Shown: positions 1-64,000 of the stretch, piece after piece
Layout: each line of letters starts with the position of its first letter
Numbering within the stretch: position 1 is the stretch's first letter
DNA from: an uncultured Christensenellaceae bacterium
GTDB lineage: Bacteria > Bacillota > Clostridia > Christensenellales > SZUA-584
Direction: 5' to 3'
DNA length: 64,000 nt
Assembly (NCBI GenBank): GCA_964441275.1
Contig: CAYTUG010000009.1
Location: 617-64,616, forward strand
Position numbers and translations under genes: made by a program
The notes under the pieces: model-generated
Database searches by the model: none
What the model was told of the DNA's origin: nothing
Seen by the model: only the letters and a program-made list of their open reading frames with translations

Positions 1-206
1 AAGAGGCCAAGTTTCACGGGTTTGAATACTTTATTGATGCGCCCGAAGGCGTAATATATGTAGATATCTACCATTCGCTTATAAATCCCGCATCCGAGAC
101 ACAACAAGTGTCTACAAAAAAACAACGGGAATTGCTTGAGAATATTGTTGAGGGCATGATTATAGAAAAAGAAGATTACAATGGCGAAACAAGCCTGCCA
201 AGCTGA
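1..206 (+). CDS. 3' end of an unidentified protein-coding gene (5' part lies outside the window)
   Basis: Frame 3 is open from position 3 to TGA at 204-206 (EAKFHGFEYFIDAPEGVIYVDIYHSLINP...ETSLPS*) with coding-like composition. No family recognised. Confidence 0.4.
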   Translation, partial: EAKFHGFEYFIDAPEGVIYVDIYHSLINPASETQQVSTKKQRELLENIVEGMIIEKEDYNGETSLPS

Positions 207-334
207 AATTAGATTGTAAAACATTATAAACCTTCTAAGTCCTTCAGGGCTTTTTTTGTATTCCAAAATGAATAATTTTTGTGTATACGTCAATAATCAA
301 TGTGTGTATAGATAATGGTTTAAGGACAGTTTGT

Positions 335-859
335 ATGTTTAAGAAAAACAAATTTAAAAAACTGATGTTCATTGGATTAGTATTGGCGCTTACAGCGCAG
401 CTTTTCGGGTGCGCCCAAACGCCGCTTAGGCTGCATATTAAAGCGAACTCGAACAGCAAGGAAGACCAGGCAATAAAACTTAGCGTGCGTGACGCTATTT
501 TGGCTGTGTCCCGGGACGGAATAATTCAATGTGAAGATTATGCTTCGGCATGTGCATATATAGAGGACAGTCTTGAAATAATAAATAAGACGGCAGATAA
601 GGTGCTAACAGACGGCGGTTTTGGATACAAAGCGTATGCACAAGTCGGGGTGTTTCATTTTCCCGATAAAACGTATCAGGGCAAAGTTTATCCGGAAGGG
701 GACTATCAGGCCCTTTCCGTAACGCTTGGCAAGGGTGAAGGGGAAAACTGGTGGTGCGTGATGTTTCCGCCGCTGTGTATTACGGAAGTGGATAAAACAG
801 AGCAAGAAACTGAGTTTACGTCATTTTTTGCAGAACTTTTTGAATACATTTTTGGATAA
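335..859 (+). CDS. spoIIR: Stage II sporulation protein R (SpoIIR)
   Basis: Signal-peptide-like N-terminus (MFKKNKFKKLMFIGLVLALTAQLFGC). SpoIIR hallmarks LRLHIKANSNSKEDQAIKLSVRD and GEGENWWCVMFPPLC. ATG at 335 chosen over the upstream extension in the ORF track. Confidence 0.85.
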   Translation: MFKKNKFKKLMFIGLVLALTAQLFGCAQTPLRLHIKANSNSKEDQAIKLSVRDAILAVSRDGIIQCEDYASACAYIEDSLEIINKTADKVLTDGGFGYKAYAQVGVFHFPDKTYQGKVYPEGDYQALSVTLGKGEGENWWCVMFPPLCITEVDKTEQETEFTSFFAELFEYIFG

Positions 860-890
860 GCCGTTAAAGAAACTTCAAGGAGCCGGGCAC

Positions 891-1568
891 ATGAGAGGGT
901 TTGTCAAGCCACTTATACTTACTATAATGATTTTGGTCGCAGTTTTCAATTACGACTGCGCCATACTGCCTGCGGTTAGCTATAGAATGGGGACAAGCGG
1001 CGAAGGTGTAAAACAGGTACAACGCCGCCTCTTAGACTGGGGATATTACAAAGGTAAAGTTGACGGGTATTACGGAGTTTTAACGCAGGACGCGGTTATT
1101 GCTTTTCAAAAAAAGCACAGGATAACAATAGATGGGATTGTGGGAGCGCAGACGGCCGAAAAGCTTGGTATTTCGCTTGCTTCCGGCCGCTCTAACAGCT
1201 CTGGTACAAACCAAAATGACAATGATGTATACTTGCTTGCCCAGCTATGCCACAGCGAGGCAAGGGGCGAGCCTTACGAAGGTATGGTTGCCGTTGCATC
1301 TGTTGTTTTAAACAGGATAAAAAGTTCGCAGTTTCCTAATACTATGGCAAAGGTTATCTACCAAAGCGGCGCTTTTTCCGTCGTAGACGATGGGCAGATA
1401 AACATGGCGCCTAATGCGGCCTCGCTGCGGGCGGCGAGAGATGCCATAAACGGCTGGGACCCCTCGGGGGGCGCGCTGTTTTTTTACAATCCCTCTAAAA
1501 CACAAAACAAATGGATTCGCTCAAGGCCGGTTATTATTACTATAGGAACGCATATTTTTTGCAAATAG
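891..1568 (+). CDS. sleB: Spore cortex-lytic enzyme SleB (PG_binding_1 domain plus SleB-type cell-wall hydrolase domain)
   Basis: Peptidoglycan-binding repeat (GEGVKQVQRRLLDWGYYKGKVDGYYG...IDGIVGAQT). C-terminal SleB hydrolase motif (AQLCHSEARGEPYEGMVAVASVVLNR...GALFFYNP). ATG 891 is preceded by AAGGAG. ypeB lies immediately downstream. Confidence 0.85.
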   Translation: MRGFVKPLILTIMILVAVFNYDCAILPAVSYRMGTSGEGVKQVQRRLLDWGYYKGKVDGYYGVLTQDAVIAFQKKHRITIDGIVGAQTAEKLGISLASGRSNSSGTNQNDNDVYLLAQLCHSEARGEPYEGMVAVASVVLNRIKSSQFPNTMAKVIYQSGAFSVVDDGQINMAPNAASLRAARDAINGWDPSGGALFFYNPSKTQNKWIRSRPVIITIGTHIFCK

Positions 1569-1578
1569 GGAGGCGCTT

Positions 1579-2904
1579 ATGAAAAGGATTCACAAGCTTA
1601 TAGCATTGGTAACGGCGGGGTTGATTATAGCGGGTCTGTCTGCTTACGCAATTTTGCTTAATGGGGAGAAAAGCCGGCTTGAGCGTCAGATAAGCTCAAT
1701 TTATTCGCGTTCATTTGAAGATTTGCTTACCAATGTCTCAAGTCTTGAAGCGAAGCTTAACAAACTTGAAGCCGCAAGCGGGCTTATGCAACATCAGATG
1801 CTGCTAATGGACGCTTGGAGGCAGGCAGGCGAAACGGAAGGGTCTATATGCGCATTGCCTGTTTCTTTTTCGGGAACGGGCGCGCTGACTCAATTTGTAA
1901 ACCGCGCAGGAGATTGCTGCCGGGCGCTGTCCCGCAAGCTTGCATACGGTAAAACGCTAACGGATAACGATATTAGCCAGATACAAGATATGGCAGGCTC
2001 GTGCAGGGAAATTTACGTCAAGCTGAATTCAATTTTGAATGACGGGGAATATCCGGGCGATTTAGGCTTTTCATCGGGCGTATATATGGTAGGAGAAGAG
2101 CAAGGCGGCAATATTGATTTTGCCAATCAACAGTTTCCCCGTTTAATATATGACGGACCGTTTTCGGAAAGCACCGAAAACAAAACCCCGAAAGGCGTCA
2201 GCGGAAACGAGGTTTCAAGCGAAAAAGCGGCGGCGGCGGCGGCAAAGTTTTTGGGAACTTCCGTTAATGACATTGCGCTTGACGGCGAATGCAACGGCAC
2301 AATACCATGTTATAAGTTTAACGGAAAAAAAGCCGGGCAAAGCTTTGAAATTTCAATAACAAAAAAGGAAGCTAAGGTGCTTTGGTATATGAATACGCAC
2401 GATGGCGGGATTTCGGCGGTTCCAACCGATGAAAAATATGAACAGCTGTCCGAAGCAGCGCAAAAATTTTTGCGGGATAAGAAGTACGGCGAAAGCACAC
2501 CAAGCTACGCTCAGTTTTATAACGGGCTTGCCATAATAAATTTAGCGCCCGTTGAAGATGATATTGTGTTGTATCCGGATTTAATAAAGGTTTGGCTTGA
2601 TATTCCTACATGCAAAGTGGTGGGCATAGACGCAAATAATTATTTGATGTCGCATAAAAACCGCAGTTTTGTTAAACCTGTACTTTCAAAAGAACAGGCT
2701 CAAAAAAAGGTTAACAAAACAATCAAAGTCGAAAAAACAAGATTAGCGCTTATACCGTTAGAATCCGGAGCAGAGAAATTATGTTGGGAATTTACCGGCT
2801 CGTGCAACGGGCACGATTATATAATTTACATAAACGTTTTAACCGGCGATGAGGAGGATATACTCATTATACAGCATACGAACAACGGCACTCTTGTAAT
2901 GTAG
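1579..2904 (+). CDS. ypeB: Germination protein YpeB (SleB partner, PepSY-type C-terminal repeats)
   Basis: N-terminal TM helix and a length of 441 aa. C-terminal region is collinear with B. subtilis YpeB as I remember it (...LSKEQAQKKVNK..V.K.RLALIP...LCWEF...YINVLTGDEEDI). Canonical sleB-ypeB pairing. Confidence 0.8.
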   Translation: MKRIHKLIALVTAGLIIAGLSAYAILLNGEKSRLERQISSIYSRSFEDLLTNVSSLEAKLNKLEAASGLMQHQMLLMDAWRQAGETEGSICALPVSFSGTGALTQFVNRAGDCCRALSRKLAYGKTLTDNDISQIQDMAGSCREIYVKLNSILNDGEYPGDLGFSSGVYMVGEEQGGNIDFANQQFPRLIYDGPFSESTENKTPKGVSGNEVSSEKAAAAAAKFLGTSVNDIALDGECNGTIPCYKFNGKKAGQSFEISITKKEAKVLWYMNTHDGGISAVPTDEKYEQLSEAAQKFLRDKKYGESTPSYAQFYNGLAIINLAPVEDDIVLYPDLIKVWLDIPTCKVVGIDANNYLMSHKNRSFVKPVLSKEQAQKKVNKTIKVEKTRLALIPLESGAEKLCWEFTGSCNGHDYIIYINVLTGDEEDILIIQHTNNGTLVM

Positions 2905-2992
2905 CGGCGGCGTTATAAGCTGATTGGCAAATGCGTGAGAAACAAACACCGCAACGGTTAATTGCGCGTTTTTGTTTGAATCAAACGGGCTT

Positions 2993-3634
2993 TTATTCTA
3001 TTGCTCTTTTCGCTATCATCTCTTTGGTTTTCATAAGCCTGATAAGATTGCCCCGTTCGTTTTCGTCAAGTTTCATTCTGATGTATTTTATAGTTTCGAT
3101 TAATTGCGGTATCATCACGTATTCAAGAGCGTTTACCCTCCGCCGGGTTTTTTCAATTTCATCCGCCAATAAATTGCATGTTTTTTCAAGCTCGGCAAGC
3201 TCTATTAGTTTTGGCAACATTTGAGAAAGCTTATCCGTAGAGTGGTCAAGCTCTGCCGATGTATTCATCAAACCATAGGGGAAAAAGCTGCGTTCTTGTT
3301 TTTTTTCGGTATAGCTTATTTTTGGGACATCGACATTCATTATGTTTGCGCGCGATAAAACAACTTCCGCCTCGCGTATTGGGTAGATTAATGCCTCGTC
3401 CATAGCTTCTTTGCTCATCGCTATGCGTGCAAGCGCAAAACCGCGCAGCGCAAGCGTAAGAGACTCTTCAACAGTTTTACGCAGCTCTTTGTTCTTGCGT
3501 ATGAGCAACAAAAATATGCGCACCATTTCGTCGCGCTTGTCTTTTAAAAGTTTGTGCCCCCTTGAAGCAGTCGCCAATCGCTTTTTAAGCTTTGTAAGCT
3601 GCATCCTTGTCGGGTTTACTCTTAGCAGAGCCAT
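2993..3634 (-). CDS. ntpD: V-type ATP synthase subunit D
   Basis: N-terminus MALLRVNPTRMQLTKLKKRLATASRGHKLLKDKRDEM is typical of V/A-ATPase subunit D. Last gene of the operon. Confidence 0.9.
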   Translation of the reverse strand: MALLRVNPTRMQLTKLKKRLATASRGHKLLKDKRDEMVRIFLLLIRKNKELRKTVEESLTLALRGFALARIAMSKEAMDEALIYPIREAEVVLSRANIMNVDVPKISYTEKKQERSFFPYGLMNTSAELDHSTDKLSQMLPKLIELAELEKTCNLLADEIEKTRRRVNALEYVMIPQLIETIKYIRMKLDENERGNLIRLMKTKEMIAKRAIE

Positions 3635-3637
3635 ATA

Positions 3638-5017
3638 TTAATCCTCGTCCGCAGGCAAATATTTTTCAATATAGGCGTCGCTTATGCGCTTTAGTTCCGC
3701 CTTAGGCAAAATCTTTAGCAGCTTCCATCCTAAGTCTAACGTTTCCTCGATAGAACGGTTGGTTTCATACCCTTGCGAAACGTATTCGCGCTCGAAAGCA
3801 TCGGCAAATTTAGCATAAAGTTTATCAATATCTGATAAAGCCGCTTCGCCCAAGATAACGGAAAGCTCTTTAGCGTCTTTGCCGCGTGCATAAGCGGCGA
3901 ACAGCTGGTTCATGGTGTCCGCATGGTCTTCACGCGTTTTGTCTTTGCCAATGCCCTTATCTTTAAGCCTTGAGAGGGAAGGTAGCACATCAATAGGGGG
4001 CGTTAATCCCTTGCGCAGCAGCTCGCGGGATAATATTATTTGCCCTTCCGTAATATAGCCGGTTAAATCGGGTATTGGGTGCGTTTTATCGTCTTCGGGC
4101 ATAGAAAGAATAGGTATCTGGGTTACAGAGCCTTCCCTTCCTCTTATTCGCCCCGCCCGCTCGTACATAGTCGCTAAGTCGGTATAAAGATAACCGGGAT
4201 AGCCGCGCCTTCCCGGAACTTCTTTTCTTGCCGCCGATATTTCTCTTAACGCCTCGGCGTAGTTGGTGATATCGGTAATGATTACAAGAACGTGCAGCCC
4301 TTTTTCATAAGCGAGATATTCTGCAGCGGTTAACGCCATTCGCGGAGTGGATATACGCTCTATTGCCGGGTCGTCCGCAAGGTTTATAAACAAAACTGTG
4401 CGATCAATCGCACCCGTTTTTTTAAAGTCAGAAATGAAAAAGTCCGCTTCCGCAAAAGTTATGCCGACGGCGGCAAAAACTACCGCAAAACTTGCCTGGG
4501 TGCCCAAAACTTTTGCTTGACGCGCTATTTGTGCCGCAAGGTTTGCGTGGGGTAAGCCCGAACCGGAAAACACCGGTAACTTTTGTCCGCGAACAAGCGT
4601 GTTTAGCCCATCGATAGCAGATATACCCGTTTGAATAAACTCTTCCGGATAATCCCTTGCCGACGGATTTATGGGGGCGCCGTTTATATCCATTCGTTTT
4701 TCGGGTATTATTGCCGGTCCGCCGTCCATAGGTTCCCCCATGCCGTCAAAAACGCGCCCTAACATGTCGTATGATACGGCTAATTCAATACTTCGTCCTA
4801 AAAAACGCGCCTTGGATGTTGATATTTTCAAGCCCTGCGCGCTCTCGAAAAGCTGTACAAGCGCCTTGTCGCCGTCTATTTCAAGCACTTTTCCGCGGCG
4901 TATGTCGCCGTCCTGCTGAATAATTTGAACGAGCTCGTCGTATTTAATTCCGCTGACCCCCTCAACAAGCATAAGGGGGCCGACAACCTCGCTAATTGTG
5001 CGGTATTCTTTAAGCAA
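3638..5017 (-). CDS. ntpB: V-type ATP synthase subunit B
   Basis: Strong V/A-type B-subunit similarity throughout ([20 protein letters not shown]...). I prefer the TTG start at 5017, which gives the canonical MLKEYRT N-terminus and has a GAGGAAGGTGGA RBS. The ORF-track GTG at 5038 is the alternative. Confidence 0.9.
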
Positions 5018-6785
5018 TTTCAATTCCACCTTCCTCACAAAGCGCCGCTATCTGAGATTTTAGGCTTTCGCGTATATTTGCAAAATGTTCGGTTGCATTT
5101 TTTTCGTCTACATATTTGGCGCGGCCAATATCTTCTCTTATTGGCATGGCGGTTATTTTGGACAGGGGAGCGCCAGCGGCCAATGCGTTTTCTCCGAGTT
5201 CGCCCCACTCAAGTATTAAAGAAAGCATGCCCGCCTGTTTATTCAGCGAAGTATAAGTATCAGTTTGATGAAAAGCGTTTTGATGCAGGTAATCTTCGCG
5301 TATTGAACGGCAGGTTTCTAACTTTAAGCGGTCTTTCAAAGACAGCGCGTCAACGCCCACAAGGCGCACAATTTCTTCAAGTTCGGATTCCTCCTGCAGC
5401 AGTTGCATGGTTTTTGCGCGCAAAGCGTTCCATTGCTTGGACACGTTATCGTCAAACCATTCGTTCAGATTTTCGGTGTAAAGGGAATAAGAAGTAAGCC
5501 AGTCTATTGCAGGAAAATGGCGTTTGTAGGCTAACTGGTCGGACAATCCCCAAAACACTTTTACTATTCTTAAAGTAGCCTGTGAAACGGGTTCGGAAAT
5601 ATCGCCCCCCGGGGGGGATACTGCGCCTATTGCGGTTATCGCCCCTGTGCGGCCATCGGAACCGAGGGCTTTTACAATACCTGCGCGCTCATAAAACCCG
5701 GCAAGCCTTGAGGAAAGATAGGCCGGATAGCCTTCGTCCCCCGGCATCTCTTCAAGCCGTCCGGACATCTCGCGCAACGCTTCCGCCCACCTCGAGGTTG
5801 AATCCGCCATTACGGCGACTTTATAACCCATATCCCTAAAGTACTCCGCTATGGTTATTCCGGTATATATAGAAGCTTCCCGCGCCGCCACAGGCATATC
5901 GGAAGTGTTGGCGATAAGCACTGTGCGCTTCATAAGCGGTTCTCCCGAGCGCGGGTCTTTAAGCTCTGGAAACTCCATAAGAACGTCTGTCATTTCGTTG
6001 CCGCGTTCTCCGCAACCGATGTATACTATTATGTCGGCATCGGCCCATTTAGCTAACTGGTGCTGAACCACGGTCTTTCCGCTTCCAAAAGGGCCGGGCA
6101 CGGCGGCAACGCCTCCTTTGGCGATTGGGAAAAGAGTATCAATGACTCTTTGACCTGTTATCATCGGCTCGGCCGGGGGCAGTTTCTCGGCAAAAGGACG
6201 GCCAATTCGCACCGGCCATTTTTGCAGCATTTTGACTTCGACTGTTTCGTTTTTTGCCGTTTTCAGCTTTGCGATAGGCTCTACAATCGTTGCATTGCCG
6301 TCCGCAAGCCATTCTAATGTGCCCGAAACGCCGGGAGGCACCATAATAAAATGGCGTACCAACGTAGTTTCCTGAACATAACCTAAAAAGTCGCCCGGCG
6401 TTAGCATATCGCCCGCATTAGCCAAAGGCTTAAACTGCCACTCTTTGTCGTAATCAAGCGCAGGAGGGCTTATCCCGCGGCTTATTCGGTCTCCAACTAT
6501 CTCGTATATTTTATCAAGCGGGCGTTGTATGCCGTCAAATATAGAGGCGATAAGCCCGGGCGCAAGCTCAACCGACAGCGGATTATCGGTAGGATATACC
6601 GTTTCACCCGGCCCTAATCCGCTCGTTTCCTCATAGACTTGAATTGACGCCATCTCGCCCCTAAGCTCAATGATCTCTCCAATTAATTTCTTTTCGCTTA
6701 CTCGCACAACGTCGTATATTTTGCTGTCTTTTAGCCCCTTTGCTACTATCAGCGGACCGGAAACCTTAACTATCTTGCCTTCCAT
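5010..6785 (-). CDS. ntpA: V-type ATP synthase catalytic subunit A
   Basis: 591 aa. Walker [10 protein letters not shown] and typical V-type A-subunit sequence including the non-homologous insert region. Confidence 0.95.
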
Positions 6786-6804
6786 AACATACCCTTCCTG
6801 AAAA

Positions 6805-7116
6805 TTAATCGAGTAAAATATCTGCTCCTATTGCTTTTTCTACATTGGCGCGAATGCCCCGCATGCCAAAACCGGTTGCGCCTTGGTTTCCCGGAATGGG
6901 GATTATCACGGGGTAAGCAGAAGTTTTGTATCGATCTATAGCTTCTTGTGCACATTGCGCCGCATGTTCGGTAATAAAAATTATGGCATATCCGCCGTTT
7001 GCAAGCCGGTTAATAACCTGCGAAGCGTGTTCTTTGGGTGTAGGAAATATATCAATACCCAAAGTTTTAAAACCTATAATGCTGTCTAAATCGCCAACGG
7101 CGCCAATTTTGTTCAT
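6805..7116 (-). CDS. V-type ATP synthase subunit F
   Basis: About 103 aa ([25 protein letters not shown]...), located between subunits C and A. The internal ATG at 7116 avoids overlap with the subunit C stop. Confidence 0.8.
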
Positions 7117-7126
7117 GTTTTTTCCT

Positions 7127-8113
7127 TTATTGATAAAGCTGTTTAAGCCTTTGCATAACAATACCGGTATCTATTCCGCTTTGTTTTGCGCTCATCACCA
7201 TGCGTACCGCCGCCGCTTCGCGCTGTTTTGCGATATAATAGCCCATCAAAGGGCCGATTCCAAACAGGCCGAAACGGTTTTCACGCAGCAAAGACATAAG
7301 ATAATCATCACGCGCCTTTTCCAACATATATAAACTGCCGCCTTTTTGATAAACCGCAAACGCATCAAAGAGTATATGAGAATATCCTTTCGCCGCGGCT
7401 GCCAAAAAGCCATCATCCGCAATATCAAACGCATCCAACAGCATACGCTTGCTTAATTTGCCGCCTTTTAAATGAGCTCTGTCATAATAGGCTTTGCCTG
7501 CCGAGGCCGCCCGGACCCGCAAAAGAGCGATTATGTTTGTCAAATCGAAGAACGCTTGAAAATATTCGGTAACGAGCGCAAAGCCGAGCCGTTTAACTAA
7601 ACGCATAATATCTTTTGCATATGCTCTGTCAAGCGCAACTGCGACAATAGATGCATCGGGCGCGGCCGCAAGCTGATTGTCGATATAAGACAATGCTTCT
7701 TTCATAGGCAGAGGCAAATCAAAATACTTTTTGTCGGAAACTGCACGCGATAACCTTTCAACGCTTATATTACCTTGCTTTAAACCCGATGCGCTTGTGT
7801 TGCGCAAAGATAATTTAATAATCGATTTTAAGTTTTGATAATCCCGCTCGGTAAGCATAATTTGAATAAAAGTATCGTTGGGCGAAAGCGCCTTGATTAA
7901 AGAGTCCGTATTATCAAGCTCTTTTGAAATCAGCAGTTCAAAATCATTGTTTGATATGCCTTGTCCGTAACCTAATTCGGCTAAAGTTTTCATGGCGGCA
8001 TCAAAAGAATCCGCTTCGATAAGCCTTGAAAGTTTCTCTTTTGTAATTAACCGTTGCTCAAGCACTTTTATTCGCGCAAAAGCATACGGGAAACTGCTCG
8101 ATATCTGTGACAT
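7127..8113 (-). CDS. ntpC: V-type ATP synthase subunit C (eukaryotic d-like)
   Basis: 328 aa with N-terminus ...YAFARIKVLEQRLI, typical of the V0-d / A-type C family. Operon position between E and F. Confidence 0.85.
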   Translation of the reverse strand: MSQISSSFPYAFARIKVLEQRLITKEKLSRLIEADSFDAAMKTLAELGYGQGISNNDFELLISKELDNTDSLIKALSPNDTFIQIMLTERDYQNLKSIIKLSLRNTSASGLKQGNISVERLSRAVSDKKYFDLPLPMKEALSYIDNQLAAAPDASIVAVALDRAYAKDIMRLVKRLGFALVTEYFQAFFDLTNIIALLRVRAASAGKAYYDRAHLKGGKLSKRMLLDAFDIADDGFLAAAAKGYSHILFDAFAVYQKGGSLYMLEKARDDYLMSLLRENRFGLFGIGPLMGYYIAKQREAAAVRMVMSAKQSGIDTGIVMQRLKQLYQ

Positions 8114-8728
8114 TTATTCCCCTGCTAAGTTTTCTTCAAACAGTATTGCAGCAATTTGCGGCTCATGCTGCTGCCATATTTGCTCAAGCATAGACTCTAA
8201 CGAAACATCTATTTCTAATCCGCCGTCTATATATACAAAACCGCCCCGCATTTCCCGCTTCTGTTGCAGCAGCTTTACATTTCCTTTGCCTGTGGTTTTT
8301 TTCAGTTCACCGTTAACCCCGTTAACAAACGCGGCGTCTATTGCTTTTTCGCTGTTTGAAATTATTATTTCACCTTCGCCGTTTGCCGCGCATGCAAGCA
8401 AACGCTTTTTTAGCATCAACAAATAATCTTCTTTATTTAATGAGCTTAATTTCTCAAGAGCAAGTGACTTTGCTTGTTCCATAACTTGCTGTTTTGCCGA
8501 CAAAATCTGCTTTCTGTGCTCTAAATCAAAAATCGCTTCTATGCGCTTTTTATCTTCAATTACGGTTTGCTCAGCCGCGCGTTCAATCTCCGCCACCTGT
8601 TTCTGGATGATGCGGTTCGTTTTTTCGTTGATCTCGCGTTTTTTGCGCTCCGTTTCCTGGGCAACCTTTTCTGCGTCAAGTTTCGCGTCTGCAAGTATTT
8701 TGTCTATAAGTTTTTGTGCGCTAGCCAA
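8114..8728 (-). CDS. ntpE: V-type ATP synthase subunit E (peripheral stalk)
   Basis: 204 aa. Charged coiled-coil N-terminus (KLIDKILADAKLDAEKVAQETERKKREI...) and globular C-terminus. Position in operon. Confidence 0.85.
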   Translation of the reverse strand: MASAQKLIDKILADAKLDAEKVAQETERKKREINEKTNRIIQKQVAEIERAAEQTVIEDKKRIEAIFDLEHRKQILSAKQQVMEQAKSLALEKLSSLNKEDYLLMLKKRLLACAANGEGEIIISNSEKAIDAAFVNGVNGELKKTTGKGNVKLLQQKREMRGGFVYIDGGLEIDVSLESMLEQIWQQHEPQIAAILFEENLAGE

Positions 8729-8744
8729 TATTAATCACACCCTT

Positions 8745-9290
<546 letters not shown>

Positions 9291-11198
9291 TTAATTACTA
9301 ATTTTGTGGTGACGGGTGCGAAACGCCAAAGGCATAAACGCATGTCCGTCTCCTTCATAAAACTTATTAAAAAACTCTATATACTGCAGCCTTGCCGTGT
9401 GTACAAACGCTCCGAGCGTGTTTATTGCAATGTTAAACACATGGCCGAAGGTAAGAATTATTATACCCATAATATAACCTATAAAATTGCCCATAAGCAA
9501 CCCGCCAATGGTGTTAAACACCATAGCGATTACAGTGGTTGCAAGCCCCATTCCAAAAATCCGGCTGTAAGAAAGTATATCCCCTATATAGCTGGTAACT
9601 CCGTACAAACTCGCAAGCCCGCCGGTTATTTTTTTAATGACGCCTTTTTTATGCCTGCCTTGTGTAAACAGAAGAATAGCCGCTCCCGCAATTGTCAAGT
9701 ATGAGCCAATAGTGCCGATTACGCCGCCAAGTATGAGCATTATGCACCCGCTTATCAACAAGAACCATGAAAAACGATCAAAGACTGCATCAAGTATCCG
9801 TCCGCGGCGGATATCCATATACATGGCTATAAAAAGCCCGGTAAATATGTGTATTACCCCAACGCCAAGGCAAACGATAAGCGTGAGCATCGCACCCTGC
9901 GCATCTTGTATAGGATTAAGAACATATGGAATGCCCTCTATGCTAAGCACGGTCCCAAAGAAAACGCCCCAAAGAGAACCGGAAATTCCGCAAATCATAA
10001 TAACGGTGGTTATTTTTCTAAACATACCCGTCGGCTTTTTAATCTTAAGCATAAGGTATGCGCCAACGGTCAGCACTATACCGTAAACCACATCCGCCAT
10101 CATCATCCCGAAAATGATAAAATAAAATATAGACATAATTAAATTTGGGTCGAATCCGCGCGATGAAGGTATTGAATACATATCCGTTACCGCTTCAAAA
10201 GGGGTAACGGCCGGCGGATTGGATATCGCTGTGGGCGGTATTTCATCCTCGTAAGGGTTTCTAAAATTTATATAGGCTTCAGGCGCGGATTTTTTTAAAG
10301 ATTGTTCAATTTTATCGCAATCGTTTGAAATAACCCACCCTTCAAGAGCAAACGCCGCACCCGTTTCAGCCAGCCTTTCAACGCAACGCTCCCTTGCCTG
10401 TTCAGTGAGCAAATAGTCCTCAACCAAACATAGCAGGCTTTTATGCTGCGTAAACTCTTTAGCTTCTTTTTGCATTCCGGCCATCTTGTTGCTAATCTTG
10501 TCATGCTCTTTTTTATAGTCCGCTATGATATTTTTTGTTGTTCCAAAATAGTCCTTTGAGGGAGCATCGGTAAAGCCAAAGCTTTTCAGCTGAGCCCTTA
10601 AGAGTTCGCTGATATCGTTATGCGCAATAATGTACACCGCAAAAAGATTGCCGTCCGTTTTGGTATATTCCATGTAGGCGGTATCAAATTCTTCGCATAT
10701 TTGGTTTAAGTTTTGTTCATTCTCGAAAGGTATTGTGCCGAGAAAACTTGTTGTATATGCGCTTTCCCCTAATGTTTCAAGCGGGATATCGAAACAACCG
10801 AACGGCTCAAGCTGAGAAATTTGGTTCAAAATACGTTGCTGCCGCATTTTCAAAGCAGCAAAATCGGCGTTGTATTGTTTTATTTTATCCGCTATCTGTT
10901 GCGCTTCGTCTAACCGGGAACTTAACCCGCTAAGCTGTTTTATTGTGATGCCGGGCTTTGGGTTAAAGAAAGAACTTTTTTCGTCATCAAACCGACGTAT
11001 AGTTTCAAGCGCCGTGCGCACATCGGCAAGCATAGAATCAACATGCGCATACTTTTCGGAGCTAACGCCCGCCGCGGCGCCTTCAAACTGTGTGTGAGTT
11101 ACCTCAATTGCGCCTAATTCCTGTATACTTTTAAGAAGAGCGCTTTTATTATCCTGGTGGGCAAAAAGCGCAATTTTTTTCATCTCCAATATGGCCAT
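9291..11198 (-). CDS. ntpI: V-type ATP synthase subunit I (a-subunit homologue)
   Basis: 635 aa. Soluble coiled N-terminal half plus a polytopic C-terminal half ending ...ARLQYIEFFNKFYEGDGHAF, typical of the family. Confidence 0.9.
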   Translation of the reverse strand: MAILEMKKIALFAHQDNKSALLKSIQELGAIEVTHTQFEGAAAGVSSEKYAHVDSMLADVRTALETIRRFDDEKSSFFNPKPGITIKQLSGLSSRLDEAQQIADKIKQYNADFAALKMRQQRILNQISQLEPFGCFDIPLETLGESAYTTSFLGTIPFENEQNLNQICEEFDTAYMEYTKTDGNLFAVYIIAHNDISELLRAQLKSFGFTDAPSKDYFGTTKNIIADYKKEHDKISNKMAGMQKEAKEFTQHKSLLCLVEDYLLTEQARERCVERLAETGAAFALEGWVISNDCDKIEQSLKKSAPEAYINFRNPYEDEIPPTAISNPPAVTPFEAVTDMYSIPSSRGFDPNLIMSIFYFIIFGMMMADVVYGIVLTVGAYLMLKIKKPTGMFRKITTVIMICGISGSLWGVFFGTVLSIEGIPYVLNPIQDAQGAMLTLIVCLGVGVIHIFTGLFIAMYMDIRRGRILDAVFDRFSWFLLISGCIMLILGGVIGTIGSYLTIAGAAILLFTQGRHKKGVIKKITGGLASLYGVTSYIGDILSYSRIFGMGLATTVIAMVFNTIGGLLMGNFIGYIMGIIILTFGHVFNIAINTLGAFVHTARLQYIEFFNKFYEGDGHAFMPLAFRTRHHKISN

Positions 11199-11201
11199 AT
11201 A

Positions 11202-11510
11202 TTATAATAGCCCTTCTATACAAAGATTGGCCGCCGTTTCCAACTTTTTTTGGGCAACCTTTTTTAACTCGTCACATTCCGCTTGCTTCTGTAATTTTTG
11301 TTTCTCAATATTTGCATATATCGACTGTTTAGCCGATTCTAACTTCTTTTGGCTCGCAAGCTGCGCTTTTGAAACCGCGTTTTCAATCAAGCGTTCGCAT
11401 TTCTCGGCAGCCTCTTTTAAATCTTGCTTTGCGGAAAGGCCGGCTTTTTGCCTTATTTCGTCTGCCTGGGCCTCGGCAGCTTTAATTTGGTTTAATACCT
11501 GCGTTGTCAT
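11202..11510 (-). CDS. Small coiled-coil V-type ATPase stalk subunit (G/H-like)
   Basis: 102 aa, Ala/Lys/Glu-rich helical protein (QIKAAEAQADEIRQKA...). First gene of the ATPase block, 3 nt upstream of subunit I. Confidence 0.65.
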   Translation of the reverse strand: MTTQVLNQIKAAEAQADEIRQKAGLSAKQDLKEAAEKCERLIENAVSKAQLASQKKLESAKQSIYANIEKQKLQKQAECDELKKVAQKKLETAANLCIEGLL

Positions 11511-11521
11511 AGCTTCTCCTG

Positions 11522-12151
11522 TTATCTTGTGCCAAAAAGTCTGTCCCCCGCATCGCCAAGCCCGGGAACTATATATCCGTGTTCGTCCAAACGCTCGTCA
11601 ATTGCGGCGACGTAAATGTCTACATCGTCAAAAGCCTTCCTGACACTATTAATACCCTCGGGAGCGGCAATCAAGCACATTAACTTAATAAATTTAACGC
11701 CTTGGTTTTTTAGCAGCTGAATTGCCCCGCAAGCGCTGCCGCCGGTTGCGAGCATAAGGTCAAGAACAATTATCTCTCTTTCGGTTACATCGGACGGGAG
11801 TTTGCAGTAATATTCCACCGGCTGCAAAGTATCGGGATTGCGATAAAAGCCGATGTGACCAACCCTTGCGGCAGGCACCAACGATAAAATACCGTTTACC
11901 ATCCCCAAGCCGGCGCGCAAAATGGGCACAATGCCAATAGTTTTTCCTGAAATAACGCGCGTTTTGGCCTTAGCTACGGGGGTTTCAATCTCAACTTCTT
12001 TTAACGGCAAATCACGGGTAACCTCATATGCCATAAGCATAGCAATCTCGTCAACCAATTCCCTAAAATCTTTGGTTCCGGTTTTTTTGTCTCTGATCAA
12101 CGATATTTTATGCTGTATGAGCGGGTGGTTCATTTCTACCAGTTTGCCCAT
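11522..12151 (-). CDS. upp: Uracil phosphoribosyltransferase
   Basis: 209 aa. [36 protein letters not shown]... and a C-terminal [16 protein letters not shown] signature. Confidence 0.95.
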
Positions 12152-12177
12152 ATATCCTCCGTTTACCGAAACGGCAA

Positions 12178-12627
12178 TTAAATATTTGTATCTTGTAGTG
12201 CCATAATCTTTGTTATTCTTCTTTGGTGTCTGCTATCGTTTGAAAAATTTGTGGAAATAAACGCGTCTACAATTTCAAGCGCAAGCCCTGACCCAACTAC
12301 CCTCTCGCCCAAAGAAATAATATTTGCATCGTTATGAGAGCGCGCCGCCTTTGCCGAGAAAACGTCGCTAAGAAGCGCGCAGCGAATACCTCTGATTTTA
12401 TTGGCGGAAATAGACATGCCTATGCCTGTCCCGCATATGAGTATGCCAAAGTCAGCCTCGCCCGAAAGCACTGCTTTGCAGACGGGCAATGCATAATCCG
12501 GATAATCGGTTGAGACTTTTTCATAAGTGCCTTTATCTGTTGTATCAATGCCTTTGCTTTGCAGATGCCCGATTATTGTCGCTTTTAATAATATACCGCC
12601 GTGATCGCTTCCTATAGCAATTTTCAT
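12178..12627 (-). CDS. rpiB: Ribose-5-phosphate isomerase B
   Basis: 149 aa. [11 protein letters not shown]...[14 protein letters not shown] signature of the RpiB/LacAB family. Confidence 0.9.
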
Positions 12628-12801
12628 TTTTCATACCTATCCAATGCAACGTTGATATTATGTAGGATACCAAACGCGCGCCGAAAAATCAACAAGTATA
12701 AGGCAATAAAGAAACGGCAAACATATAAATCGATTGTTTTTAACGCTTATAAGCAAGCGGTTTTACTGTTAAACACATTTTGAACGGCATTGCCCATTCT
12801 C

Positions 12802-12830
12802 TTTACATTTGTGATGCCGGTAATTATACT
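12802..12830 (+). promoter_or_regulatory. Sigma-A-type promoter for the amino-acid-kinase-like gene
   Basis: TTTACA (12802-12807), 17-nt spacer, TATACT (12825-12830), about 50 nt upstream of ATG 12883. Confidence 0.45.
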
Positions 12831-12882
12831 ATAGTTATCAGCCGCTTTTAAGCTAATTTCTGCGGCGACGGGGGAAGGCTTG

Positions 12883-13701
12883 ATGTATGATATTGTAGTA
12901 AAAATAGGCTCTATGGCGCTTATCAGGCGCGATGACGGAGATTTAGATTATAATATATTTTCAAGGCTTGGCAAATCGCTAAAGCCGGGTATGCTGCTTG
13001 TAAGTTCGGGCGCTACGGAAATAGGGCGGATTGACTATATCAAGCGTCATGGTCACGAGCTTAGCGGAGCAGAAGAAGACGTTAAAACCGATTACGCGGC
13101 GCAGGGGCAGGCTATTTTAATGGAAAACTATCGTGAATTCATCAGCCCCGGTTATTCTGTGCGGCAGGTGCTTTTAGAGCACAGCCATTTTAACGACAAA
13201 GAAAAAAAAGAACATATCTACAGGTTGTTGATGCGGGCGCCCGGGCAGTTGGCGATACCGATTATCAACTATAACGACCCGGTTTCCAGCGAGGAAAACC
13301 GCAAGATGGAACTGCGGAAAATTGGCAACGGGGGACGTAAAGTTGTTGAATGCATAGACAACGATGAAACCGCAGCGGTTGTTGCAATGCTTGTCAAAGC
13401 TAAAACATTAATAATACTGACATCGGTAGATGGTATATACCAAGACCATTCTGACCCTTCAACGCTGATTGAACGGATAACGGCGCCCAATGCGCAAGAG
13501 CTTGAGAAAAAAATAAAAGAAGTCATGAATTGTTGCAAGGGCGCTTCGCGTGCGGGTGCGCAAGGTGCGGTTGCAAAGCTGTTTTACTCTCTTGGGCCTG
13601 CCAAGGCGGGCACAAGCGTATATATTTCAAGCGCAAGCAATCGTTTGGAAGATATAATATCCGGAAAAATAAAATGCACCCGTATTTTCATAGGCGAATA
13701 A
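12883..13701 (+). CDS. Amino acid kinase family protein (divergent glutamate-5-kinase/ProB-like, no PUA domain)
   Basis: VVKIGSMAL...LLVSSGATEIGR...INYNDPVS...DNDETAAVVA...ILTSVDGIY pattern of the aspartate/glutamate/uridylate kinase fold. ATG 12883 follows GGGGGAAGG. Confidence 0.6.
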   Translation: MYDIVVKIGSMALIRRDDGDLDYNIFSRLGKSLKPGMLLVSSGATEIGRIDYIKRHGHELSGAEEDVKTDYAAQGQAILMENYREFISPGYSVRQVLLEHSHFNDKEKKEHIYRLLMRAPGQLAIPIINYNDPVSSEENRKMELRKIGNGGRKVVECIDNDETAAVVAMLVKAKTLIILTSVDGIYQDHSDPSTLIERITAPNAQELEKKIKEVMNCCKGASRAGAQGAVAKLFYSLGPAKAGTSVYISSASNRLEDIISGKIKCTRIFIGE

Positions 13702-13812
13702 CGGTACAAAATTGCTACTGCAGGACCTGCTGCACGCGCTTGATGTTTTGTTTCGCAACGCTATGCAATATCAAGCTATTGTCATGTCCCGGGAAATTTG
13801 AACGGAGTTTTA

Positions 13813-14889
13813 ATGCGGATAAACACACTCGTACTCAAAAACTATCGAAGCTATCAAGCGTTATCGGCAAGCTTTAGCAACGGCACCAATATACTTTTTG
13901 GCAAAAACGCCGCGGGGAAAACAAACGCTCTTGAGGCTATTGCTTTTTTAAGCATAGGCAAACCGTTCCGCACGCAAAAAGACATAGAATGTATCCGGGA
14001 GGGAAGCGAGTATGCTTATATAAGGGGAGAGATAGACAAATCTTTGGGATTTATCGGTATAGAAGCCATGGTCTCTGTTTTCGGCAAAAAAAGCTTAAAG
14101 GTAAACGGATTGGCGGTTAAAAAAATTGGAGAGCTTTTGGGAAACTTTATTGCTATACTCTTTTCCCCGGATGATTTGAAAATATTAAAAGAATCTCCTA
14201 TGCTGCGCAGGCGATTTATTGACATGGAAATATCAAAACTGCGGCCGGCCTATTTTTATGATTTGCAGGAATACACAAAAGCGCTTGCCCAAAAAAACGC
14301 ACTGTTAAAATCAAAGATGGCGGAGAACCAGTTAAAAAAGCTTGTTTCAATTTTTAATGAGCAAATGGTAAAACACGGGGCGAGGATAATCGCGCAAAGA
14401 CAAAAATTTTTGTATCGCCTTGGGGAAATAAGCAAAGACCTGCACAAAGATATTGCAAAAGGCGAAGTCTTATCAATACGGTACAAATGCAGCGCCTCGC
14501 TTGACGACATTGAAAAAACGCTATTTGAGAAGATGGAAAAGGCCTTGCCTTCCGAAATTGAACAGGGGTTTAGCCTGCACGGGCCGCACAGGGAAGATAT
14601 GATTGCAACGCTTAATGGAAACGAAATAAAAGCATATTCCTCTTCCGGTCAGATACGTACGGCTATGCTGTCTTTAAAGCTTGCGACATTTGAGATAGCG
14701 CGCAGCGATTTTAACGAAAGCCCTGTTTTGCTGTTAGACGATGTGTTTTCAGAGTTGGACGAACAGAGGCAATCGGCAATTATTGAGCGGCTAAATGGCT
14801 CGCAATGCTTTATTACCACTGCCGTGCCCCTAAAATGCAAGGGCGCATCTTTATTTAATGTAGCCAAAGGCGCAATTACACCAGCATAG
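13813..14889 (+). CDS. recF: DNA replication and repair protein RecF
   Basis: MRINTLVLKNYRSY...FGKNAAGKTNALEAI (Walker A) and C-terminal LLLDDVFSELD (Walker B/D-loop). ATG 13813. Confidence 0.9.
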   Translation: MRINTLVLKNYRSYQALSASFSNGTNILFGKNAAGKTNALEAIAFLSIGKPFRTQKDIECIREGSEYAYIRGEIDKSLGFIGIEAMVSVFGKKSLKVNGLAVKKIGELLGNFIAILFSPDDLKILKESPMLRRRFIDMEISKLRPAYFYDLQEYTKALAQKNALLKSKMAENQLKKLVSIFNEQMVKHGARIIAQRQKFLYRLGEISKDLHKDIAKGEVLSIRYKCSASLDDIEKTLFEKMEKALPSEIEQGFSLHGPHREDMIATLNGNEIKAYSSSGQIRTAMLSLKLATFEIARSDFNESPVLLLDDVFSELDEQRQSAIIERLNGSQCFITTAVPLKCKGASLFNVAKGAITPA

Positions 14890-15583
14890 TTATAATAATG
14901 CCAATACAAAATCCAAAAGCGGAATATAATATGCTTTTCGGCTCTTTTTTCGCAAAGTTTTTAGCAGGTATAAGCTCTTTGAGCGATATATAAAGCATTG
15001 CGCCTGCCGAAAAAGATATGCAAGCCGATTTTATTTCCCCGGAAATTTGGCTGATAGCGGTTCCTAAGACTGAGCCGGCAGCGGTAGGAAGCCCTGTTAA
15101 CGCGGTCAAAAACAACACCCGTTTTGCGGACACGCCGGAAAGACATAGCGGAAGGCATGCGGCTATTCCCTCGGGAATATTGTGTATCAGCAATAGGAGC
15201 GAAAGCGGAAACGCGTGTTGCATGCCGCTTGCAAAGGAAGCGCCAATTGCAAGCCCCTCCGGGAAGTTGTGCAACGCAATGGCAGTGATCACAAGTATTC
15301 CGGTAGAATAAAGAGACCTATCATTGGTTGATATTATGGGCGAAAGCAAAGCAAAGAACATTCCGCCCGCAATTGCGCCGCCGCCCGCAATAAAAATGCC
15401 CGCAGTATGCGCGCTTTCGGGCAGCATCTCGAAGACGACGACAGATACCATGATTCCGCCTGCGAAAGACAGGTAAGCGTGGGGGCTAAGGGAATGGGAG
15501 CTTAAAAAAATAGCCGAAGCCCCTCCCATCAAAGTGCCCGCCATTCCCACTATTGCGCCCAAAAACAGGCTTTCAAGCAACAT
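14876..15583 (-). CDS. ZIP family divalent-metal (zinc) transporter
   Basis: Polytopic membrane protein with HNFPEGLAIG and HNIPEGIA motifs characteristic of the ZIP/ZupT family. Confidence 0.8.
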   Translation of the reverse strand: MLLESLFLGAIVGMAGTLMGGASAIFLSSHSLSPHAYLSFAGGIMVSVVVFEMLPESAHTAGIFIAGGGAIAGGMFFALLSPIISTNDRSLYSTGILVITAIALHNFPEGLAIGASFASGMQHAFPLSLLLLIHNIPEGIAACLPLCLSGVSAKRVLFLTALTGLPTAAGSVLGTAISQISGEIKSACISFSAGAMLYISLKELIPAKNFAKKEPKSILYSAFGFCIGIIITMLV

Positions 15584-15642
15584 AAATTACTCCTTGTGAT
15601 TTATATATACGCTGCTGTTATGCGAATATTAATGAAAGTTCA

Positions 15643-15654
15643 GCAAGTTTAATT
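15643..15654 (-). repeat. Third partial copy of the AATTAAACTTGC motif, 60 nt upstream of the ZIP transporter start
   Basis: The minus strand reads ATAAATTAAACTTGCTGA. This is a 12/12 match to the core of the motif at 51050-51061 and 54479-54490. Confidence 0.5.
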
Positions 15655-15704
15655 TATAACCGGACCCGATAAAGAATAAGAAAAATATTACGTTGTTTTA
15701 AGAA

Positions 15705-16193
15705 TTAACGGCCGGTAAAAAGTTTGGATTTATGTTTATTTAGAAGAAAAAACAATGGCATGCCAAACGCATAGCAAGCGATTGTTTGCCCTATGCCTAT
15801 GTACAGAATGGGCATCCAGACAGGAAATTGGGTGAAATAAAAAAAATGAAGAATAACGCCAATGGTAATTGCGTTGATTAGTATGCTCGGCAGCGGCAGA
15901 AGCCATTTATTTTTAATAAAATAGGTTAAAGCGGCGGCGGCGAGTGTGGCTAAAGAGCCGGCAATAACGTCTATTATTCCAAGAAAGCTAAATATATTTG
16001 CTATTGCGCATCCGATAAAAAGCCCGGGCACGGCGGCGCTTGTGAAAAATGGAAGCACACACAGCGCCTCGGATATGCGAAGTTCAATCATACCGAGCTG
16101 GCCGAAGCTAAGCGGCGCTACGGCTATTGTCAGCACGAAGTACAATGCGGCTATAACGCCCGCTTCCGCCAGAAATCTCATTTGCTTTTTCAC
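15705..16193 (-). CDS. queT: Queuosine-precursor transporter QueT family membrane protein
   Basis: 162 aa with 5 TM helices. The N-terminus ...LAEAGVIAALYFVLTIAVAPLSFGQLGMIELRISEALCVLPFF matches the QueT family pattern. Confidence 0.75.
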   Translation of the reverse strand: MKKQMRFLAEAGVIAALYFVLTIAVAPLSFGQLGMIELRISEALCVLPFFTSAAVPGLFIGCAIANIFSFLGIIDVIAGSLATLAAAALTYFIKNKWLLPLPSILINAITIGVILHFFYFTQFPVWMPILYIGIGQTIACYAFGMPLFFLLNKHKSKLFTGR

Positions 16194-16194
16194 A

Positions 16195-18612
16195 TCAGCT
16201 TACCACAATATTGGCAATGCTACCCGGCACAATTATTACCTTGCGCACAGTTTTGCCTGCAAAAAGCGCAGTGAAATCGGCGTTACCCATTATCTGGTTT
16301 TCAATATCCTCTTTTGATGCATCGGAAGACACATTGAATTTTCTGCGGGTTTTTCCGTTTATCTGCAAAGCCATCTCTATGGTTTTGCGCCGCAGCGCAG
16401 TTTCATCGTATTGAGGGTAGGGCGCGTTAAATACTGAATAAGGCTGTCCGATTGTTTCCCAAAGCTCTTCAGCAAAATGCGGGGCAAATGGCGCAATCAG
16501 CCTAACTAAAATATTTGCGGATTGGGTGCACAAGTCTTTATCGGGCGCGTTGTCCAAATACTTTATAAGAGCGTTGACATATTCCATAAGGCGGGCGATA
16601 GAAGTGTTAAACGAGAAAACCTCAATATCTTCACGCATATGCTTTATTGCGTAATTTTGCGCGTATAACAAATCTTCTTTGCCCGAATCGCTTTTAGAGC
16701 CTTGCGATATCAGCCTTTGCACAGTGCGCTCCACACGCTCAAGGAAGCGAAACATAGAGCGTATTCCGGCTTCATTCCAAGAGCCGCCTTCGATATACGA
16801 AAACCCAAAGCCTAAATACATGCGCAGAGAGTCGCTGCCAAATTCTTTTATGTAAGAATCGGGCGATATCACATTCTCGCGCGACTTGCTCATCCGCTGC
16901 CCGTCGGGTCCAAGAATAACGCCCTGATGTACAAGAGAAGTAAAAGGCTCTTCAAATCTGCAATAACCCATATCGTGCAGCGCCATTGTAAAAAACCGCG
17001 CGTACAATAGATGCATGCAGGTATGCTCCGCACCGCCCACATACTTATCGACCGGAAGCATTTTGTTTATCCACTCCGTATCAAACGCTTTATCATCGTT
17101 GCGGTTGTCCGGATAGCGCAGGAAATACCACGATGAGCACACAAAAGTATCCATGGTATCTGCGTCTCGCAAAGCGTTGCCGCCGCAGACAGGGCACTTT
17201 GCATGCAGGAAGGATTCCGACTTAAGCAAAGGCGATGTGCCGTCGGGGGTAAAATCGACATCGTAGGGCAGCGTAACGGGCAAATCGGTTTCGGGTACGG
17301 GCACTTCGCCGCATTTGTCGCAATAAACTATCGGGATGGGAGTGCCCCAGTAACGTTGCCTTGATATCAGCCAATCGCGCAGCCGGTATGTTGTTCTAAA
17401 ATCCGCATTGCCTGCCGACTTTAGCTTTTGCGTTATAGCTTTCTTAGCTTGCTCCACAGTAAGATCATCAAATTCTTCGCTGTTTACCAACGTCCCGTCA
17501 CCTGTGAAAGGCAATGTGTCATCTTCTCCCGGGCAGCCTTTTACCACACGCTTTATGGGCAGATTATATTTTTGCGCAAATTCAAAGTCTCTCTCGTCAT
17601 GCGCGGGAACCGCCATAACTGCGCCGGTTCCGTACGAATAAAGCACATAATCCGCAACATATACGGGAATCCGACTGCCGTCTACAGGGTTTATGGCGTA
17701 AGCGCCGGTAAAAACGCCTGTTTTTTCGCGCGTTGCCGACAGTCTATCAATTTCATTGGCATGTGCCGCGGCATCGATATACTCAAAAACGGCGGCACTG
17801 CACTCGGCGGCAGTAATTTTTGGCACTAACGGATGTTCGGGAGCTAAAACAGCGTATGTGCAACCGAACAATGTATCCGCTCTTGTGGTGAATACGGTAA
17901 AGGATTCGCCAGTCTCTAAATTAAATTTGATTTCGGAGCCTATGGATTCGCCTATCCAGTTGCGCTGCATCATTTTAGTTTTTTCAGGCCAGTCAATAGA
18001 ATCAAGATTTTTTAGCAGCCGCTGCGCGTAATCGGTTATTTTGAAAAACCACTGGGTTAAATTTTTGTGTTTTACGGGCGTTGAGCAGCGCTCGCAGCAA
18101 CCGTTTAGCACTTGTTCGTTGGCAAGCACAGTGTTGCAACCTTCGCACCAGTTAACCGGCGCTTGCTTTCTGTATGCCAATCCGTTCTTGTAAAGCTGTA
18201 AAAAACACCATTGAGTCCATTTATAATAGTCGGGCATACAGGTTTTTATCTCATAATCCCAATCAAACATCGCTCCCATTTCTTTTAGTTGTTTTTCCAT
18301 AGTTTCGATATTTGCATGGGTAGAGTCTTCGGGATGGATTCCGGTTTTTATTGCATAGTTTTCGGCGGGAAGCCCAAAGGCGTCAAACCCCATCGGCTGA
18401 AACACCTCATAGCCGTTCATCCTGACGTATCTTGCATACGAGTCTGTTAGTCCGTAATTGTACCAATGCCCAAGGTGCAGCCTTGCCCCCGAAGGATAAG
18501 AAAACATCTCAAGTATGTATCTTTTCTTTTTCACATTGTTTTTGTCAAACTTATATAGCTTAGTTTGTTCCCAAATTTTGCGCCACTTTTTTTCTATTTG
18601 CAATAAATCCAT
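16195..18612 (-). CDS. leuS: Leucine--tRNA ligase
   Basis: About 805 aa with HLGH (HIGH-type) and KMSKS motifs ([10 protein letters not shown]). ATG 18612 is preceded by GGGGGA. Confidence 0.97.
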
Positions 18613-18671
18613 CGTATGTCCCCCAAACTTTTGCTTGCACAATTATTATCTATAATTATTTAAAATCAATG

Positions 18672-19802
18672 CTATGCTAAAATCACTGCGACAGCATGTG
18701 CGGATATTCCCTCGCCGGCGCCTTCGAAACCCATTCCTTCGGTTGTAGTAGTTTTTACGCTTACCAATTTTACATCTATCTGTAACGCCGTTGCAATATT
18801 TTTGCGCATCTGTTCGATATATGGGGATAGCTTTGGCAGCTGCGCCACTACGGTTGCGTCAATGTTTGCAATACTGCAGCCAATGTTGTCTAAAATCTCT
18901 TTTGTACGTTCAAGCAGAAGCAAGCTGCTGATACAATAATGCTCTTGAGTACAGGGAAAATGCGCGCCTATATCTCCTGCCGCCGCAGCCCCTAAAAGGG
19001 CGTCTATTATGGCATGAACAAGCACATCCGCATCGCTGTGTCCTAAAAGCCCGCGGCTGTGCGGCACATTTACGCCCCCCAAAATTAGTTTGCGGTCCCG
19101 CGCCAACTTATGCGCATCATAGCCGTAACCCGTGCGCGGCTGTTCACCGGCAATATATTTAGCGTGCAAAACATCCTCCGGGGCAGTTATTTTTATATTA
19201 TGCCAATCCGACTCAACAAAACTTACGGGTATGCCCATGCGCTCAAGCAGCACGCACTCGTCTGTGCCAACAAAGCCGTCGGCATCGGCCTTATCGTGAG
19301 CCGCCTTTAGCAATGCGTAACGAAATGCTTGCGGCGTTTGAATATTTACAACGTTTCGCCTGTCGATAGTTTTTGTTATTATATCTTTGTCGAGCAGCTT
19401 TATTGTATCTTTAACACGCACTCCAACCGCTGCGGCGCCCGTTTCTGCAGCCCTCGCAATGCAATTTTGTATTGCCCCGGACGAAACAAAACAACGCGCG
19501 CCATCGTGAACAGCAACTATTTCAAATCCTTTTGCTGCCGGCAGTGCGTTTTTTACGGAAAACTGGCGTTTACTGCCCCCTTCAACGAAAGTAAAGGGAA
19601 TCGAAAGGGTTTTATTTGCTATTGGCTGGAAGAGAGGCATATCCTTCTTTTTACATACTATTATTATGTGCTTAAAATAACTGTTTAAAGCATCAAGCGT
19701 GCGTTCAAGCACAAACTTTCCGCCTATGCGCAGCAGCATTTTGTTTTCGCCCATGCGCCTTGAGCTGCCTGCTGCCAACACTATACAACAGGCGTCAGCC
19801 AT
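18672..19802 (-). CDS. ispDF: Bifunctional IspD/IspF: 2-C-methyl-D-erythritol 4-phosphate cytidylyltransferase / 2-C-methyl-D-erythritol 2,4-cyclodiphosphate synthase
   Basis: N-terminal IspD ([17 protein letters not shown]...). C-terminal IspF ([11 protein letters not shown]...[30 protein letters not shown]). One uninterrupted 376-aa frame. Confidence 0.9.
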
Positions 19803-20052
19803 TGCGCGTTTCTCCTATAATCTCGTACATTTCGGCGGCTTGTTCTTTGCGCGCCGTTTCCGCAACCGATAGTATTTTTATTTTAAGTATGTTAGCGCCA
19901 AACCGCACTTCGACAATGTCGCCGGGTTTTACGTCTTTACCCGCTTTGGCAACATTGCCGTTTACCAAAACCCGTTGTTTATCGCACGCTTCGCTTGCAA
20001 CGGTGCGGCGTTTTATTATTCGTGATACTTTTAGAAACTTATCGAGCCTCAT
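19795..20052 (-). CDS. rqcP: S4-domain RNA-binding protein RqcP/YabO
   Basis: [45 protein letters not shown]... is very close to B. subtilis YabO as I recall it. Its stop overlaps the ispDF start. Confidence 0.8.
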
Positions 20053-20139
20053 TTGGAAAGTCCTTTGTTTTTGTACATTATAACAGAAGAAACGCTTATG
20101 GGATATAAAAAGCGTTGGCAAATAAGCGCAAGACTTTTT

Positions 20140-20598
20140 TTAAAGCTGTTTGCTCATTATCAGCCTGTCTTCACCCTCGCCGTATTCATCTTTAACGCTA
20201 TTGACAACGCTAAACCCCAATTGTTCACGGTATATGGAAAGCGCATTTGTGTTAGCAGGATCAACCGATAGGCTAACCCTTAGTATACCGTATTGTTTAA
20301 TATGGGAAAGCGCATATTCTATAAGGGTGGTGCCAACATTAAGACCGCGAAAATCCGGCAGCACCGTAACGCTAAAAAGGTACGCGGTGTCGGTATCGTT
20401 CATGCTGCGTAAAAAATAGGCGCAAGCTATCGTTTTTTCGTTCTCGTCCGCGGCAACATAAACTTTGCCGTACCGCAGCAGCGGTACAACCATATACTCG
20501 TTTAGCGCGCCGGCCTTAAAAGTCTTTTGCTCGATGAATAATATATCGCTTAAAAAATCCAGATTAGGCTCGTCAAGCACCTTGAAATTTATTTTCAT
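20140..20598 (-). CDS. GNAT family N-acetyltransferase
   Basis: 152 aa. Acetyl-CoA binding motif region VLPDFRGLNVGTTLIEYAL. Confidence 0.75.
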   Translation of the reverse strand: MKINFKVLDEPNLDFLSDILFIEQKTFKAGALNEYMVVPLLRYGKVYVAADENEKTIACAYFLRSMNDTDTAYLFSVTVLPDFRGLNVGTTLIEYALSHIKQYGILRVSLSVDPANTNALSIYREQLGFSVVNSVKDEYGEGEDRLIMSKQL

Positions 20599-20613
20599 GG
20601 CAATCCTCCGTGC

Positions 20614-21369
20614 TTATTTTAAACGTTCGTTTAGAGCGTTGTTAAATTGCTGCATGCAGCTATATTCAGCGGCGTAAGCTTTGCTGACGCTAAACTCATC
20701 TCTCTCGATAAGCGAATCGGCCTGAAAGCTGAACGCTTCGTTATCGCAAATTATTATATGATCTAAGAGGTCTATACCAAGAGTGTGCAAAGTTGATAGT
20801 ATATCCTGTGTTGTACGTATATCCGCGGACGAAGGGGAGACGCTGCCGCCCGGGTGGTTATGCGCTATAACACATTTTACGGCGTGATGCCGCAACGCCG
20901 CCGCCGCTATTTTGCCTAAATATACAGGAGATTCACAAACGCTGCCCTCGGAAAGCCGCTCGTAATGAATAACGCGGTTTTGTGTGTTGAGCCAAATCAT
21001 ATAAAACTGTTCAAAAGGTTTGCCGAAAAGAAGCGAACGCGCAAATTCGCAAGCGTCTTTAATTGAGATTATGGTTGGTTTTTTACCAAGCTTGCTTTGC
21101 TCGTAAGCGCGGAAAGCATGCGGGAACACGCTTAAAAAGGCCGAAGCCTTTTTGCCTATGCCGCTTATTTGCTCTAAGTCTTTCGGGTCGGCTTCAAGCA
21201 CGCCGGATAAGCTACCGAATTTTTTTATCAGCCTGTGAGCGATAGGATTTGTATCCACGCGCGGTAACGCAAAGAAAAGCAGAAACTCCAATATTTCGTG
21301 CTCGGCAAAGCTTTCAAAGCCTTCGCTCCCAAACCGGTTGATTAGCCTTTGCCTGTGACCTTCGTGCAT
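20614..21369 (-). CDS. radC: RadC-family JAB/MPN domain protein (UPF0758)
   Basis: MHEGHRQRL...HhH region (ISGIGKKAS) and a C-terminal JAMM-like HNHPGGSVSPSSADI. Confidence 0.85.
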   Translation of the reverse strand: MHEGHRQRLINRFGSEGFESFAEHEILEFLLFFALPRVDTNPIAHRLIKKFGSLSGVLEADPKDLEQISGIGKKASAFLSVFPHAFRAYEQSKLGKKPTIISIKDACEFARSLLFGKPFEQFYMIWLNTQNRVIHYERLSEGSVCESPVYLGKIAAAALRHHAVKCVIAHNHPGGSVSPSSADIRTTQDILSTLHTLGIDLLDHIIICDNEAFSFQADSLIERDEFSVSKAYAAEYSCMQQFNNALNERLK

Positions 21370-21617
21370 ATTGCCTCCGATATGTCAAAGTTTCATTTTG
21401 CGTTTGCGGTTTTCACGCTAAAACTAAAAAGCGGCATTGTGTCTCTCAATCAAGATAATATACTCGGCATGTTGCTAAAATTATACAGCCCGCCATTTTA
21501 CGCAGTGCGCTTGCCAACGCCTATGCCGGCGCAAGCCAATTACGAGAAACAGTTAGAATATTGCCTACCGTTATAATTATAACATGCGTAATCAATAAAT
21601 CAATCGCGCCGGTTTGT

Positions 21618-21646
21618 TTGACATGCAATAACTAACACTTTATAAT
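21618..21646 (+). promoter_or_regulatory. Consensus sigma-A promoter driving the candidate ncRNA
   Basis: TTGACA (21618-21623), exactly 17 nt, TATAAT (21641-21646). Both hexamers are perfect consensus. Confidence 0.7.
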
Positions 21647-21652
21647 CGGTTT

Positions 21653-21867
21653 TATGGCGGCGGGTCTGTGGTTGAAAGCCGATGCTAGCCGCGGGCGAAA
21701 CGGCCCACATAAGCCAAGGATACCTTGGCGAGCATGGCGCGGTTTAGAAGTTAGCCCGGCCGAAAGGTTTTTTCGAGAGGCAAAGTAGTGGGGAGGCTAA
21801 AGCCTTGTGAGCAAAATGCCCAGCCGGCGGATGTGGGGCAAAAGACCAGGTCAGCCGCCGCTTTTTT
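21653..21867 (+). ncRNA. Unclassified structured-RNA candidate (about 210 nt): stand-alone sRNA or long cis-leader
   Basis: GC-rich island in AT-rich intergenic DNA. 5' GCGGCGG (21657-63) pairs with 3' CCGCCGC (21855-61), followed by T6. Several internal GC hairpins have GAAA/UAAA loops. No credible ORF. Family not recognised. Confidence 0.55.
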
Positions 21868-21979
21868 CTTGTAATGTAACTTGCCCCGAATACAGATAAT
21901 ATATTTATCGTCAATAAGGTGTTATCGGGGTATGGTAAACCTATCGCATCAGTGGGCGCAAAAGAAACGGGGGGACATA

Positions 21980-23101
21980 ATGTTCGAAACAAAAATGCTG
22001 CTTAACGACAAACATGATTTGAAAAAATTTATTGATTTCGAGTTTGAACTGTATAAAGATGACAACAACTGGGTGGCGCCTTTGACATTTGACACAAAAA
22101 ATACCCTCTTAGGCAAAAACAATCCGCTGTTCGAAAACGGCGAACACGCTTTCTTTATGGCTTTTAACGATAAAATGCCCGTTGGCAGGGTACTTGTCGG
22201 GACGGATGAAAAGCTAAACAGAGAAAAAGGAATAAAACAGGGCTATTTTTCTATGTTCGAATGTATAAATGATTATTCAGCTTGCAAATTGCTGCTTGAT
22301 GTTGCGTGCGGATGGCTAAAAGACAAAGGAATAGATAATGTCATAGGCCCGCTTTCCCCCTCTAACGGAGACGATCGAAAAGGGTTTTTAGTTAAGGGTG
22401 AAGGGGTTGCCGTTTTGTTGAACGCTTATACGAAAGATTATTACCCTTTGCTAATCGAGAAATATGGGTTTGTTAAAAATGACGATCATTATGCGTATCT
22501 GTTTACAAAAGAAGATTTTAATTTAGAGCGGCACTGCAAGGCGGTTGAATATGCCAAAAAAAAGGGCGGGTTTCGCGTACAGAGATTGAATGCGAAAAAT
22601 ATTTTAGGCGAATCCAAAGATATTAAAAAAATACTTGACAACAGCGTTCCGGCCGAATGGGATTACCTTGGCGTTCCTACCTTGCAGGCGGTAATAGATG
22701 AGTTTAAAAGCCTTGCGCAGTTTTATAACGGACGATACTGTTATATTGTGCGCAAGGGAGTAAAACCTATTGCCTTTTTGGTTGCGCTGCCCGATTACAA
22801 TCAGGTGTTAAAGAAAATGAAAGGGCGCATATTCCCGTTTGGGTGGTTTAAATATTTGTATTACAAAGGCAAAATATCCGGTGTGCGGGCAATAGTGCAA
22901 ATGGTAGACAGGGGTTACCAGAACATGGGCGTCAATTATGCTATGTATTACGAATTTAATAAAGATCTGAATCAGACTGAAATAGAATATGTTGAGGCGT
23001 CGTGTATAGATGAGGTAAATACCGCATCAAGGTTAAGCGTCGAGCGTTTGGGCGGAACGCATTACAGGACTTATCGGACATACAGGTTAAGGCTTAATTG
23101 A
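21980..23101 (+). CDS. Hypothetical protein, probably a two-lobed GNAT/FemAB-like acyltransferase fold (373 aa)
   Basis: ATG 21980 lies 5 nt after GGGGGGA. Conserved-looking soluble protein. The family assignment is only my impression from sequence pattern. Confidence 0.6.
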   Translation: MFETKMLLNDKHDLKKFIDFEFELYKDDNNWVAPLTFDTKNTLLGKNNPLFENGEHAFFMAFNDKMPVGRVLVGTDEKLNREKGIKQGYFSMFECINDYSACKLLLDVACGWLKDKGIDNVIGPLSPSNGDDRKGFLVKGEGVAVLLNAYTKDYYPLLIEKYGFVKNDDHYAYLFTKEDFNLERHCKAVEYAKKKGGFRVQRLNAKNILGESKDIKKILDNSVPAEWDYLGVPTLQAVIDEFKSLAQFYNGRYCYIVRKGVKPIAFLVALPDYNQVLKKMKGRIFPFGWFKYLYYKGKISGVRAIVQMVDRGYQNMGVNYAMYYEFNKDLNQTEIEYVEASCIDEVNTASRLSVERLGGTHYRTYRTYRLRLN

Positions 23102-23800
23102 TTCTAAGAGAGGGCTGCTCTTTATTTTTGAAAATTTGCGCGGAAATTTGTCGGGCGTAGATTTTTGTTTTTCTATAAGGAGAAGAGCGCCGTCTCCAAC
23201 CGGTACGCTTTTTGCAGGTGCGCATGAAAGCGTATTAATTGCGGTTACAGATTCTTCCACTTCCTGTTTGTACGATTTTCCTTTCCAAGCGCATAAAACA
23301 CCTTTGTTACGCAGCAAGGGAACCGCAAGCTCAAGCAATACCGGCAAAGGCGCTAAGGCGCGGGACAACGCTATATCAAAATGTTCGCGCAAAGAAGTGC
23401 GGGCAACATCTTCAGCGCGTGCGCATATAACGTTAATGTTTAGCGCAAGCGATTGCAAAGCATCGCGCAAAAAATTTGTTTTTTTGATTGAAGAGTCAAG
23501 CAGGCTAACGTTTAAATCCGGCCGCAATATGTAAAGCGGCACGCCCGGAAATCCGGCGCCCGTGCCTATATCGATAACAGTTGCGCCGCATTCTATTTCA
23601 AGTACATTATCGAGCAACATAGCGTGAGCAAAATGCCGCTCGGCCGAGTGGGCTTCGCCGGTGATGCGGGTTAGGTTAAGCTTTTGATTGGCGTTATAAA
23701 CGAGGCGGTAATATTTTTCGCATTTCTCGAGTTGGGCTGATGAGATGTTTAGTTGCATCTGTTTGCCGAGTTTTGACAGCGTTTCAGCGAATATGCTCAT
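23087..23800 (-). CDS. rsmG: 16S rRNA (guanine527-N7)-methyltransferase RsmG (GidB)
   Basis: 237 aa. SAM motif DIGTGAGFPGVPL and typical RsmG N-terminal region (...YYRLVYNANQKLNLTRI). Confidence 0.9.
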   Translation of the reverse strand: MSIFAETLSKLGKQMQLNISSAQLEKCEKYYRLVYNANQKLNLTRITGEAHSAERHFAHAMLLDNVLEIECGATVIDIGTGAGFPGVPLYILRPDLNVSLLDSSIKKTNFLRDALQSLALNINVICARAEDVARTSLREHFDIALSRALAPLPVLLELAVPLLRNKGVLCAWKGKSYKQEVEESVTAINTLSCAPAKSVPVGDGALLLIEKQKSTPDKFPRKFSKIKSSPLLESIKP

Positions 23801-24679
23801 TCAACCGCCTCCGATCACTTCAATGCCAAAATTTTGCGGACTAAACACTCCGCACAGTTCAAAATCCCCATTTATACTATCGGCCGTATTCTGTGCTTCT
23901 TCGGGCTTTTCAAACGCCGCAAACACGGTGCTTCCCGAGCCGCTCATAAGCGCGCGCTTAGCGCCCGCATTAACAAGCGCTTTGCGGGCGTCAATAATTT
24001 CCGGGGAAATTGCCAACGCCGCGGCTGTAAGCGCGTTATCCGCATAACGCAAATATTCATTTACATCGCCTTTTAATACGGCTTGCACAACAAGTTTTGT
24101 ATTAACGGGCGCATGGGTGTCATATTTGCAAAATGCACTCGCGGTCGCTACACCACTGCGGGGTTTGACAATGCAATAATGCATAAAAGCGGCCGGAAAA
24201 AGCGGTTCTAACATTTCGCCTATTCCGGTTGCGCGCGCCGTTCCGCCCATTAGGCAAAAAGGAACGTCCGCACCTATGCGCACTGCTATTTTTGAAAGCT
24301 CTGGAGCTGTAAGCCGCGTGCCAAAAAGCTTATCAAGGCCTATTAATACGGCTGCCGCATTGGCGCTTGCGCCCCCTAACCCGGACATCAAGGGAATGCA
24401 TTTTTGAATATAAATATCCGCACCTTTTATACCGGTCTTAGAGACAAAATGTTGCAGCGCTCTGTATGCGGTGCTTTTTTTTGCATTTATCGAGCTGTTG
24501 TTAAAATATACGCGCATGTAATCGGCTTTTTTGATAGTTACGGTATCATAAAGAGAGATGCTCTGCATTATGGTATCAATTTCATGATAACCGTCATCTC
24601 TAATGCCTTTTATATCGAGAGAGAGATTTAATTTTGCGTAGCTGCGCAGTTTAATCATATTAGTTTCCGTTAAGTTCAT
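23801..24679 (-). CDS. ispE: 4-diphosphocytidyl-2-C-methyl-D-erythritol kinase
   Basis: SYAKLNLSLDI...GYHEIDTIMQSI and a GHMP kinase motif (PLMSGLGGASANAAAV). Alternative start ATG 24658 gives MIKLRSYAKLNL. Confidence 0.9.
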   Translation of the reverse strand: MNLTETNMIKLRSYAKLNLSLDIKGIRDDGYHEIDTIMQSISLYDTVTIKKADYMRVYFNNSSINAKKSTAYRALQHFVSKTGIKGADIYIQKCIPLMSGLGGASANAAAVLIGLDKLFGTRLTAPELSKIAVRIGADVPFCLMGGTARATGIGEMLEPLFPAAFMHYCIVKPRSGVATASAFCKYDTHAPVNTKLVVQAVLKGDVNEYLRYADNALTAAALAISPEIIDARKALVNAGAKRALMSGSGSTVFAAFEKPEEAQNTADSINGDFELCGVFSPQNFGIEVIGGG

Positions 24680-25526
24680 TGTAAGCCCAGTCGGCGTGCG
24701 TTTTTATCGGCTCGCACGCACTTTGCGACAGTGCGTGTAAGTTTTTTAACGCATCGCGATAATTTGTTCTTGCCGCATACAAAGCGGCTTGTGAAACAAC
24801 CTTTCTTTTGCGCGCCATATTTTTGCCTATTAGATACGACAATTTATCTGTACACGACGCCTCAAGAAGCGAATTGATAGAAAATGCATACGGCGCCTTC
24901 TTTGTTTTCCCGTTAAGAGGACAAACAGTCTGACATTTTTCGCAGCCAATCAATTGGTAAACATCGTGCCGAAACAATTCGGGTATGAAAGAATCCGAAT
25001 AACTGCGCAGACAATTTTGCAGGTTGTTAACGCCTTTCGAAGGGCACGCATTCATGCAGGCGCCACAGTGCATACAAAGAGAGCCGTCTTTTATTGGGGG
25101 ATCGGGCGAAAAGGCGTTTGTAAGCACAGTCTGTATACAGATAAGAGACCCTAAATCGGGATGGTAATAAAATCCGTTATCACCTATAAACCCGCCCGAA
25201 ACCAATGCCGCAGCCTTTGCATCAAGCGCGGTTGCAAGTTGAGCAAAATAGCCGCGATTTGTCAAATATGCTACAAAGTTCTTGGTGGCACTATAGCTAA
25301 AATGCGATGCTACGTAATAAGGCGATACCGGCATCATACCTAAAGGCGCAGGTTTGGACGGACAATAAGCCTTAAACAGCACAACAGTACACGTAACTTT
25401 GTTGTAAATATCGCTATATGTTTTAGATGCAGTCTCACAAACCGGCACGTTAGGGCCGACAAATTTAATATCGTCTATTCCTATATTATGCGCATAATCA
25501 ATAGCAGACGTTTTTACGCAACTCAT
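24660..25526 (-). CDS. 4Fe-4S double-cluster protein, short epoxyqueuosine-reductase (QueG)-like
   Basis: Two ferredoxin-type cysteine motifs (CMHCGACMNACP and CEKCQTVCP). N-terminal region resembles the QueG/DUF1730 family. Function uncertain. Confidence 0.55.
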   Translation of the reverse strand: MSCVKTSAIDYAHNIGIDDIKFVGPNVPVCETASKTYSDIYNKVTCTVVLFKAYCPSKPAPLGMMPVSPYYVASHFSYSATKNFVAYLTNRGYFAQLATALDAKAAALVSGGFIGDNGFYYHPDLGSLICIQTVLTNAFSPDPPIKDGSLCMHCGACMNACPSKGVNNLQNCLRSYSDSFIPELFRHDVYQLIGCEKCQTVCPLNGKTKKAPYAFSINSLLEASCTDKLSYLIGKNMARKRKVVSQAALYAARTNYRDALKNLHALSQSACEPIKTHADWAYNELNGN

Positions 25527-25668
25527 AAGCCGATTATGACACAACGGAATATAAATAACAAACTAAAAATCAACCAAACGCCTGCATACAGGTTGCGTGA
25601 AAACATTTATTGTTATATAATTTGCGAAAAGCCATTTAAGCTCGTAATTAAAAGTAAGGATTTAAAGC

Positions 25669-26097
25669 ATGAAAAATAAAGAGCAAGCTATTCTATTAAT
25701 TCTGTCGGTTTGTTTTTTTCTTATACTTGCTGCCTGTGGCGAAGCGGTAATAATTGAAACTTCTATCGGGAATTTTGAGTACAGCCAAGATTTTTTGCAG
25801 GAACTCGAGAGCGTTTCTTTGGATGCGGCGCTAACCCCTGCCCAAGGGAATATATTTCTATTAATGTATCTTACCCCTGCTGAGGGTACCGAGCTTTCGT
25901 ATGATTCGGCGGAACAGTATTTTCTTAACGGCACCAAGGCGCTCTTGCAGGGAAATACTTACGATATTTACTGTGTCGCTTTCGAGCGTATAAACAAGTC
26001 TAAAGAGCGTTTGGCGTTAGTGTTTGAGGTTGAAGATAAAGACTACGCAAATAAAAGCGAACAGCCGCAGCTGATTTTGCCTTCAGTCCCAAAGTGA
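25669..26097 (+). CDS. Putative lipoprotein
   Basis: Signal peptide with lipobox (LILSVCFFLILAAC|G). 142 aa, no family recognised. Confidence 0.6.
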   Translation: MKNKEQAILLILSVCFFLILAACGEAVIIETSIGNFEYSQDFLQELESVSLDAALTPAQGNIFLLMYLTPAEGTELSYDSAEQYFLNGTKALLQGNTYDIYCVAFERINKSKERLALVFEVEDKDYANKSEQPQLILPSVPK

Positions 26098-26793
26098 ATA
26101 CTGCGCAACATTTTTGATTGCGCTCATTATCATATTGCGAGCGTCCGGTCTGATTTTGCAAATTTGAGAAAGCAGTTTTTTTATTTCGTTGCGTTTTGAT
26201 AAACCTTCATAAATGCATGGATTTTTAAAAGCCGGTATACCGTGCCTTATTACAGCCCCTTCTATCTCATTTTCGGGCAGATATATGAAAGGCCTTATAA
26301 GCCTGATTTGCGCGCGATCAAGTGTGGTTACAGGCTTAAAGGTACGCATTCTTGCTTCGTAAAGCAAACTTAGAAGCATAGATTCAATACAATCATCGCG
26401 ATGATGAGCAAAAGCGCATACAGAATATCCATGCTGTTTTACCTGTTCAAATAATTTTCCTTTACGCATTTTAGAGCACAAAGCGCATGGATTTTTTTCA
26501 TTGCGTTCATACAAAACATTGGTTCCTATCTGCGTTTTTATTATGTTAAGCGGAATGCCAAGCGCAGAACAATGATCGGATATAATATCGCTTTGGTTTT
26601 CTTCAAACCCAAGATCAGCATGAAAGGCGTGTATTTTATATTTTTTGCGCGCAAAGTTTTTATATTTATTAAGCGCAAAAAGCAATAGCATAGAATCTTT
26701 CCCGCCCGATACGCCTACGGCTATCGTATCGTTATCGTTTATCATGCCGTGATCTTGATCGGCGCGTCTGATATGGCCTAAAATGCGCTTCAT
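26083..26793 (-). CDS. PP-loop ATP pyrophosphatase, TtcA-like tRNA 2-thiocytidine biosynthesis family
   Basis: PP-loop VGVSGGKDS and a CALCSKMRKG cysteine motif typical of the TtcA family. Confidence 0.75.
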   Translation of the reverse strand: MKRILGHIRRADQDHGMINDNDTIAVGVSGGKDSMLLLFALNKYKNFARKKYKIHAFHADLGFEENQSDIISDHCSALGIPLNIIKTQIGTNVLYERNEKNPCALCSKMRKGKLFEQVKQHGYSVCAFAHHRDDCIESMLLSLLYEARMRTFKPVTTLDRAQIRLIRPFIYLPENEIEGAVIRHGIPAFKNPCIYEGLSKRNEIKKLLSQICKIRPDARNMIMSAIKNVAQYSLWD

Positions 26794-26868
26794 AATTTAG
26801 TCCTTTATTTAAAATTAGCATTATTATACCAGCAGAGGTATTGCACCCACAACCCGATTTAGTATACA

Positions 26869-27357
26869 ATGACATCAGCAAAAAAGGCGGTTACCGAAAT
26901 AGAAGAATATTTAGATTATATAATAGTGTTTTTGCTTGCCGCAATGCCTATAATAGAGTTAAAAGGGGCTATTCCTGTGGGGTTAAGCCGCGGCATTCCC
27001 GAGATTGAGTGTTTTATCATTGCGGTGATAGGCTCTGTGATTTTTTCGCCTTTTATTATTTTGCTGACCCGCCGCTTCCTTGATTGGTGTATGGGCAGTA
27101 AGATAACGTTGTTGCGCCGGTTTGGTCATTGGCAGCATAACCGCTTATTGAGAAAGGGAAGCAAAGCAACAAAATTTAGAGGGTGGCTATTGTTTTTATT
27201 CGTTGCCGTCCCATTGCCGACTACGGGTGTTTGGACAGGCTCTATGATTGCGGGGCTGTTTGATTTGCGAATGCGCACGGCTTTACCGTTGATTTTTTTG
27301 GGCAACTGTGTTGCCGGTCTGCTTGTTTGGATTATTTGGGGCTTTGCGGTGGCGTAA
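26869..27357 (+). CDS. Small multidrug-export-like membrane protein (COG2426 / Sm_multidrug_ex family)
   Basis: MPIIELKGAIPVGL and AVPLPTTGVWTGSMIA motifs. 4 TM helices. Confidence 0.65.
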   Translation: MTSAKKAVTEIEEYLDYIIVFLLAAMPIIELKGAIPVGLSRGIPEIECFIIAVIGSVIFSPFIILLTRRFLDWCMGSKITLLRRFGHWQHNRLLRKGSKATKFRGWLLFLFVAVPLPTTGVWTGSMIAGLFDLRMRTALPLIFLGNCVAGLLVWIIWGFAVA

Positions 27358-27465
27358 AACAGTAAAACACTTAAATATATTAATTTGAAAAGATACCGGC
27401 CAAAGCATTTTTAATGCCGCACGTCTGCGATAGATAATAATATTACAATCAACAGGGGGCAAAGA

Positions 27466-28596
27466 ATGAAAAGATTATTTACGTCTGAATCGGTAACCGA
27501 AGGGCATCCCGATAAAATATGCGACCAAATTAGCGACAGCGTGCTGGATGAGATTATCAGGCAGGACGCCAATGCGCGTGTGGCATGTGAAACCGCCGTA
27601 AATACAGGTCTTGTTATTGTTATGGGAGAGATAACAACACAATGTTATGTTGATATACCCCTTATAGTTCGAAACACCGTGCGCGACATTGGCTTTACCC
27701 GTGCCAAGTACGGTTTTGACGCCGATACATGCGGAATTCTAACATCTATTGACGATCAGTCGCCCGATATTGCAATGGGCGTAAACAAGAAAGACCAAGG
27801 CGCGGGAGACCAGGGGATGATGTTTGGTTTTGCTTGCCGGGAAACGCCGGAGATGATGCCCATGCCCATAATGCTTGCGCATGGTCTTACAAAGCGGCTT
27901 TCTAAGGTGCGCAAGTGCGGACTGTTAGAATATTTAAGGCCCGATGGCAAGGCGCAGGTTACGGTGGAGTATGAAGATAATGTACCTTTGCGTATAGAAG
28001 CCGTTGTGGTGTCCGCACAGCACGCCGAAGGCGTATCATACGAGCAGATACAATCAGATATTATGGAAAAAGTGATAAAAGAGGTGCTGCCTTTAAACCT
28101 TATTGACAGCGGCACAAAATATTTTGTAAATCCAACGGGCAGGTTCGTTGTAGGCGGGCCTGCGGGGGATTCGGGGCTTACCGGGCGTAAAATAATAGTA
28201 GACACATACGGCGGTTATGCCCGGCACGGCGGCGGCGCGCTCTCGGGCAAAGACCCAAGCAAGGTGGACAGAAGCGCGGCTTATGCTATGCGCCATATTG
28301 CGAAAAACGTTGTGGCGGCGGGGCTTGCGGAGCGTTGCGAGGTTGAGGTGGCATACGCCATAGGCGTTGCGCAGCCCGTGTCTGTGTTTGCGGAGACATT
28401 CGGCACCGGCGTTATGGACGACGAAAAGCTTTCAAAGCGCATAGCTCAAGCGTTTGATATGCGGCCGGCGGCGATAATTGAGCGGTTGGGATTAAGAACG
28501 CCGATATACCGTCAAGTAGCTTCGTACGGCCATTTTGGCAGGTTGGATCTTGACTTGCCGTGGGAGAAGCTCGATATGGTTGATAAATTAGGCTGA
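27466..28596 (+). CDS. metK: S-adenosylmethionine synthase
   Basis: [32 protein letters not shown] and [19 protein letters not shown] signatures. Confidence 0.97.
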
Positions 28597-28752
28597 ACAA
28601 TATCAGCTTGTTAAGCTGTAAACTTTCTTAAATAAAAATGCACAGCTGAAAAAACAGCCGGAAAGAGCGGAATCGATTTTCGCTTCTTTTGCGACAAATT
28701 CTATTGCTTGTGGTACAATAACATTCAAATAACAAACAAATTTGAGGCGCGG

Positions 28753-30993
28753 ATGACAAGTATTGAAGGCACTGTGCTGCAAGTCAATTTTCGAAACGAT
28801 GAAAACGGCTGGACGGTGCTTGAAATTGATTTTAACGGTGCGTTGACCACTGCGGTGGGATGTTTACCGTATATTCATGAGGGCGAATATGTTCGCCTGT
28901 TTGGCGCTTGGACGGAGCATAAAATTTATGGCCGCCAGTTCTCGGTTAAAACGGTGCAAACGAGCCTTCCGAACACCAAAGAATCAATAAGCATGTTTCT
29001 TGCAAGCGGGCTAATAAAAGGCGTGGGCGAAGTGCTTGCGCAGCGCATTGCAGACGCTTTTGGCGAGCACACATTTGAGGTTATAGAAAACAGCCCCGAA
29101 CTTTTGGCGCAGATTAAGGGTATTAGCAAAAGGTTGTCGCTTAGCATAGCGGAAAGCTTTGCGGAGCATGTGGGCATCAGGCAAGTTGTGATTGAGCTTC
29201 AAAACATCGGCCTGTCTGTTAAGCAGGCTTTTCGTGCGATTGAAAAATACGGAGCTCTCGCCCCAACTTTAATTCGAGATAATCCGTATCGTATGATAGA
29301 CGACATTGCGGGCATAGGTTTTGAGCGCGCCGATAGGATTGCGGGCGCAATAGGCATAGAAAAAACGTCGCCTTTTAGGATTGACACCGGCATCAAGCAC
29401 GAGCTTTTATGCGCCATGAACAGCGGGCACACATGTTTACCGCGTCAAGAGCTTATCCGCCGGGCGGCAAAAACGCTCGGAATCAACGAAACTTTAATTG
29501 AAGCGCGCATATCGTCGCTTACGCTGTCCGAACAGATTGCGCAAAAGTTTATTGCGGGAACCCCCGCGGTGTTTCATATTGCCGCCTATATTACGGAATC
29601 CGATGTAGCGGTTAGGCTGTATACGCTCTCTTTGAGCAAGCCGCGCATACCGGTAAAAGACGCTGCGCATGCATATGAGCGCTATATCGGGAGTGAGCAG
29701 CTTTCGGAAGAGCAGGAACGAGCGGTGTTAACCGCACTGTCGGGGCAGGTTACGGTAATTACGGGGGGCCCGGGCACGGGCAAAACGACAATAATCAAAA
29801 CCATTTTAAGCATATTCGAGCAATGCGGTATTACAACCGCGCTTTGCGCGCCCACAGGCAGGGCGGCAAAACGCATAGAGCAATCAACCGGCCGCGAGGC
29901 AAAAACTATACATAGGCTTTTAGAATACGGGGTGGGCATACAAGAGGATTTCGACAATTCGGCACGTTTTATACGCAACGAAGACAATACGCTTGAGGCG
30001 GAGGCTGTTATTGTAGACGAGGCTTCCATGATAGATATCTTTTTGATGCGTGCGCTGTTGCGCGCAATGCCCGAAGGCGCGCGCTTAGTAATAGTTGGCG
30101 ATGCGGACCAACTTCCTTCGGTGGGGCCGGGGAATGTACTGCGGGACATAATAGCGAGCGGGGCTTTTGCCGTTTCACATCTGACTAAGTTTTATCGCCA
30201 GAAGGAAGGGGGCAGCATAGTTGAAAATGCGCACAGGGTTAACGGCGGGGAGCTGCCGGTGCTATATTTAACCGGAGATTTTGTTTTTATACCCGAAGAT
30301 GACCCCGAAGAGATTATAGAGCGTGTTAAAAGCATACTTAGGCAGCAAGAGATTGTTCAAAAATATGATGTGTTGGAGCATACGCAAATACTGTGCCCGA
30401 TAAAAAGAGGGGTGCTTGGGGTCTACAATCTAAATATGCGGCTAAGAGAAATGCTTAACCCGCGTTTAGCGTCTAAGCCTGAGGTTCAGGTTGGGGATAC
30501 GCTTTTTCGTGAAGGCGATAAAGTTATGCAGACCAAAAACAACTATGAAATGGAATGGTTTTATTCAGACGAAAAGCAATTTTACAGTAAAGGCACAGGC
30601 GTGTTTAACGGTGATTTGGGACGCATAATCAGCATTGATAACGATCTTAAGCAAACTACTGTGCGCTTTGACGGGAACAGGGACGCCGTTTATACTATTT
30701 CGGAATTAGAACAGCTTGAACATGCATATGCGGTCACGGTGCATAAATCGCAGGGGAGCGAGTTTCCCGTAGTTATATTGCCTCTAATGTCGGGGGGAGG
30801 CCATTTTTTAACCCGGAATTTACTTTATACAGCTCTGACAAGGGCGATGGAAAAAGTGATAATAGTCGGGCTTAAAAGCACTATAGAATATATGGTAAAC
30901 AACAATAAGATAAGGGGCAGATACACCACGCTTGACCATGAGATAACGGACCTAAAACAAGTTTTGGGGGCGGTTCAAAATGGGGGCGCTTAA
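28753..30993 (+). CDS. recD2: ATP-dependent RecD-like (RecD2) SF1 DNA helicase
   Basis: HhH region, Walker A GGPGTGKTT, DEASMID and C-terminal AVTVHKSQGSEF motifs. ATG 28753. Confidence 0.9.
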   Translation: MTSIEGTVLQVNFRNDENGWTVLEIDFNGALTTAVGCLPYIHEGEYVRLFGAWTEHKIYGRQFSVKTVQTSLPNTKESISMFLASGLIKGVGEVLAQRIADAFGEHTFEVIENSPELLAQIKGISKRLSLSIAESFAEHVGIRQVVIELQNIGLSVKQAFRAIEKYGALAPTLIRDNPYRMIDDIAGIGFERADRIAGAIGIEKTSPFRIDTGIKHELLCAMNSGHTCLPRQELIRRAAKTLGINETLIEARISSLTLSEQIAQKFIAGTPAVFHIAAYITESDVAVRLYTLSLSKPRIPVKDAAHAYERYIGSEQLSEEQERAVLTALSGQVTVITGGPGTGKTTIIKTILSIFEQCGITTALCAPTGRAAKRIEQSTGREAKTIHRLLEYGVGIQEDFDNSARFIRNEDNTLEAEAVIVDEASMIDIFLMRALLRAMPEGARLVIVGDADQLPSVGPGNVLRDIIASGAFAVSHLTKFYRQKEGGSIVENAHRVNGGELPVLYLTGDFVFIPEDDPEEIIERVKSILRQQEIVQKYDVLEHTQILCPIKRGVLGVYNLNMRLREMLNPRLASKPEVQVGDTLFREGDKVMQTKNNYEMEWFYSDEKQFYSKGTGVFNGDLGRIISIDNDLKQTTVRFDGNRDAVYTISELEQLEHAYAVTVHKSQGSEFPVVILPLMSGGGHFLTRNLLYTALTRAMEKVIIVGLKSTIEYMVNNNKIRGRYTTLDHEITDLKQVLGAVQNGGA

Positions 30994-31618
30994 TACCGTA
31001 TTTCCCGATATTCCGGTTTGTGTTGTATGCGGAATTGAAAAAGGGGTTGTCTCTCATACTTGTGCCAAGTGTTCCGATTCGCTCGAGCGGCTAAAAGCCG
31101 GGTGCATAAAAACGCAAGGATTAACGGCGCTTGTATCCTACCGGTACGAATGCGAAGCCGAAAGCTTAATTAAAAAGTATAAATATGATGGGGCAAGGTG
31201 GCTGAGCGCGTTTATAGCAAACAGTATAATGCGCACGGTCTTTGACGCGCATACAGAGTTTGATTTTATCTGTAATGTCCCGCTGCACAAGAAGAAACGC
31301 GCAAGCAGAGGCTTTGACCAGTCAGAGCTGATTGCGGCGCATTTAGCGCAATATACGGCAAAGCCCTATGTAAAGACGCTGGACAGGGTGCGCAATACGC
31401 CCACTCAAACAAAGTTAAGCATTCGGCAAAGGCAAAGCAATGTGGAAGGCGCATTTTCAGCGAATGCAATAAATGGGCATGTTTTGCTTATTGACGATGT
31501 GATAACCACCGGCGCAACCGTTGCGGAGTGTGCAAAGGCGCTTATGAAAGCGGGTGCAAAAAGCGTTAAGGCTGCTGCATTTGCTTATGCTAAGATAAGC
31601 AATGCGACAACAAATTAA
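30980..31618 (+). CDS. comFC: ComF family protein (ComFC, phosphoribosyltransferase fold with N-terminal zinc finger)
   Basis: CVVCG...CAKC zinc-ribbon and PRTase motif VLLIDDVITTGAT. Overlaps the recD2 stop. Confidence 0.85.
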   Translation: MGALNTVFPDIPVCVVCGIEKGVVSHTCAKCSDSLERLKAGCIKTQGLTALVSYRYECEAESLIKKYKYDGARWLSAFIANSIMRTVFDAHTEFDFICNVPLHKKKRASRGFDQSELIAAHLAQYTAKPYVKTLDRVRNTPTQTKLSIRQRQSNVEGAFSANAINGHVLLIDDVITTGATVAECAKALMKAGAKSVKAAAFAYAKISNATTN

Positions 31619-31652
31619 GCAGTACAGACTTAAAAAAAGGAAGAGAACGATT

Positions 31653-32825
31653 ATGAATTTTGCAAGAAGGCTTGATAAAGTTACCGGAAGTGCGATACGG
31701 GATATCTTTGCTTTGATAGGCAAACCCGGAATGATATCATTTGCAGGGGGCAACCCCTCTCCCGAAAGCTTTCCGGCGGACAAGTTAGCGCAGATAGCAT
31801 TTGATTTGATAGCGGAAAAGGGAAGCCGGATTCTTCAATACGGGGGCACTCCCGGGATCGGCAGGCTAAAAGAAACAGTTGCGGATATGGTGCAAAAACG
31901 GGGTATAAGCGCAAATGCAGACAATATTATAATAACATCGGGCGCAACGCAGGGAATAGGGCTCGCCGCAAAAACGCTTTTAAACCCGGGCGATGTGGTG
32001 CTTGTGGAATCGCCTACGTTTGTTGGCGCATTGCAGACGTTTCTTACATACGAAGCAGATGTGCGGGGCGTGGATATGGACGAGCACGGCATGAGCATGG
32101 ACGATTTGGAGAATAAGGTTAAAACCTTAAAGCCAAAATTTGTGTACACAATACCCACTTTTCAAAACCCGACGGGGCGAACTCTTATTAAAGAGCGCCG
32201 CATACGCATGGTTGAGATTTGCAAAAAGCATGATGTGCTCATATTAGAGGACGATCCCTATTGCGACCTTCGTTATTCGGGCAGCGAACAACCGCCGGTA
32301 AAGAGTTTTGATAACGGGCAAGTCATATACTTAATGAGCTTTTCCAAAATAATATCGCCGGGGCTTAGGGTGGGCGCCGCAGTGGCGGACGCCCGCATTA
32401 TCGCAAAGTACAATATTGCCAAGCAGGGTGAGGATTTGCATACGCCCAATCTTTCTCAGGAGATTGTAGACGCGTATGCGCGTTCGGGCAATTTGGATAC
32501 GCATATAGAGTACATACGCTCTCTGTATCGGGAAAAACGTGACGCTATGCTTTTGGCGTTAAAGCAGTTCCCGGAAGGCATAACGTATACCTGCCCCGAT
32601 GGCGGGCTGTTTATTTGGCTGCAGCTGCCTTTGGGGGCGGATCCGGTATCGCTGTTTCAACAAAGCGTTGATGCGGGGGTGGCTTTTGTGCCGGGCACAC
32701 ACTTTTATCCGCAAGGCGGCGGCAACAACACATTAAGGCTTAATTTCTCAATGGCATCAAAAAATCAGATACAAGAAGGAATGGGCAAGTTAAAAGAAGT
32801 ATTGAAAAGAAATTTGGGTAAGTAA
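31653..32825 (+). CDS. PLP-dependent aminotransferase, class I/II (2-aminoadipate/aromatic aminotransferase-like)
   Basis: SAIRDIF...ISFAGGNP N-terminus and an SFSKIISPGLRVG PLP-lysine motif. ATG 31653 follows AAAGGAAGAG. Confidence 0.85.
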   Translation: MNFARRLDKVTGSAIRDIFALIGKPGMISFAGGNPSPESFPADKLAQIAFDLIAEKGSRILQYGGTPGIGRLKETVADMVQKRGISANADNIIITSGATQGIGLAAKTLLNPGDVVLVESPTFVGALQTFLTYEADVRGVDMDEHGMSMDDLENKVKTLKPKFVYTIPTFQNPTGRTLIKERRIRMVEICKKHDVLILEDDPYCDLRYSGSEQPPVKSFDNGQVIYLMSFSKIISPGLRVGAAVADARIIAKYNIAKQGEDLHTPNLSQEIVDAYARSGNLDTHIEYIRSLYREKRDAMLLALKQFPEGITYTCPDGGLFIWLQLPLGADPVSLFQQSVDAGVAFVPGTHFYPQGGGNNTLRLNFSMASKNQIQEGMGKLKEVLKRNLGK

Positions 32826-32878
32826 TTTATATTTTAATTTGCTTAGCCATAAGGCTTATTATTTAATAAATAAGATAA

Positions 32879-32910
32879 CAAAATATGCTTTGTAATAAGG
32901 CATATTTTTT
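32879..32910 (+). terminator. Rho-independent terminator after the aminotransferase gene
   Basis: AAAATATGCTTT / AAGGCATATTTT 12-bp stem (one G-U pair), GTAAT loop, running into a T-tract. Confidence 0.6.
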
Positions 32911-33010
32911 ATGCCCGAATTAACGCTGTTTCTTTATAATTGCGGAATATTATCGCATGTTTAACTATATATTTATTAAAGAAACGAGTGCAAAAAGAGA
33001 GGGTTTTAAC

Positions 33011-34519
33011 ATGAAAGTAAATAAAGAGACAATTAGGATGGAATCGGCTTGCCAGCCCGTTTTAAGCGAAAGCATAGTTGAAGGCAGGCTTTCTCCTCCT
33101 GAAGACAAAACGCAAATAGATAGAGTTTTGTTTGTTCAAGGGCGCATATATGTAAATGCCGAACCGGCCGAGGGCAAGGTGTTCATGGACGGGAACGTGG
33201 AATTTGGTGTTGTTTATGTAGGTTTGGACGGTGACATAGATTCTTTTGAGTCGGTTTCTGTATTTCGGCATACGGAAGATATGCAGGATGCGGGCGCAGG
33301 CATGAACATATGGGCGCACGGCACTGTAAAAGAGATATCTTTTAGCGTTGAGGAAGGCAGGATTGTAATAGTTAAGGGAATTGTATCGGTGCAGCTAAGC
33401 GGCAGCATGACAAAAAGCTGCGAAGCCATAACGGGCGTGGAATCTGAAGAGCTGCAAACAAAAGCAACAAGCTTAAGGCTAAGAGCAACCCGGGAACAGC
33501 GCAAGGAAACAGTCTATATTCGCGAGGATGTGCGGGTGCCCCAAACTATGCCGGTTGCAAGAAAAGTGTTGTATGCGGACGCATACGCAATAGTGCGCAG
33601 CGTGCGCACCGAAGAGTTGAAAGTTGTAGTAGAAGGCGATATTAAACTGTCGGTGCTCTATTTATCGGCGGATAAAAAAGCACCGTTGCAACACATGTGT
33701 GAAACGATGCCGTTTGGGCAAATTGTTGCCACGGAGGGAATAGCCGAAGGCGATATCATTATTGCCGATGCGTTGATGTCCGATGTGCGGGTAGATATGG
33801 CTGACGAAGCCGACGACATACTGCGCCTGTCCGCGCGGGTTATCATATCATACGCTGCAAAAGCGGAAACACAGGTGCGGTATATTGAGGATGCATATTC
33901 AATGCAAAACAGGATTGACATAGAGTATGACAGCCAAACATGCAAAGAGACGGCTTTTGCGGCAAATGCGCGAGCTGCTGCCAGAGCCAATATTACCATT
34001 CCAACTTCACAGCCTGCCGTATCGCGGGTAATATGTTTAAAGGCAACGCCAAACATTGCCTCTGTGCGTTCCGGTATAGACCGCATATATATAGAGGGGC
34101 TGATGATGTTTACCATGTGCTATTATTCTTCTGAAGGCATGTGGAGTTTTTCGGGCGAGACACAGTTTGAAGCGGAAGTTACGGTGGGGGGGCTAAAGCC
34201 TGAGCATGACGTGCAAATTTGGGCGGATGTGGAGAGCTGCACTTTTGACGGAACAGGCAGGGACATAAGCGCAAAATTTATGATGGATGTAAAGGTTAGC
34301 GCATTTGAACAAACAAAATTGAACATAATGTCCCAAATAGCGAAGACGGGCGAGCGTTTGCCGGCGCGCCGCGGAATTACTATTTATTTTGCCGATGAAG
34401 GCGAAAGCATATGGGATATTGCAAAACGCTTTGCGATAACGCTTGAGAGCGTTGAAAGGTTTAACCCCAAAATAAGCGGTCCTGCAAAGGCGGGACAAAA
34501 AATTCTGTTAATGGGTTAA
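33011..34519 (+). CDS. SipL-like spore coat morphogenetic protein (DUF3794 repeats plus C-terminal LysM)
   Basis: 503 aa. The C-terminal LysM (ITIYFADEGESIWDIAKRFAITLESVERFNP...GQKILL) and the repetitive beta-rich N-terminal region match the architecture of clostridial SipL as I know it. Confidence 0.65.
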   Translation: MKVNKETIRMESACQPVLSESIVEGRLSPPEDKTQIDRVLFVQGRIYVNAEPAEGKVFMDGNVEFGVVYVGLDGDIDSFESVSVFRHTEDMQDAGAGMNIWAHGTVKEISFSVEEGRIVIVKGIVSVQLSGSMTKSCEAITGVESEELQTKATSLRLRATREQRKETVYIREDVRVPQTMPVARKVLYADAYAIVRSVRTEELKVVVEGDIKLSVLYLSADKKAPLQHMCETMPFGQIVATEGIAEGDIIIADALMSDVRVDMADEADDILRLSARVIISYAAKAETQVRYIEDAYSMQNRIDIEYDSQTCKETAFAANARAAARANITIPTSQPAVSRVICLKATPNIASVRSGIDRIYIEGLMMFTMCYYSSEGMWSFSGETQFEAEVTVGGLKPEHDVQIWADVESCTFDGTGRDISAKFMMDVKVSAFEQTKLNIMSQIAKTGERLPARRGITIYFADEGESIWDIAKRFAITLESVERFNPKISGPAKAGQKILLMG

Positions 34520-34541
34520 AAGAATCGTAAAAAGCAAATTT

Positions 34542-34561
34542 AAAAAGCCGGAAGGCTTTTT
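34542..34561. terminator. Bidirectional Rho-independent terminator between the convergent sipL-like gene and dnaB
   Basis: AAAAAGCC-GGAA-GGCTTTTT: perfect 8-bp stem including A/T tracts on both sides. Confidence 0.7.
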
Positions 34562-34587
34562 AATTTGTGTAGAAATATTTTTAGCTG

Positions 34588-35925
34588 TTAATATGCGTCC
34601 GAATCGGGTTGTGACGAAATCTCCATAAAACGGGTTTGGTCGCCGCGCCACCCTACGTTTATATCTCCTGTCGGGCCGCTTCTTTGTTTTGCTACAATTA
34701 TTTGAGACGTGTTATCGGCCTCTTTGTTGTAATAGTTCTCGCGGTGCAAAAACAGCACTACATCGGCATCCTGCTCAATACTTCCCGATTCTCGCAAATC
34801 GGACAGAAGAGGGCGCTTTGAATCGCGTTTTTCGCTCGCGCGCGATAGTTGAGACAGCAGCATAACGGGCAAATCTAAATCTTTAGCCATTATTTTTAAA
34901 CTGCGGGTCATTGCGGACACTTCTTGCTGACGGTTTTCCCGCCTATCTTTTCCGGACATTAGCTGAAGATAGTCTATTACAACAAGCCCAAGCCCTTTTT
35001 CTTTTTTAAGGCGGCGTGCTTTGGCAAGCATCTCCATTACGGTAATTGCGGGAGAATCATCAATATATATAGGCGCCGCGCCAAGCTGGGTTACCGCAAC
35101 GTACAGGCGGTCAAAATCATCGTGTGTAAGACCGCCGACCCGGGTTTTTTGGCTGTCCACCAAAGCTTCACTGCACATCATTCTTAAAGCAAGCTGCTCG
35201 CGCGCCATTTCTAACGAAAAGATGGCAACGGGTACTTTTTCGGCAACTGCAACATGTTGCGCAACGTTTAAAGCAAAGCTTGTTTTACCCATGCTTGGGC
35301 GTCCTGCAACAACAATTAGCTGCGATTTTTGAAGCCCGGAAAGCATCTTGTCCAAAAGCTTAAAACCTGTCGGGATGCCAAGAAAACCGCGTTCGTTGTT
35401 CATAGCATCGCTTATTGCGGTATAACCTTCAAGCAACGCTTTTTTAATATGTTCCAGTGAGTCGCGCCGTCTTTTAACGGCTATCTTATATATCAAGTCT
35501 CCTGCGCGGTTAACAATATTGGCAACGTCATCTTCTGACGATGCCGCGTCTTTAATAATGGTGTTGCCCGCAGAGATTAGAGAGCGCAATACCGATTTTT
35601 GCTCAACAATATCAATATAATGCATTACGCTTAAGGCGCTGGGCACGCTTGATGAGAGCTCGGCAATGTAGACCGTTGCGTCTTGGTCAATCTGGTCTTT
35701 GCGCTCAAGGCGTTCTATTACAGTAACAGTATCAACGGGTTTGCCCATTTCGCAAAGCTCGCTCATCACCCCGAATATTTGCTGATGGAGTGCAGAATAA
35801 AAATCTGCGGGCAGCAAATGCTCAATGGCGATATAAACCGCTTTCGGGTCTAAAAACATGCTCCCAAGCACACTGCGTTCCGCTTCAATGCTGTGGGGCG
35901 GCACGAATGCAGCAAGCTGTTCCAT
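34588..35925 (-). CDS. dnaB: Replicative DNA helicase (DnaB family; DnaC in Bacillus nomenclature)
   Basis: PPHSIEAERSVLGSM N-terminus. Walker A GRPSMGKTSFAL. C-terminal SGSIEQDADVV. Confidence 0.97.
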   Translation of the reverse strand: MEQLAAFVPPHSIEAERSVLGSMFLDPKAVYIAIEHLLPADFYSALHQQIFGVMSELCEMGKPVDTVTVIERLERKDQIDQDATVYIAELSSSVPSALSVMHYIDIVEQKSVLRSLISAGNTIIKDAASSEDDVANIVNRAGDLIYKIAVKRRRDSLEHIKKALLEGYTAISDAMNNERGFLGIPTGFKLLDKMLSGLQKSQLIVVAGRPSMGKTSFALNVAQHVAVAEKVPVAIFSLEMAREQLALRMMCSEALVDSQKTRVGGLTHDDFDRLYVAVTQLGAAPIYIDDSPAITVMEMLAKARRLKKEKGLGLVVIDYLQLMSGKDRRENRQQEVSAMTRSLKIMAKDLDLPVMLLSQLSRASEKRDSKRPLLSDLRESGSIEQDADVVLFLHRENYYNKEADNTSQIIVAKQRSGPTGDINVGWRGDQTRFMEISSQPDSDAY

Positions 35926-35929
35926 TGCT

Positions 35930-36385
35930 CTACTCCGATTCTACGCAGACTATGATATTGGCAGTAAGCCCGCTGTAAACTTTAATTGATATGTTGCTTT
36001 CGCCTAATTCTTTGATCGGTTCGTCCAATACGATTCGCTTTTTATCTATTTCTATTTCATGCTGGGCAAGTATAGAATCCGAAATCTCTTTAGCCGTGAT
36101 AGAGCCAAACAGCCGTCCGCTCTCTCCGCATTTTCCTTTTACTATAACCTTAAGCCCGTTTAAACGTTTTGTAATTTCTTCGGCGGACAAACGCTCAAGC
36201 ATCCGCCTTTTCTCGTTTGCCTGCTGCTGCCGCTTTGCTTCGTTAAGATTGTGGGCAGTGGCCTCTTTTGCAAGCCCTTTGGGAAGCAGATAATTGCGCG
36301 CATAGCCTGCACTGACGTTTACAACATCCCCGGCGTACCCTTTCCCTTTAATATCTTCTGTTAAAATTACTTTCACTTTATTCAA
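35930..36385 (-). CDS. rplI: 50S ribosomal protein L9
   Basis: MKVILTEDIKGKGYAGDVVNVSAGYARNYLLPKGLA. Confidence 0.97.
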   Translation of the reverse strand: MNKVKVILTEDIKGKGYAGDVVNVSAGYARNYLLPKGLAKEATAHNLNEAKRQQQANEKRRMLERLSAEEITKRLNGLKVIVKGKCGESGRLFGSITAKEISDSILAQHEIEIDKKRIVLDEPIKELGESNISIKVYSGLTANIIVCVESE

Positions 36386-38316
36386 ACCTCCTTAACATAT
36401 TTTTTAATCGCGGCTCTTAACATCTTGTTAGCCGTTTCAAGATCGGTATTGGAAAGCCGTGCCGCCGCAATAGTGGCGTGGCCGCCGCCGCCCAAAGTTT
36501 CAAGTATTATTTGCACGTTTACATCACCTTGAGAGCGTCCGCTTATTAAAACGGTATCTTCAAACAAGCATATGACAAAAGAAGCATTTATACCTCGTAT
36601 TGTCAACAACGCATCGGCAGCCTGAGCAACCAAAAGCGATGCGTTGTTTAAACCTTTAGGACAAGTTGCAATTGCAATTCCGTCATATAAGATTTGCGCA
36701 CTGCGTACTATCTCGGTTTTTGCCAAATATGATGCAAGGTCATCCTGCATTAGCTGCCTTGAAACGGAAGAATCGGCGCCTTGCCTTCTTAAGTACGAAG
36801 CCGCATCAAAAGTGCGCACGCCCGTATTGAACGAAAACCCCTTGGTGTCAAGAGTAATCCCGCTAAGCAGTGTGTCAAGATCAACTGCTAAAGGTTTAAG
36901 ATCATTATCAAAATACTGCATAATTTCAGTGACAAGTTCGCATGTGGAAGAAGCGTAGGGGTCGTGGTAGTATAGAGCGGCTTTTTCAATATTAGATGTG
37001 CCGCGTATGTGATGGTCTATTACCACAATGGTATCCGCCATTTCGAGAAGCCCGGGAGAAATAGTAAATTCAGAAATCTGAGTGTCAAGCACAACAAGCA
37101 TGCTTTCGGCGCTCATGTGCAGTGCGGCTTCTTGGCCGGTAACAAAGCTTTGCGCATATTGTTCCGTGTTGCGCAACGTATCGAGCAAAGGCTCTATAGA
37201 GGGGTTTGGGTTTTCCATAACTATAAAATGTTTTTTTGCCAAGTGCCGTGCGCATGCGCATATTCCAAGCGCAGCACCAATACAGTCAAGGTCGGGAATC
37301 TCGTGCCCCATTATAAATACGTTTTTGCGTTGTTCTAAAAGGTTGCGAAAAGCGTGGCTGATTATACGCGCTTTAACTTTGCTGCGCCGGACGCCGGTTT
37401 TCGGAGTCCCTCCGTAAAATACATAATTTTCGCCTTGTTTAACCACCGCCTGGTCTCCTCCGCGCCCAAGGCATAGCTCAAGCGCCTTTCCGGCAAATTC
37501 TCCCGATTGCTGAGAGCAATCCCCCGCGCCTACGGCTATTGAAAGAGTTGGGTATATGGACTGTCCTATCCGGCGCACATCTTCAAGCACGGAAAACTTG
37601 CTGTTGCGCAGCGCCGAAAGAAACCTTCGTTCAAATACGCAAATATAGCGTCCCCTGTCTGTGCGGGCAAAGAAGCCGCAGCTGTTTTTCGCCATGAGCG
37701 CAATATGCTGCTCTACTGCCGCAATGATTTCGGATAGTTCCGATTGGGGAAGCTGTGAGGAAAGCTCTTCGTAGTTATCAACCAGCACATGACATATAAC
37801 CGGAAGAAAGCTTTGGTAAAGCATATTTGATTCTATAGTATTTTCAACGTCTGCAAACCTGTACAGCGTAAGCTCGCGCCGGCCAAAAATTACTGTGCGC
37901 TGCTCTTTTATATACGTTTTATTTCCTATTTTAATTTTTTTATCTTTGTTGGAAGCATTAATGTCTTTTATAATGTTGTTAATATTGCGAAGCGCTCCAA
38001 ACCCCGCTATGTATTTAAAAGCAAGGTTTGCCCATTTTACATTGCCGGAAGGCGTTGTGACTGCGGTGGGCAGCGACATTGCGTTAAGTGAAGAATAAGG
38101 CTCGTCCTGAGTTAAAAGCAATTTCGCCAAAAATTTTTGCAGTTTTATACGGCGCAGCCAAACAAAATATATGTAAACAAAAACAAAAATCAATGCGGCG
38201 GAAAGCGCAAACAGCCCGGACGTTAAATCTAACGCAAATAAAACAACCGTTGTTACCGCGAGCGATGACAATAAAAATATTAAATCTGAAGAAAAGACAT
38301 TAAGCTTTGCATTCAT
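36382..38316 (-). CDS. gdpP: Cyclic-di-AMP phosphodiesterase GdpP (YybT): 2 TM, PAS-like, degenerate GGDEF, DHH/DHHA1
   Basis: 644 aa. DHH motif (VVIDHH) and a GGGH motif near the C-terminus. Conserved yybS-gdpP-rplI-dnaB context. Confidence 0.9.
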   Translation of the reverse strand: MNAKLNVFSSDLIFLLSSLAVTTVVLFALDLTSGLFALSAALIFVFVYIYFVWLRRIKLQKFLAKLLLTQDEPYSSLNAMSLPTAVTTPSGNVKWANLAFKYIAGFGALRNINNIIKDINASNKDKKIKIGNKTYIKEQRTVIFGRRELTLYRFADVENTIESNMLYQSFLPVICHVLVDNYEELSSQLPQSELSEIIAAVEQHIALMAKNSCGFFARTDRGRYICVFERRFLSALRNSKFSVLEDVRRIGQSIYPTLSIAVGAGDCSQQSGEFAGKALELCLGRGGDQAVVKQGENYVFYGGTPKTGVRRSKVKARIISHAFRNLLEQRKNVFIMGHEIPDLDCIGAALGICACARHLAKKHFIVMENPNPSIEPLLDTLRNTEQYAQSFVTGQEAALHMSAESMLVVLDTQISEFTISPGLLEMADTIVVIDHHIRGTSNIEKAALYYHDPYASSTCELVTEIMQYFDNDLKPLAVDLDTLLSGITLDTKGFSFNTGVRTFDAASYLRRQGADSSVSRQLMQDDLASYLAKTEIVRSAQILYDGIAIATCPKGLNNASLLVAQAADALLTIRGINASFVICLFEDTVLISGRSQGDVNVQIILETLGGGGHATIAAARLSNTDLETANKMLRAAIKKYVKEV

Positions 38317-39341
38317 GATATGTGACCGTCCCGACGCTCAAGGCGTTTGCGCAAATTTGATATGTTTTCAACAAGACCAATAACAGTGAGAACTAAACCG
38401 CCAATTAACGAGGTGATAAGATGTAACCCCACTCTTGTTATGTTGCCCATCCGCTTTTTTTTATAGAAAAAATCAAGCAAACTTAAACCCTGTATCATAA
38501 ATAAAAATGAAAACACATTAAATAACGTTATTTCTAAAATGTCGAATTTATGCACGCCAAGGTTTGCACCTATTATCGCAACAACATAAGAAATTATAAA
38601 CGCCAGCCAAAAACGGTTAGGCAGTCTGTATTCGCAAAACGAAGGCAGGTCATAAGTTTGAATACCGTGTTTTTTTGCGCGCGAAATAGGTAAAGTAATG
38701 CTTAACAGGCCGGCCGACAAAGAGAAAATAACAGCTAAGCTTACAAAAATGGTATTGACGCTGTCTTTTATCATGATGCGCATTATTTCAATTGCCTCGC
38801 CCGGCAAAGTTGCGTCTACCGCGCTTTGGGTTATCGCTCCTGAAATTATGTCTGCGCTTCTAAAAAGATTATAAAACAGCTTGACGCCCTGATCATTGTA
38901 GCTTTTAATGCTGTCAATTATTAATCCGGTTATATACTCGGCGGGAAGCATATGTTCAAAAACCCAGATTGCGCCCGCGATTAACAATATGCCTATCATA
39001 GACGCTCCGCTTGCAGCTAAAACGCTGTTAAAAAACCGGGTGCGCGAGCGTATCATATAAGCCGAAACGAAAGCGGCGGGCAGGAAAAGCAAACTCACAA
39101 ACAAGCAAAAAGCGGGGTTTATTATATACGCAACTATAAGGCAACAAATTATCACTGCGCTGCCTAAGCAGTATCCGTTTCTTGCTAAGGAATAAGACAT
39201 TGCTGCCGGTAAAATGATTATTGCGGGAAAAAAATATATTGATATAAAAATTGTTGCCGCTGCAAGCAACAACGTAAAAAACGCTGATTTATAATCTCCG
39301 TTTTTTGTCCTGTCCAAAGCTTCTTGTATTCCCACTTTCAA
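38313..39341 (-). CDS. yybS: YybS family membrane protein (DUF2232)
   Basis: Polytopic membrane protein immediately upstream of gdpP, overlapping it by 4 nt, as in Bacillus yybS-yybT. Confidence 0.8.
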   Translation of the reverse strand: MKVGIQEALDRTKNGDYKSAFFTLLLAAATIFISIYFFPAIIILPAAMSYSLARNGYCLGSAVIICCLIVAYIINPAFCLFVSLLFLPAAFVSAYMIRSRTRFFNSVLAASGASMIGILLIAGAIWVFEHMLPAEYITGLIIDSIKSYNDQGVKLFYNLFRSADIISGAITQSAVDATLPGEAIEIMRIMIKDSVNTIFVSLAVIFSLSAGLLSITLPISRAKKHGIQTYDLPSFCEYRLPNRFWLAFIISYVVAIIGANLGVHKFDILEITLFNVFSFLFMIQGLSLLDFFYKKKRMGNITRVGLHLITSLIGGLVLTVIGLVENISNLRKRLERRDGHIS

Positions 39342-39633
39342 AATGTTTCTTTAACGAAGATAAGTCCCCGAAGGTTGATTCGAGCTTGTGCATTTCCGCT
39401 ATGCCTAAATCCGCCTTTTTTATAATATCCTCGTCAAGTTCACTAAACGATATGCCGCATCTTCTCCCTAAAACATAAGCGAGCAGCACTGCCCCCCCAA
39501 GAGAATCTAACAGCTCCGCTCTGCTTTTAGACGAAAGAGCAGCTCTCAAAACGTCTGCGGATTCGCAGATAAACTCTGCCTTTAAAACTTCGATAATTTT
39601 TGCGTTGGCGGCCACATTAACAGACTGGCGCAT
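39289..39633 (-). CDS. Small helical protein, probably the MazG-like family protein common in Clostridia
   Basis: The pattern ...IIEVLKAE...LLDSLGGAVLLAYVLGRRCGISFSELD...H.LE..FGDLSSL resembles the short MazG-like family. ATG 39633 has an AAGGATGG RBS. Its 3' end overlaps the annotated yybS start by 53 nt. Confidence 0.5.
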   Translation of the reverse strand: MRQSVNVAANAKIIEVLKAEFICESADVLRAALSSKSRAELLDSLGGAVLLAYVLGRRCGISFSELDEDIIKKADLGIAEMHKLESTFGDLSSLKKHFESGNTRSFGQDKKRRL

Positions 39634-39688
39634 ATTATATACCATCCTTATACCGGTATGGCCCCAACACCCCTTTTATAGCGTTTAT

Positions 39689-39717
39689 ATTCTATCCGTA
39701 AAAAGTATAATAGTCAA
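39689..39717 (-). promoter_or_regulatory. Sigma-A-type promoter for the MazG-like/yybS/gdpP/rplI/dnaB transcription unit
   Basis: Minus strand: TTGACT (39717-39712), 17 nt, TAGAAT (39694-39689). Confidence 0.5.
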
Positions 39718-39870
39718 TGCTGCCTAAACCGGCGTATCGACAAAAATTTAAGGCATCGCTTTAAGAAAACCGGAAACACAGCCTTGCGGTATTTTATAAA
39801 TAGTTTTATAGAACACAAATAGCAGCCAATTAATGATCAAAACTAAAAATCGTCAAATAAACTATTTGCG

Positions 39871-40641
39871 TTATGCGCTTCTGTCGATAATAAGCTTGTC
39901 TGCCATAAGCGCAATAAATTCGCCGTTTGTAGGTTTATCGTTATTTGTGTATATATTATATCCGATAAAGGAATTAATATTTTCAATTTTACCGCGAGAC
40001 CAAGCGACTTCTATGGCATGTCTTATAGCGCGCTCAACTTTGCTTGCGCTTGTATCAAACGGTTCCGCAATGCCCGGATACAGCTTTTTTGTTATTGCAT
40101 TGATAAGATCGGGGTTTTTTACCACCATCTTAATAGCTTCTCGCAAAAAGTGATATCCTTTAATGTGCGCGGGAATGCCTATAGACAAAAATACAGCAGT
40201 GATTTTTTCATCTAAAGTTCTTGAACGCACAGGCAGGGGCGAGCGTTTAGTAGAAATCACTCTGCCGCCAAACATATCTTGCAGCCGTTTGTATAGTATG
40301 TCTTTGTTAAACGGCTTTATCATGTAGTATTTTGCCCCAAGATCGCACGCAAGCTTTACCATCTTTTCGTTGCCAACTGCGGAAACTACAATAATCGCGG
40401 GCATATTTTCAAACTCTGAAGTGTTTAACCTTTCAAGCAACGAAAGGCCGTCCGCCTCCGGCATTATCATATCCACAATCAAGGCGTCGGGAGACAGCTC
40501 TTTTATTAAACCCGCCGCCTCTACAGGATTATTACAGGACCCCACTACTTCTACGTCATTCTTAGTGTTAAAATATTTTGTAAGCATGTCATTTAACTGT
40601 TCGTTGTCTTCGATGATTAGCAACTTAATCTTTTTGTCCAT
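39871..40641 (-). CDS. spo0A: Sporulation master regulator Spo0A
   Basis: Receiver domain (LLIIEDN...DALIVDMIMPEADG). The Spo0A-specific effector domain includes the diagnostic GIPAHIKGYHFLREAI and SKVERAIRHAIEVAW helices. Confidence 0.95.
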   Translation of the reverse strand: MDKKIKLLIIEDNEQLNDMLTKYFNTKNDVEVVGSCNNPVEAAGLIKELSPDALIVDMIMPEADGLSLLERLNTSEFENMPAIIVVSAVGNEKMVKLACDLGAKYYMIKPFNKDILYKRLQDMFGGRVISTKRSPLPVRSRTLDEKITAVFLSIGIPAHIKGYHFLREAIKMVVKNPDLINAITKKLYPGIAEPFDTSASKVERAIRHAIEVAWSRGKIENINSFIGYNIYTNNDKPTNGEFIALMADKLIIDRSA

Positions 40642-40885
40642 AAATACAAACTCCTTTCAAACTTATACTTAATATTCCCTCATACCTTAAAAAATGACGT
40701 AATGTGACGCAACACACCAACAAAAGAAAATCTATGCAAGAATAATACCATGATACATTAATTTAATCAATGGAACCATAATAACAATAATATATCATTT
40801 CTTAGGAAATAGATATTTTTATACTATAAAATGCGACAATAAGTGCGCCCGCAATTATTTTAATTTTGAAGGCGCACTTATAAAC

Positions 40886-41737
40886 TTATAAAGCGTCCGC
40901 ATTTGCGTGCAAACTTTCCTTTAACCTTGTTTCAAGGCTCTTTAAATCAAGGTTTCCCGCCTCGGGCAGCGAAGCCTTAATAATAGAAAGCTGATCGAAT
41001 AATGTGTTGACTTTTATGTTTTTTTCAATTTCTTTTTTCAACCGGTTGCTAAGAATGGCGTTTTCTTTTCTCAGACTTTCATTTTGGCCAGAAACCTCGT
41101 CTATTTCTTTTTCTATCTGCTTGTTTATAACCGCCAGTCCCGCAATTTTTGAAAGCCCTTTAAAAAAACTTTTAACATCAACATCGGATGACATCAAAGT
41201 ATTTACTACAGTTTCGGGGATAAAGCGATTCTCTTTAGTTATAAATGCGGTTGATTTATGAGTTTCATAAGGATTTATATACTTCTCGCCCTCTTTATCC
41301 ATGTCCGCCATAACCTTTTCAATTAGCTGTCTGCCGTTTTTTATTAGGCTTCTGTATTTGTTTTGATATCTGAGCATTAACGTTTTATCGCCGTTTGCAA
41401 GCTTCAAACTCGCACCCCTTATAGATTCGCCGTTTGCCGCCGCGCCAAGCAGTGTGCGAAGCAGCATATAGATTTCTTCTTTTGTAAACGGTGTGAAAGT
41501 TGAAGGTTTCTGCACAATATCGCCCGTTTCTTTAACTTTCATGTAATAATAGTTTCTTACGCTGTTTGGCTTGCGTCCTGTTTTGCGCGCTACCGTTTCA
41601 AAAACGCGCTTAAGCGGTGCGCCAATCTTTTGGGCATTTTTGATTTCGTCCCAAAGCATTAGTTTTTCGTCGTCTTTCCAGCCCGTTCGAAGTGTTATTT
41701 CGAAATTGTTAAGGCCCGTCTCGCTGTTCATATCCAT
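40886..41737 (-). CDS. RsfA-like regulator: tandem Myb/SANT-like DNA-binding repeats plus C-terminal coiled coil
   Basis: RTGWKDDEKLMLWDEI...KTGRKPNSVRNYYY (Myb-like W/aromatic spacing), a second weaker repeat, and a C-terminal heptad region (QNESLRKENAILSNRLKKEIEKN), as in B. subtilis RsfA. Confidence 0.5.
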   Translation of the reverse strand: MDMNSETGLNNFEITLRTGWKDDEKLMLWDEIKNAQKIGAPLKRVFETVARKTGRKPNSVRNYYYMKVKETGDIVQKPSTFTPFTKEEIYMLLRTLLGAAANGESIRGASLKLANGDKTLMLRYQNKYRSLIKNGRQLIEKVMADMDKEGEKYINPYETHKSTAFITKENRFIPETVVNTLMSSDVDVKSFFKGLSKIAGLAVINKQIEKEIDEVSGQNESLRKENAILSNRLKKEIEKNIKVNTLFDQLSIIKASLPEAGNLDLKSLETRLKESLHANADAL

Positions 41738-41949
41738 ATTACCTACCCCTCATAGATTTTAATGTATATTATTCTCTTATAGCATTCTATTTAAACCGTG
41801 TTTTAACAAAAATATTAAAGCAAACATAAAATCCGTTTGCTTTTGTAAACTGTATATATTTATCTGTATATAAATATGCTAAGTTAAGGCCTGTTAGAAT
41901 TGTGTATCAGTTACCGCACTGCCGAATATACTTAAAAAGGGGACTAAAT

Positions 41950-42999
41950 ATGGAAGATAAGATTATTAAATTACTATACATCAACTCTAAAGTACATTCG
42001 CTTATTAATATTAATCAATCGCCCGCAGGTGAAACGGGTATAGCGGCGGTTACACAACCGATAGCGGCGAATTCCACCTTTTTTATTACAATGCTGCCGC
42101 TGAAAAATGCAAATAATTTTGTGTACCTGCCATATACGCGCAGAATATCGATTTCATCTAAAGGCATGGTTTTTGATAACGACGGGCTGATTGATATTTG
42201 CGTATGGCCAAACAATATAATTGAACTAAATCTTTATCCGCAGGCGGTCTATAAAGGCGCAGGAGCGCAAATTTGCCCTGCGCTGCTCGCCGTTACGGAT
42301 TTTTATATTGGCGGGGAAAAACACACGGCATTCATATACAACGAGGCATATTCAAGCTTTGTAGTCGAACATGCGGCTTCAGGCAGGCTTAAGTTTATTG
42401 CTCATTTACCGTATAGCGTTGTAAGCGCGGAAATAGGTTTTTACAGGATTGCCGAACTGCCCATAGTGTGTGCAACCGGCAAAACCGCAGAGCAAGAGCA
42501 CTTTATTTACGTCGCCCAGCTAACGCCGGAAATTAGCACCGCAATTTGTACCGTTTGCGCTCAGTACAATATTGAAAAGGATTCGATATTTGTAGTTAAA
42601 GACGGCTTATATCGCCAGGTAAAGACAAAATGGGAGCAGCGCAACCAAGCGCTCGTGCCGATTGAAAGCAAATTAGGTTGGCATACATGCGGTCCTATTA
42701 CCGCGCAACAACCCGCGCAAATTTACAACGCACTTTTAGAAGCGATAAAAGAAAAAGCGCCTGACATCGCGATGGCATGTTTAACGCGCTCGCTTGCGGA
42801 AGGATTATCATTTTCAGATTTGGTAGAGTTCTTCGGCGATTTTGAATCCGTCGCGCAAACGCTGTCTCCGGCTTGCGGGCAAGAAGGGATTGCGCTTAAA
42901 TATTCCGTGGGAGAAAACCTATATTCGGCGCGCGAATTCTGTGTGGAAACAAAGAAAACGGATACGGGGTTATTGATCGATAACATTTGCGAGCCTTAA
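41950..42999 (+). CDS. Hypothetical protein (349 aa, soluble, no recognised domain)
   Basis: Long ORF with coding-like composition. ATG 41950 is preceded by AAAAGGGGA. Divergent from the RsfA-like gene. Confidence 0.6.
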   Translation: MEDKIIKLLYINSKVHSLININQSPAGETGIAAVTQPIAANSTFFITMLPLKNANNFVYLPYTRRISISSKGMVFDNDGLIDICVWPNNIIELNLYPQAVYKGAGAQICPALLAVTDFYIGGEKHTAFIYNEAYSSFVVEHAASGRLKFIAHLPYSVVSAEIGFYRIAELPIVCATGKTAEQEHFIYVAQLTPEISTAICTVCAQYNIEKDSIFVVKDGLYRQVKTKWEQRNQALVPIESKLGWHTCGPITAQQPAQIYNALLEAIKEKAPDIAMACLTRSLAEGLSFSDLVEFFGDFESVAQTLSPACGQEGIALKYSVGENLYSAREFCVETKKTDTGLLIDNICEP

Positions 43000-43050
43000 T
43001 AAAAAAGAGCCAAAACGCAATAGCTCTTAAATATTCCGGATGTTAAGTTA

Positions 43051-44115
43051 TTAAACAGACATTATCCAGCCAAATTCGTCTTTTTCCCTGCCGTATTGTA
43101 TCCCTGTAAGCATATCGTAAAGCCGTGATGTAAGATTGCCCATTTTGCCATCCGCAACCTTGATATATTTGCCGTTCCAATTTAAACCGCCGACCGGAGA
43201 TACTACAGCCGCGGTTCCGGCTCCGAACACTTCTTCTAAACCGCCCGATTTTGCTTCGTCAAACACTTCCGAAATGGCAAGCTTCTCTTGATGCACATTT
43301 ACGCCAAAAACATCTGCAAGGCGGATTATTGAATCGCGGGTGATGCCGGGCAGTATGCTGCCCGAAAGAGGAGCGGTATATAGCTCGCCTCTTATTTTAA
43401 AGAAGATGTTCATCGAGCCCACTTCCTCAACGTATTTCTTCTCTTTGCCGTCAAGCCAAAGAACCTGGGAAAAGCCTTTTTTTGACGCCAATTCTGCCGC
43501 CGCAAGGCTTGCGGCGTAATTCCCGCCTGTTTTTACGGAGCCTGTTCCGCCAATAACGGCGCGGACGTATTCATTCTCTACATATATATCTATCGGCTTT
43601 AAGCCGGACGAATAATACGCGCCAACCGGCGATAAAATTATGTAAAACAGATACTCGTTTGCCGCACGCACTCCTATATAAGGATCTGTGGCTATTAGAG
43701 TCGGGCGTATATACAGCGATGTGCCTTCGGAACGCGGAATCCAGCCGCGCTCTAAATCGATAAGTTTACACAAAGCGTCAAGCGCAAATTTTTCGTCGAT
43801 TTCCGGCATGCATATGCGGCGCGCCGAATCATTAAACCGTGAAAAATTATCCCATGGCCGAAAAAGGTTAACCCCGCCATTTTGGGTGCGGTACGCTTTT
43901 AAACCTTCGAATATTGTTTGAGCATAATGAAGCACCATGCATGCCGGCGAAAGCGACAAATTTTCATAAGGACGGATTTGCGCATTATGCCATCCTTTGC
44001 CGGTTTTGTAGGAAACGGTAAGCATATGGTCGGTAAATATTGTCCCGAAGCCTAAACTTGTTTCATCCTGCGGTTTCTGTTTTGGGTTTTGGGTTTTGTT
44101 TATAGTTAGATTCAT
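43051..44115 (-). CDS. ilvE: Branched-chain amino acid aminotransferase (fold type IV)
   Basis: 354 aa. ...GFGTIFTDHM..., the EGLKAYR motif and the C-terminal region are typical of long-form IlvE. Confidence 0.92.
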   Translation of the reverse strand: MNLTINKTQNPKQKPQDETSLGFGTIFTDHMLTVSYKTGKGWHNAQIRPYENLSLSPACMVLHYAQTIFEGLKAYRTQNGGVNLFRPWDNFSRFNDSARRICMPEIDEKFALDALCKLIDLERGWIPRSEGTSLYIRPTLIATDPYIGVRAANEYLFYIILSPVGAYYSSGLKPIDIYVENEYVRAVIGGTGSVKTGGNYAASLAAAELASKKGFSQVLWLDGKEKKYVEEVGSMNIFFKIRGELYTAPLSGSILPGITRDSIIRLADVFGVNVHQEKLAISEVFDEAKSGGLEEVFGAGTAAVVSPVGGLNWNGKYIKVADGKMGNLTSRLYDMLTGIQYGREKDEFGWIMSV

Positions 44116-44293
44116 TAGGGTATCTCCTTAGCAGCTCAACACCTGAATTTCTAATGTATTGTATAACTCTTAAACGGCTTAGTCAACAATTGAGCGCTAA
44201 GTTATCAAAATAACCGGCAACGGTATATCCCGCCTATGCAAAGCGTATCATTATTGATATAATATCAGAACAATATATTGGAGAAAAGTAACT

Positions 44294-45079
44294 ATGAGTA
44301 TTTTGGAAGCGATAGTGCTTGGTATTGTGCAAGGGCTTACAGAGTTTTTGCCCGTGTCGAGCAGCGGGCACCTTGTGTTGTTGCATAACGTATTCGGCAT
44401 AGCGGAGCCTATGCTGTTTTTTGATACAATGCTTCATGCAGGCACTTTAATCGCAGTATTTATTGTGTTGCGGCAACAGATTCTTTTAATTTTCAAACCG
44501 CCCTTTTACAAGATGTGGTATTTGATTGTAGCGACAATACCCGCCGTGGTGTACGTGCTGTTGTTGAATGATTTTGCTGAAAGCATGTTTACGGGTTATC
44601 TGCTTGGCTATTCATTTTTGCTTACGGCGGCTTTGCTTTTTGCGGCGGAAATAGTTGCGGCAAGGTTAAAACGAAAACGGGAAATAAAAACAGGCGTTTC
44701 GGCTGTAATGGGATTGCTGCAGGTTGTGGGGACATTGCCCGGGGTTTCGCGTTCAGGCTCAACAATTGCGGGGGGACTTGCGTGCGGTGTCGATAGAAAA
44801 CAATGCGCTGCGTTTTCATTTTTGATGTCCATACCTGCAATTTTAGGCGCGTTATTGTTTCAAAGTATCAAATTGATTAAAGAACCAATGGTCAACATTA
44901 ATTGGTCTGCAACTGTTGTAGGCACTTTATGTGCCGCGATAGCAGGGTATTTCGCGGTAAAGTTTATGCTTGCGTTAATTACTCGGAAAAGATTGTATGG
45001 ATTCGCCATTTATGTGGCTGTGCTTGGCGTATTGGTGTTGTTAGATAGATATTTGATTGGGTTTATCTCCTGGGCATAA
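44294..45079 (+). CDS. uppP: Undecaprenyl-diphosphate phosphatase
   Basis: MSILEAIVLGIVQGLTEFLPVSSSGHLVL and the PGVSRSGSTI motif. Confidence 0.95.
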   Translation: MSILEAIVLGIVQGLTEFLPVSSSGHLVLLHNVFGIAEPMLFFDTMLHAGTLIAVFIVLRQQILLIFKPPFYKMWYLIVATIPAVVYVLLLNDFAESMFTGYLLGYSFLLTAALLFAAEIVAARLKRKREIKTGVSAVMGLLQVVGTLPGVSRSGSTIAGGLACGVDRKQCAAFSFLMSIPAILGALLFQSIKLIKEPMVNINWSATVVGTLCAAIAGYFAVKFMLALITRKRLYGFAIYVAVLGVLVLLDRYLIGFISWA

Positions 45080-45100
45080 AGTATAGTTGGAGGTTGTCAA

Positions 45101-46465
45101 ATGATTGATTTTAGCTTTAGACCGTACGAACGGGCGATGGTGTCTGTGTTAAAGGAGTTTTTAAAAATAAAAAGCGTGAAAAGCGCCGCACTGCCGAATA
45201 TGCCTTATGGTAAGGGTATTTTTGACGCGCTTATGTTTATTCAAAGCACTGCGGAAAAGATGGATTTGGAATGCGTGAACCTTTACGGTCACTTAGCATA
45301 CGTGGATTATGGAGACGGCGACGAGATGCTCGGGGTTTTGACGCATATAGACGTTGTTCCCGAAGGGGATGGCTGGACATTACCCGCATTTGAGGGAATA
45401 GAAAAAGACGGTAAAATATTTGGGCGGGGGGCAATAGACGATAAAGGCCCGGCGATTGCCGCATTATATGCTTTAAAAGCGTTAAGCGATAATTGTATTC
45501 AGCTTAACAAAAAGGTCAGGCTAATTTTTGGCGCGGACGAAGAATCGGGTTGGAACGACATAGAGTTTTACAAAAAGCACGAGCCTTTGCCCCAAATTGC
45601 GTTTTCTCCGGATGGCGAGTTTCCCGTAATCAACGCGGAAAAAGGGCTTTTGCATGTTGAGTTGGAGCATAACATGGATGAAGAATCATTTTTGGTGAGC
45701 TTTGATGCAGGGACGAGGGTTAACGTTGTGCCCAACAAAGCGAAATGTGTTGTCAGAGTGCCTTTTGATATTGTTCAAAAGAGCGTTACGGATTATAAAT
45801 GTCCTGTTGGCGGACGGTTTGAAACGCAGGATATTGGAAACGGGCTTGCCGGAATAATTGCGTTTGGCAGAAGCGCGCATGGTTCGCGCCCGTATGACGG
45901 AATCAATGCAGCCGCATCGTTGCTTTTATATTTGAATTCGCTTACCGGCTATGGATTTGAAGACAGCACCGTTAAAACGCTTGCCGAAAAGATCGGCGCA
46001 TACCATTATGGAGAGCAAATTGAACTTAATATATCGGACGAATCGGGCAGGCTGACTCTTAACCTTGGCGTTTTGACAGTTAAAGCCGCAAAGTTAAAAG
46101 CGAACGTAGACATAAGATACCCCATATCGTATACAAGAGGGCAAATTGAACACAAATTAGACAAACACTTTCCCGATTATAAAATAAACTATGTGCATGC
46201 GCTTGCACCGCATTATGTTCCTGAGGATAGCCCTCTTGTTGAAGCGCTAAAACAAGCCTATACCGAAGTTACTGGAGAGCCTGCTTATTGTGTGGCTATA
46301 GGAGGCGCAACATATGCGCGTGCTTTTGACAATGCGGTTACATTCGGGCCGTTGTTCCCCGGCAAACCGAGCGTAGAGCACGGGCCCGACGAATATATTG
46401 AAATTGATACGTTAGTTAAAAACGCTCACATAATTGCAAACTCTATTATGAAACTTTGCGGGTGA
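45101..46465 (+). CDS. pepV: M20-family dipeptidase PepV-like (Sapep family)
   Basis: HIDVVPEGDGW...GRGAIDDKGP and GADEESGW metal-binding motifs. 454 aa. Confidence 0.85.
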   Translation: MIDFSFRPYERAMVSVLKEFLKIKSVKSAALPNMPYGKGIFDALMFIQSTAEKMDLECVNLYGHLAYVDYGDGDEMLGVLTHIDVVPEGDGWTLPAFEGIEKDGKIFGRGAIDDKGPAIAALYALKALSDNCIQLNKKVRLIFGADEESGWNDIEFYKKHEPLPQIAFSPDGEFPVINAEKGLLHVELEHNMDEESFLVSFDAGTRVNVVPNKAKCVVRVPFDIVQKSVTDYKCPVGGRFETQDIGNGLAGIIAFGRSAHGSRPYDGINAAASLLLYLNSLTGYGFEDSTVKTLAEKIGAYHYGEQIELNISDESGRLTLNLGVLTVKAAKLKANVDIRYPISYTRGQIEHKLDKHFPDYKINYVHALAPHYVPEDSPLVEALKQAYTEVTGEPAYCVAIGGATYARAFDNAVTFGPLFPGKPSVEHGPDEYIEIDTLVKNAHIIANSIMKLCG

Positions 46466-46716
46466 TCAGCTTGAGGGTATGGGGCAAGATTAAGGTTGAA
46501 GATTCTATAATTTTGGAAACGACGCTTAAAGCAAAAAGTCTTGAGGATGCGGTTGATTCGCTGTGCGCATTTTTTGATTTATCTAAGCCAATAATCTGCA
46601 AGAAGCACTTTAGCGAAATTGATTCGTTTTCAAGAACTGTTTTTTATGCGGATGACTTCGTGGAAAGGGTTTTATTCGACTGTCTTGAACTTGAAATAAT
46701 AGATGACGCAAAATAA
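46456..46716 (+). CDS. Small hypothetical protein (about 80-86 aa; start uncertain, TTG/GTG candidates at 46456/46462/46471)
   Basis: ORF overlapping the pepV stop, acidic C-terminus, no family recognised. Confidence 0.35.
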   Translation: MRVISLRVWGKIKVEDSIILETTLKAKSLEDAVDSLCAFFDLSKPIICKKHFSEIDSFSRTVFYADDFVERVLFDCLELEIIDDAK

Positions 46717-46836
46717 CGGTTCTATGTTTTGTGTGTTAATGAGAAAGAGCCGTTTATGCAGCAGACAAATTCGGTTTGCTGCATAAACGACTGCGCTTGT
46801 AGTCTAAATAGCGTTGGGTGACGCGCATATTGGGTG

Positions 46837-46865
46837 TTGACTTTTCTAATGCGGATGTTTAAAAT
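46837..46865 (+). promoter_or_regulatory. Sigma-A promoter of tRNA-Leu
   Basis: TTGACT (46837-42), 17 nt, TAAAAT (46860-65), about 27 nt upstream of the mature tRNA 5' end. Confidence 0.6.
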
Positions 46866-46891
46866 CATATTTGCTGATTGATATGAATTAT

Positions 46892-46975
46892 GCGAGGGTG
46901 GCGGAACTGGCAGACGCGCACGTTTGAGGGGCGTGTGGTTATACCGTAGGGGTTCAAGTCCCCTTCCTCGCACCA
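46892..46975 (+). tRNA. tRNA-Leu (anticodon GAG), CCA encoded
   Basis: Hand-folded cloverleaf. Acceptor GCGAGGG/TCCTCGC. Anticodon stem CACGT/GCGTG with loop TTGAGGG. Long variable arm. T-arm AGGGG-TTCAAGT-CCCCT. Discriminator A followed by CCA. Confidence 0.9.
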
Positions 46976-47123
46976 CTGTTTTATCGCATCATATGGGGCG
47001 AAACTTATTGCAAGGTTTTTCAAAGTACACACTCTATTTTAGCACCAAAGTTTGAGGCCGGCGGCTTTTGTATCTTGCCGGAAAATCGGTAGCACAACCC
47101 TGCGGGCGGCTAAACCGAATAGA

Positions 47124-47303
47124 AAGAAGGCTTATATCGACTACATACAACAGTTAAAAAAGTTGCGAGAGCAAATAAATTGGACACAGAAAGAAATGAG
47201 CTAAAAACTCAACATACCGAAACGGACAATTGAAGATTGGGAGCGTGGCGCAAGAACGTCTTCCGAATAGGGTACAAGAATTAATACCTGAGAAGTTAAA
47301 AAA
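47124..47303 (+). pseudogene. Decayed XRE/Cro-like helix-turn-helix gene (nonsense mutation plus frameshift, no start codon)
   Basis: Reads KKAYIDYIQQLKKLREQINWTQKEMS*KLNIPKRTIEDWERGARTSSE*. It then continues out of frame as RLPNRVQELIPEKLKN. This is the typical small phage/ICE HTH pattern (...TQKE.A.KL.I...TI..WERG...). Confidence 0.55.
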
Positions 47304-47304
47304 C

Positions 47305-47332
47305 AGCCTCGGTTGAGAGGCTTTCTTTTTTT
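47305..47332 (+). terminator. Rho-independent terminator after the HTH pseudogene
   Basis: AGCCTC-GGTTGA-GAGGCT followed by TTCTTTTTTT. Confidence 0.6.
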
Positions 47333-47426
47333 CAAGGTACACGCAAAAGTATACACTTTGGTCTATAGCGGCGCTTATTGTTGCTGTATACGTATACATG
47401 CGCCCCTTTGCTTACCGGAGTTTTGG

Positions 47427-47503
47427 TGGTGGAGAATATCGGATTCGAACCGATGACCTCTTGACTGCCAGTCAAGCGCTCTAGCCAACTGAGCTAATCC
47501 CCC
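47427..47503 (-). tRNA. tRNA-Ala (anticodon GGC), CCA encoded
   Basis: Minus strand GGGGGATTAGCTCAGTTGGCTAGAGCGCTTGACTGGCAGTCAAGAGGTCATCGGTTCGAATCCGATATTCTCCACCA. Has the G3:U70 Ala identity pair and anticodon loop CTGGCAG. Confidence 0.9.
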
Positions 47504-47518
47504 GCTTATATGCACACA

Positions 47519-47547
47519 ATTGTAACGGCTTATTATTATGCTGTCAA
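47519..47547 (-). promoter_or_regulatory. Sigma-A promoter of tRNA-Ala
   Basis: Minus strand: TTGACA (47547-42), 17 nt, TACAAT (47524-19). Confidence 0.6.
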
Positions 47548-47698
47548 GACCCCAAAATACACGTCAAAAATGCGCCGTCGTTAAATTTAAAATAATTTTT
47601 TAACGAAGTCTATAATTTTCCGCGGTGTTTGCTATATCTCTTAAGGCTTGAAAATAAACTGCTTACAATGTATAATTTCAGCCGAAAAGGAGTATACA

Positions 47699-48232
47699 AT
47701 GGATCTATTACAACAGCCAAGCGTTTGGCTATATTTATTTGTCTTTTTTGGCAAAATACTCGAAGTTAGCGTTGCAACTGTGCGGCTTGTGCTTATAAAT
47801 CGCGGCGAAAGGCTAAAAGGCGCAATTACCGGTTTTTTTGAGATTTCATTATGGCTGATTGTTACGGGAACAGTGCTTGTGGGCTTTCAAACCGATATTT
47901 TACGCTGCTTGGTCTTTGCTGTTGCGTTTGCCTTGGGTAATTACTTAGGCTCTTGGCTTGAAGGAAAACTTGCGTTTGGGCAAAGTTCGATACAGGTGAT
48001 AATTAAGAAAGATGATAACGCTGCTATTCTAATAAACGAGCTGCGGGAAAGCGGCTTTGGAGTAACGGTCATGCAAGGCGAAGGCAAGGATTATTGCCGG
48101 CTTATACTTTTGCTGCATTTGAAAAGAAAGCGGATACCCGCGGCAATCTCGTTAATAAAGCGAAAACTATACGATGCGGTAATAACGGTTAATGATGTGC
48201 GCGTAATAAGCGGCGGTTTTATAAAAAAATAA
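47699..48232 (+). CDS. UPF0316 family membrane protein (DUF2179 C-terminal domain)
   Basis: 3 TM helices plus a C-terminal soluble domain ending ...VISGGFIKK, as in B. subtilis YebE-type UPF0316 proteins. ATG 47699 follows AAAAGGAG. Confidence 0.7.
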   Translation: MDLLQQPSVWLYLFVFFGKILEVSVATVRLVLINRGERLKGAITGFFEISLWLIVTGTVLVGFQTDILRCLVFAVAFALGNYLGSWLEGKLAFGQSSIQVIIKKDDNAAILINELRESGFGVTVMQGEGKDYCRLILLLHLKRKRIPAAISLIKRKLYDAVITVNDVRVISGGFIKK

Positions 48233-48238
48233 CGGGCG

Positions 48239-48517
48239 GTGAATGCCATAAAGGCTATCGTAACTGTAACCGGCAAAGACAAAACAGGCATAATTGCAAA
48301 AGTGTCCGCAGCCCTAAGCGACTACAATATAAACATACTCGACATCAGCCAAACTGTGCTGCAGGATTATTTCGCCATGATTATGCTTGTTGATACAAGC
48401 TTGTGCAGCGTGTCTTTTAACGAGCTTAGTTTAAAGCTTGAGCGAACAGGCAAAGAAATGTGCATGGACATACGAATAATGCGCGAAGAGCTATTCGATG
48501 CCATGCACCGTATATAA
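48239..48517 (+). CDS. ACT domain protein (UPF0237 family)
   Basis: AIVTVTGKDKTGIIAKVSAALSDYNINILDISQTVLQDYFAMIMLVD. GTG start. Confidence 0.75.
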   Translation: MNAIKAIVTVTGKDKTGIIAKVSAALSDYNINILDISQTVLQDYFAMIMLVDTSLCSVSFNELSLKLERTGKEMCMDIRIMREELFDAMHRI

Positions 48518-48518
48518 A

Positions 48519-49772
48519 CTATTTTTGCGTAGGGTCGTTTACAATGCCCATAAATGCGATAGAGCCGTCTTCTACCGAATAAATGGCAAAAACAAACGGC
48601 CGGTCTGCATAAAACTTTTCGGGTTCAACCTCTGGCGGGGCACCTGCGCCGCACATATCAACCGTAGTAACAGCCGCAGCTTCTGCGCCTAATTCGTCAA
48701 CCCTTATGTAGCACACGTGGTTTACGCTGCCAATGTAGAGAGTCTCGTTTGTTGGCTTTCCAACCATTGCAGAGAAATCCGCATTCTGCGAATCAAACGC
48801 CTTTGTCATTCCCATCTCTTTAAGCGTATTATTTAGATTGCTGTTAAATTTGAATTCGTATTTGGGCAAACGTATCAAAACCTCTTGTTCTTTTGCACCG
48901 CTTAACGCATTTGTAAATCTTTGCGCGTCAAGACATAAAAGCATGTCATCAACCATTTTGCCTTCTTTGGGCAGCAAGAATGCCATCGCGTATTTGCCCT
49001 CGTCTTCGTTGCTTTTGAAGTTTAACGAAATCATAGAAAAGTCATCGTCTTTATAGTATGGCACATGCCAATCGCTGTGCATAAAATCGGTGTTAACTGT
49101 TTCGCTGGGCGAGTAGAATTCGCACTTGTAAGTAGATTTAGCCTCAAAAGGCTGCTCCCAGTCCCCTAAGAAATAAAGCGCGTTGGCAAGTATCAAACGG
49201 GTGGATTCTTCAGGCTCTGTTTCAAATATTTCTACTATACGCCCGTGTGTCTTCTCATCCGCCCAATCGTTGACGGATTTTTTTGCGCCGGGTATTGCGA
49301 GCGGAAAAGCATCAGCCATATAATCTTGAGTACAAATGTTTACAAACCTTTCGCTAAACGGATATTCTTTTAAAAGCCAAATAGCGTTGGAAACTTGCAT
49401 TCCGCCTGTGTTGGCACGCCACATAAGCAACCGGCATGCCTCAACAATCTGCTCGTCGCTAAGCTCTGAAAGTTTTAACGTATCGCTTAATTCCTGTTTT
49501 GTATCTCCTGCCGCTCCCTCTCTCGCCATGCATAATGCAAGCTCTATGCTAATGGGGGAGAGTGCGATGTTGCTGTCTTGCTCATATAATAATTTCGCGG
49601 CGGCAAAGCCGAAGTTGTTTACCCCGTTAACAAAACCGCTGTCAATCGGCACTATAGGCTGCTTGCTTAACACCCCTTTGTATGAGATTGCCGCCGGGCT
49701 ATCCGCAACATCAGGCAATACTGAACATGCGCCTAATATCAATACCATAATCGCAACAAAAAGTTTTTTCAT
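48519..49772 (-). CDS. Serpin-family serine protease inhibitor, predicted lipoprotein
   Basis: Lipoprotein-type signal (MKKLFVAIMVLILGAC). Serpin hinge/RCL (DELGAEAAAVTTVDMCGAGAPPEV). C-terminal serpin signature FYADRPFVFAIY. Confidence 0.85.
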   Translation of the reverse strand: MKKLFVAIMVLILGACSVLPDVADSPAAISYKGVLSKQPIVPIDSGFVNGVNNFGFAAAKLLYEQDSNIALSPISIELALCMAREGAAGDTKQELSDTLKLSELSDEQIVEACRLLMWRANTGGMQVSNAIWLLKEYPFSERFVNICTQDYMADAFPLAIPGAKKSVNDWADEKTHGRIVEIFETEPEESTRLILANALYFLGDWEQPFEAKSTYKCEFYSPSETVNTDFMHSDWHVPYYKDDDFSMISLNFKSNEDEGKYAMAFLLPKEGKMVDDMLLCLDAQRFTNALSGAKEQEVLIRLPKYEFKFNSNLNNTLKEMGMTKAFDSQNADFSAMVGKPTNETLYIGSVNHVCYIRVDELGAEAAAVTTVDMCGAGAPPEVEPEKFYADRPFVFAIYSVEDGSIAFMGIVNDPTQK

Positions 49773-49911
49773 ATCATTATATCCTTTTAAGTTTTATAAA
49801 TGTTAGACGCTGAGCATTTTAATTAAGTTCCGCCGCAACCTAAATTGTTCATAAATATCGTTTTATCGGGAATAATAAACCAACAAAGAAATTAAAAAGG
49901 GAGGCTGCAAA

Positions 49912-50367
49912 TTGAAGGCTGTTACAATTAGCGTTATGTCATTATTAATTTTAATTTGTTCCGCCTGCGGTTATAACGCAGTCTCAAGCATAAAATGGCG
50001 CACAAGCAAAATTGAAGAGCCGGATTTAAACAGCAATCCCGATATAACAATCCGCACCGAGCTCTCTTATTATTTGCAGGGCACAAAAAAGCTAAACATT
50101 TTAATTATCAATAATTCTAATGACGTTCTTGATTACGGAGCGCCATATATTCTTGAGCGCAACGATGACGACGAATGGCACAGTGCGGATATGGACAATA
50201 TCGCATGGATTACGATAGCATATTTAATCCGCCCAGGCGAAACGCATACTCACGAAATTAATTTTGATGTGCTTGAGAGTTTACCCCCCGATGGCGAATA
50301 CAGAATAATAAAAAAGATAGGCGGAAATATGTATTGCACGGTGTTTTCTATTGCGGCGGCAGGCTAA
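49912..50367 (+). CDS. Putative lipoprotein (small Ig-like beta domain)
   Basis: Signal plus lipobox (LLILICSAC|G). 151 aa. Family not recognised with confidence. Confidence 0.55.
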   Translation: MKAVTISVMSLLILICSACGYNAVSSIKWRTSKIEEPDLNSNPDITIRTELSYYLQGTKKLNILIINNSNDVLDYGAPYILERNDDDEWHSADMDNIAWITIAYLIRPGETHTHEINFDVLESLPPDGEYRIIKKIGGNMYCTVFSIAAAG

Positions 50368-50649
50368 GCTCATCAATAGAATGCATAATTTTTATTTAAA
50401 CATTCCTACGTAACATTGCTGCTTTCAACCAAAAATTTATCAAAATAGACCCGATAACCCCAAGCACGATTTATGCTTGCATAAATTGCAATACAATTCT
50501 GAGCAATCTGCCGGCCTGTTTGTTTTTAAGCATTTTTAATTATAGCTGTTGTATAATCGTTATAATTAACAGCCATAAAATTGGATTTAGCCGCCGCGAT
50601 AATGTATAATGACTATGATTTAAAATACAATTCAACCAAGGAATCTAAC

Positions 50650-50949
50650 ATGAAAAAAAGCCCGGTTACTCGCAGTCCGCTGCGTCAGTTTTTCTCATAT
50701 TATCGCCCGCACAAGAAACTATTTGCGCTTGATATGATATGCGCACTGCTTATTGCAGTTATTGATCTGTCTTTTCCCATTGTATCACGCTACGCCATGA
50801 GCGAACTGTTGCCCGTCAAGTTGTTTGGCCATTTTTTTATTTTAATGGGCACATTGGTGGTTGCATACCTTTTGCGTGCGGTATTTGAATATATTGTTAC
50901 CTATTGGGGGCACACATTAGGAGTACGAATGGAAGCAGATATGCGGCGT
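50650..50949 (+). pseudogene. 5' fragment (first 100 codons) of an ABC transporter permease/ATPase (ABC_membrane type) gene
   Basis: MKKSP...LRQFFSYYRPHKKLFALDMICALLIAVIDLSFP...TYWGHTLGVRMEADMRR is the standard N-terminus of about 580-aa exporter proteins. The frame then switches abruptly to a transposase tail. Confidence 0.7.
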
Positions 50950-51069
50950 ATTGAGCACTGGATGAACAACTATCCGAGAAGGATGTTTGGATACATAACA
51001 GCAGACGAGGTGTTTGCGGCTTAAAGTGGACTGGGTTTTTATGGTGGGCAATTAAACTTGCAATTTAGA
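50950..51069 (+). mobile_element. IS30-family insertion sequence remnant: last 24 transposase codons plus putative right terminal repeat
   Basis: IEHWMNNYPRRMFGYITADEVFAA* resembles the conserved C-terminus of IS30-type DDE transposases (..N.RPRK.LGY.TP.E.F). It is followed 21 nt later by GGGCAATTAAACTTGCAATTTAGA (51046-51069). Confidence 0.55.
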
Positions 51070-51252
51070 ATGTTGGGTAAAAGTTGTTTGGATTCTTGAC
51101 TTTTTTTTTATGGTGTGTTTCAATTGATTCTTAAGGAAATAGTTATGGTTGCAATAGGCTCAATGTGCCAAAACAAAAGAATTTAAACTATTCCTGCAGC
51201 TGATCGCATGTAATATGTGTTATCAAACAATCAAACAAAAAGGAGCAGGTCG

Positions 51253-52308
51253 ATGAAAAAGTACAATATTGGAGTAGTTCCAGGGGACGGCACTGGTCCG
51301 GAAGTTGTAGCGGAAGGCGTAAAAGTATTAAAAGCGGTAAGCGAAAAATTTGGATTTGATGTTGATCTCGAATATTTTGATTTTGGCGGAGACAGATATC
51401 TAAAAACCGGTATTTTGCTTTCCGATGAAGATATAGCAAAGGTCGGCTCCAAGCAAGCCGTATTGCTTGGCGCGATAGGCCATCCTGATGTTAAACCCGG
51501 TATTTTAGAAAAAGGCATACTGCTAAAACTTAGGTTTACATTTGACCAATACATAAACTTAAGGCCTGTTAAGCTTTATGAGGGCGTAGACACCCCTTTA
51601 AAAAATAAAGGGCCGGATGATATAGACTTTGTTGTAATAAGGGAAAACACCGAAGGGCTCTACACGGGCAGCGGCGGTTTCTTTAAGAAAGACACGCCTG
51701 ACGAGATTGCAATACAAGAATCCATCAACACGCGAAAAGGCGTTGAGCGGTGTTTGCGTTTTGCGTTTGAATTGACCGAAAAAAGAAACAAGCAAAAAAA
51801 GCTTACGTTATGCGGAAAAACCAATGTATTAACATATGAGTTCGATCTTTGGGAAAGAGCTTTTTACGAAATTTCAGAAGAATACCCTAACGTAACCACA
51901 GACTATGCGCATGTTGACGCAACGTCCATGTGGATGATAAAGAACCCTGAATATTTTGACGTTATCGTGACCGACAATATGTTTGGCGATATTATTACAG
52001 ACCTTGGCGCCGTAATTCAAGGCGGCATGGGAATAGCGGCAGGCGGTAACATAAACCCAAACGGCGTATCCATGTATGAGCCTATCGGCGGGTCCGCTCC
52101 CAAATATACCGGACAAAATATAATCAATCCTCTTGCCGCCATTGCTGCGACCCAAATGATGCTTGAACAATTGGGCGAGGAAAAAGCGGCTTTATGTGTT
52201 GAGAATGCAATAATAAAAGCCGTAAGTACGGACATAAAAAGCATGTCAGCCGGAAAGATGGGCTATGGCACTTCAGAAGTCGGGGATTTAATTGTCAGCT
52301 ACCTATAA
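51253..52308 (+). CDS. Isopropylmalate / tartrate / D-malate dehydrogenase family protein (LeuB-like, stand-alone)
   Basis: MKKYNIGVVPGDGTGPEVV...DFVVIRENTEGLY...NMFGDIITDLGA signatures. ATG 51253 follows AAAGGAG. No leuA/C/D neighbours. Confidence 0.85.
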   Translation: MKKYNIGVVPGDGTGPEVVAEGVKVLKAVSEKFGFDVDLEYFDFGGDRYLKTGILLSDEDIAKVGSKQAVLLGAIGHPDVKPGILEKGILLKLRFTFDQYINLRPVKLYEGVDTPLKNKGPDDIDFVVIRENTEGLYTGSGGFFKKDTPDEIAIQESINTRKGVERCLRFAFELTEKRNKQKKLTLCGKTNVLTYEFDLWERAFYEISEEYPNVTTDYAHVDATSMWMIKNPEYFDVIVTDNMFGDIITDLGAVIQGGMGIAAGGNINPNGVSMYEPIGGSAPKYTGQNIINPLAAIAATQMMLEQLGEEKAALCVENAIIKAVSTDIKSMSAGKMGYGTSEVGDLIVSYL

Positions 52309-52332
52309 TTGATACAAAGTTTAAAGTGTTAC

Positions 52333-52365
52333 AGCCGTTGCACATGCAGCGGCTTTTATATTTTC
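52333..52365 (+). terminator. Rho-independent terminator after the LeuB-like gene
   Basis: AGCCGTTGC-ACAT-GCAGCGGCT (9-bp stem with one G-U) followed by TTTTATATTTT. Confidence 0.65.
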
Positions 52366-52501
52366 GATTTTTACGGCTTGCGTTTTATTCAAAGCGTTTA
52401 TCCTGCGTAAAAAAACTGCTTCAATCAGGTAATTATTACAAGTGTGTTACTTTTCTTTGACTTTGCGTAATTTTTACGGTAACATATTAAGCACTAAATT
52501 A

Positions 52502-53503
52502 ATGGGGAACATTAATGTGCTAACACAAAAACGTAAGAAATCCCAGTTAAAAATGCCCAAACCGGCTTATTTAAACGCTGCCCGGTCTCGCGCTTCCGAT
52601 GAAAGGGCGCCAAACTCTTACCCTGTTACCACAACTGTAAGTTTGAGCAAGCCAGATAACTTGGACCGTAAAATAAAAAAATACGAGAACAAACCAACAT
52701 ATATTCCGGATACTTTGCCATTTGAAACAGCAGCGCAAAAAATTCAAATCGGCTTTGAGAAAAATACAAAGCGAAATCAGGCGCATAGGTCAAGCGGAGT
52801 CAATTTCAAAATACCGGTGCGCAGAGCTGATAAACAACCGGTTGTTACTGCAAAACACGAAGGCGGTACATATAAAAGAACGGAAACCTACGCGCGTAAA
52901 CGCAAATCTTTCGCATTTGCCCTGTCCGTGTTGGGCATTGCCGCTGCGGTCGCATTGGCGGCAATATTGTGGATTGCCAATATGCAGCCGAAGCAGCTCG
53001 CCAAAAATACGAATGCGCACACCGCAATTCCTAACGAGAGTTTAGCGCCGGACGATGAGCAGCAAGATTCTGTTTTTGACGCTACCCCCCTGCCCGAAGC
53101 CCTTGACGCTAATTCGGATTATACCGCTGATTATGATGCGTCCTCGCCATCAGACGAAGTGCAAATACCTGCCGGCACAAATACCGAAACATTTGCCCTG
53201 ACATCCGTGCCCACCAAGACGCCTGCGCCCACCAAGACGCCTGCGCCCACCAAGACGCCTGCGCCCACTAAGACGCCTGTGCCAACCAAGACATCCGCGC
53301 CCGCCAAGACACCTGCGCCCGCCAAGACACCTGCGCCGACTAAGACACCTGCGCCCACTAAGACGCCTGCGCCAACCGCTACGCCTGTGCCCACACCAGT
53401 TCCAACTTCTACACCAACGCCAGTTCCTACTCCTGCGCCAACCGAGACGCCAACGGAGCAGGATGCGCCCCCACACCAGGCGCCATCCTATGGCGCAGAA
53501 TAG
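52502..53503 (+). CDS. Membrane-anchored protein with basic N-terminal region, one TM helix and a C-terminal Pro/Thr/Lys/Ala tandem-repeat tail (start uncertain)
   Basis: TM segment FAFALSVLGIAAAVALAAILWIA. C-terminal (TKTPAP)n repeats. The protein ends 15 aa after the low-complexity region, so it may be 3'-truncated. Confidence 0.55.
   Translation: MGNINVLTQKRKKSQLKMPKPAYLNAARSRASDERAPNSYPVTTTVSLSKPDNLDRKIKKYENKPTYIPDTLPFETAAQKIQIGFEKNTKRNQAHRSSGVNFKIPVRRADKQPVVTAKHEGGTYKRTETYARKRKSFAFALSVLGIAAAVALAAILWIANMQPKQLAKNTNAHTAIPNESLAPDDEQQDSVFDATPLPEALDANSDYTADYDASSPSDEVQIPAGTNTETFALTSVPTKTPAPTKTPAPTKTPAPTKTPVPTKTSAPAKTPAPAKTPAPTKTPAPTKTPAPTATPVPTPVPTSTPTPVPTPAPTETPTEQDAPPHQAPSYGAE
53207..53386 (+). 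repeat. In-frame 18-bp tandem repeat, about 10 units (consensus GCGCCCACCAAGACGCCT = A-P-T-K-T-P)
   Basis: Three consecutive units are identical and the later units diverge at a few positions. A degenerate P/T-rich extension runs to about 53455. Confidence 0.85.
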
Positions 53504-54238
53504 TTTTGCTGGCTTGATTGGCTTTGTAGCAGGGCAAAACGAACTGCAGCGTACCAGCAACCTACCGTTGCCGCTATTTTCGCAGGTCAGCAAAGAAAGG
53601 TCGGCTGCGTATTTTTCGTCCGTCAGGTTGTCTATTTGGTCGGGTTTTATATTTTCTATCGCATAAACGGTATAAACAAACGTTTTTCCGCTTTTTTTCG
53701 GTTAAGAGTACTTGAGAGCCAATCTCTATTTTGTTTAGATTGCCAAATATCGCGCCGTTTTTGTAATTGTGACCGGTAATTATAAAGCCGAAATCATTGA
53801 AAGTGTACATAAGGTTGTGCCTTCTTGTAAGCCCGTCGCCGTGCCGTCGCTGTGGCTTTCCAATGAAATAAACTTGTTGTCAAGGTTCCAATAACCGTTT
53901 CCAACAGAGGGCGTTAGCGTGGTTCTGCCGTCCAAATAAATTGCGGAACCGGCGGAAGAGTTTATAGGATTTAGCCCAAATGCGGCGTTTATGGTATGTT
54001 CTTTGTCTATGGGAGAGAACGTATAAAAAGATAATGCCCCAACGTTTGAACCATCCACCTCAACCGAGGCGACACAAAATCCGCTGTCCGGCGTTATGGT
54101 ATACGTTTGGCTATCCCCGGCGACGTTTCGCCAACTGGGCTGATAGAGCCGCCGGCAGCTGCAGCAGCGGATACAGCAGGGGATTTAACCATCACTGGCG
54201 GCACACAATAAAGCTATAAAAAACTGTTTAGTTCTCAT
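53504..54238 (-). pseudogene. Disrupted secreted protein gene: signal peptide, InlB-B-repeat-like Ig domain, sortase-like catalytic domain
   Basis: Pieces lie in three frames. MRTKQFFIALLCAAS is followed by a stop. GGSISPVGETS / AGDSQTYTITPDSGFCVASVEVDGSNVGALSFYTF...HTINAAFG follows. Then FIITGHNYKNGAIFGNLNKIEIGSQVLL (His motif). Then GKTFVYTVYAIENIKPDQ...LSLLTCENSGNGRLLVRC (TLxTC-like Cys and Arg motifs). One shift lies in a T7 run (53692-53698). No native stop codon. Confidence 0.6.
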
Positions 54239-54441
54239 TTAATTTTTACTTCTTTTATCCCGGCAACGTCAAACAAAACGCCTATTGAATTACAAACAGT
54301 TTTGTCATTAATGCGCTTTTTATGGTGTAAATATTATGTTTAATTTCAACTATAAACTTATATTTTTCACCAATATTATTTATGCCATTAGAAAATTGCT
54401 AACGCCGCACTTTATAATGTATCAAATATTCGAAGTAACCC

Positions 54442-54498
54442 TTTGCAGCGTAAGCGCAGCTGATAGTATGCGGCGGGTAATTAAACTTGCAATCTACA
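54442..54498 (+). mobile_element. Second, more decayed IS30-like 3' tail (F-A-A-stop, 25-nt spacer, terminal repeat)
   Basis: Gap-free 57-nt alignment with 51013-51069, 38/57 identical by hand count. It includes TTTGCAGCGTAA versus TTTGCGGCTTAA and AATTAAACTTGCAATCTACA versus AATTAAACTTGCAATTTAGA. Confidence 0.45.
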
Positions 54499-54524
54499 GT
54501 AATTCAGTGACGCTTTACTTATTG

Positions 54525-54553
54525 TTGCATTGTAGTTTGATGTATATTATACT
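54525..54553 (+). promoter_or_regulatory. Sigma-A-type promoter for the acyl-CoA dehydrogenase/etfBA operon
   Basis: TTGCAT (54525-30), 17 nt, TATACT (54548-53), about 65 nt upstream of the start codon. Confidence 0.5.
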
Positions 54554-54617
54554 ATGTTAGCAATACTAATGAATAAAGTTTTTCTTTATTCGATATTCTT
54601 TTTACAGGAGAATGAAA

Positions 54618-55766
54618 ATGGATTATTTTCTTACCGAAGAACAGCTAATGATTCAAGAGCTTGCGGCCAAAATAGCCGATGAAAAGATTGCACCCGTGGC
54701 GGGGCAATATGATGAGGAAGGAATATTCCCAAGGGATATCGTAAAGGTGCTTGCGGACTGCGATTTATGCGGCGTATACATACCCGAAGAATATGGGGGT
54801 CTTGGGGGCGGGATTTTTGAAATGGCGCTTGTTGTTGAGCAATTAAGCCGCGCCTGCGGCGGAATTGCCTTAAGTTTCGCCGGAACAGGGCTTGGCTCTT
54901 TTCCTATTCTTCTTTTTGGTACTGACGAGCAAAAGCAAAAATATCTTCCCGGCATAGCTTCCGGCGCGAAGTTAGCGGCATTCGGGCTGACAGAAGCTAA
55001 CGCGGGAAGCGACGCCGCCGGCATACAAACAACCGCCGTGCCCGACGGGGACGAATATATTTTAAACGGTACAAAACAGTGGATAACAAACGGCGGCGAA
55101 GCCGATACATATTCGGTGATTGCGTGTACCGACAGATCAAGCGGCGCAAGGGGGTTTTCGGCATTTATAGTCGAGAAGGGAACCCCGGGTTTTTCTTTTG
55201 GCAAAAAAGAAAATAAAATGGGCATACGCGCTTCCGTAACCGCCGAATTGGTTTTTGAAGACTGCCGCATACCCAAAGAAAACCTTCTTTCAAAGGAGGG
55301 TATGGGGTTTGTAGTCGCGATGAAAACATTGGACAGAACGCGCCCGGGAGTAGCCGCGCAGGCCGTCGGCATCGCTCAAGGCGCTCTTGATGCGTCCGTT
55401 AAGTATTCGAGGCAAAGGGAGCAGTTTGGCGCGCCAATATCCTCGTTTCAAGCAGTGCAGCATATATTGGCCGATATGGCAATACAGATTGAAGCGTCCC
55501 GCGCCCTTGTTTATCAAACATGCAAATACATCGATTCGGGGGCAAAAAACTTTTCTAAACAATCTGCCATGTGCAAGGTTATTGCTTCGGATACCGCTAT
55601 GAAAGTAACCACGGATGCGGTACAAATACTCGGCGGATACGGATATATGAAAGAATATCCTGTAGAAAAGATGATGCGGGATGCAAAGATTACCCAAATT
55701 TATGAAGGTACCAATCAAATACAACGGAATATAATCGCTCATGAGCTTATTAAGCAATACCGTTAG
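54618..55766 (+). CDS. Acyl-CoA dehydrogenase (short-chain/butyryl-CoA dehydrogenase-like)
   Basis: FLTEEQLMIQELAAKIADEKIAP...GLTEANAGSDAAG...YEGTNQIQRNIIA. ATG 54618 is 7 nt after AGGAG; ATG 54612 is the alternative. Confidence 0.9.
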   Translation: MDYFLTEEQLMIQELAAKIADEKIAPVAGQYDEEGIFPRDIVKVLADCDLCGVYIPEEYGGLGGGIFEMALVVEQLSRACGGIALSFAGTGLGSFPILLFGTDEQKQKYLPGIASGAKLAAFGLTEANAGSDAAGIQTTAVPDGDEYILNGTKQWITNGGEADTYSVIACTDRSSGARGFSAFIVEKGTPGFSFGKKENKMGIRASVTAELVFEDCRIPKENLLSKEGMGFVVAMKTLDRTRPGVAAQAVGIAQGALDASVKYSRQREQFGAPISSFQAVQHILADMAIQIEASRALVYQTCKYIDSGAKNFSKQSAMCKVIASDTAMKVTTDAVQILGGYGYMKEYPVEKMMRDAKITQIYEGTNQIQRNIIAHELIKQYR

Positions 55767-55851
55767 GCAAGTCCTAAACAGGCTTGTGTTTTGTCATGCG
55801 GATTGCTGTTTTGTATTCGAAAAGCTTTTATTACTTTGAGGAGAAATATAA

Positions 55852-56646
55852 TTGAACATAATAGTGTGCATGAAACAAGTGCCCGGCACAAACGAAGTTA
55901 AAATGAACAAAGAAACAAACACGATAATCCGCGAAGGTGCGGAAGCTATAATAAACCCGTTTGATACTTATGCTATTGAAGAGGCGCTGCGGATAAAAGA
56001 GAAAACGCAGGGCAAGGTCACCGTATTAAGCATGGGGATCCCCGCGGTTGCCGATCTTTTAAAAGAAACAGTAGCGCTTGGGGCGGACGAGACGGTTTTG
56101 CTTAGCGATAAGGCTTTTGCGGGCGCGGATACCCTTGCGACCGCCTATACGCTTTCTATGGGGGTAAATAAAATAGGCCCGTATGATCTTATTATTTGCG
56201 GCAAACAGGCGACCGACGGCGATACGGCGCAGGTTGGCCCAAGCCTTGCGGAAAAGCTCAATATCCCGCACACAACATACGTTCGGAAAATTGAAGAACT
56301 GCGCGAAGGGTATATTAGATGCCAGCGGATGACCGATGACGGCTATGAGGTTATAGAGATGTCTTTGCCCGCTGTTATTACCGTAGTTAAAGAGATAAAC
56401 GAACCGAGGCTGCCTTCCATTAAAGGCATGCTTAAAGCGAAAAAGGCGCAAGTTAGCGTTTGGAACGCACAGGATATTGGCGCCGATATAGAATTGTGCG
56501 GTCTTAAGGGTTCCCCGACCCAAGTCGTCTCAACATTTGTGCCCGTTCATGACGTTAAAAGCGAAATGATAGACGGGCAGCCTGAAGAGCAAGCTAAAAG
56601 GCTTGCTGATATACTAATGTCCATGCAATTTGAAAAAGGTTTTTAA
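55852..56646 (+). CDS. etfB: Electron transfer flavoprotein subunit beta
   Basis: MNIIVCMKQVPGT... and the typical EtfB length and sequence. TTG start 8 nt after GAGGAG. Confidence 0.9.
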   Translation: MNIIVCMKQVPGTNEVKMNKETNTIIREGAEAIINPFDTYAIEEALRIKEKTQGKVTVLSMGIPAVADLLKETVALGADETVLLSDKAFAGADTLATAYTLSMGVNKIGPYDLIICGKQATDGDTAQVGPSLAEKLNIPHTTYVRKIEELREGYIRCQRMTDDGYEVIEMSLPAVITVVKEINEPRLPSIKGMLKAKKAQVSVWNAQDIGADIELCGLKGSPTQVVSTFVPVHDVKSEMIDGQPEEQAKRLADILMSMQFEKGF

Positions 56647-56664
56647 TATACCGGAGGTTTGTTA

Positions 56665-57855
56665 ATGACAAAAATAAAAATTAACGATAAATGCACCGGG
56701 TGCAAGCTGTGCATTAAGGCTTGCCCTTTCGGAGCAATTGAAGTAAAAGATAAAAAGGCAGTAATACTCGACAACTGCACTTTATGCGGCGTTTGCGTTT
56801 CTTCTTGCAAGTTCGGCGCAATAGATTTTGAGAAAGACGAACCCGAAAACGATATTGATGTTTCCGCCTACAAAGGCGTATGGGTATTTGCCGAGCGATC
56901 CGGTAAAACCGCCGCATGTGTTGCTTTAGAATTGCTTGGCGAAGGCAAAAAGTTAGCCGACCGGCTAGGGGTTCAGCTTTCTGCGGTTCTGTTGGGAGCC
57001 TGCGCAGACCAAACGGCGCAGCTTTTAATAGCGCACGGTGCGGACAATGTTTATCTTGTTGAGCACCCGGCGCTTGAACATTTTAACGACGAATCGTACT
57101 CGGACGTATTTGTTACGCTAATAAAAAAATACAGACCTGAGATAGTGCTTTTTGGCGCTACAACATACGGCCGCTCACTTGCTCCAAGAATTTCCTCGCG
57201 GCTAAACACGGGGCTTACCGCCGACTGCACCAAGTTAGAAATTGACCCTCAAAAAAGCATTCTTCTGCAAACGCGCCCCGCTTTCGGCGGCAATCTTATG
57301 GCTACAATCATTTGCCCGAATAAGCGTCCCCAAATGGCTACGGTGCGCCCCAAGGTCATGAAAGCTTTGCCTCCCGATTATTCCCGTACCGGCAACATTA
57401 TCAGGCCGGATGTAAAAATACCTTGCGGGCTATCCACTAAGGTTGTCGATATAGTTGCGGATTTAACGCAAATGGTTAACCTGACCGAGGCCGACATAAT
57501 AGTGTCCGGCGGGAGGGGGCTGGGAGATCCTAAATACTTTAGCTTGTTGGAAGAGTTGGCGAAGCTGTTGGGCGGCGCGGTAGGCGCTTCCCGCGCTGCA
57601 GTGGACGCCGGTTGGATAGAGTATTGTCATCAAGTGGGGCAAACGGGAAAAACCGTATGCCCGAAAGTATATTTTGCGTGCGGTATTTCAGGCGCGGTTC
57701 AGCACCTTGCGGGAATGTCGTCGTCCGATACGATAATTGCAATAAACAAAAACCCTGACGCTCCAATATTTAAAATTGCCACTTACGGTATAGTAGGCGA
57801 TGTGTTAAAGGTTGTACCCGCTTTAATCAACGAATTCAAAGCGCGTTTGGCTTAA
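56665..57855 (+). CDS. etfA: Electron transfer flavoprotein subunit alpha with N-terminal 2x[4Fe-4S] ferredoxin domain
   Basis: N-terminal CTGCKLCIKACP and CTLCGVCVSSC motifs, followed by a canonical EtfA region (...SGGRGLG...AVGASRAAVDAGW...QVGQTGKTV.P.VYFACGISGAVQH). Confidence 0.9.
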   Translation: MTKIKINDKCTGCKLCIKACPFGAIEVKDKKAVILDNCTLCGVCVSSCKFGAIDFEKDEPENDIDVSAYKGVWVFAERSGKTAACVALELLGEGKKLADRLGVQLSAVLLGACADQTAQLLIAHGADNVYLVEHPALEHFNDESYSDVFVTLIKKYRPEIVLFGATTYGRSLAPRISSRLNTGLTADCTKLEIDPQKSILLQTRPAFGGNLMATIICPNKRPQMATVRPKVMKALPPDYSRTGNIIRPDVKIPCGLSTKVVDIVADLTQMVNLTEADIIVSGGRGLGDPKYFSLLEELAKLLGGAVGASRAAVDAGWIEYCHQVGQTGKTVCPKVYFACGISGAVQHLAGMSSSDTIIAINKNPDAPIFKIATYGIVGDVLKVVPALINEFKARLA

Positions 57856-57930
57856 ATGATAAGCCGCACTGCACGAAACGTCGTTTTTCGGAAACGTAGC
57901 GTTTAGCGTGTGCGATGGAAAGCGTAACGG

Positions 57931-60900
57931 TTAACTCTCGTTGGCCGCTTGTTCTTTTTTTATGTAACAGCCGCCAATATCGTGCAAAAAATACAGCAAC
58001 GCATCGAGCGCCTTGTGCCTTGGCGCCTGAAACACAATAAAGGGCGGCTCCGCAGACCTTAGCTGTGCATCGGGATATTTCTTAAGTTTCCTCAACAGCG
58101 CATTGGCGTCTATTTCGCAATGTTGTGCATATTTTAAAACAAATGTGTAACCGTTGCGCACTACCGAACTAAACCCGGCTTTTGAGGCGCAATACTTAAC
58201 AACCGATATCAGCAAAAGGTTCTCCACCGGGCGCGGCGGTTTTCCGTAACGGTCTATCAATTCTTCTTTTAGCTGTTTTGCGCTGCGCGCACCCTCAATT
58301 GCAGCTATTCTTTTATAGATTTCTATCCGCTGCATATCATCGGCAATATATCCGGCAGGCACATGCGCATCAAGCTTTATCTCGACCGACGTTTCGGAAG
58401 GCCGTTCAATACGCTCGCCCTTTATTTCGGCCACAGCTTCGCGCATAAACCTGCAATACATATCGTAGCCTACCGCCGCCATTTGCCCCGATTGCTCCGG
58501 CCCTAAAAGGTTGCCTGCCCCTCTTATCTCTAAGTCTCTCATCGCTATTTTAAACCCTGCTCCAAGCTCGGTAAATTCTGCAATGGTCGCAAGCCTTTTT
58601 TCCGCCTCGGGAGTCATCTTTGACCCGGGAAGATAAGTCAAATAAGCGTAGGAGTTTTTTTCTGCCCGCCCGACGCGCCCTTTAATCTGATACAGTTGTC
58701 CTAAACCGAATTTATCCGCTTCGTAAATAATTACAGTATTAACATTTGGTATGTCTATCCCCGATTCTATTATGGTGGTACACAAAAGCACATCGTATTT
58801 GCGCGATAAAAAGTCTACCATCACGTCTTCGATTACATTATCGCTCATTCGGCCATGCGCCATGGCAACCCGCGCTTGCGGAACATGCTTGCCAAGCTCT
58901 TTTGCAAGCCTATCCATAAGCTCTATACGCCTGCACACAAAATAGGTTTGGCCACCGCGCCGCATTTCGCGCAAAACGGCATCGCGAATAAGCGTATGGC
59001 TGTATTCTAACACATAGCTTTCGGGCGGCTTGCGCTCTTCCGGCGGCGTATCTATCATGCTAAGATCGCGCATCCCCGTAAGCGCCATCTGCAACGTGCG
59101 GGGGATAGGAGTTGCGGAAAGGGTTAATACGTCTATGTGCCGCTTAATATCCTTTATGCGCTCCTTGTGCGAAACCCCAAACCGCTGTTCTTCGTCTATC
59201 ACGAGCAACCCCAAGTTTAGAAATTTTATGTCCGGGGACAGCAGTTTGTGCGTGCCTATAAGTATATCCACTGTTCCGGCAGATACGCCGGCAAGTATGC
59301 GCTTTAGCTCTGATGCGCTTGTATAGCGCGATACGGTTTCTATCGTTACTGCGAATTGCGAAAAGCGTTCGGCAAACGTGTTATGGTGCTGCCTTGCAAG
59401 CAATGTTGTCGGGACAAGCACGGCGCACTGGCGTTCTTCCATAACCGCTTTGAAACAAGCCCTCATGGCCACCTCGGTTTTTCCGTACCCTACATCGCCC
59501 AAAAGCAGCCTGTCCATAATTTTTTCGCTTTGCATGTCGTTTTTTATATCTATAATGCTTTTCTGCTGCCCTTCGGTTTCTTCATACGTAAATGCGTCCT
59601 CAAACTGTTTTTGCCAAAGGGTATCAGGGCCATAGCTGTAACCCTTTTTTACAAGGCGCTCGCTATATATGGAAACAAGGTCTTGCGCAAGCTTTTTCAC
59701 CGCTTTTTTTACACGCGCTTTTGTTCGGCTCCATTCGCGCCCGCCTAATTTGCTGAGACTTTCGCCTTCTCCGCCCAAATATTTTTGTATTCTGTCTATC
59801 TGGTCGGTCGGGATGAACAATTTATCGTTATTGCGGTATAGCAGTTCGATATAATCTCTTGAAACATTTTGTACACTGCGCTTAACAAGCCCTAAAAAAC
59901 GTCCTTTGCCGTGAATGTCATGCACAACTATATCGCCCGGTTTCAAGTCGGTAAACACGTCAAGATGTTTTCCCGAAGCCGCAGACTTTTTCTTTCTTAC
60001 GTACCCGTAAATATCTTTTTCGCCTAAAAAATACGCTTTTTGCTCGCAAAGTTCAAACCCCGCAAACAGCTTATGCTCAAATGTGCCCGCCTCGCCTTTG
60101 TTAAGCGCCCTGTTGTTTTGGATATACGGCGCCGCAAGTTTATCGTCCGTCAGCTCAGCGGAAAGGCGCTGGGCGCGCGATGCGTTTGCGCAGTAAAGAT
60201 ATATGCGCCAACCCGCGGCGGCGCGCTCTTTAATGTCCTTTTGCATAAAGCTGATGCTGCGGTTATACGCAACGGCATTCTTAGTGCTGAGCGTTATTTG
60301 CGATTTTACTTCAAGCGGAGATTTAGCTATAGCGCATAGGTCAATAACTGTGTTATTTAAAGATTGAACATACTCATGCGAAAAATAAAGAGAGCTTTGC
60401 TCCGGCAAAGCCTCCTGCTCGTCAATCAAATCCATAAGCCTTGATGTAAAATCCTGTTCGCGCTGTTTTGCCGCTGCCTTAACATGTTTATAATCGTCAT
60501 AAATATATATTGCGGCGTTTAAATAATCAGCAAGGCAATGCTCGCAAAATAAATGTGCGTAGTTTTCTATATCTTCAAAATATCTGCGGTTGGAAAGCTG
60601 GCTTACGTAATGATTATACCGTGCCGATAACTGCGCATTTATTGCCCGGGCGCTTGAGAAAAATTCTATTCCTTTTTTTGCGGACGATTCGTTAATCGCC
60701 AACTCAACCGCGGGCGGAAAACAAGCTGAGGTTAATTCCTCACGTCCCCGGCGCTGGCTGACAGGGTCAAATGTGCGGATACTTTCAATCAGGACATCAA
60801 AAAAATCTAAACGGTAGGGCGCACAGGCGCCGGGGCAAAACACGTCTACTATTTCTCCGCGCCGCGCAACCTGACCTGCAGTTTCAACGGACGAAACGCG

Positions 60901-61371
60901 CTCATACCCGTTTAAAACCAAGTTTTGCACAAGTGCGGTTGGGTCGCAGCGCTCACCCTTGCTAGCAGTAATATGCGCGCCTTTAAAATCGTCAACGGGC
61001 ACAAGCCGGGCAGCAAGCGCTTCCTCGCTTAAAAACACCGTTTTTGCACTGCCCGCCAAAAGCTTTGAAATGCCGTTAATACGTGCAAACATATTATCTC
61101 TGCTGCGCGCATAACTTGGTCTTAATTGCAAAGCTCTGCGCGGCAGATAAACCGCGCCATCAAAGACGCTTGAATAGCTTTGCGCAATTTCATCCGTTGC
61201 GCACACAAATACAACCGTACGATTTGTATTTTTGGATAAAGCTTGGGCAATGTGTGGCTTAACGCTGTCCGCAACGCCATAAAGAGCGCAAGGCACAAGC
61301 TTTTGGTCGAGCGCTTTTTGCAGCTGCAGAAACGCCTGCGTATTATTTATGTGCTGTTCAATATGTGTCAT
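57931..61371 (-). CDS. mfd: Transcription-repair coupling factor Mfd
   Basis: 1146 aa. SF2 helicase motifs (GDVGYGKTEVA, DEEQRFG), a CarD-like region (GDIVVHDIHGKGRF) and a TRCF C-terminal domain. Confidence 0.97.
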   Translation of the reverse strand: MTHIEQHINNTQAFLQLQKALDQKLVPCALYGVADSVKPHIAQALSKNTNRTVVFVCATDEIAQSYSSVFDGAVYLPRRALQLRPSYARSRDNMFARINGISKLLAGSAKTVFLSEEALAARLVPVDDFKGAHITASKGERCDPTALVQNLVLNGYERVSSVETAGQVARRGEIVDVFCPGACAPYRLDFFDVLIESIRTFDPVSQRRGREELTSACFPPAVELAINESSAKKGIEFFSSARAINAQLSARYNHYVSQLSNRRYFEDIENYAHLFCEHCLADYLNAAIYIYDDYKHVKAAAKQREQDFTSRLMDLIDEQEALPEQSSLYFSHEYVQSLNNTVIDLCAIAKSPLEVKSQITLSTKNAVAYNRSISFMQKDIKERAAAGWRIYLYCANASRAQRLSAELTDDKLAAPYIQNNRALNKGEAGTFEHKLFAGFELCEQKAYFLGEKDIYGYVRKKKSAASGKHLDVFTDLKPGDIVVHDIHGKGRFLGLVKRSVQNVSRDYIELLYRNNDKLFIPTDQIDRIQKYLGGEGESLSKLGGREWSRTKARVKKAVKKLAQDLVSIYSERLVKKGYSYGPDTLWQKQFEDAFTYEETEGQQKSIIDIKNDMQSEKIMDRLLLGDVGYGKTEVAMRACFKAVMEERQCAVLVPTTLLARQHHNTFAERFSQFAVTIETVSRYTSASELKRILAGVSAGTVDILIGTHKLLSPDIKFLNLGLLVIDEEQRFGVSHKERIKDIKRHIDVLTLSATPIPRTLQMALTGMRDLSMIDTPPEERKPPESYVLEYSHTLIRDAVLREMRRGGQTYFVCRRIELMDRLAKELGKHVPQARVAMAHGRMSDNVIEDVMVDFLSRKYDVLLCTTIIESGIDIPNVNTVIIYEADKFGLGQLYQIKGRVGRAEKNSYAYLTYLPGSKMTPEAEKRLATIAEFTELGAGFKIAMRDLEIRGAGNLLGPEQSGQMAAVGYDMYCRFMREAVAEIKGERIERPSETSVEIKLDAHVPAGYIADDMQRIEIYKRIAAIEGARSAKQLKEELIDRYGKPPRPVENLLLISVVKYCASKAGFSSVVRNGYTFVLKYAQHCEIDANALLRKLKKYPDAQLRSAEPPFIVFQAPRHKALDALLYFLHDIGGCYIKKEQAANES

Positions 61372-61374
61372 ATT

Positions 61375-61977
61375 TTAATTATAGTTGTTTTGCGCTTCGT
61401 TTACTCCGGCTTTTAGTATCGTTTCCACTGCGTCAGCCGCTTTTAAAAGCGTTTCGAATGCAGCGTTTTTATCGCTATGTTCGGACATTACGTAATCAAC
61501 TATATCGCTTTTCGGCTTGCCTATTCCGACTCTCACTCTTGCAAAATCATCTGTGTTGAGCGAATAGATTACAGACTTCATACCGTTGTGAGAGCCCGCG
61601 CCGCCGCTCGATTTAACCCTTACCGCGCCCGATTTTATATCTACATCGTCGTATATCAATATAAGCTGGCAGGCGCGCACGCCAAGCGATTTTGAAATAG
61701 CTTTTACGCTTTCGCCCGAGCGGTTCATATACGTCTGCGGCATACAAAGCAAAACCTTATTCGCGCCTATTTTGCCTTTCCCTATTTTTGCACCGTATTT
61801 ATGAATATTTAAGCTGATGCCGTGACGCTGTGCAAGCACCGACACCACGTCAAACCCGGCATTGTGCCTTGTGTGTGCGTATTTGTTCCCCGGGTTGCCA
61901 AGCCCTATTATATAAAAATCTGCCGCCAAATCGGCGGCGGCTTTTCCGCGTTTGAAAGCGGCAAATAATCTGCGCAT
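61375..61977 (-). CDS. pth: Peptidyl-tRNA hydrolase
   Basis: IIGLGNPGNKYAHTRHNAGF signature. ATG 61977 is preceded by GGAGGG and gives about a 20-aa N-terminal extension relative to typical Pth; an internal TTG start is possible. Confidence 0.9.
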   Translation of the reverse strand: MRRLFAAFKRGKAAADLAADFYIIGLGNPGNKYAHTRHNAGFDVVSVLAQRHGISLNIHKYGAKIGKGKIGANKVLLCMPQTYMNRSGESVKAISKSLGVRACQLILIYDDVDIKSGAVRVKSSGGAGSHNGMKSVIYSLNTDDFARVRVGIGKPKSDIVDYVMSEHSDKNAAFETLLKAADAVETILKAGVNEAQNNYN

Positions 61978-62003
61978 GTGCCCTCCGCTCTGTTGCCGGT
62001 TTT

Positions 62004-63374
62004 TTATTTTTCTTCCCGCCTTCTTTTTGCCCACCCGGGTATCGTGCGCTGGCGGGAACGCGCAACACACAAAGCATCAGGTTCGACATCGGTGGTCACC
62101 GTAGAGCCGGCGGCGACGTACGCCCCCTCGCCTACTGTAACCGGGGCAATAAGGTTAACGTTACATCCTACAAACGCATTTTTGCCAACTGCGGTAAAGC
62201 CCTTTTTCTTTCCGTCATAGTTGACAAAAACAACTCCGCATCCTATGTTGGCGTTCTCGCCTATCTCTCCGTCGCCAACGTACGAGAGATGCGAAACTTT
62301 TGCGCCGTCCATTATATTGCAGTTCTTAACCTCCACAAAATCGCCTATGCGGCATCCGTTTCCTACTGTGCTGTTTGGTCTAAGGTAGGCGTAGGGCCCT
62401 ATCGTTGAGCCGTTTCCGACAACCGATTGCAAGATAACGGAGTTTTGCACTACCGTATCGCAACCTATAACGCTGTCGCTGATTCGGCTGCCCGGGTATA
62501 ATACCGCGCCCTGTTTTATTTTGGTGCTGCCTTCAAGAATAACCCCCGGATATATTGTCACATCCTGTTCAACCTCAACGCCCGCATCAATGTATGTATT
62601 TTGCGGGTCTATCAGGGTTACTCCGTCTATCATAAGGTTGTTGTTTATCCTTTCGCGCAGCATCTTTGCCGCAACCGAAAGCTGCAACTTATCGTTTACC
62701 CCTAAGCCCTCGCTGCTTTCTTCTAAAACTACCGCGTCAACCGGGTTTCCCTTTCTTGAGATGTATTCAATACAATCGGTAAGATAATATTCGTTCTGCG
62801 AGTTTTCGTTTTTGATATTGCTCAGCGCTTCGACAAGCAACGGAATATTAAAACAGTATACCGACAGGTTTACCTCCCGGATTTTCTTCTGTTCGTCTGT
62901 GGCGTCAGAGTGCTCGACTATACGCAAAACTCCGGTTTTGTCCCTTAATATGCGCCCGTACCCTGCGGGGTTGTCTGCAAGCGCTGTAAGCAGGCACACG
63001 CCAAGCCTTTCGCTCTTTGCCTTATTGGCCAACATCTTGAGCGTTTTGGGGCGTATAAGAGGCATATCTGCGGCTATTATCAGGACGTAGCCGTCTCCGA
63101 CAAGGTGTTCGCTTGCGCATTTAACCGCATGCCCGGATCCAAGAGGCTGTTCCTGTACGGCATAAATTACCCGGCTGCCAAACAGCTTTGAAAATTTTTC
63201 TGTATCCGGGTTGGTAACTAAAATTGGGGCTGACCCTGTCGCCTCGGCGGCAGACTCAACAACCCATTCGCAAAGCGCCTTGCCCGCCAATCGGTGCAAT
63301 ACCTTTTGAAGCGATGATTTCATTCTTTTGCCCTGACCTGCGGCAAGAACCACCGATAAGCAGCTATCTTTCAT
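62004..63374 (-). CDS. glmU: Bifunctional UDP-N-acetylglucosamine diphosphorylase / glucosamine-1-phosphate N-acetyltransferase
   Basis: VVLAAGQGKRMKS N-terminus and C-terminal left-handed beta-helix hexapeptide repeats. ATG 63374. Confidence 0.95.
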   Translation of the reverse strand: MKDSCLSVVLAAGQGKRMKSSLQKVLHRLAGKALCEWVVESAAEATGSAPILVTNPDTEKFSKLFGSRVIYAVQEQPLGSGHAVKCASEHLVGDGYVLIIAADMPLIRPKTLKMLANKAKSERLGVCLLTALADNPAGYGRILRDKTGVLRIVEHSDATDEQKKIREVNLSVYCFNIPLLVEALSNIKNENSQNEYYLTDCIEYISRKGNPVDAVVLEESSEGLGVNDKLQLSVAAKMLRERINNNLMIDGVTLIDPQNTYIDAGVEVEQDVTIYPGVILEGSTKIKQGAVLYPGSRISDSVIGCDTVVQNSVILQSVVGNGSTIGPYAYLRPNSTVGNGCRIGDFVEVKNCNIMDGAKVSHLSYVGDGEIGENANIGCGVVFVNYDGKKKGFTAVGKNAFVGCNVNLIAPVTVGEGAYVAAGSTVTTDVEPDALCVARSRQRTIPGWAKRRREEK

Positions 63375-63502
63375 TGTAACTCTCCGTAGTAAACTGATTA
63401 AAATAACAATGCGTTTTTCGCACATTAAATTTTAGCCAATATATTTTCGCATGTCAAACATTTAGCGGTACAAAAATGCCGCTTATTATACAAGTGAAAG
63501 GG

Positions 63503-64000
63503 CTATGCTTCCCCATAGCTTAAACCTATATCAAGCCCCACTTTAAGCAATTCGTCATCAAGCGGTATTGTCTTTGTTTTTCCTGCCACATCTTTTATAG
63601 AATTTGATGTGATCCGTCCGTCAACCACCGCCACAGACTGGCCAAACTGACGGTTTTTGATTAGCTTAGCGGCATAAACCCCCATTTGCGTTGCCAATAT
63701 TCTATCATACGGGCACGGCGCGCCGCCTCTTTGATAATGACCGGGGACGACCACGCGCGTATCAATATCTATTATCTTTGAAAGATCGTCAGCTATCTTG
63801 TAACCTATAGAATAATGCTGTCCCTTGAACAGTTTATCCTGTTCGTCATCCTTGCTGCGCGCACCTTCCGCAACCGCAATTATTGAAAAATGCTTACCGC
63901 TCTCGTAGCGTTCATTTATAACTTCGGCAACAGCGCAAATGTTGTACGCTATTTCGGGCAATAATATCACGTCTGCACCGCCTGCTATGCCTGCGCTTAA
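63503..64000 (-). CDS. pfkA: ATP-dependent 6-phosphofructokinase, C-terminal part (5' end beyond window)
   Basis: The frame stays open to the window edge (...LSAGIAGGADVILLPEI...). Contains the motif region VVVPGHYQRGG and the C-terminal PFK sequence. Confidence 0.8.
   Translation of the reverse strand, partial: LSAGIAGGADVILLPEIAYNICAVAEVINERYESGKHFSIIAVAEGARSKDDEQDKLFKGQHYSIGYKIADDLSKIIDIDTRVVVPGHYQRGGAPCPYDRILATQMGVYAAKLIKNRQFGQSVAVVDGRITSNSIKDVAGKTKTIPLDDELLKVGLDIGLSYGEA

Follow-up and report, generated by a model that had tools for sequence, protein, structure and literature searches.

What is the GC-rich island that separates radC from the gene for a 373-aa protein in this contig of an uncultured bacterium? 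The window (the whole stretch of DNA that was analyzed, 64,000 nt) had been given an initial annotation that proposed an “orphan” RNA at this site, possibly of a new class: a discrete, stable, structured noncoding transcript of ~210 nt with its own sigma-A promoter, 5′ and 3′ ends that pair with each other, and a T6 tract. The positions given for the promoter, the end repeats, the T6 tract, the internal hairpins, a second CGGCGG, radC, and the 373-aa ORF were all confirmed, the sequence strings in a re-examination of 21300–22200. The compositional contrast also holds: GC content is 59% within the RNA, and 200-nt windows have values of 0.525–0.53 in the island versus 0.375–0.46 in the flanks. 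The locus is identical to a contig in the Logan assembly of run SRR8925785, and the RNA is present as a single copy in the window. The best explanation for the whole set of observations, held with high confidence, is that 21655–21863 on the + strand is a raiA-motif (ModT) noncoding RNA gene that has its own SigA promoter and acts in trans.

The identity of the RNA is established primarily by homology. An Rfam 15 scan of the whole window matched RF03072 (raiA RNA) at 21655–21863 (+), covering the entire model (positions 1–209 of 209) with a score of 181.4 bits (gathering score, 101.3 bits) and an E value of 3.7e-46, and a local scan of 21300–22100 confirmed the match (E 4.6e-48). In a permissive Rfam scan of 21300–22100, no family besides raiA was matched at E ≤ 1, including 6S RNA and the Clostridiales-1 motif. 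A full-length copy of a known family that also has its own strong promoter must be a real structured RNA and is not a new class. The “orphan” label is therefore withdrawn; the raiA motif, which the initial annotation had listed among several open possibilities, is the right family. Could the island nevertheless be an uncharacterized structured-RNA class, or a 6S-like or Clostridiales-1-like RNA? This reading is vanishingly improbable. Nothing favored it once it was tested, the initial annotation having simply been made without tools, and the full-length RF03072 match together with the lack of matches to 6S RNA, Clostridiales-1, or other families in 21300–22100 argues against it. The RNA does share general features with 6S RNA, SRP RNA, RNase P RNA, and tmRNA, namely a strong promoter of its own and paired 5′ and 3′ ends, and homologous raiA RNAs are likewise very abundant and stable; however, it matches none of the models for those RNAs and its architecture is different. 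Thermodynamic folding alone is not significant: the minimum free energy of the single sequence is −86.3 kcal/mol (z = −1.66), 11 of 200 shuffled sequences fold equally well, and the pseudoknotted core is misfolded in the predicted structure. The predicted fold was left out of the evidence, and significance comes from homology and covariation rather than from folding energy. The locus is an ordinary, already known type of member of a well-studied family.

Covariation among relatives provides independent support for the structure. A genome-wide search with the pattern GGTCTGTGGNNGAAAG returned 120 loci. A filter on a second motif left 38 of these as raiA RNAs; the others were chance 14-mer matches in other phyla and were discarded. 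A metagenome scan supplied further raiA sequences. The window sequence and 25 relatives from Clostridia, Negativicutes, and Actinomycetota were aligned with MAFFT (alignment A2, n = 26), and the published raiA architecture was imposed on the alignment. Bases were paired in 94.3% of 1622 cells, and 39 of 65 pairs changed on both sides (260 cells). None of 500 shuffled controls reached these values, and controls in which the structure was slid along the alignment had only 31%–44% of cells paired. The covariation in relatives that the initial annotation had put forward as a check is thus present for the family structure and, together with the full-length RF03072 match, backs the proposed ~210-nt noncoding RNA as discrete, stable, and structured. 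The window sequence agrees with 98 of the 102 columns that are at least 90% conserved in the 25 other members, and its four departures (C25/G49, U32, and A177) all preserve pairing: a U-A pair in P3a becomes C-G, a C-G pair in P3b becomes U·G, and a U·G pair in P4 becomes U-A.

How does the RNA fold? In what follows, nt 1 of the RNA is 21655, all elements are on the + strand, and the roles of elements are those assigned from cryo-EM by He et al. 2026 (PMC12968392). The ends of the RNA form a three-segment closing stem, P1, with the expected GU and GGU bulges. P1a pairs 21655–21663 with 21855–21863 (nt 1–9 with 201–209) through seven Watson-Crick pairs, one G·U, and one U·U, and in eight of its nine pairs, both bases vary among the family members in A2. 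Within it, GCGGCGG at 21657–63 is exactly complementary to CCGCCGC at 21855–61, so the earlier claim that the transcript ends pair in a closing helix is upheld. The GU bulge at 21664–65 (nt 10–11), located from the RF03072 alignment, is followed by the 5′ strand of P1b (CUG, 21666–68, pairing with CAG at 21852–54) and the 5′ strand of P1c (UGGUU, 21669–73, pairing with GACCA at 21844–48). On the other side, the RF03072 alignment and A2 place the 3′ strands of P1c, the GGU bulge (21849–51, nt 195–197), P1b, and P1a in succession at 21844–21863, with P1a being CCGCCGCUU at 21855–63. P1b and P1c are invariant in A2. The tetraloop-like GAAA junction that follows P1c is at 21674–77 (nt 20–23); U19-G20-A21-A22-A23 (21673–77) is likewise invariant in A2. 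A proposed extension of the end helix, in which GGUCU (21663–67) pairs with AGACC (21843–47), clashes with the solved P1a-GU-P1b-GGU-P1c arrangement (PMC12968392) and is given up on that ground; the columns concerned are all invariant or nearly so, meaning that pair counts are no test of this helix.

The P3 hairpin (21678–21704) comes next. P3a (GCCG/CGGC, 21678–81 with 21701–04) is separated by an asymmetric, A-rich internal loop (AU/GAAA) from P3b (GCU/GGC, 21684–86 with 21694–96). Pairing is complete (100% of cells) in both helices, each of which has pairs with both bases changed, and the window has a compensated C-G pair where the family has U-A. The apical loop of P3b contains the 5′ strand of pseudoknot 1 (PK1), GCCGCG at 21688–93 (nt 34–39), which pairs with CGCGGU at 21738–43 (nt 84–89) through five Watson-Crick pairs and one G·U. 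Family-wide, PK1 forms in every cell (100%), and three of its pairs change on both sides in A2. Its 3′ strand belongs to a longer pseudoknot strand defined from A2 (21735–21743) that begins with U81 and G82 of PK2 (21735–36) and G83. P4 pairs CCACAU at 21705–21710 with AUGUGG at 21831–21836 (nt 51–56 with 177–182) in 99.4% of cells; here, the A at 21831 accounts for the conversion of the usual U·G to U-A.

The remaining elements are peripheral hairpins and a single-stranded linker. P5 (GCCAAGG-AUA-CCUUGGC, 21713–21729, nt 59–75) has six aligned pairs, all of which change on both sides. The linker UUAGAAGUUA (21744–21753, nt 90–99) fits the family consensus UUAGA(C/A)GUAA at 9 of 10 positions and is a putative binding site for KhpA-KhpB. 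P6 (21756–60 with 21823–27, nt 102–106 with 169–173) is paired in 100% of cells, the P7 hairpin (21761–75, nt 107–121) in 95%, and the base of the P8 arm (21779–21820, nt 125–166, with its tip at 21794–805) in 95%, and many pairs in P6, P7, and P8 change on both sides in A2. P8 has an E-loop-like internal loop (AGUA/AAA) that retains the 5′ AGUA, with a 3′ side of AAA rather than GAA, a base position at which other members vary as well. The P6-P7-P8 domain with a P8 E-loop characterizes a subtype that accounts for 68% of raiA RNAs, and the RNA described here belongs to the subtype that lacks P2 and has P6-P7-P8.

Not all of the helices drawn by eye correspond to elements of this structure. Four internal hairpins had been proposed, and two of them are correct: the hairpin at 21713–29 is P5, and the one at 21794–805 is the tip of P8. 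The other two are no better than shuffled controls. GGGC/GCCC at 21693–706 forms in 57% of cells, and its bases belong to P3 and PK1; GGCC/GGUU at 21758–69 is paired in 45% of cells, and its bases belong to P6 and P7. A switch-like alternative pairing of the second CGGCGG (21825–30) also finds no support: its bases pair in 55% of cells, and covariation does not exceed that of the controls. Taken together, the alternative helices (GGUCU/AGACC, GGGC/GCCC, GGCC/GGUU, and CGGCGG) are paired in 64.9% of cells, which is indistinguishable from shuffles.

Comparison with the raiA/ModT family (RF03072; Weinberg 2017, Soares 2024, Lence 2024, He 2026) thus reveals a full-length covariance-model match and a common set of features: the bulged P1a/b/c stem, the GAAA junction, P3a/P3b with the A-rich loop, a 6-bp PK1, P4, P5, P6-P7-P8, a UUAGAnGUnA linker, and a SigA promoter that starts transcription at P1a. 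The Clostridium acetobutylicum RNA, Ca-raiA (204–205 nt; cryo-EM PDB 9ELY and others), is of the same subtype, with no P2, a short P7, and P8, and its numbering of U19, G20, A21, A22, and A23 coincides exactly with that of the window RNA. In contrast, the peripheral stem sequences and the genomic context differ between the two, and a sequence identity of only ~60%–70% is expected.

Is the RNA also conserved among close relatives that share its genomic position? Contigs encoding four homologues of the 373-aa protein were fetched (loci L169–L175). Each carries a raiA RNA according to Rfam, with five complete copies scoring 184–196 bits and two copies that are interrupted by a contig end scoring 146 and 166 bits. 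The window locus was aligned with five of these syntenic relatives (alignment A3), which are probably Christensenellales. The window promoter consists of a −35 hexamer, TTGACA (21618–21623), and a −10 hexamer, TATAAT (21641–21646), with a 17-nt spacer; it matches the consensus at 12 of 12 positions and is the sole perfect site in a promoter scan of 21300–22100. The −35 hexamer is TTGACA in four of the five relatives and TTGACT in L174, and TATAAT is present in all five, 6–8 nt ahead of model position 1, while the sequence of the 17-nt spacer is not conserved. Sequence identity in A3 is 82%–85% within the RNA and falls to 27%–46% immediately past P1a. The retention of the hexamers and the end of conservation after P1a indicate that the RNA gene is driven by a promoter of its own and that its transcript starts at P1a. 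The position of the −10 hexamer agrees, with a predicted start at ~21653–21655, essentially the first base of P1a. The sigma-A promoter had been correctly identified in the initial annotation.

The same relatives bear on whether the region encodes a small protein. Two candidate ORFs do exist in the window, a 44-aa sense ORF from the ATG at 21654 and an 82-aa antisense ORF at 21744–21992, and public gene callers place ORFs of 55–57 aa on the RNA in L172 and L173. These calls are spurious. The sense ORF has no start codon in L169 or L172; in L171 it ends after 25 codons, and in L174 a frameshift interrupts it. Neither the length nor the sequence of the antisense ORF is conserved among the five close relatives. 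Moreover, the hairpin loops contain indels whose lengths are not divisible by three, and substitutions are compensatory for base pairs. A small protein is extremely unlikely, in agreement with the earlier view that no protein is encoded, given that starts, frames, and lengths are not conserved in the five relatives.

Does the RNA regulate the gene downstream of it? RF03072 still has the Rfam type label “Cis-reg; riboswitch”, and the RNA could be a cis-acting leader (a riboswitch or attenuator) of the downstream GNAT-like gene, with P1a and the U6 tract acting as a conditional terminator. There is some evidence consistent with this idea. The 373-aa gene (21980–23101, +) is co-oriented with the RNA, its start codon is 117 nt past the RNA end, the promoter scan gives no other plus-strand promoter between the two, and U6 directly follows a GC-rich stem. 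The adjacency is also retained in four relatives (L169, L170, L172, and L173), in which the RNA is ~130 nt upstream of the gene. However, the adjacency is broken in two lineages in which the RNA and its promoter are intact: in L171, inserted genes for a 260-aa protein and an MFS transporter separate the 373-aa gene from the RNA, and a blaI/blaR1-like pair takes this place in L174/L175. In both cases, the 373-aa gene has promoter-like upstream sequences of its own. A search for a conserved promoter of the 373-aa gene was unconvincing, yielding just a short GATAATAT motif common to three loci. These insertions argue against a cis-regulatory role and fit an abundant RNA that acts in trans.

Evidence from other species points the same way. 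Two knock-out studies demonstrated complementation in trans, in C. acetobutylicum and C. difficile (PMC10861870, PMC11706538), which makes a cis-regulatory role unlikely for the family. The 373-aa gene is absent near the other raiA loci that were searched, where comFC is the upstream neighbor instead, and the alternative pairing that a switch would need is without covariation, its 55% of paired cells not exceeding controls. The RNA resembles riboswitches and other cis-acting leaders in being highly structured, in having pseudoknots, and in having a U-tract after a stem. Unlike those elements, it has no conserved expression platform or supported alternative fold, its downstream gene is not conserved across the raiA family or even within the clade, and members of the family complement in trans. 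Overall, a cis-acting leader is very unlikely at this locus. By extension from these other species, the RNA probably acts in trans rather than on the neighboring gene.

What might a trans-acting raiA RNA do in this bacterium? The window contains the sporulation genes spoIIR, sleB/ypeB, sipL, and spo0A; the host is a spore-forming Clostridia bacterium, probably of the Christensenellales, which fits the Bacillota or Actinomycetota host expected for raiA RNAs. In other species, raiA/ModT RNA resembles a housekeeping RNA, and its abundance and stability rival those of rRNA and tRNA, with levels peaking in exponential growth in C. difficile and in the transition to stationary phase in C. acetobutylicum. 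Deletion mutants reach stationary phase late, and they sporulate and aggregate less. Specifically, the very abundant raiA RNA was found to be required for normal sporulation and aggregation in a knock-out study that included complementation in trans (PMC10861870). C. difficile ModT is transcribed from a SigA promoter, is linked to c-di-GMP, and can be replaced across species by orthologues from other clostridia; its deletion raises c-di-GMP, and its role is exerted partly via c-di-GMP levels (PMC11706538). The same role would be expected to hold in the spore-forming host described here.

The proposed sequence of events is as follows. The RNA would be transcribed from the consensus sigma-A promoter (21618–46) with a start at ~21653–55, and transcription would end in or near the U-tract at 21862–67. 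It is predicted to fold with a long, bulged P1a-P1b-P1c stem projecting from a compact core of P3a/P3b, P4, and the two pseudoknots, with P5, P6-P7, and P8 likely to form peripheral arms. The folded RNA probably works as a ribonucleoprotein or a ligand-binding scaffold; biochemically, members of the family may be scaffolds, ligand sensors, or ribozymes. Cryo-EM has revealed a compact monomer in which the conserved 10-nt linker is the only long exposed single strand, and this linker has been proposed as the KhpA-KhpB binding site (PMC12968392). Reports on this interaction disagree: KhpA-KhpB bind raiA RNA in vitro with a Kd of ~2 uM, with binding by the heterodimer (PMC12968392), whereas KhpB did not bind in C. 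difficile (PMC11706538).

What does this locus add to our understanding of raiA RNAs? The family has been known since 2017, it is in Rfam, several cryo-EM structures and two knock-out studies are available, and any Rfam-based annotation would flag the locus, so little is added to what is known. Its value is contextual: it represents a lineage in which a raiA RNA with a conserved consensus promoter is located away from comFC and hpf, a U-tract is fused to the closing stem, and a recurrent variant of the PK2 linker is present. This context could help work on the biochemical function of raiA/ModT RNA.

First, the genomic position differs from that of a typical raiA/ModT gene. The divergent upstream neighbor is radC (20614–21369, −; PF04002, E 8e-35; NF000642, E 1e-48). 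The 373-aa protein encoded downstream has no Pfam or NCBIfam match; it belongs to a family of ~375-aa proteins, most of which lack annotation. The closest named homologues come from Christensenellales MAGs, and more distant ones carry PF00583 (GNAT). comFC is upstream of the raiA RNA in 74% of members (Soares et al., PMC10861870), and at 40 other raiA loci, a comFC homologue immediately precedes the RNA. Homologues of radC, the GNAT-like gene, or other neighbors were detected at none of the other raiA loci searched. In the window, the nearest equivalent is a comFC-like gene that is 9 kb from the RNA (30980–31618, +; TIGR00201, E 9e-35, below the curated cut-off), and no hpf/raiA gene was found among ORFs of at least 110 aa. 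The hpf/raiA side of the typical locus is present in 66% of members, and the comFC-hpf setting as a whole is typical rather than defining. With comFC 9 kb away, no hpf, and flanking radC and GNAT-like genes, the RNA occupies a lineage-specific, non-canonical position of a kind that the literature already allows for; this position is conserved in the Christensenellales-like relatives.

Second, the 3′ end of the gene is unusual. Typical raiA/ModT genes have a separate terminator hairpin, whereas here a T6 tract (21862–21867, +) directly abuts P1a and is the putative 3′ end or termination site. Other members have a separate hairpin terminator (e.g., L171) or run into the next gene, and for Ca-raiA, one RNA isoform has been reported and no intrinsic terminator is predicted near the 3′ end. 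A simple terminator scan found no hairpin terminator in the window locus; the scan requires a loop of 3–8 nt and is therefore blind to a closing stem with a 190-nt “loop”. Since U6 directly follows P1a, the closing stem may double as the terminator stem, in line with the initial annotation. The U6 tract abuts P1a in L172 as well, but the arrangement is rare family-wide, being present in 3 of 76 sampled 3′ flanks. The promoter scan of 21300–22100 detected no promoter-like site between the RNA and the 373-aa gene, making read-through possible.

Third, in addition to the AAA of the P8 E-loop, the RNA differs from typical members in PK2. The linker between P4 and P1c, which carries the 3′ side of PK2, reads GGCAAAAG (21837–21844) where the consensus is GGuCAAAG. 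PK2 retains its U81-A187 pair, but G82 faces A186 rather than C, and pairing of G82 with C185 requires a 1-nt shift in register. With GGCAAAAG in place of GGuCAAAG, G82 thus has no canonical C to pair with in the usual register of PK2. In A2, the pair between G82 and column 229 forms in 20 of the 26 sequences, and the window is not among them.

Could these departures be connected? One speculative and rather unlikely scenario combines them. The raiA gene would have relocated from a comFC-hpf locus to the radC/GNAT-like locus, where P1a and U6 would serve as an unconventional intrinsic terminator. Because this terminator would leak, production of the downstream GNAT-like protein would become tied to the very strong ModT promoter, and a register-shifted or non-canonical PK2 would be tolerated.

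The PK2 linker itself varies considerably. Among the relatives, it is GGUAAAAA in L169, GGUAAAAG in L172, and the canonical GGGCAAAG in L171 and L174. Exactly GGCAAAAG is also found in 47 metagenome contigs, some of which carry P2-bearing RNAs of a probably actinobacterial type. Its recurrence indicates that GGCAAAAG is a tolerated natural variant, and the notion of a PK2 “defect” peculiar to this locus was dismissed.

The gene 3' of the raiA RNA encodes a 373-aa protein (window 21980-23101, + strand) that has no match in Pfam or NCBIfam. It is a member of a well-populated family of ~375-aa proteins (320 matches), most of which are without annotation, and matches to GNAT (PF00583) are present in more distant members of this family. 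In every relative examined, rsmG/gidB is convergent with the 373-aa gene. What lies between the raiA RNA and this GNAT-like gene differs among the contigs of syntenic relatives: in L171, a 260-aa ORF and an MFS transporter gene are inserted (1177-4001), and in L174 and L175 the insertion is a Penicillinase_R/Peptidase_M56 (blaI/blaR1-like) pair (189-4001). The site 3' of the raiA RNA appears to be tolerant of gene insertion.

Could the RNA locus itself encode a protein? Public gene calls place ORFs of 55-57 aa on top of the raiA RNA in two of the relatives (L172, 3676-3849; L173, 3-170). These protein predictions are spurious, because their reading frames are not conserved. On the other side of the RNA, facing radC, is a promoter-like site on the − strand (window 21576-21603; TTGATT and TATAAT separated by 16 nt, with a TG extension), such that this site and the raiA RNA promoter are arranged back to back. 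A sequence block spanning the −35 element of the divergent site, ATAAATCAA, is conserved in the relatives L169 and L172.

At 40 other loci, comFC is immediately followed by the raiA RNA. The window has a comFC-like gene (30980-31618, +), found directly 3' of a recD2-like helicase gene (28708-30993, +) whose end it overlaps; there is no raiA RNA directly 3' of this comFC-like gene, and an aminotransferase gene comes next instead. Elsewhere in the family, the raiA RNA of an Actinomycetota MAG (L070, 1878-2103, −) has A in place of both G82 and C186, placing A opposite A in pseudoknot 2; the G and C of this pseudoknot are retained in a close relative, L096. The A-A combination reflects either an error in the MAG or a pairing loss that the RNA tolerates.

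In the window, ARAGORN predicts a tRNA-Leu(GAG) gene (46892-46975, +), neighboring a tRNA-Ala(GGC) gene (47427-47503, −), and a local Rfam scan scores the former at 43.6 bits versus a gathering score of 29. Nonetheless, tRNA-Leu(GAG) is absent from the output of the 'gathering' cmscan run on the whole window. Hence, fast cmscan filters can miss true matches in a 64-kb run.

Four other sizeable ORFs in the window have no Pfam or NCBIfam match (25669-26097, 142 aa; 40886-41737, 283 aa; 41902-42999, 365 aa; 52442-53503, 353 aa); the position of homologues of the 142-aa ORF is kept in syntenic relatives. Sporulation genes (spoIIR, a sleB-like hydrolase gene, ypeB, sipL, and spo0A; 281-2904, 32957-34519, and 39871-40641) mark the host as a spore-forming member of the Clostridia. 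The window also carries a V-type ATPase operon (2993-11198), bcd-etfBA (54612-57855), and a bacterial serpin gene (48519-49772, −; PF00079, E = 4e-84), which adjoins a gene for a Big_14 Ig-like domain protein (49912-50367).
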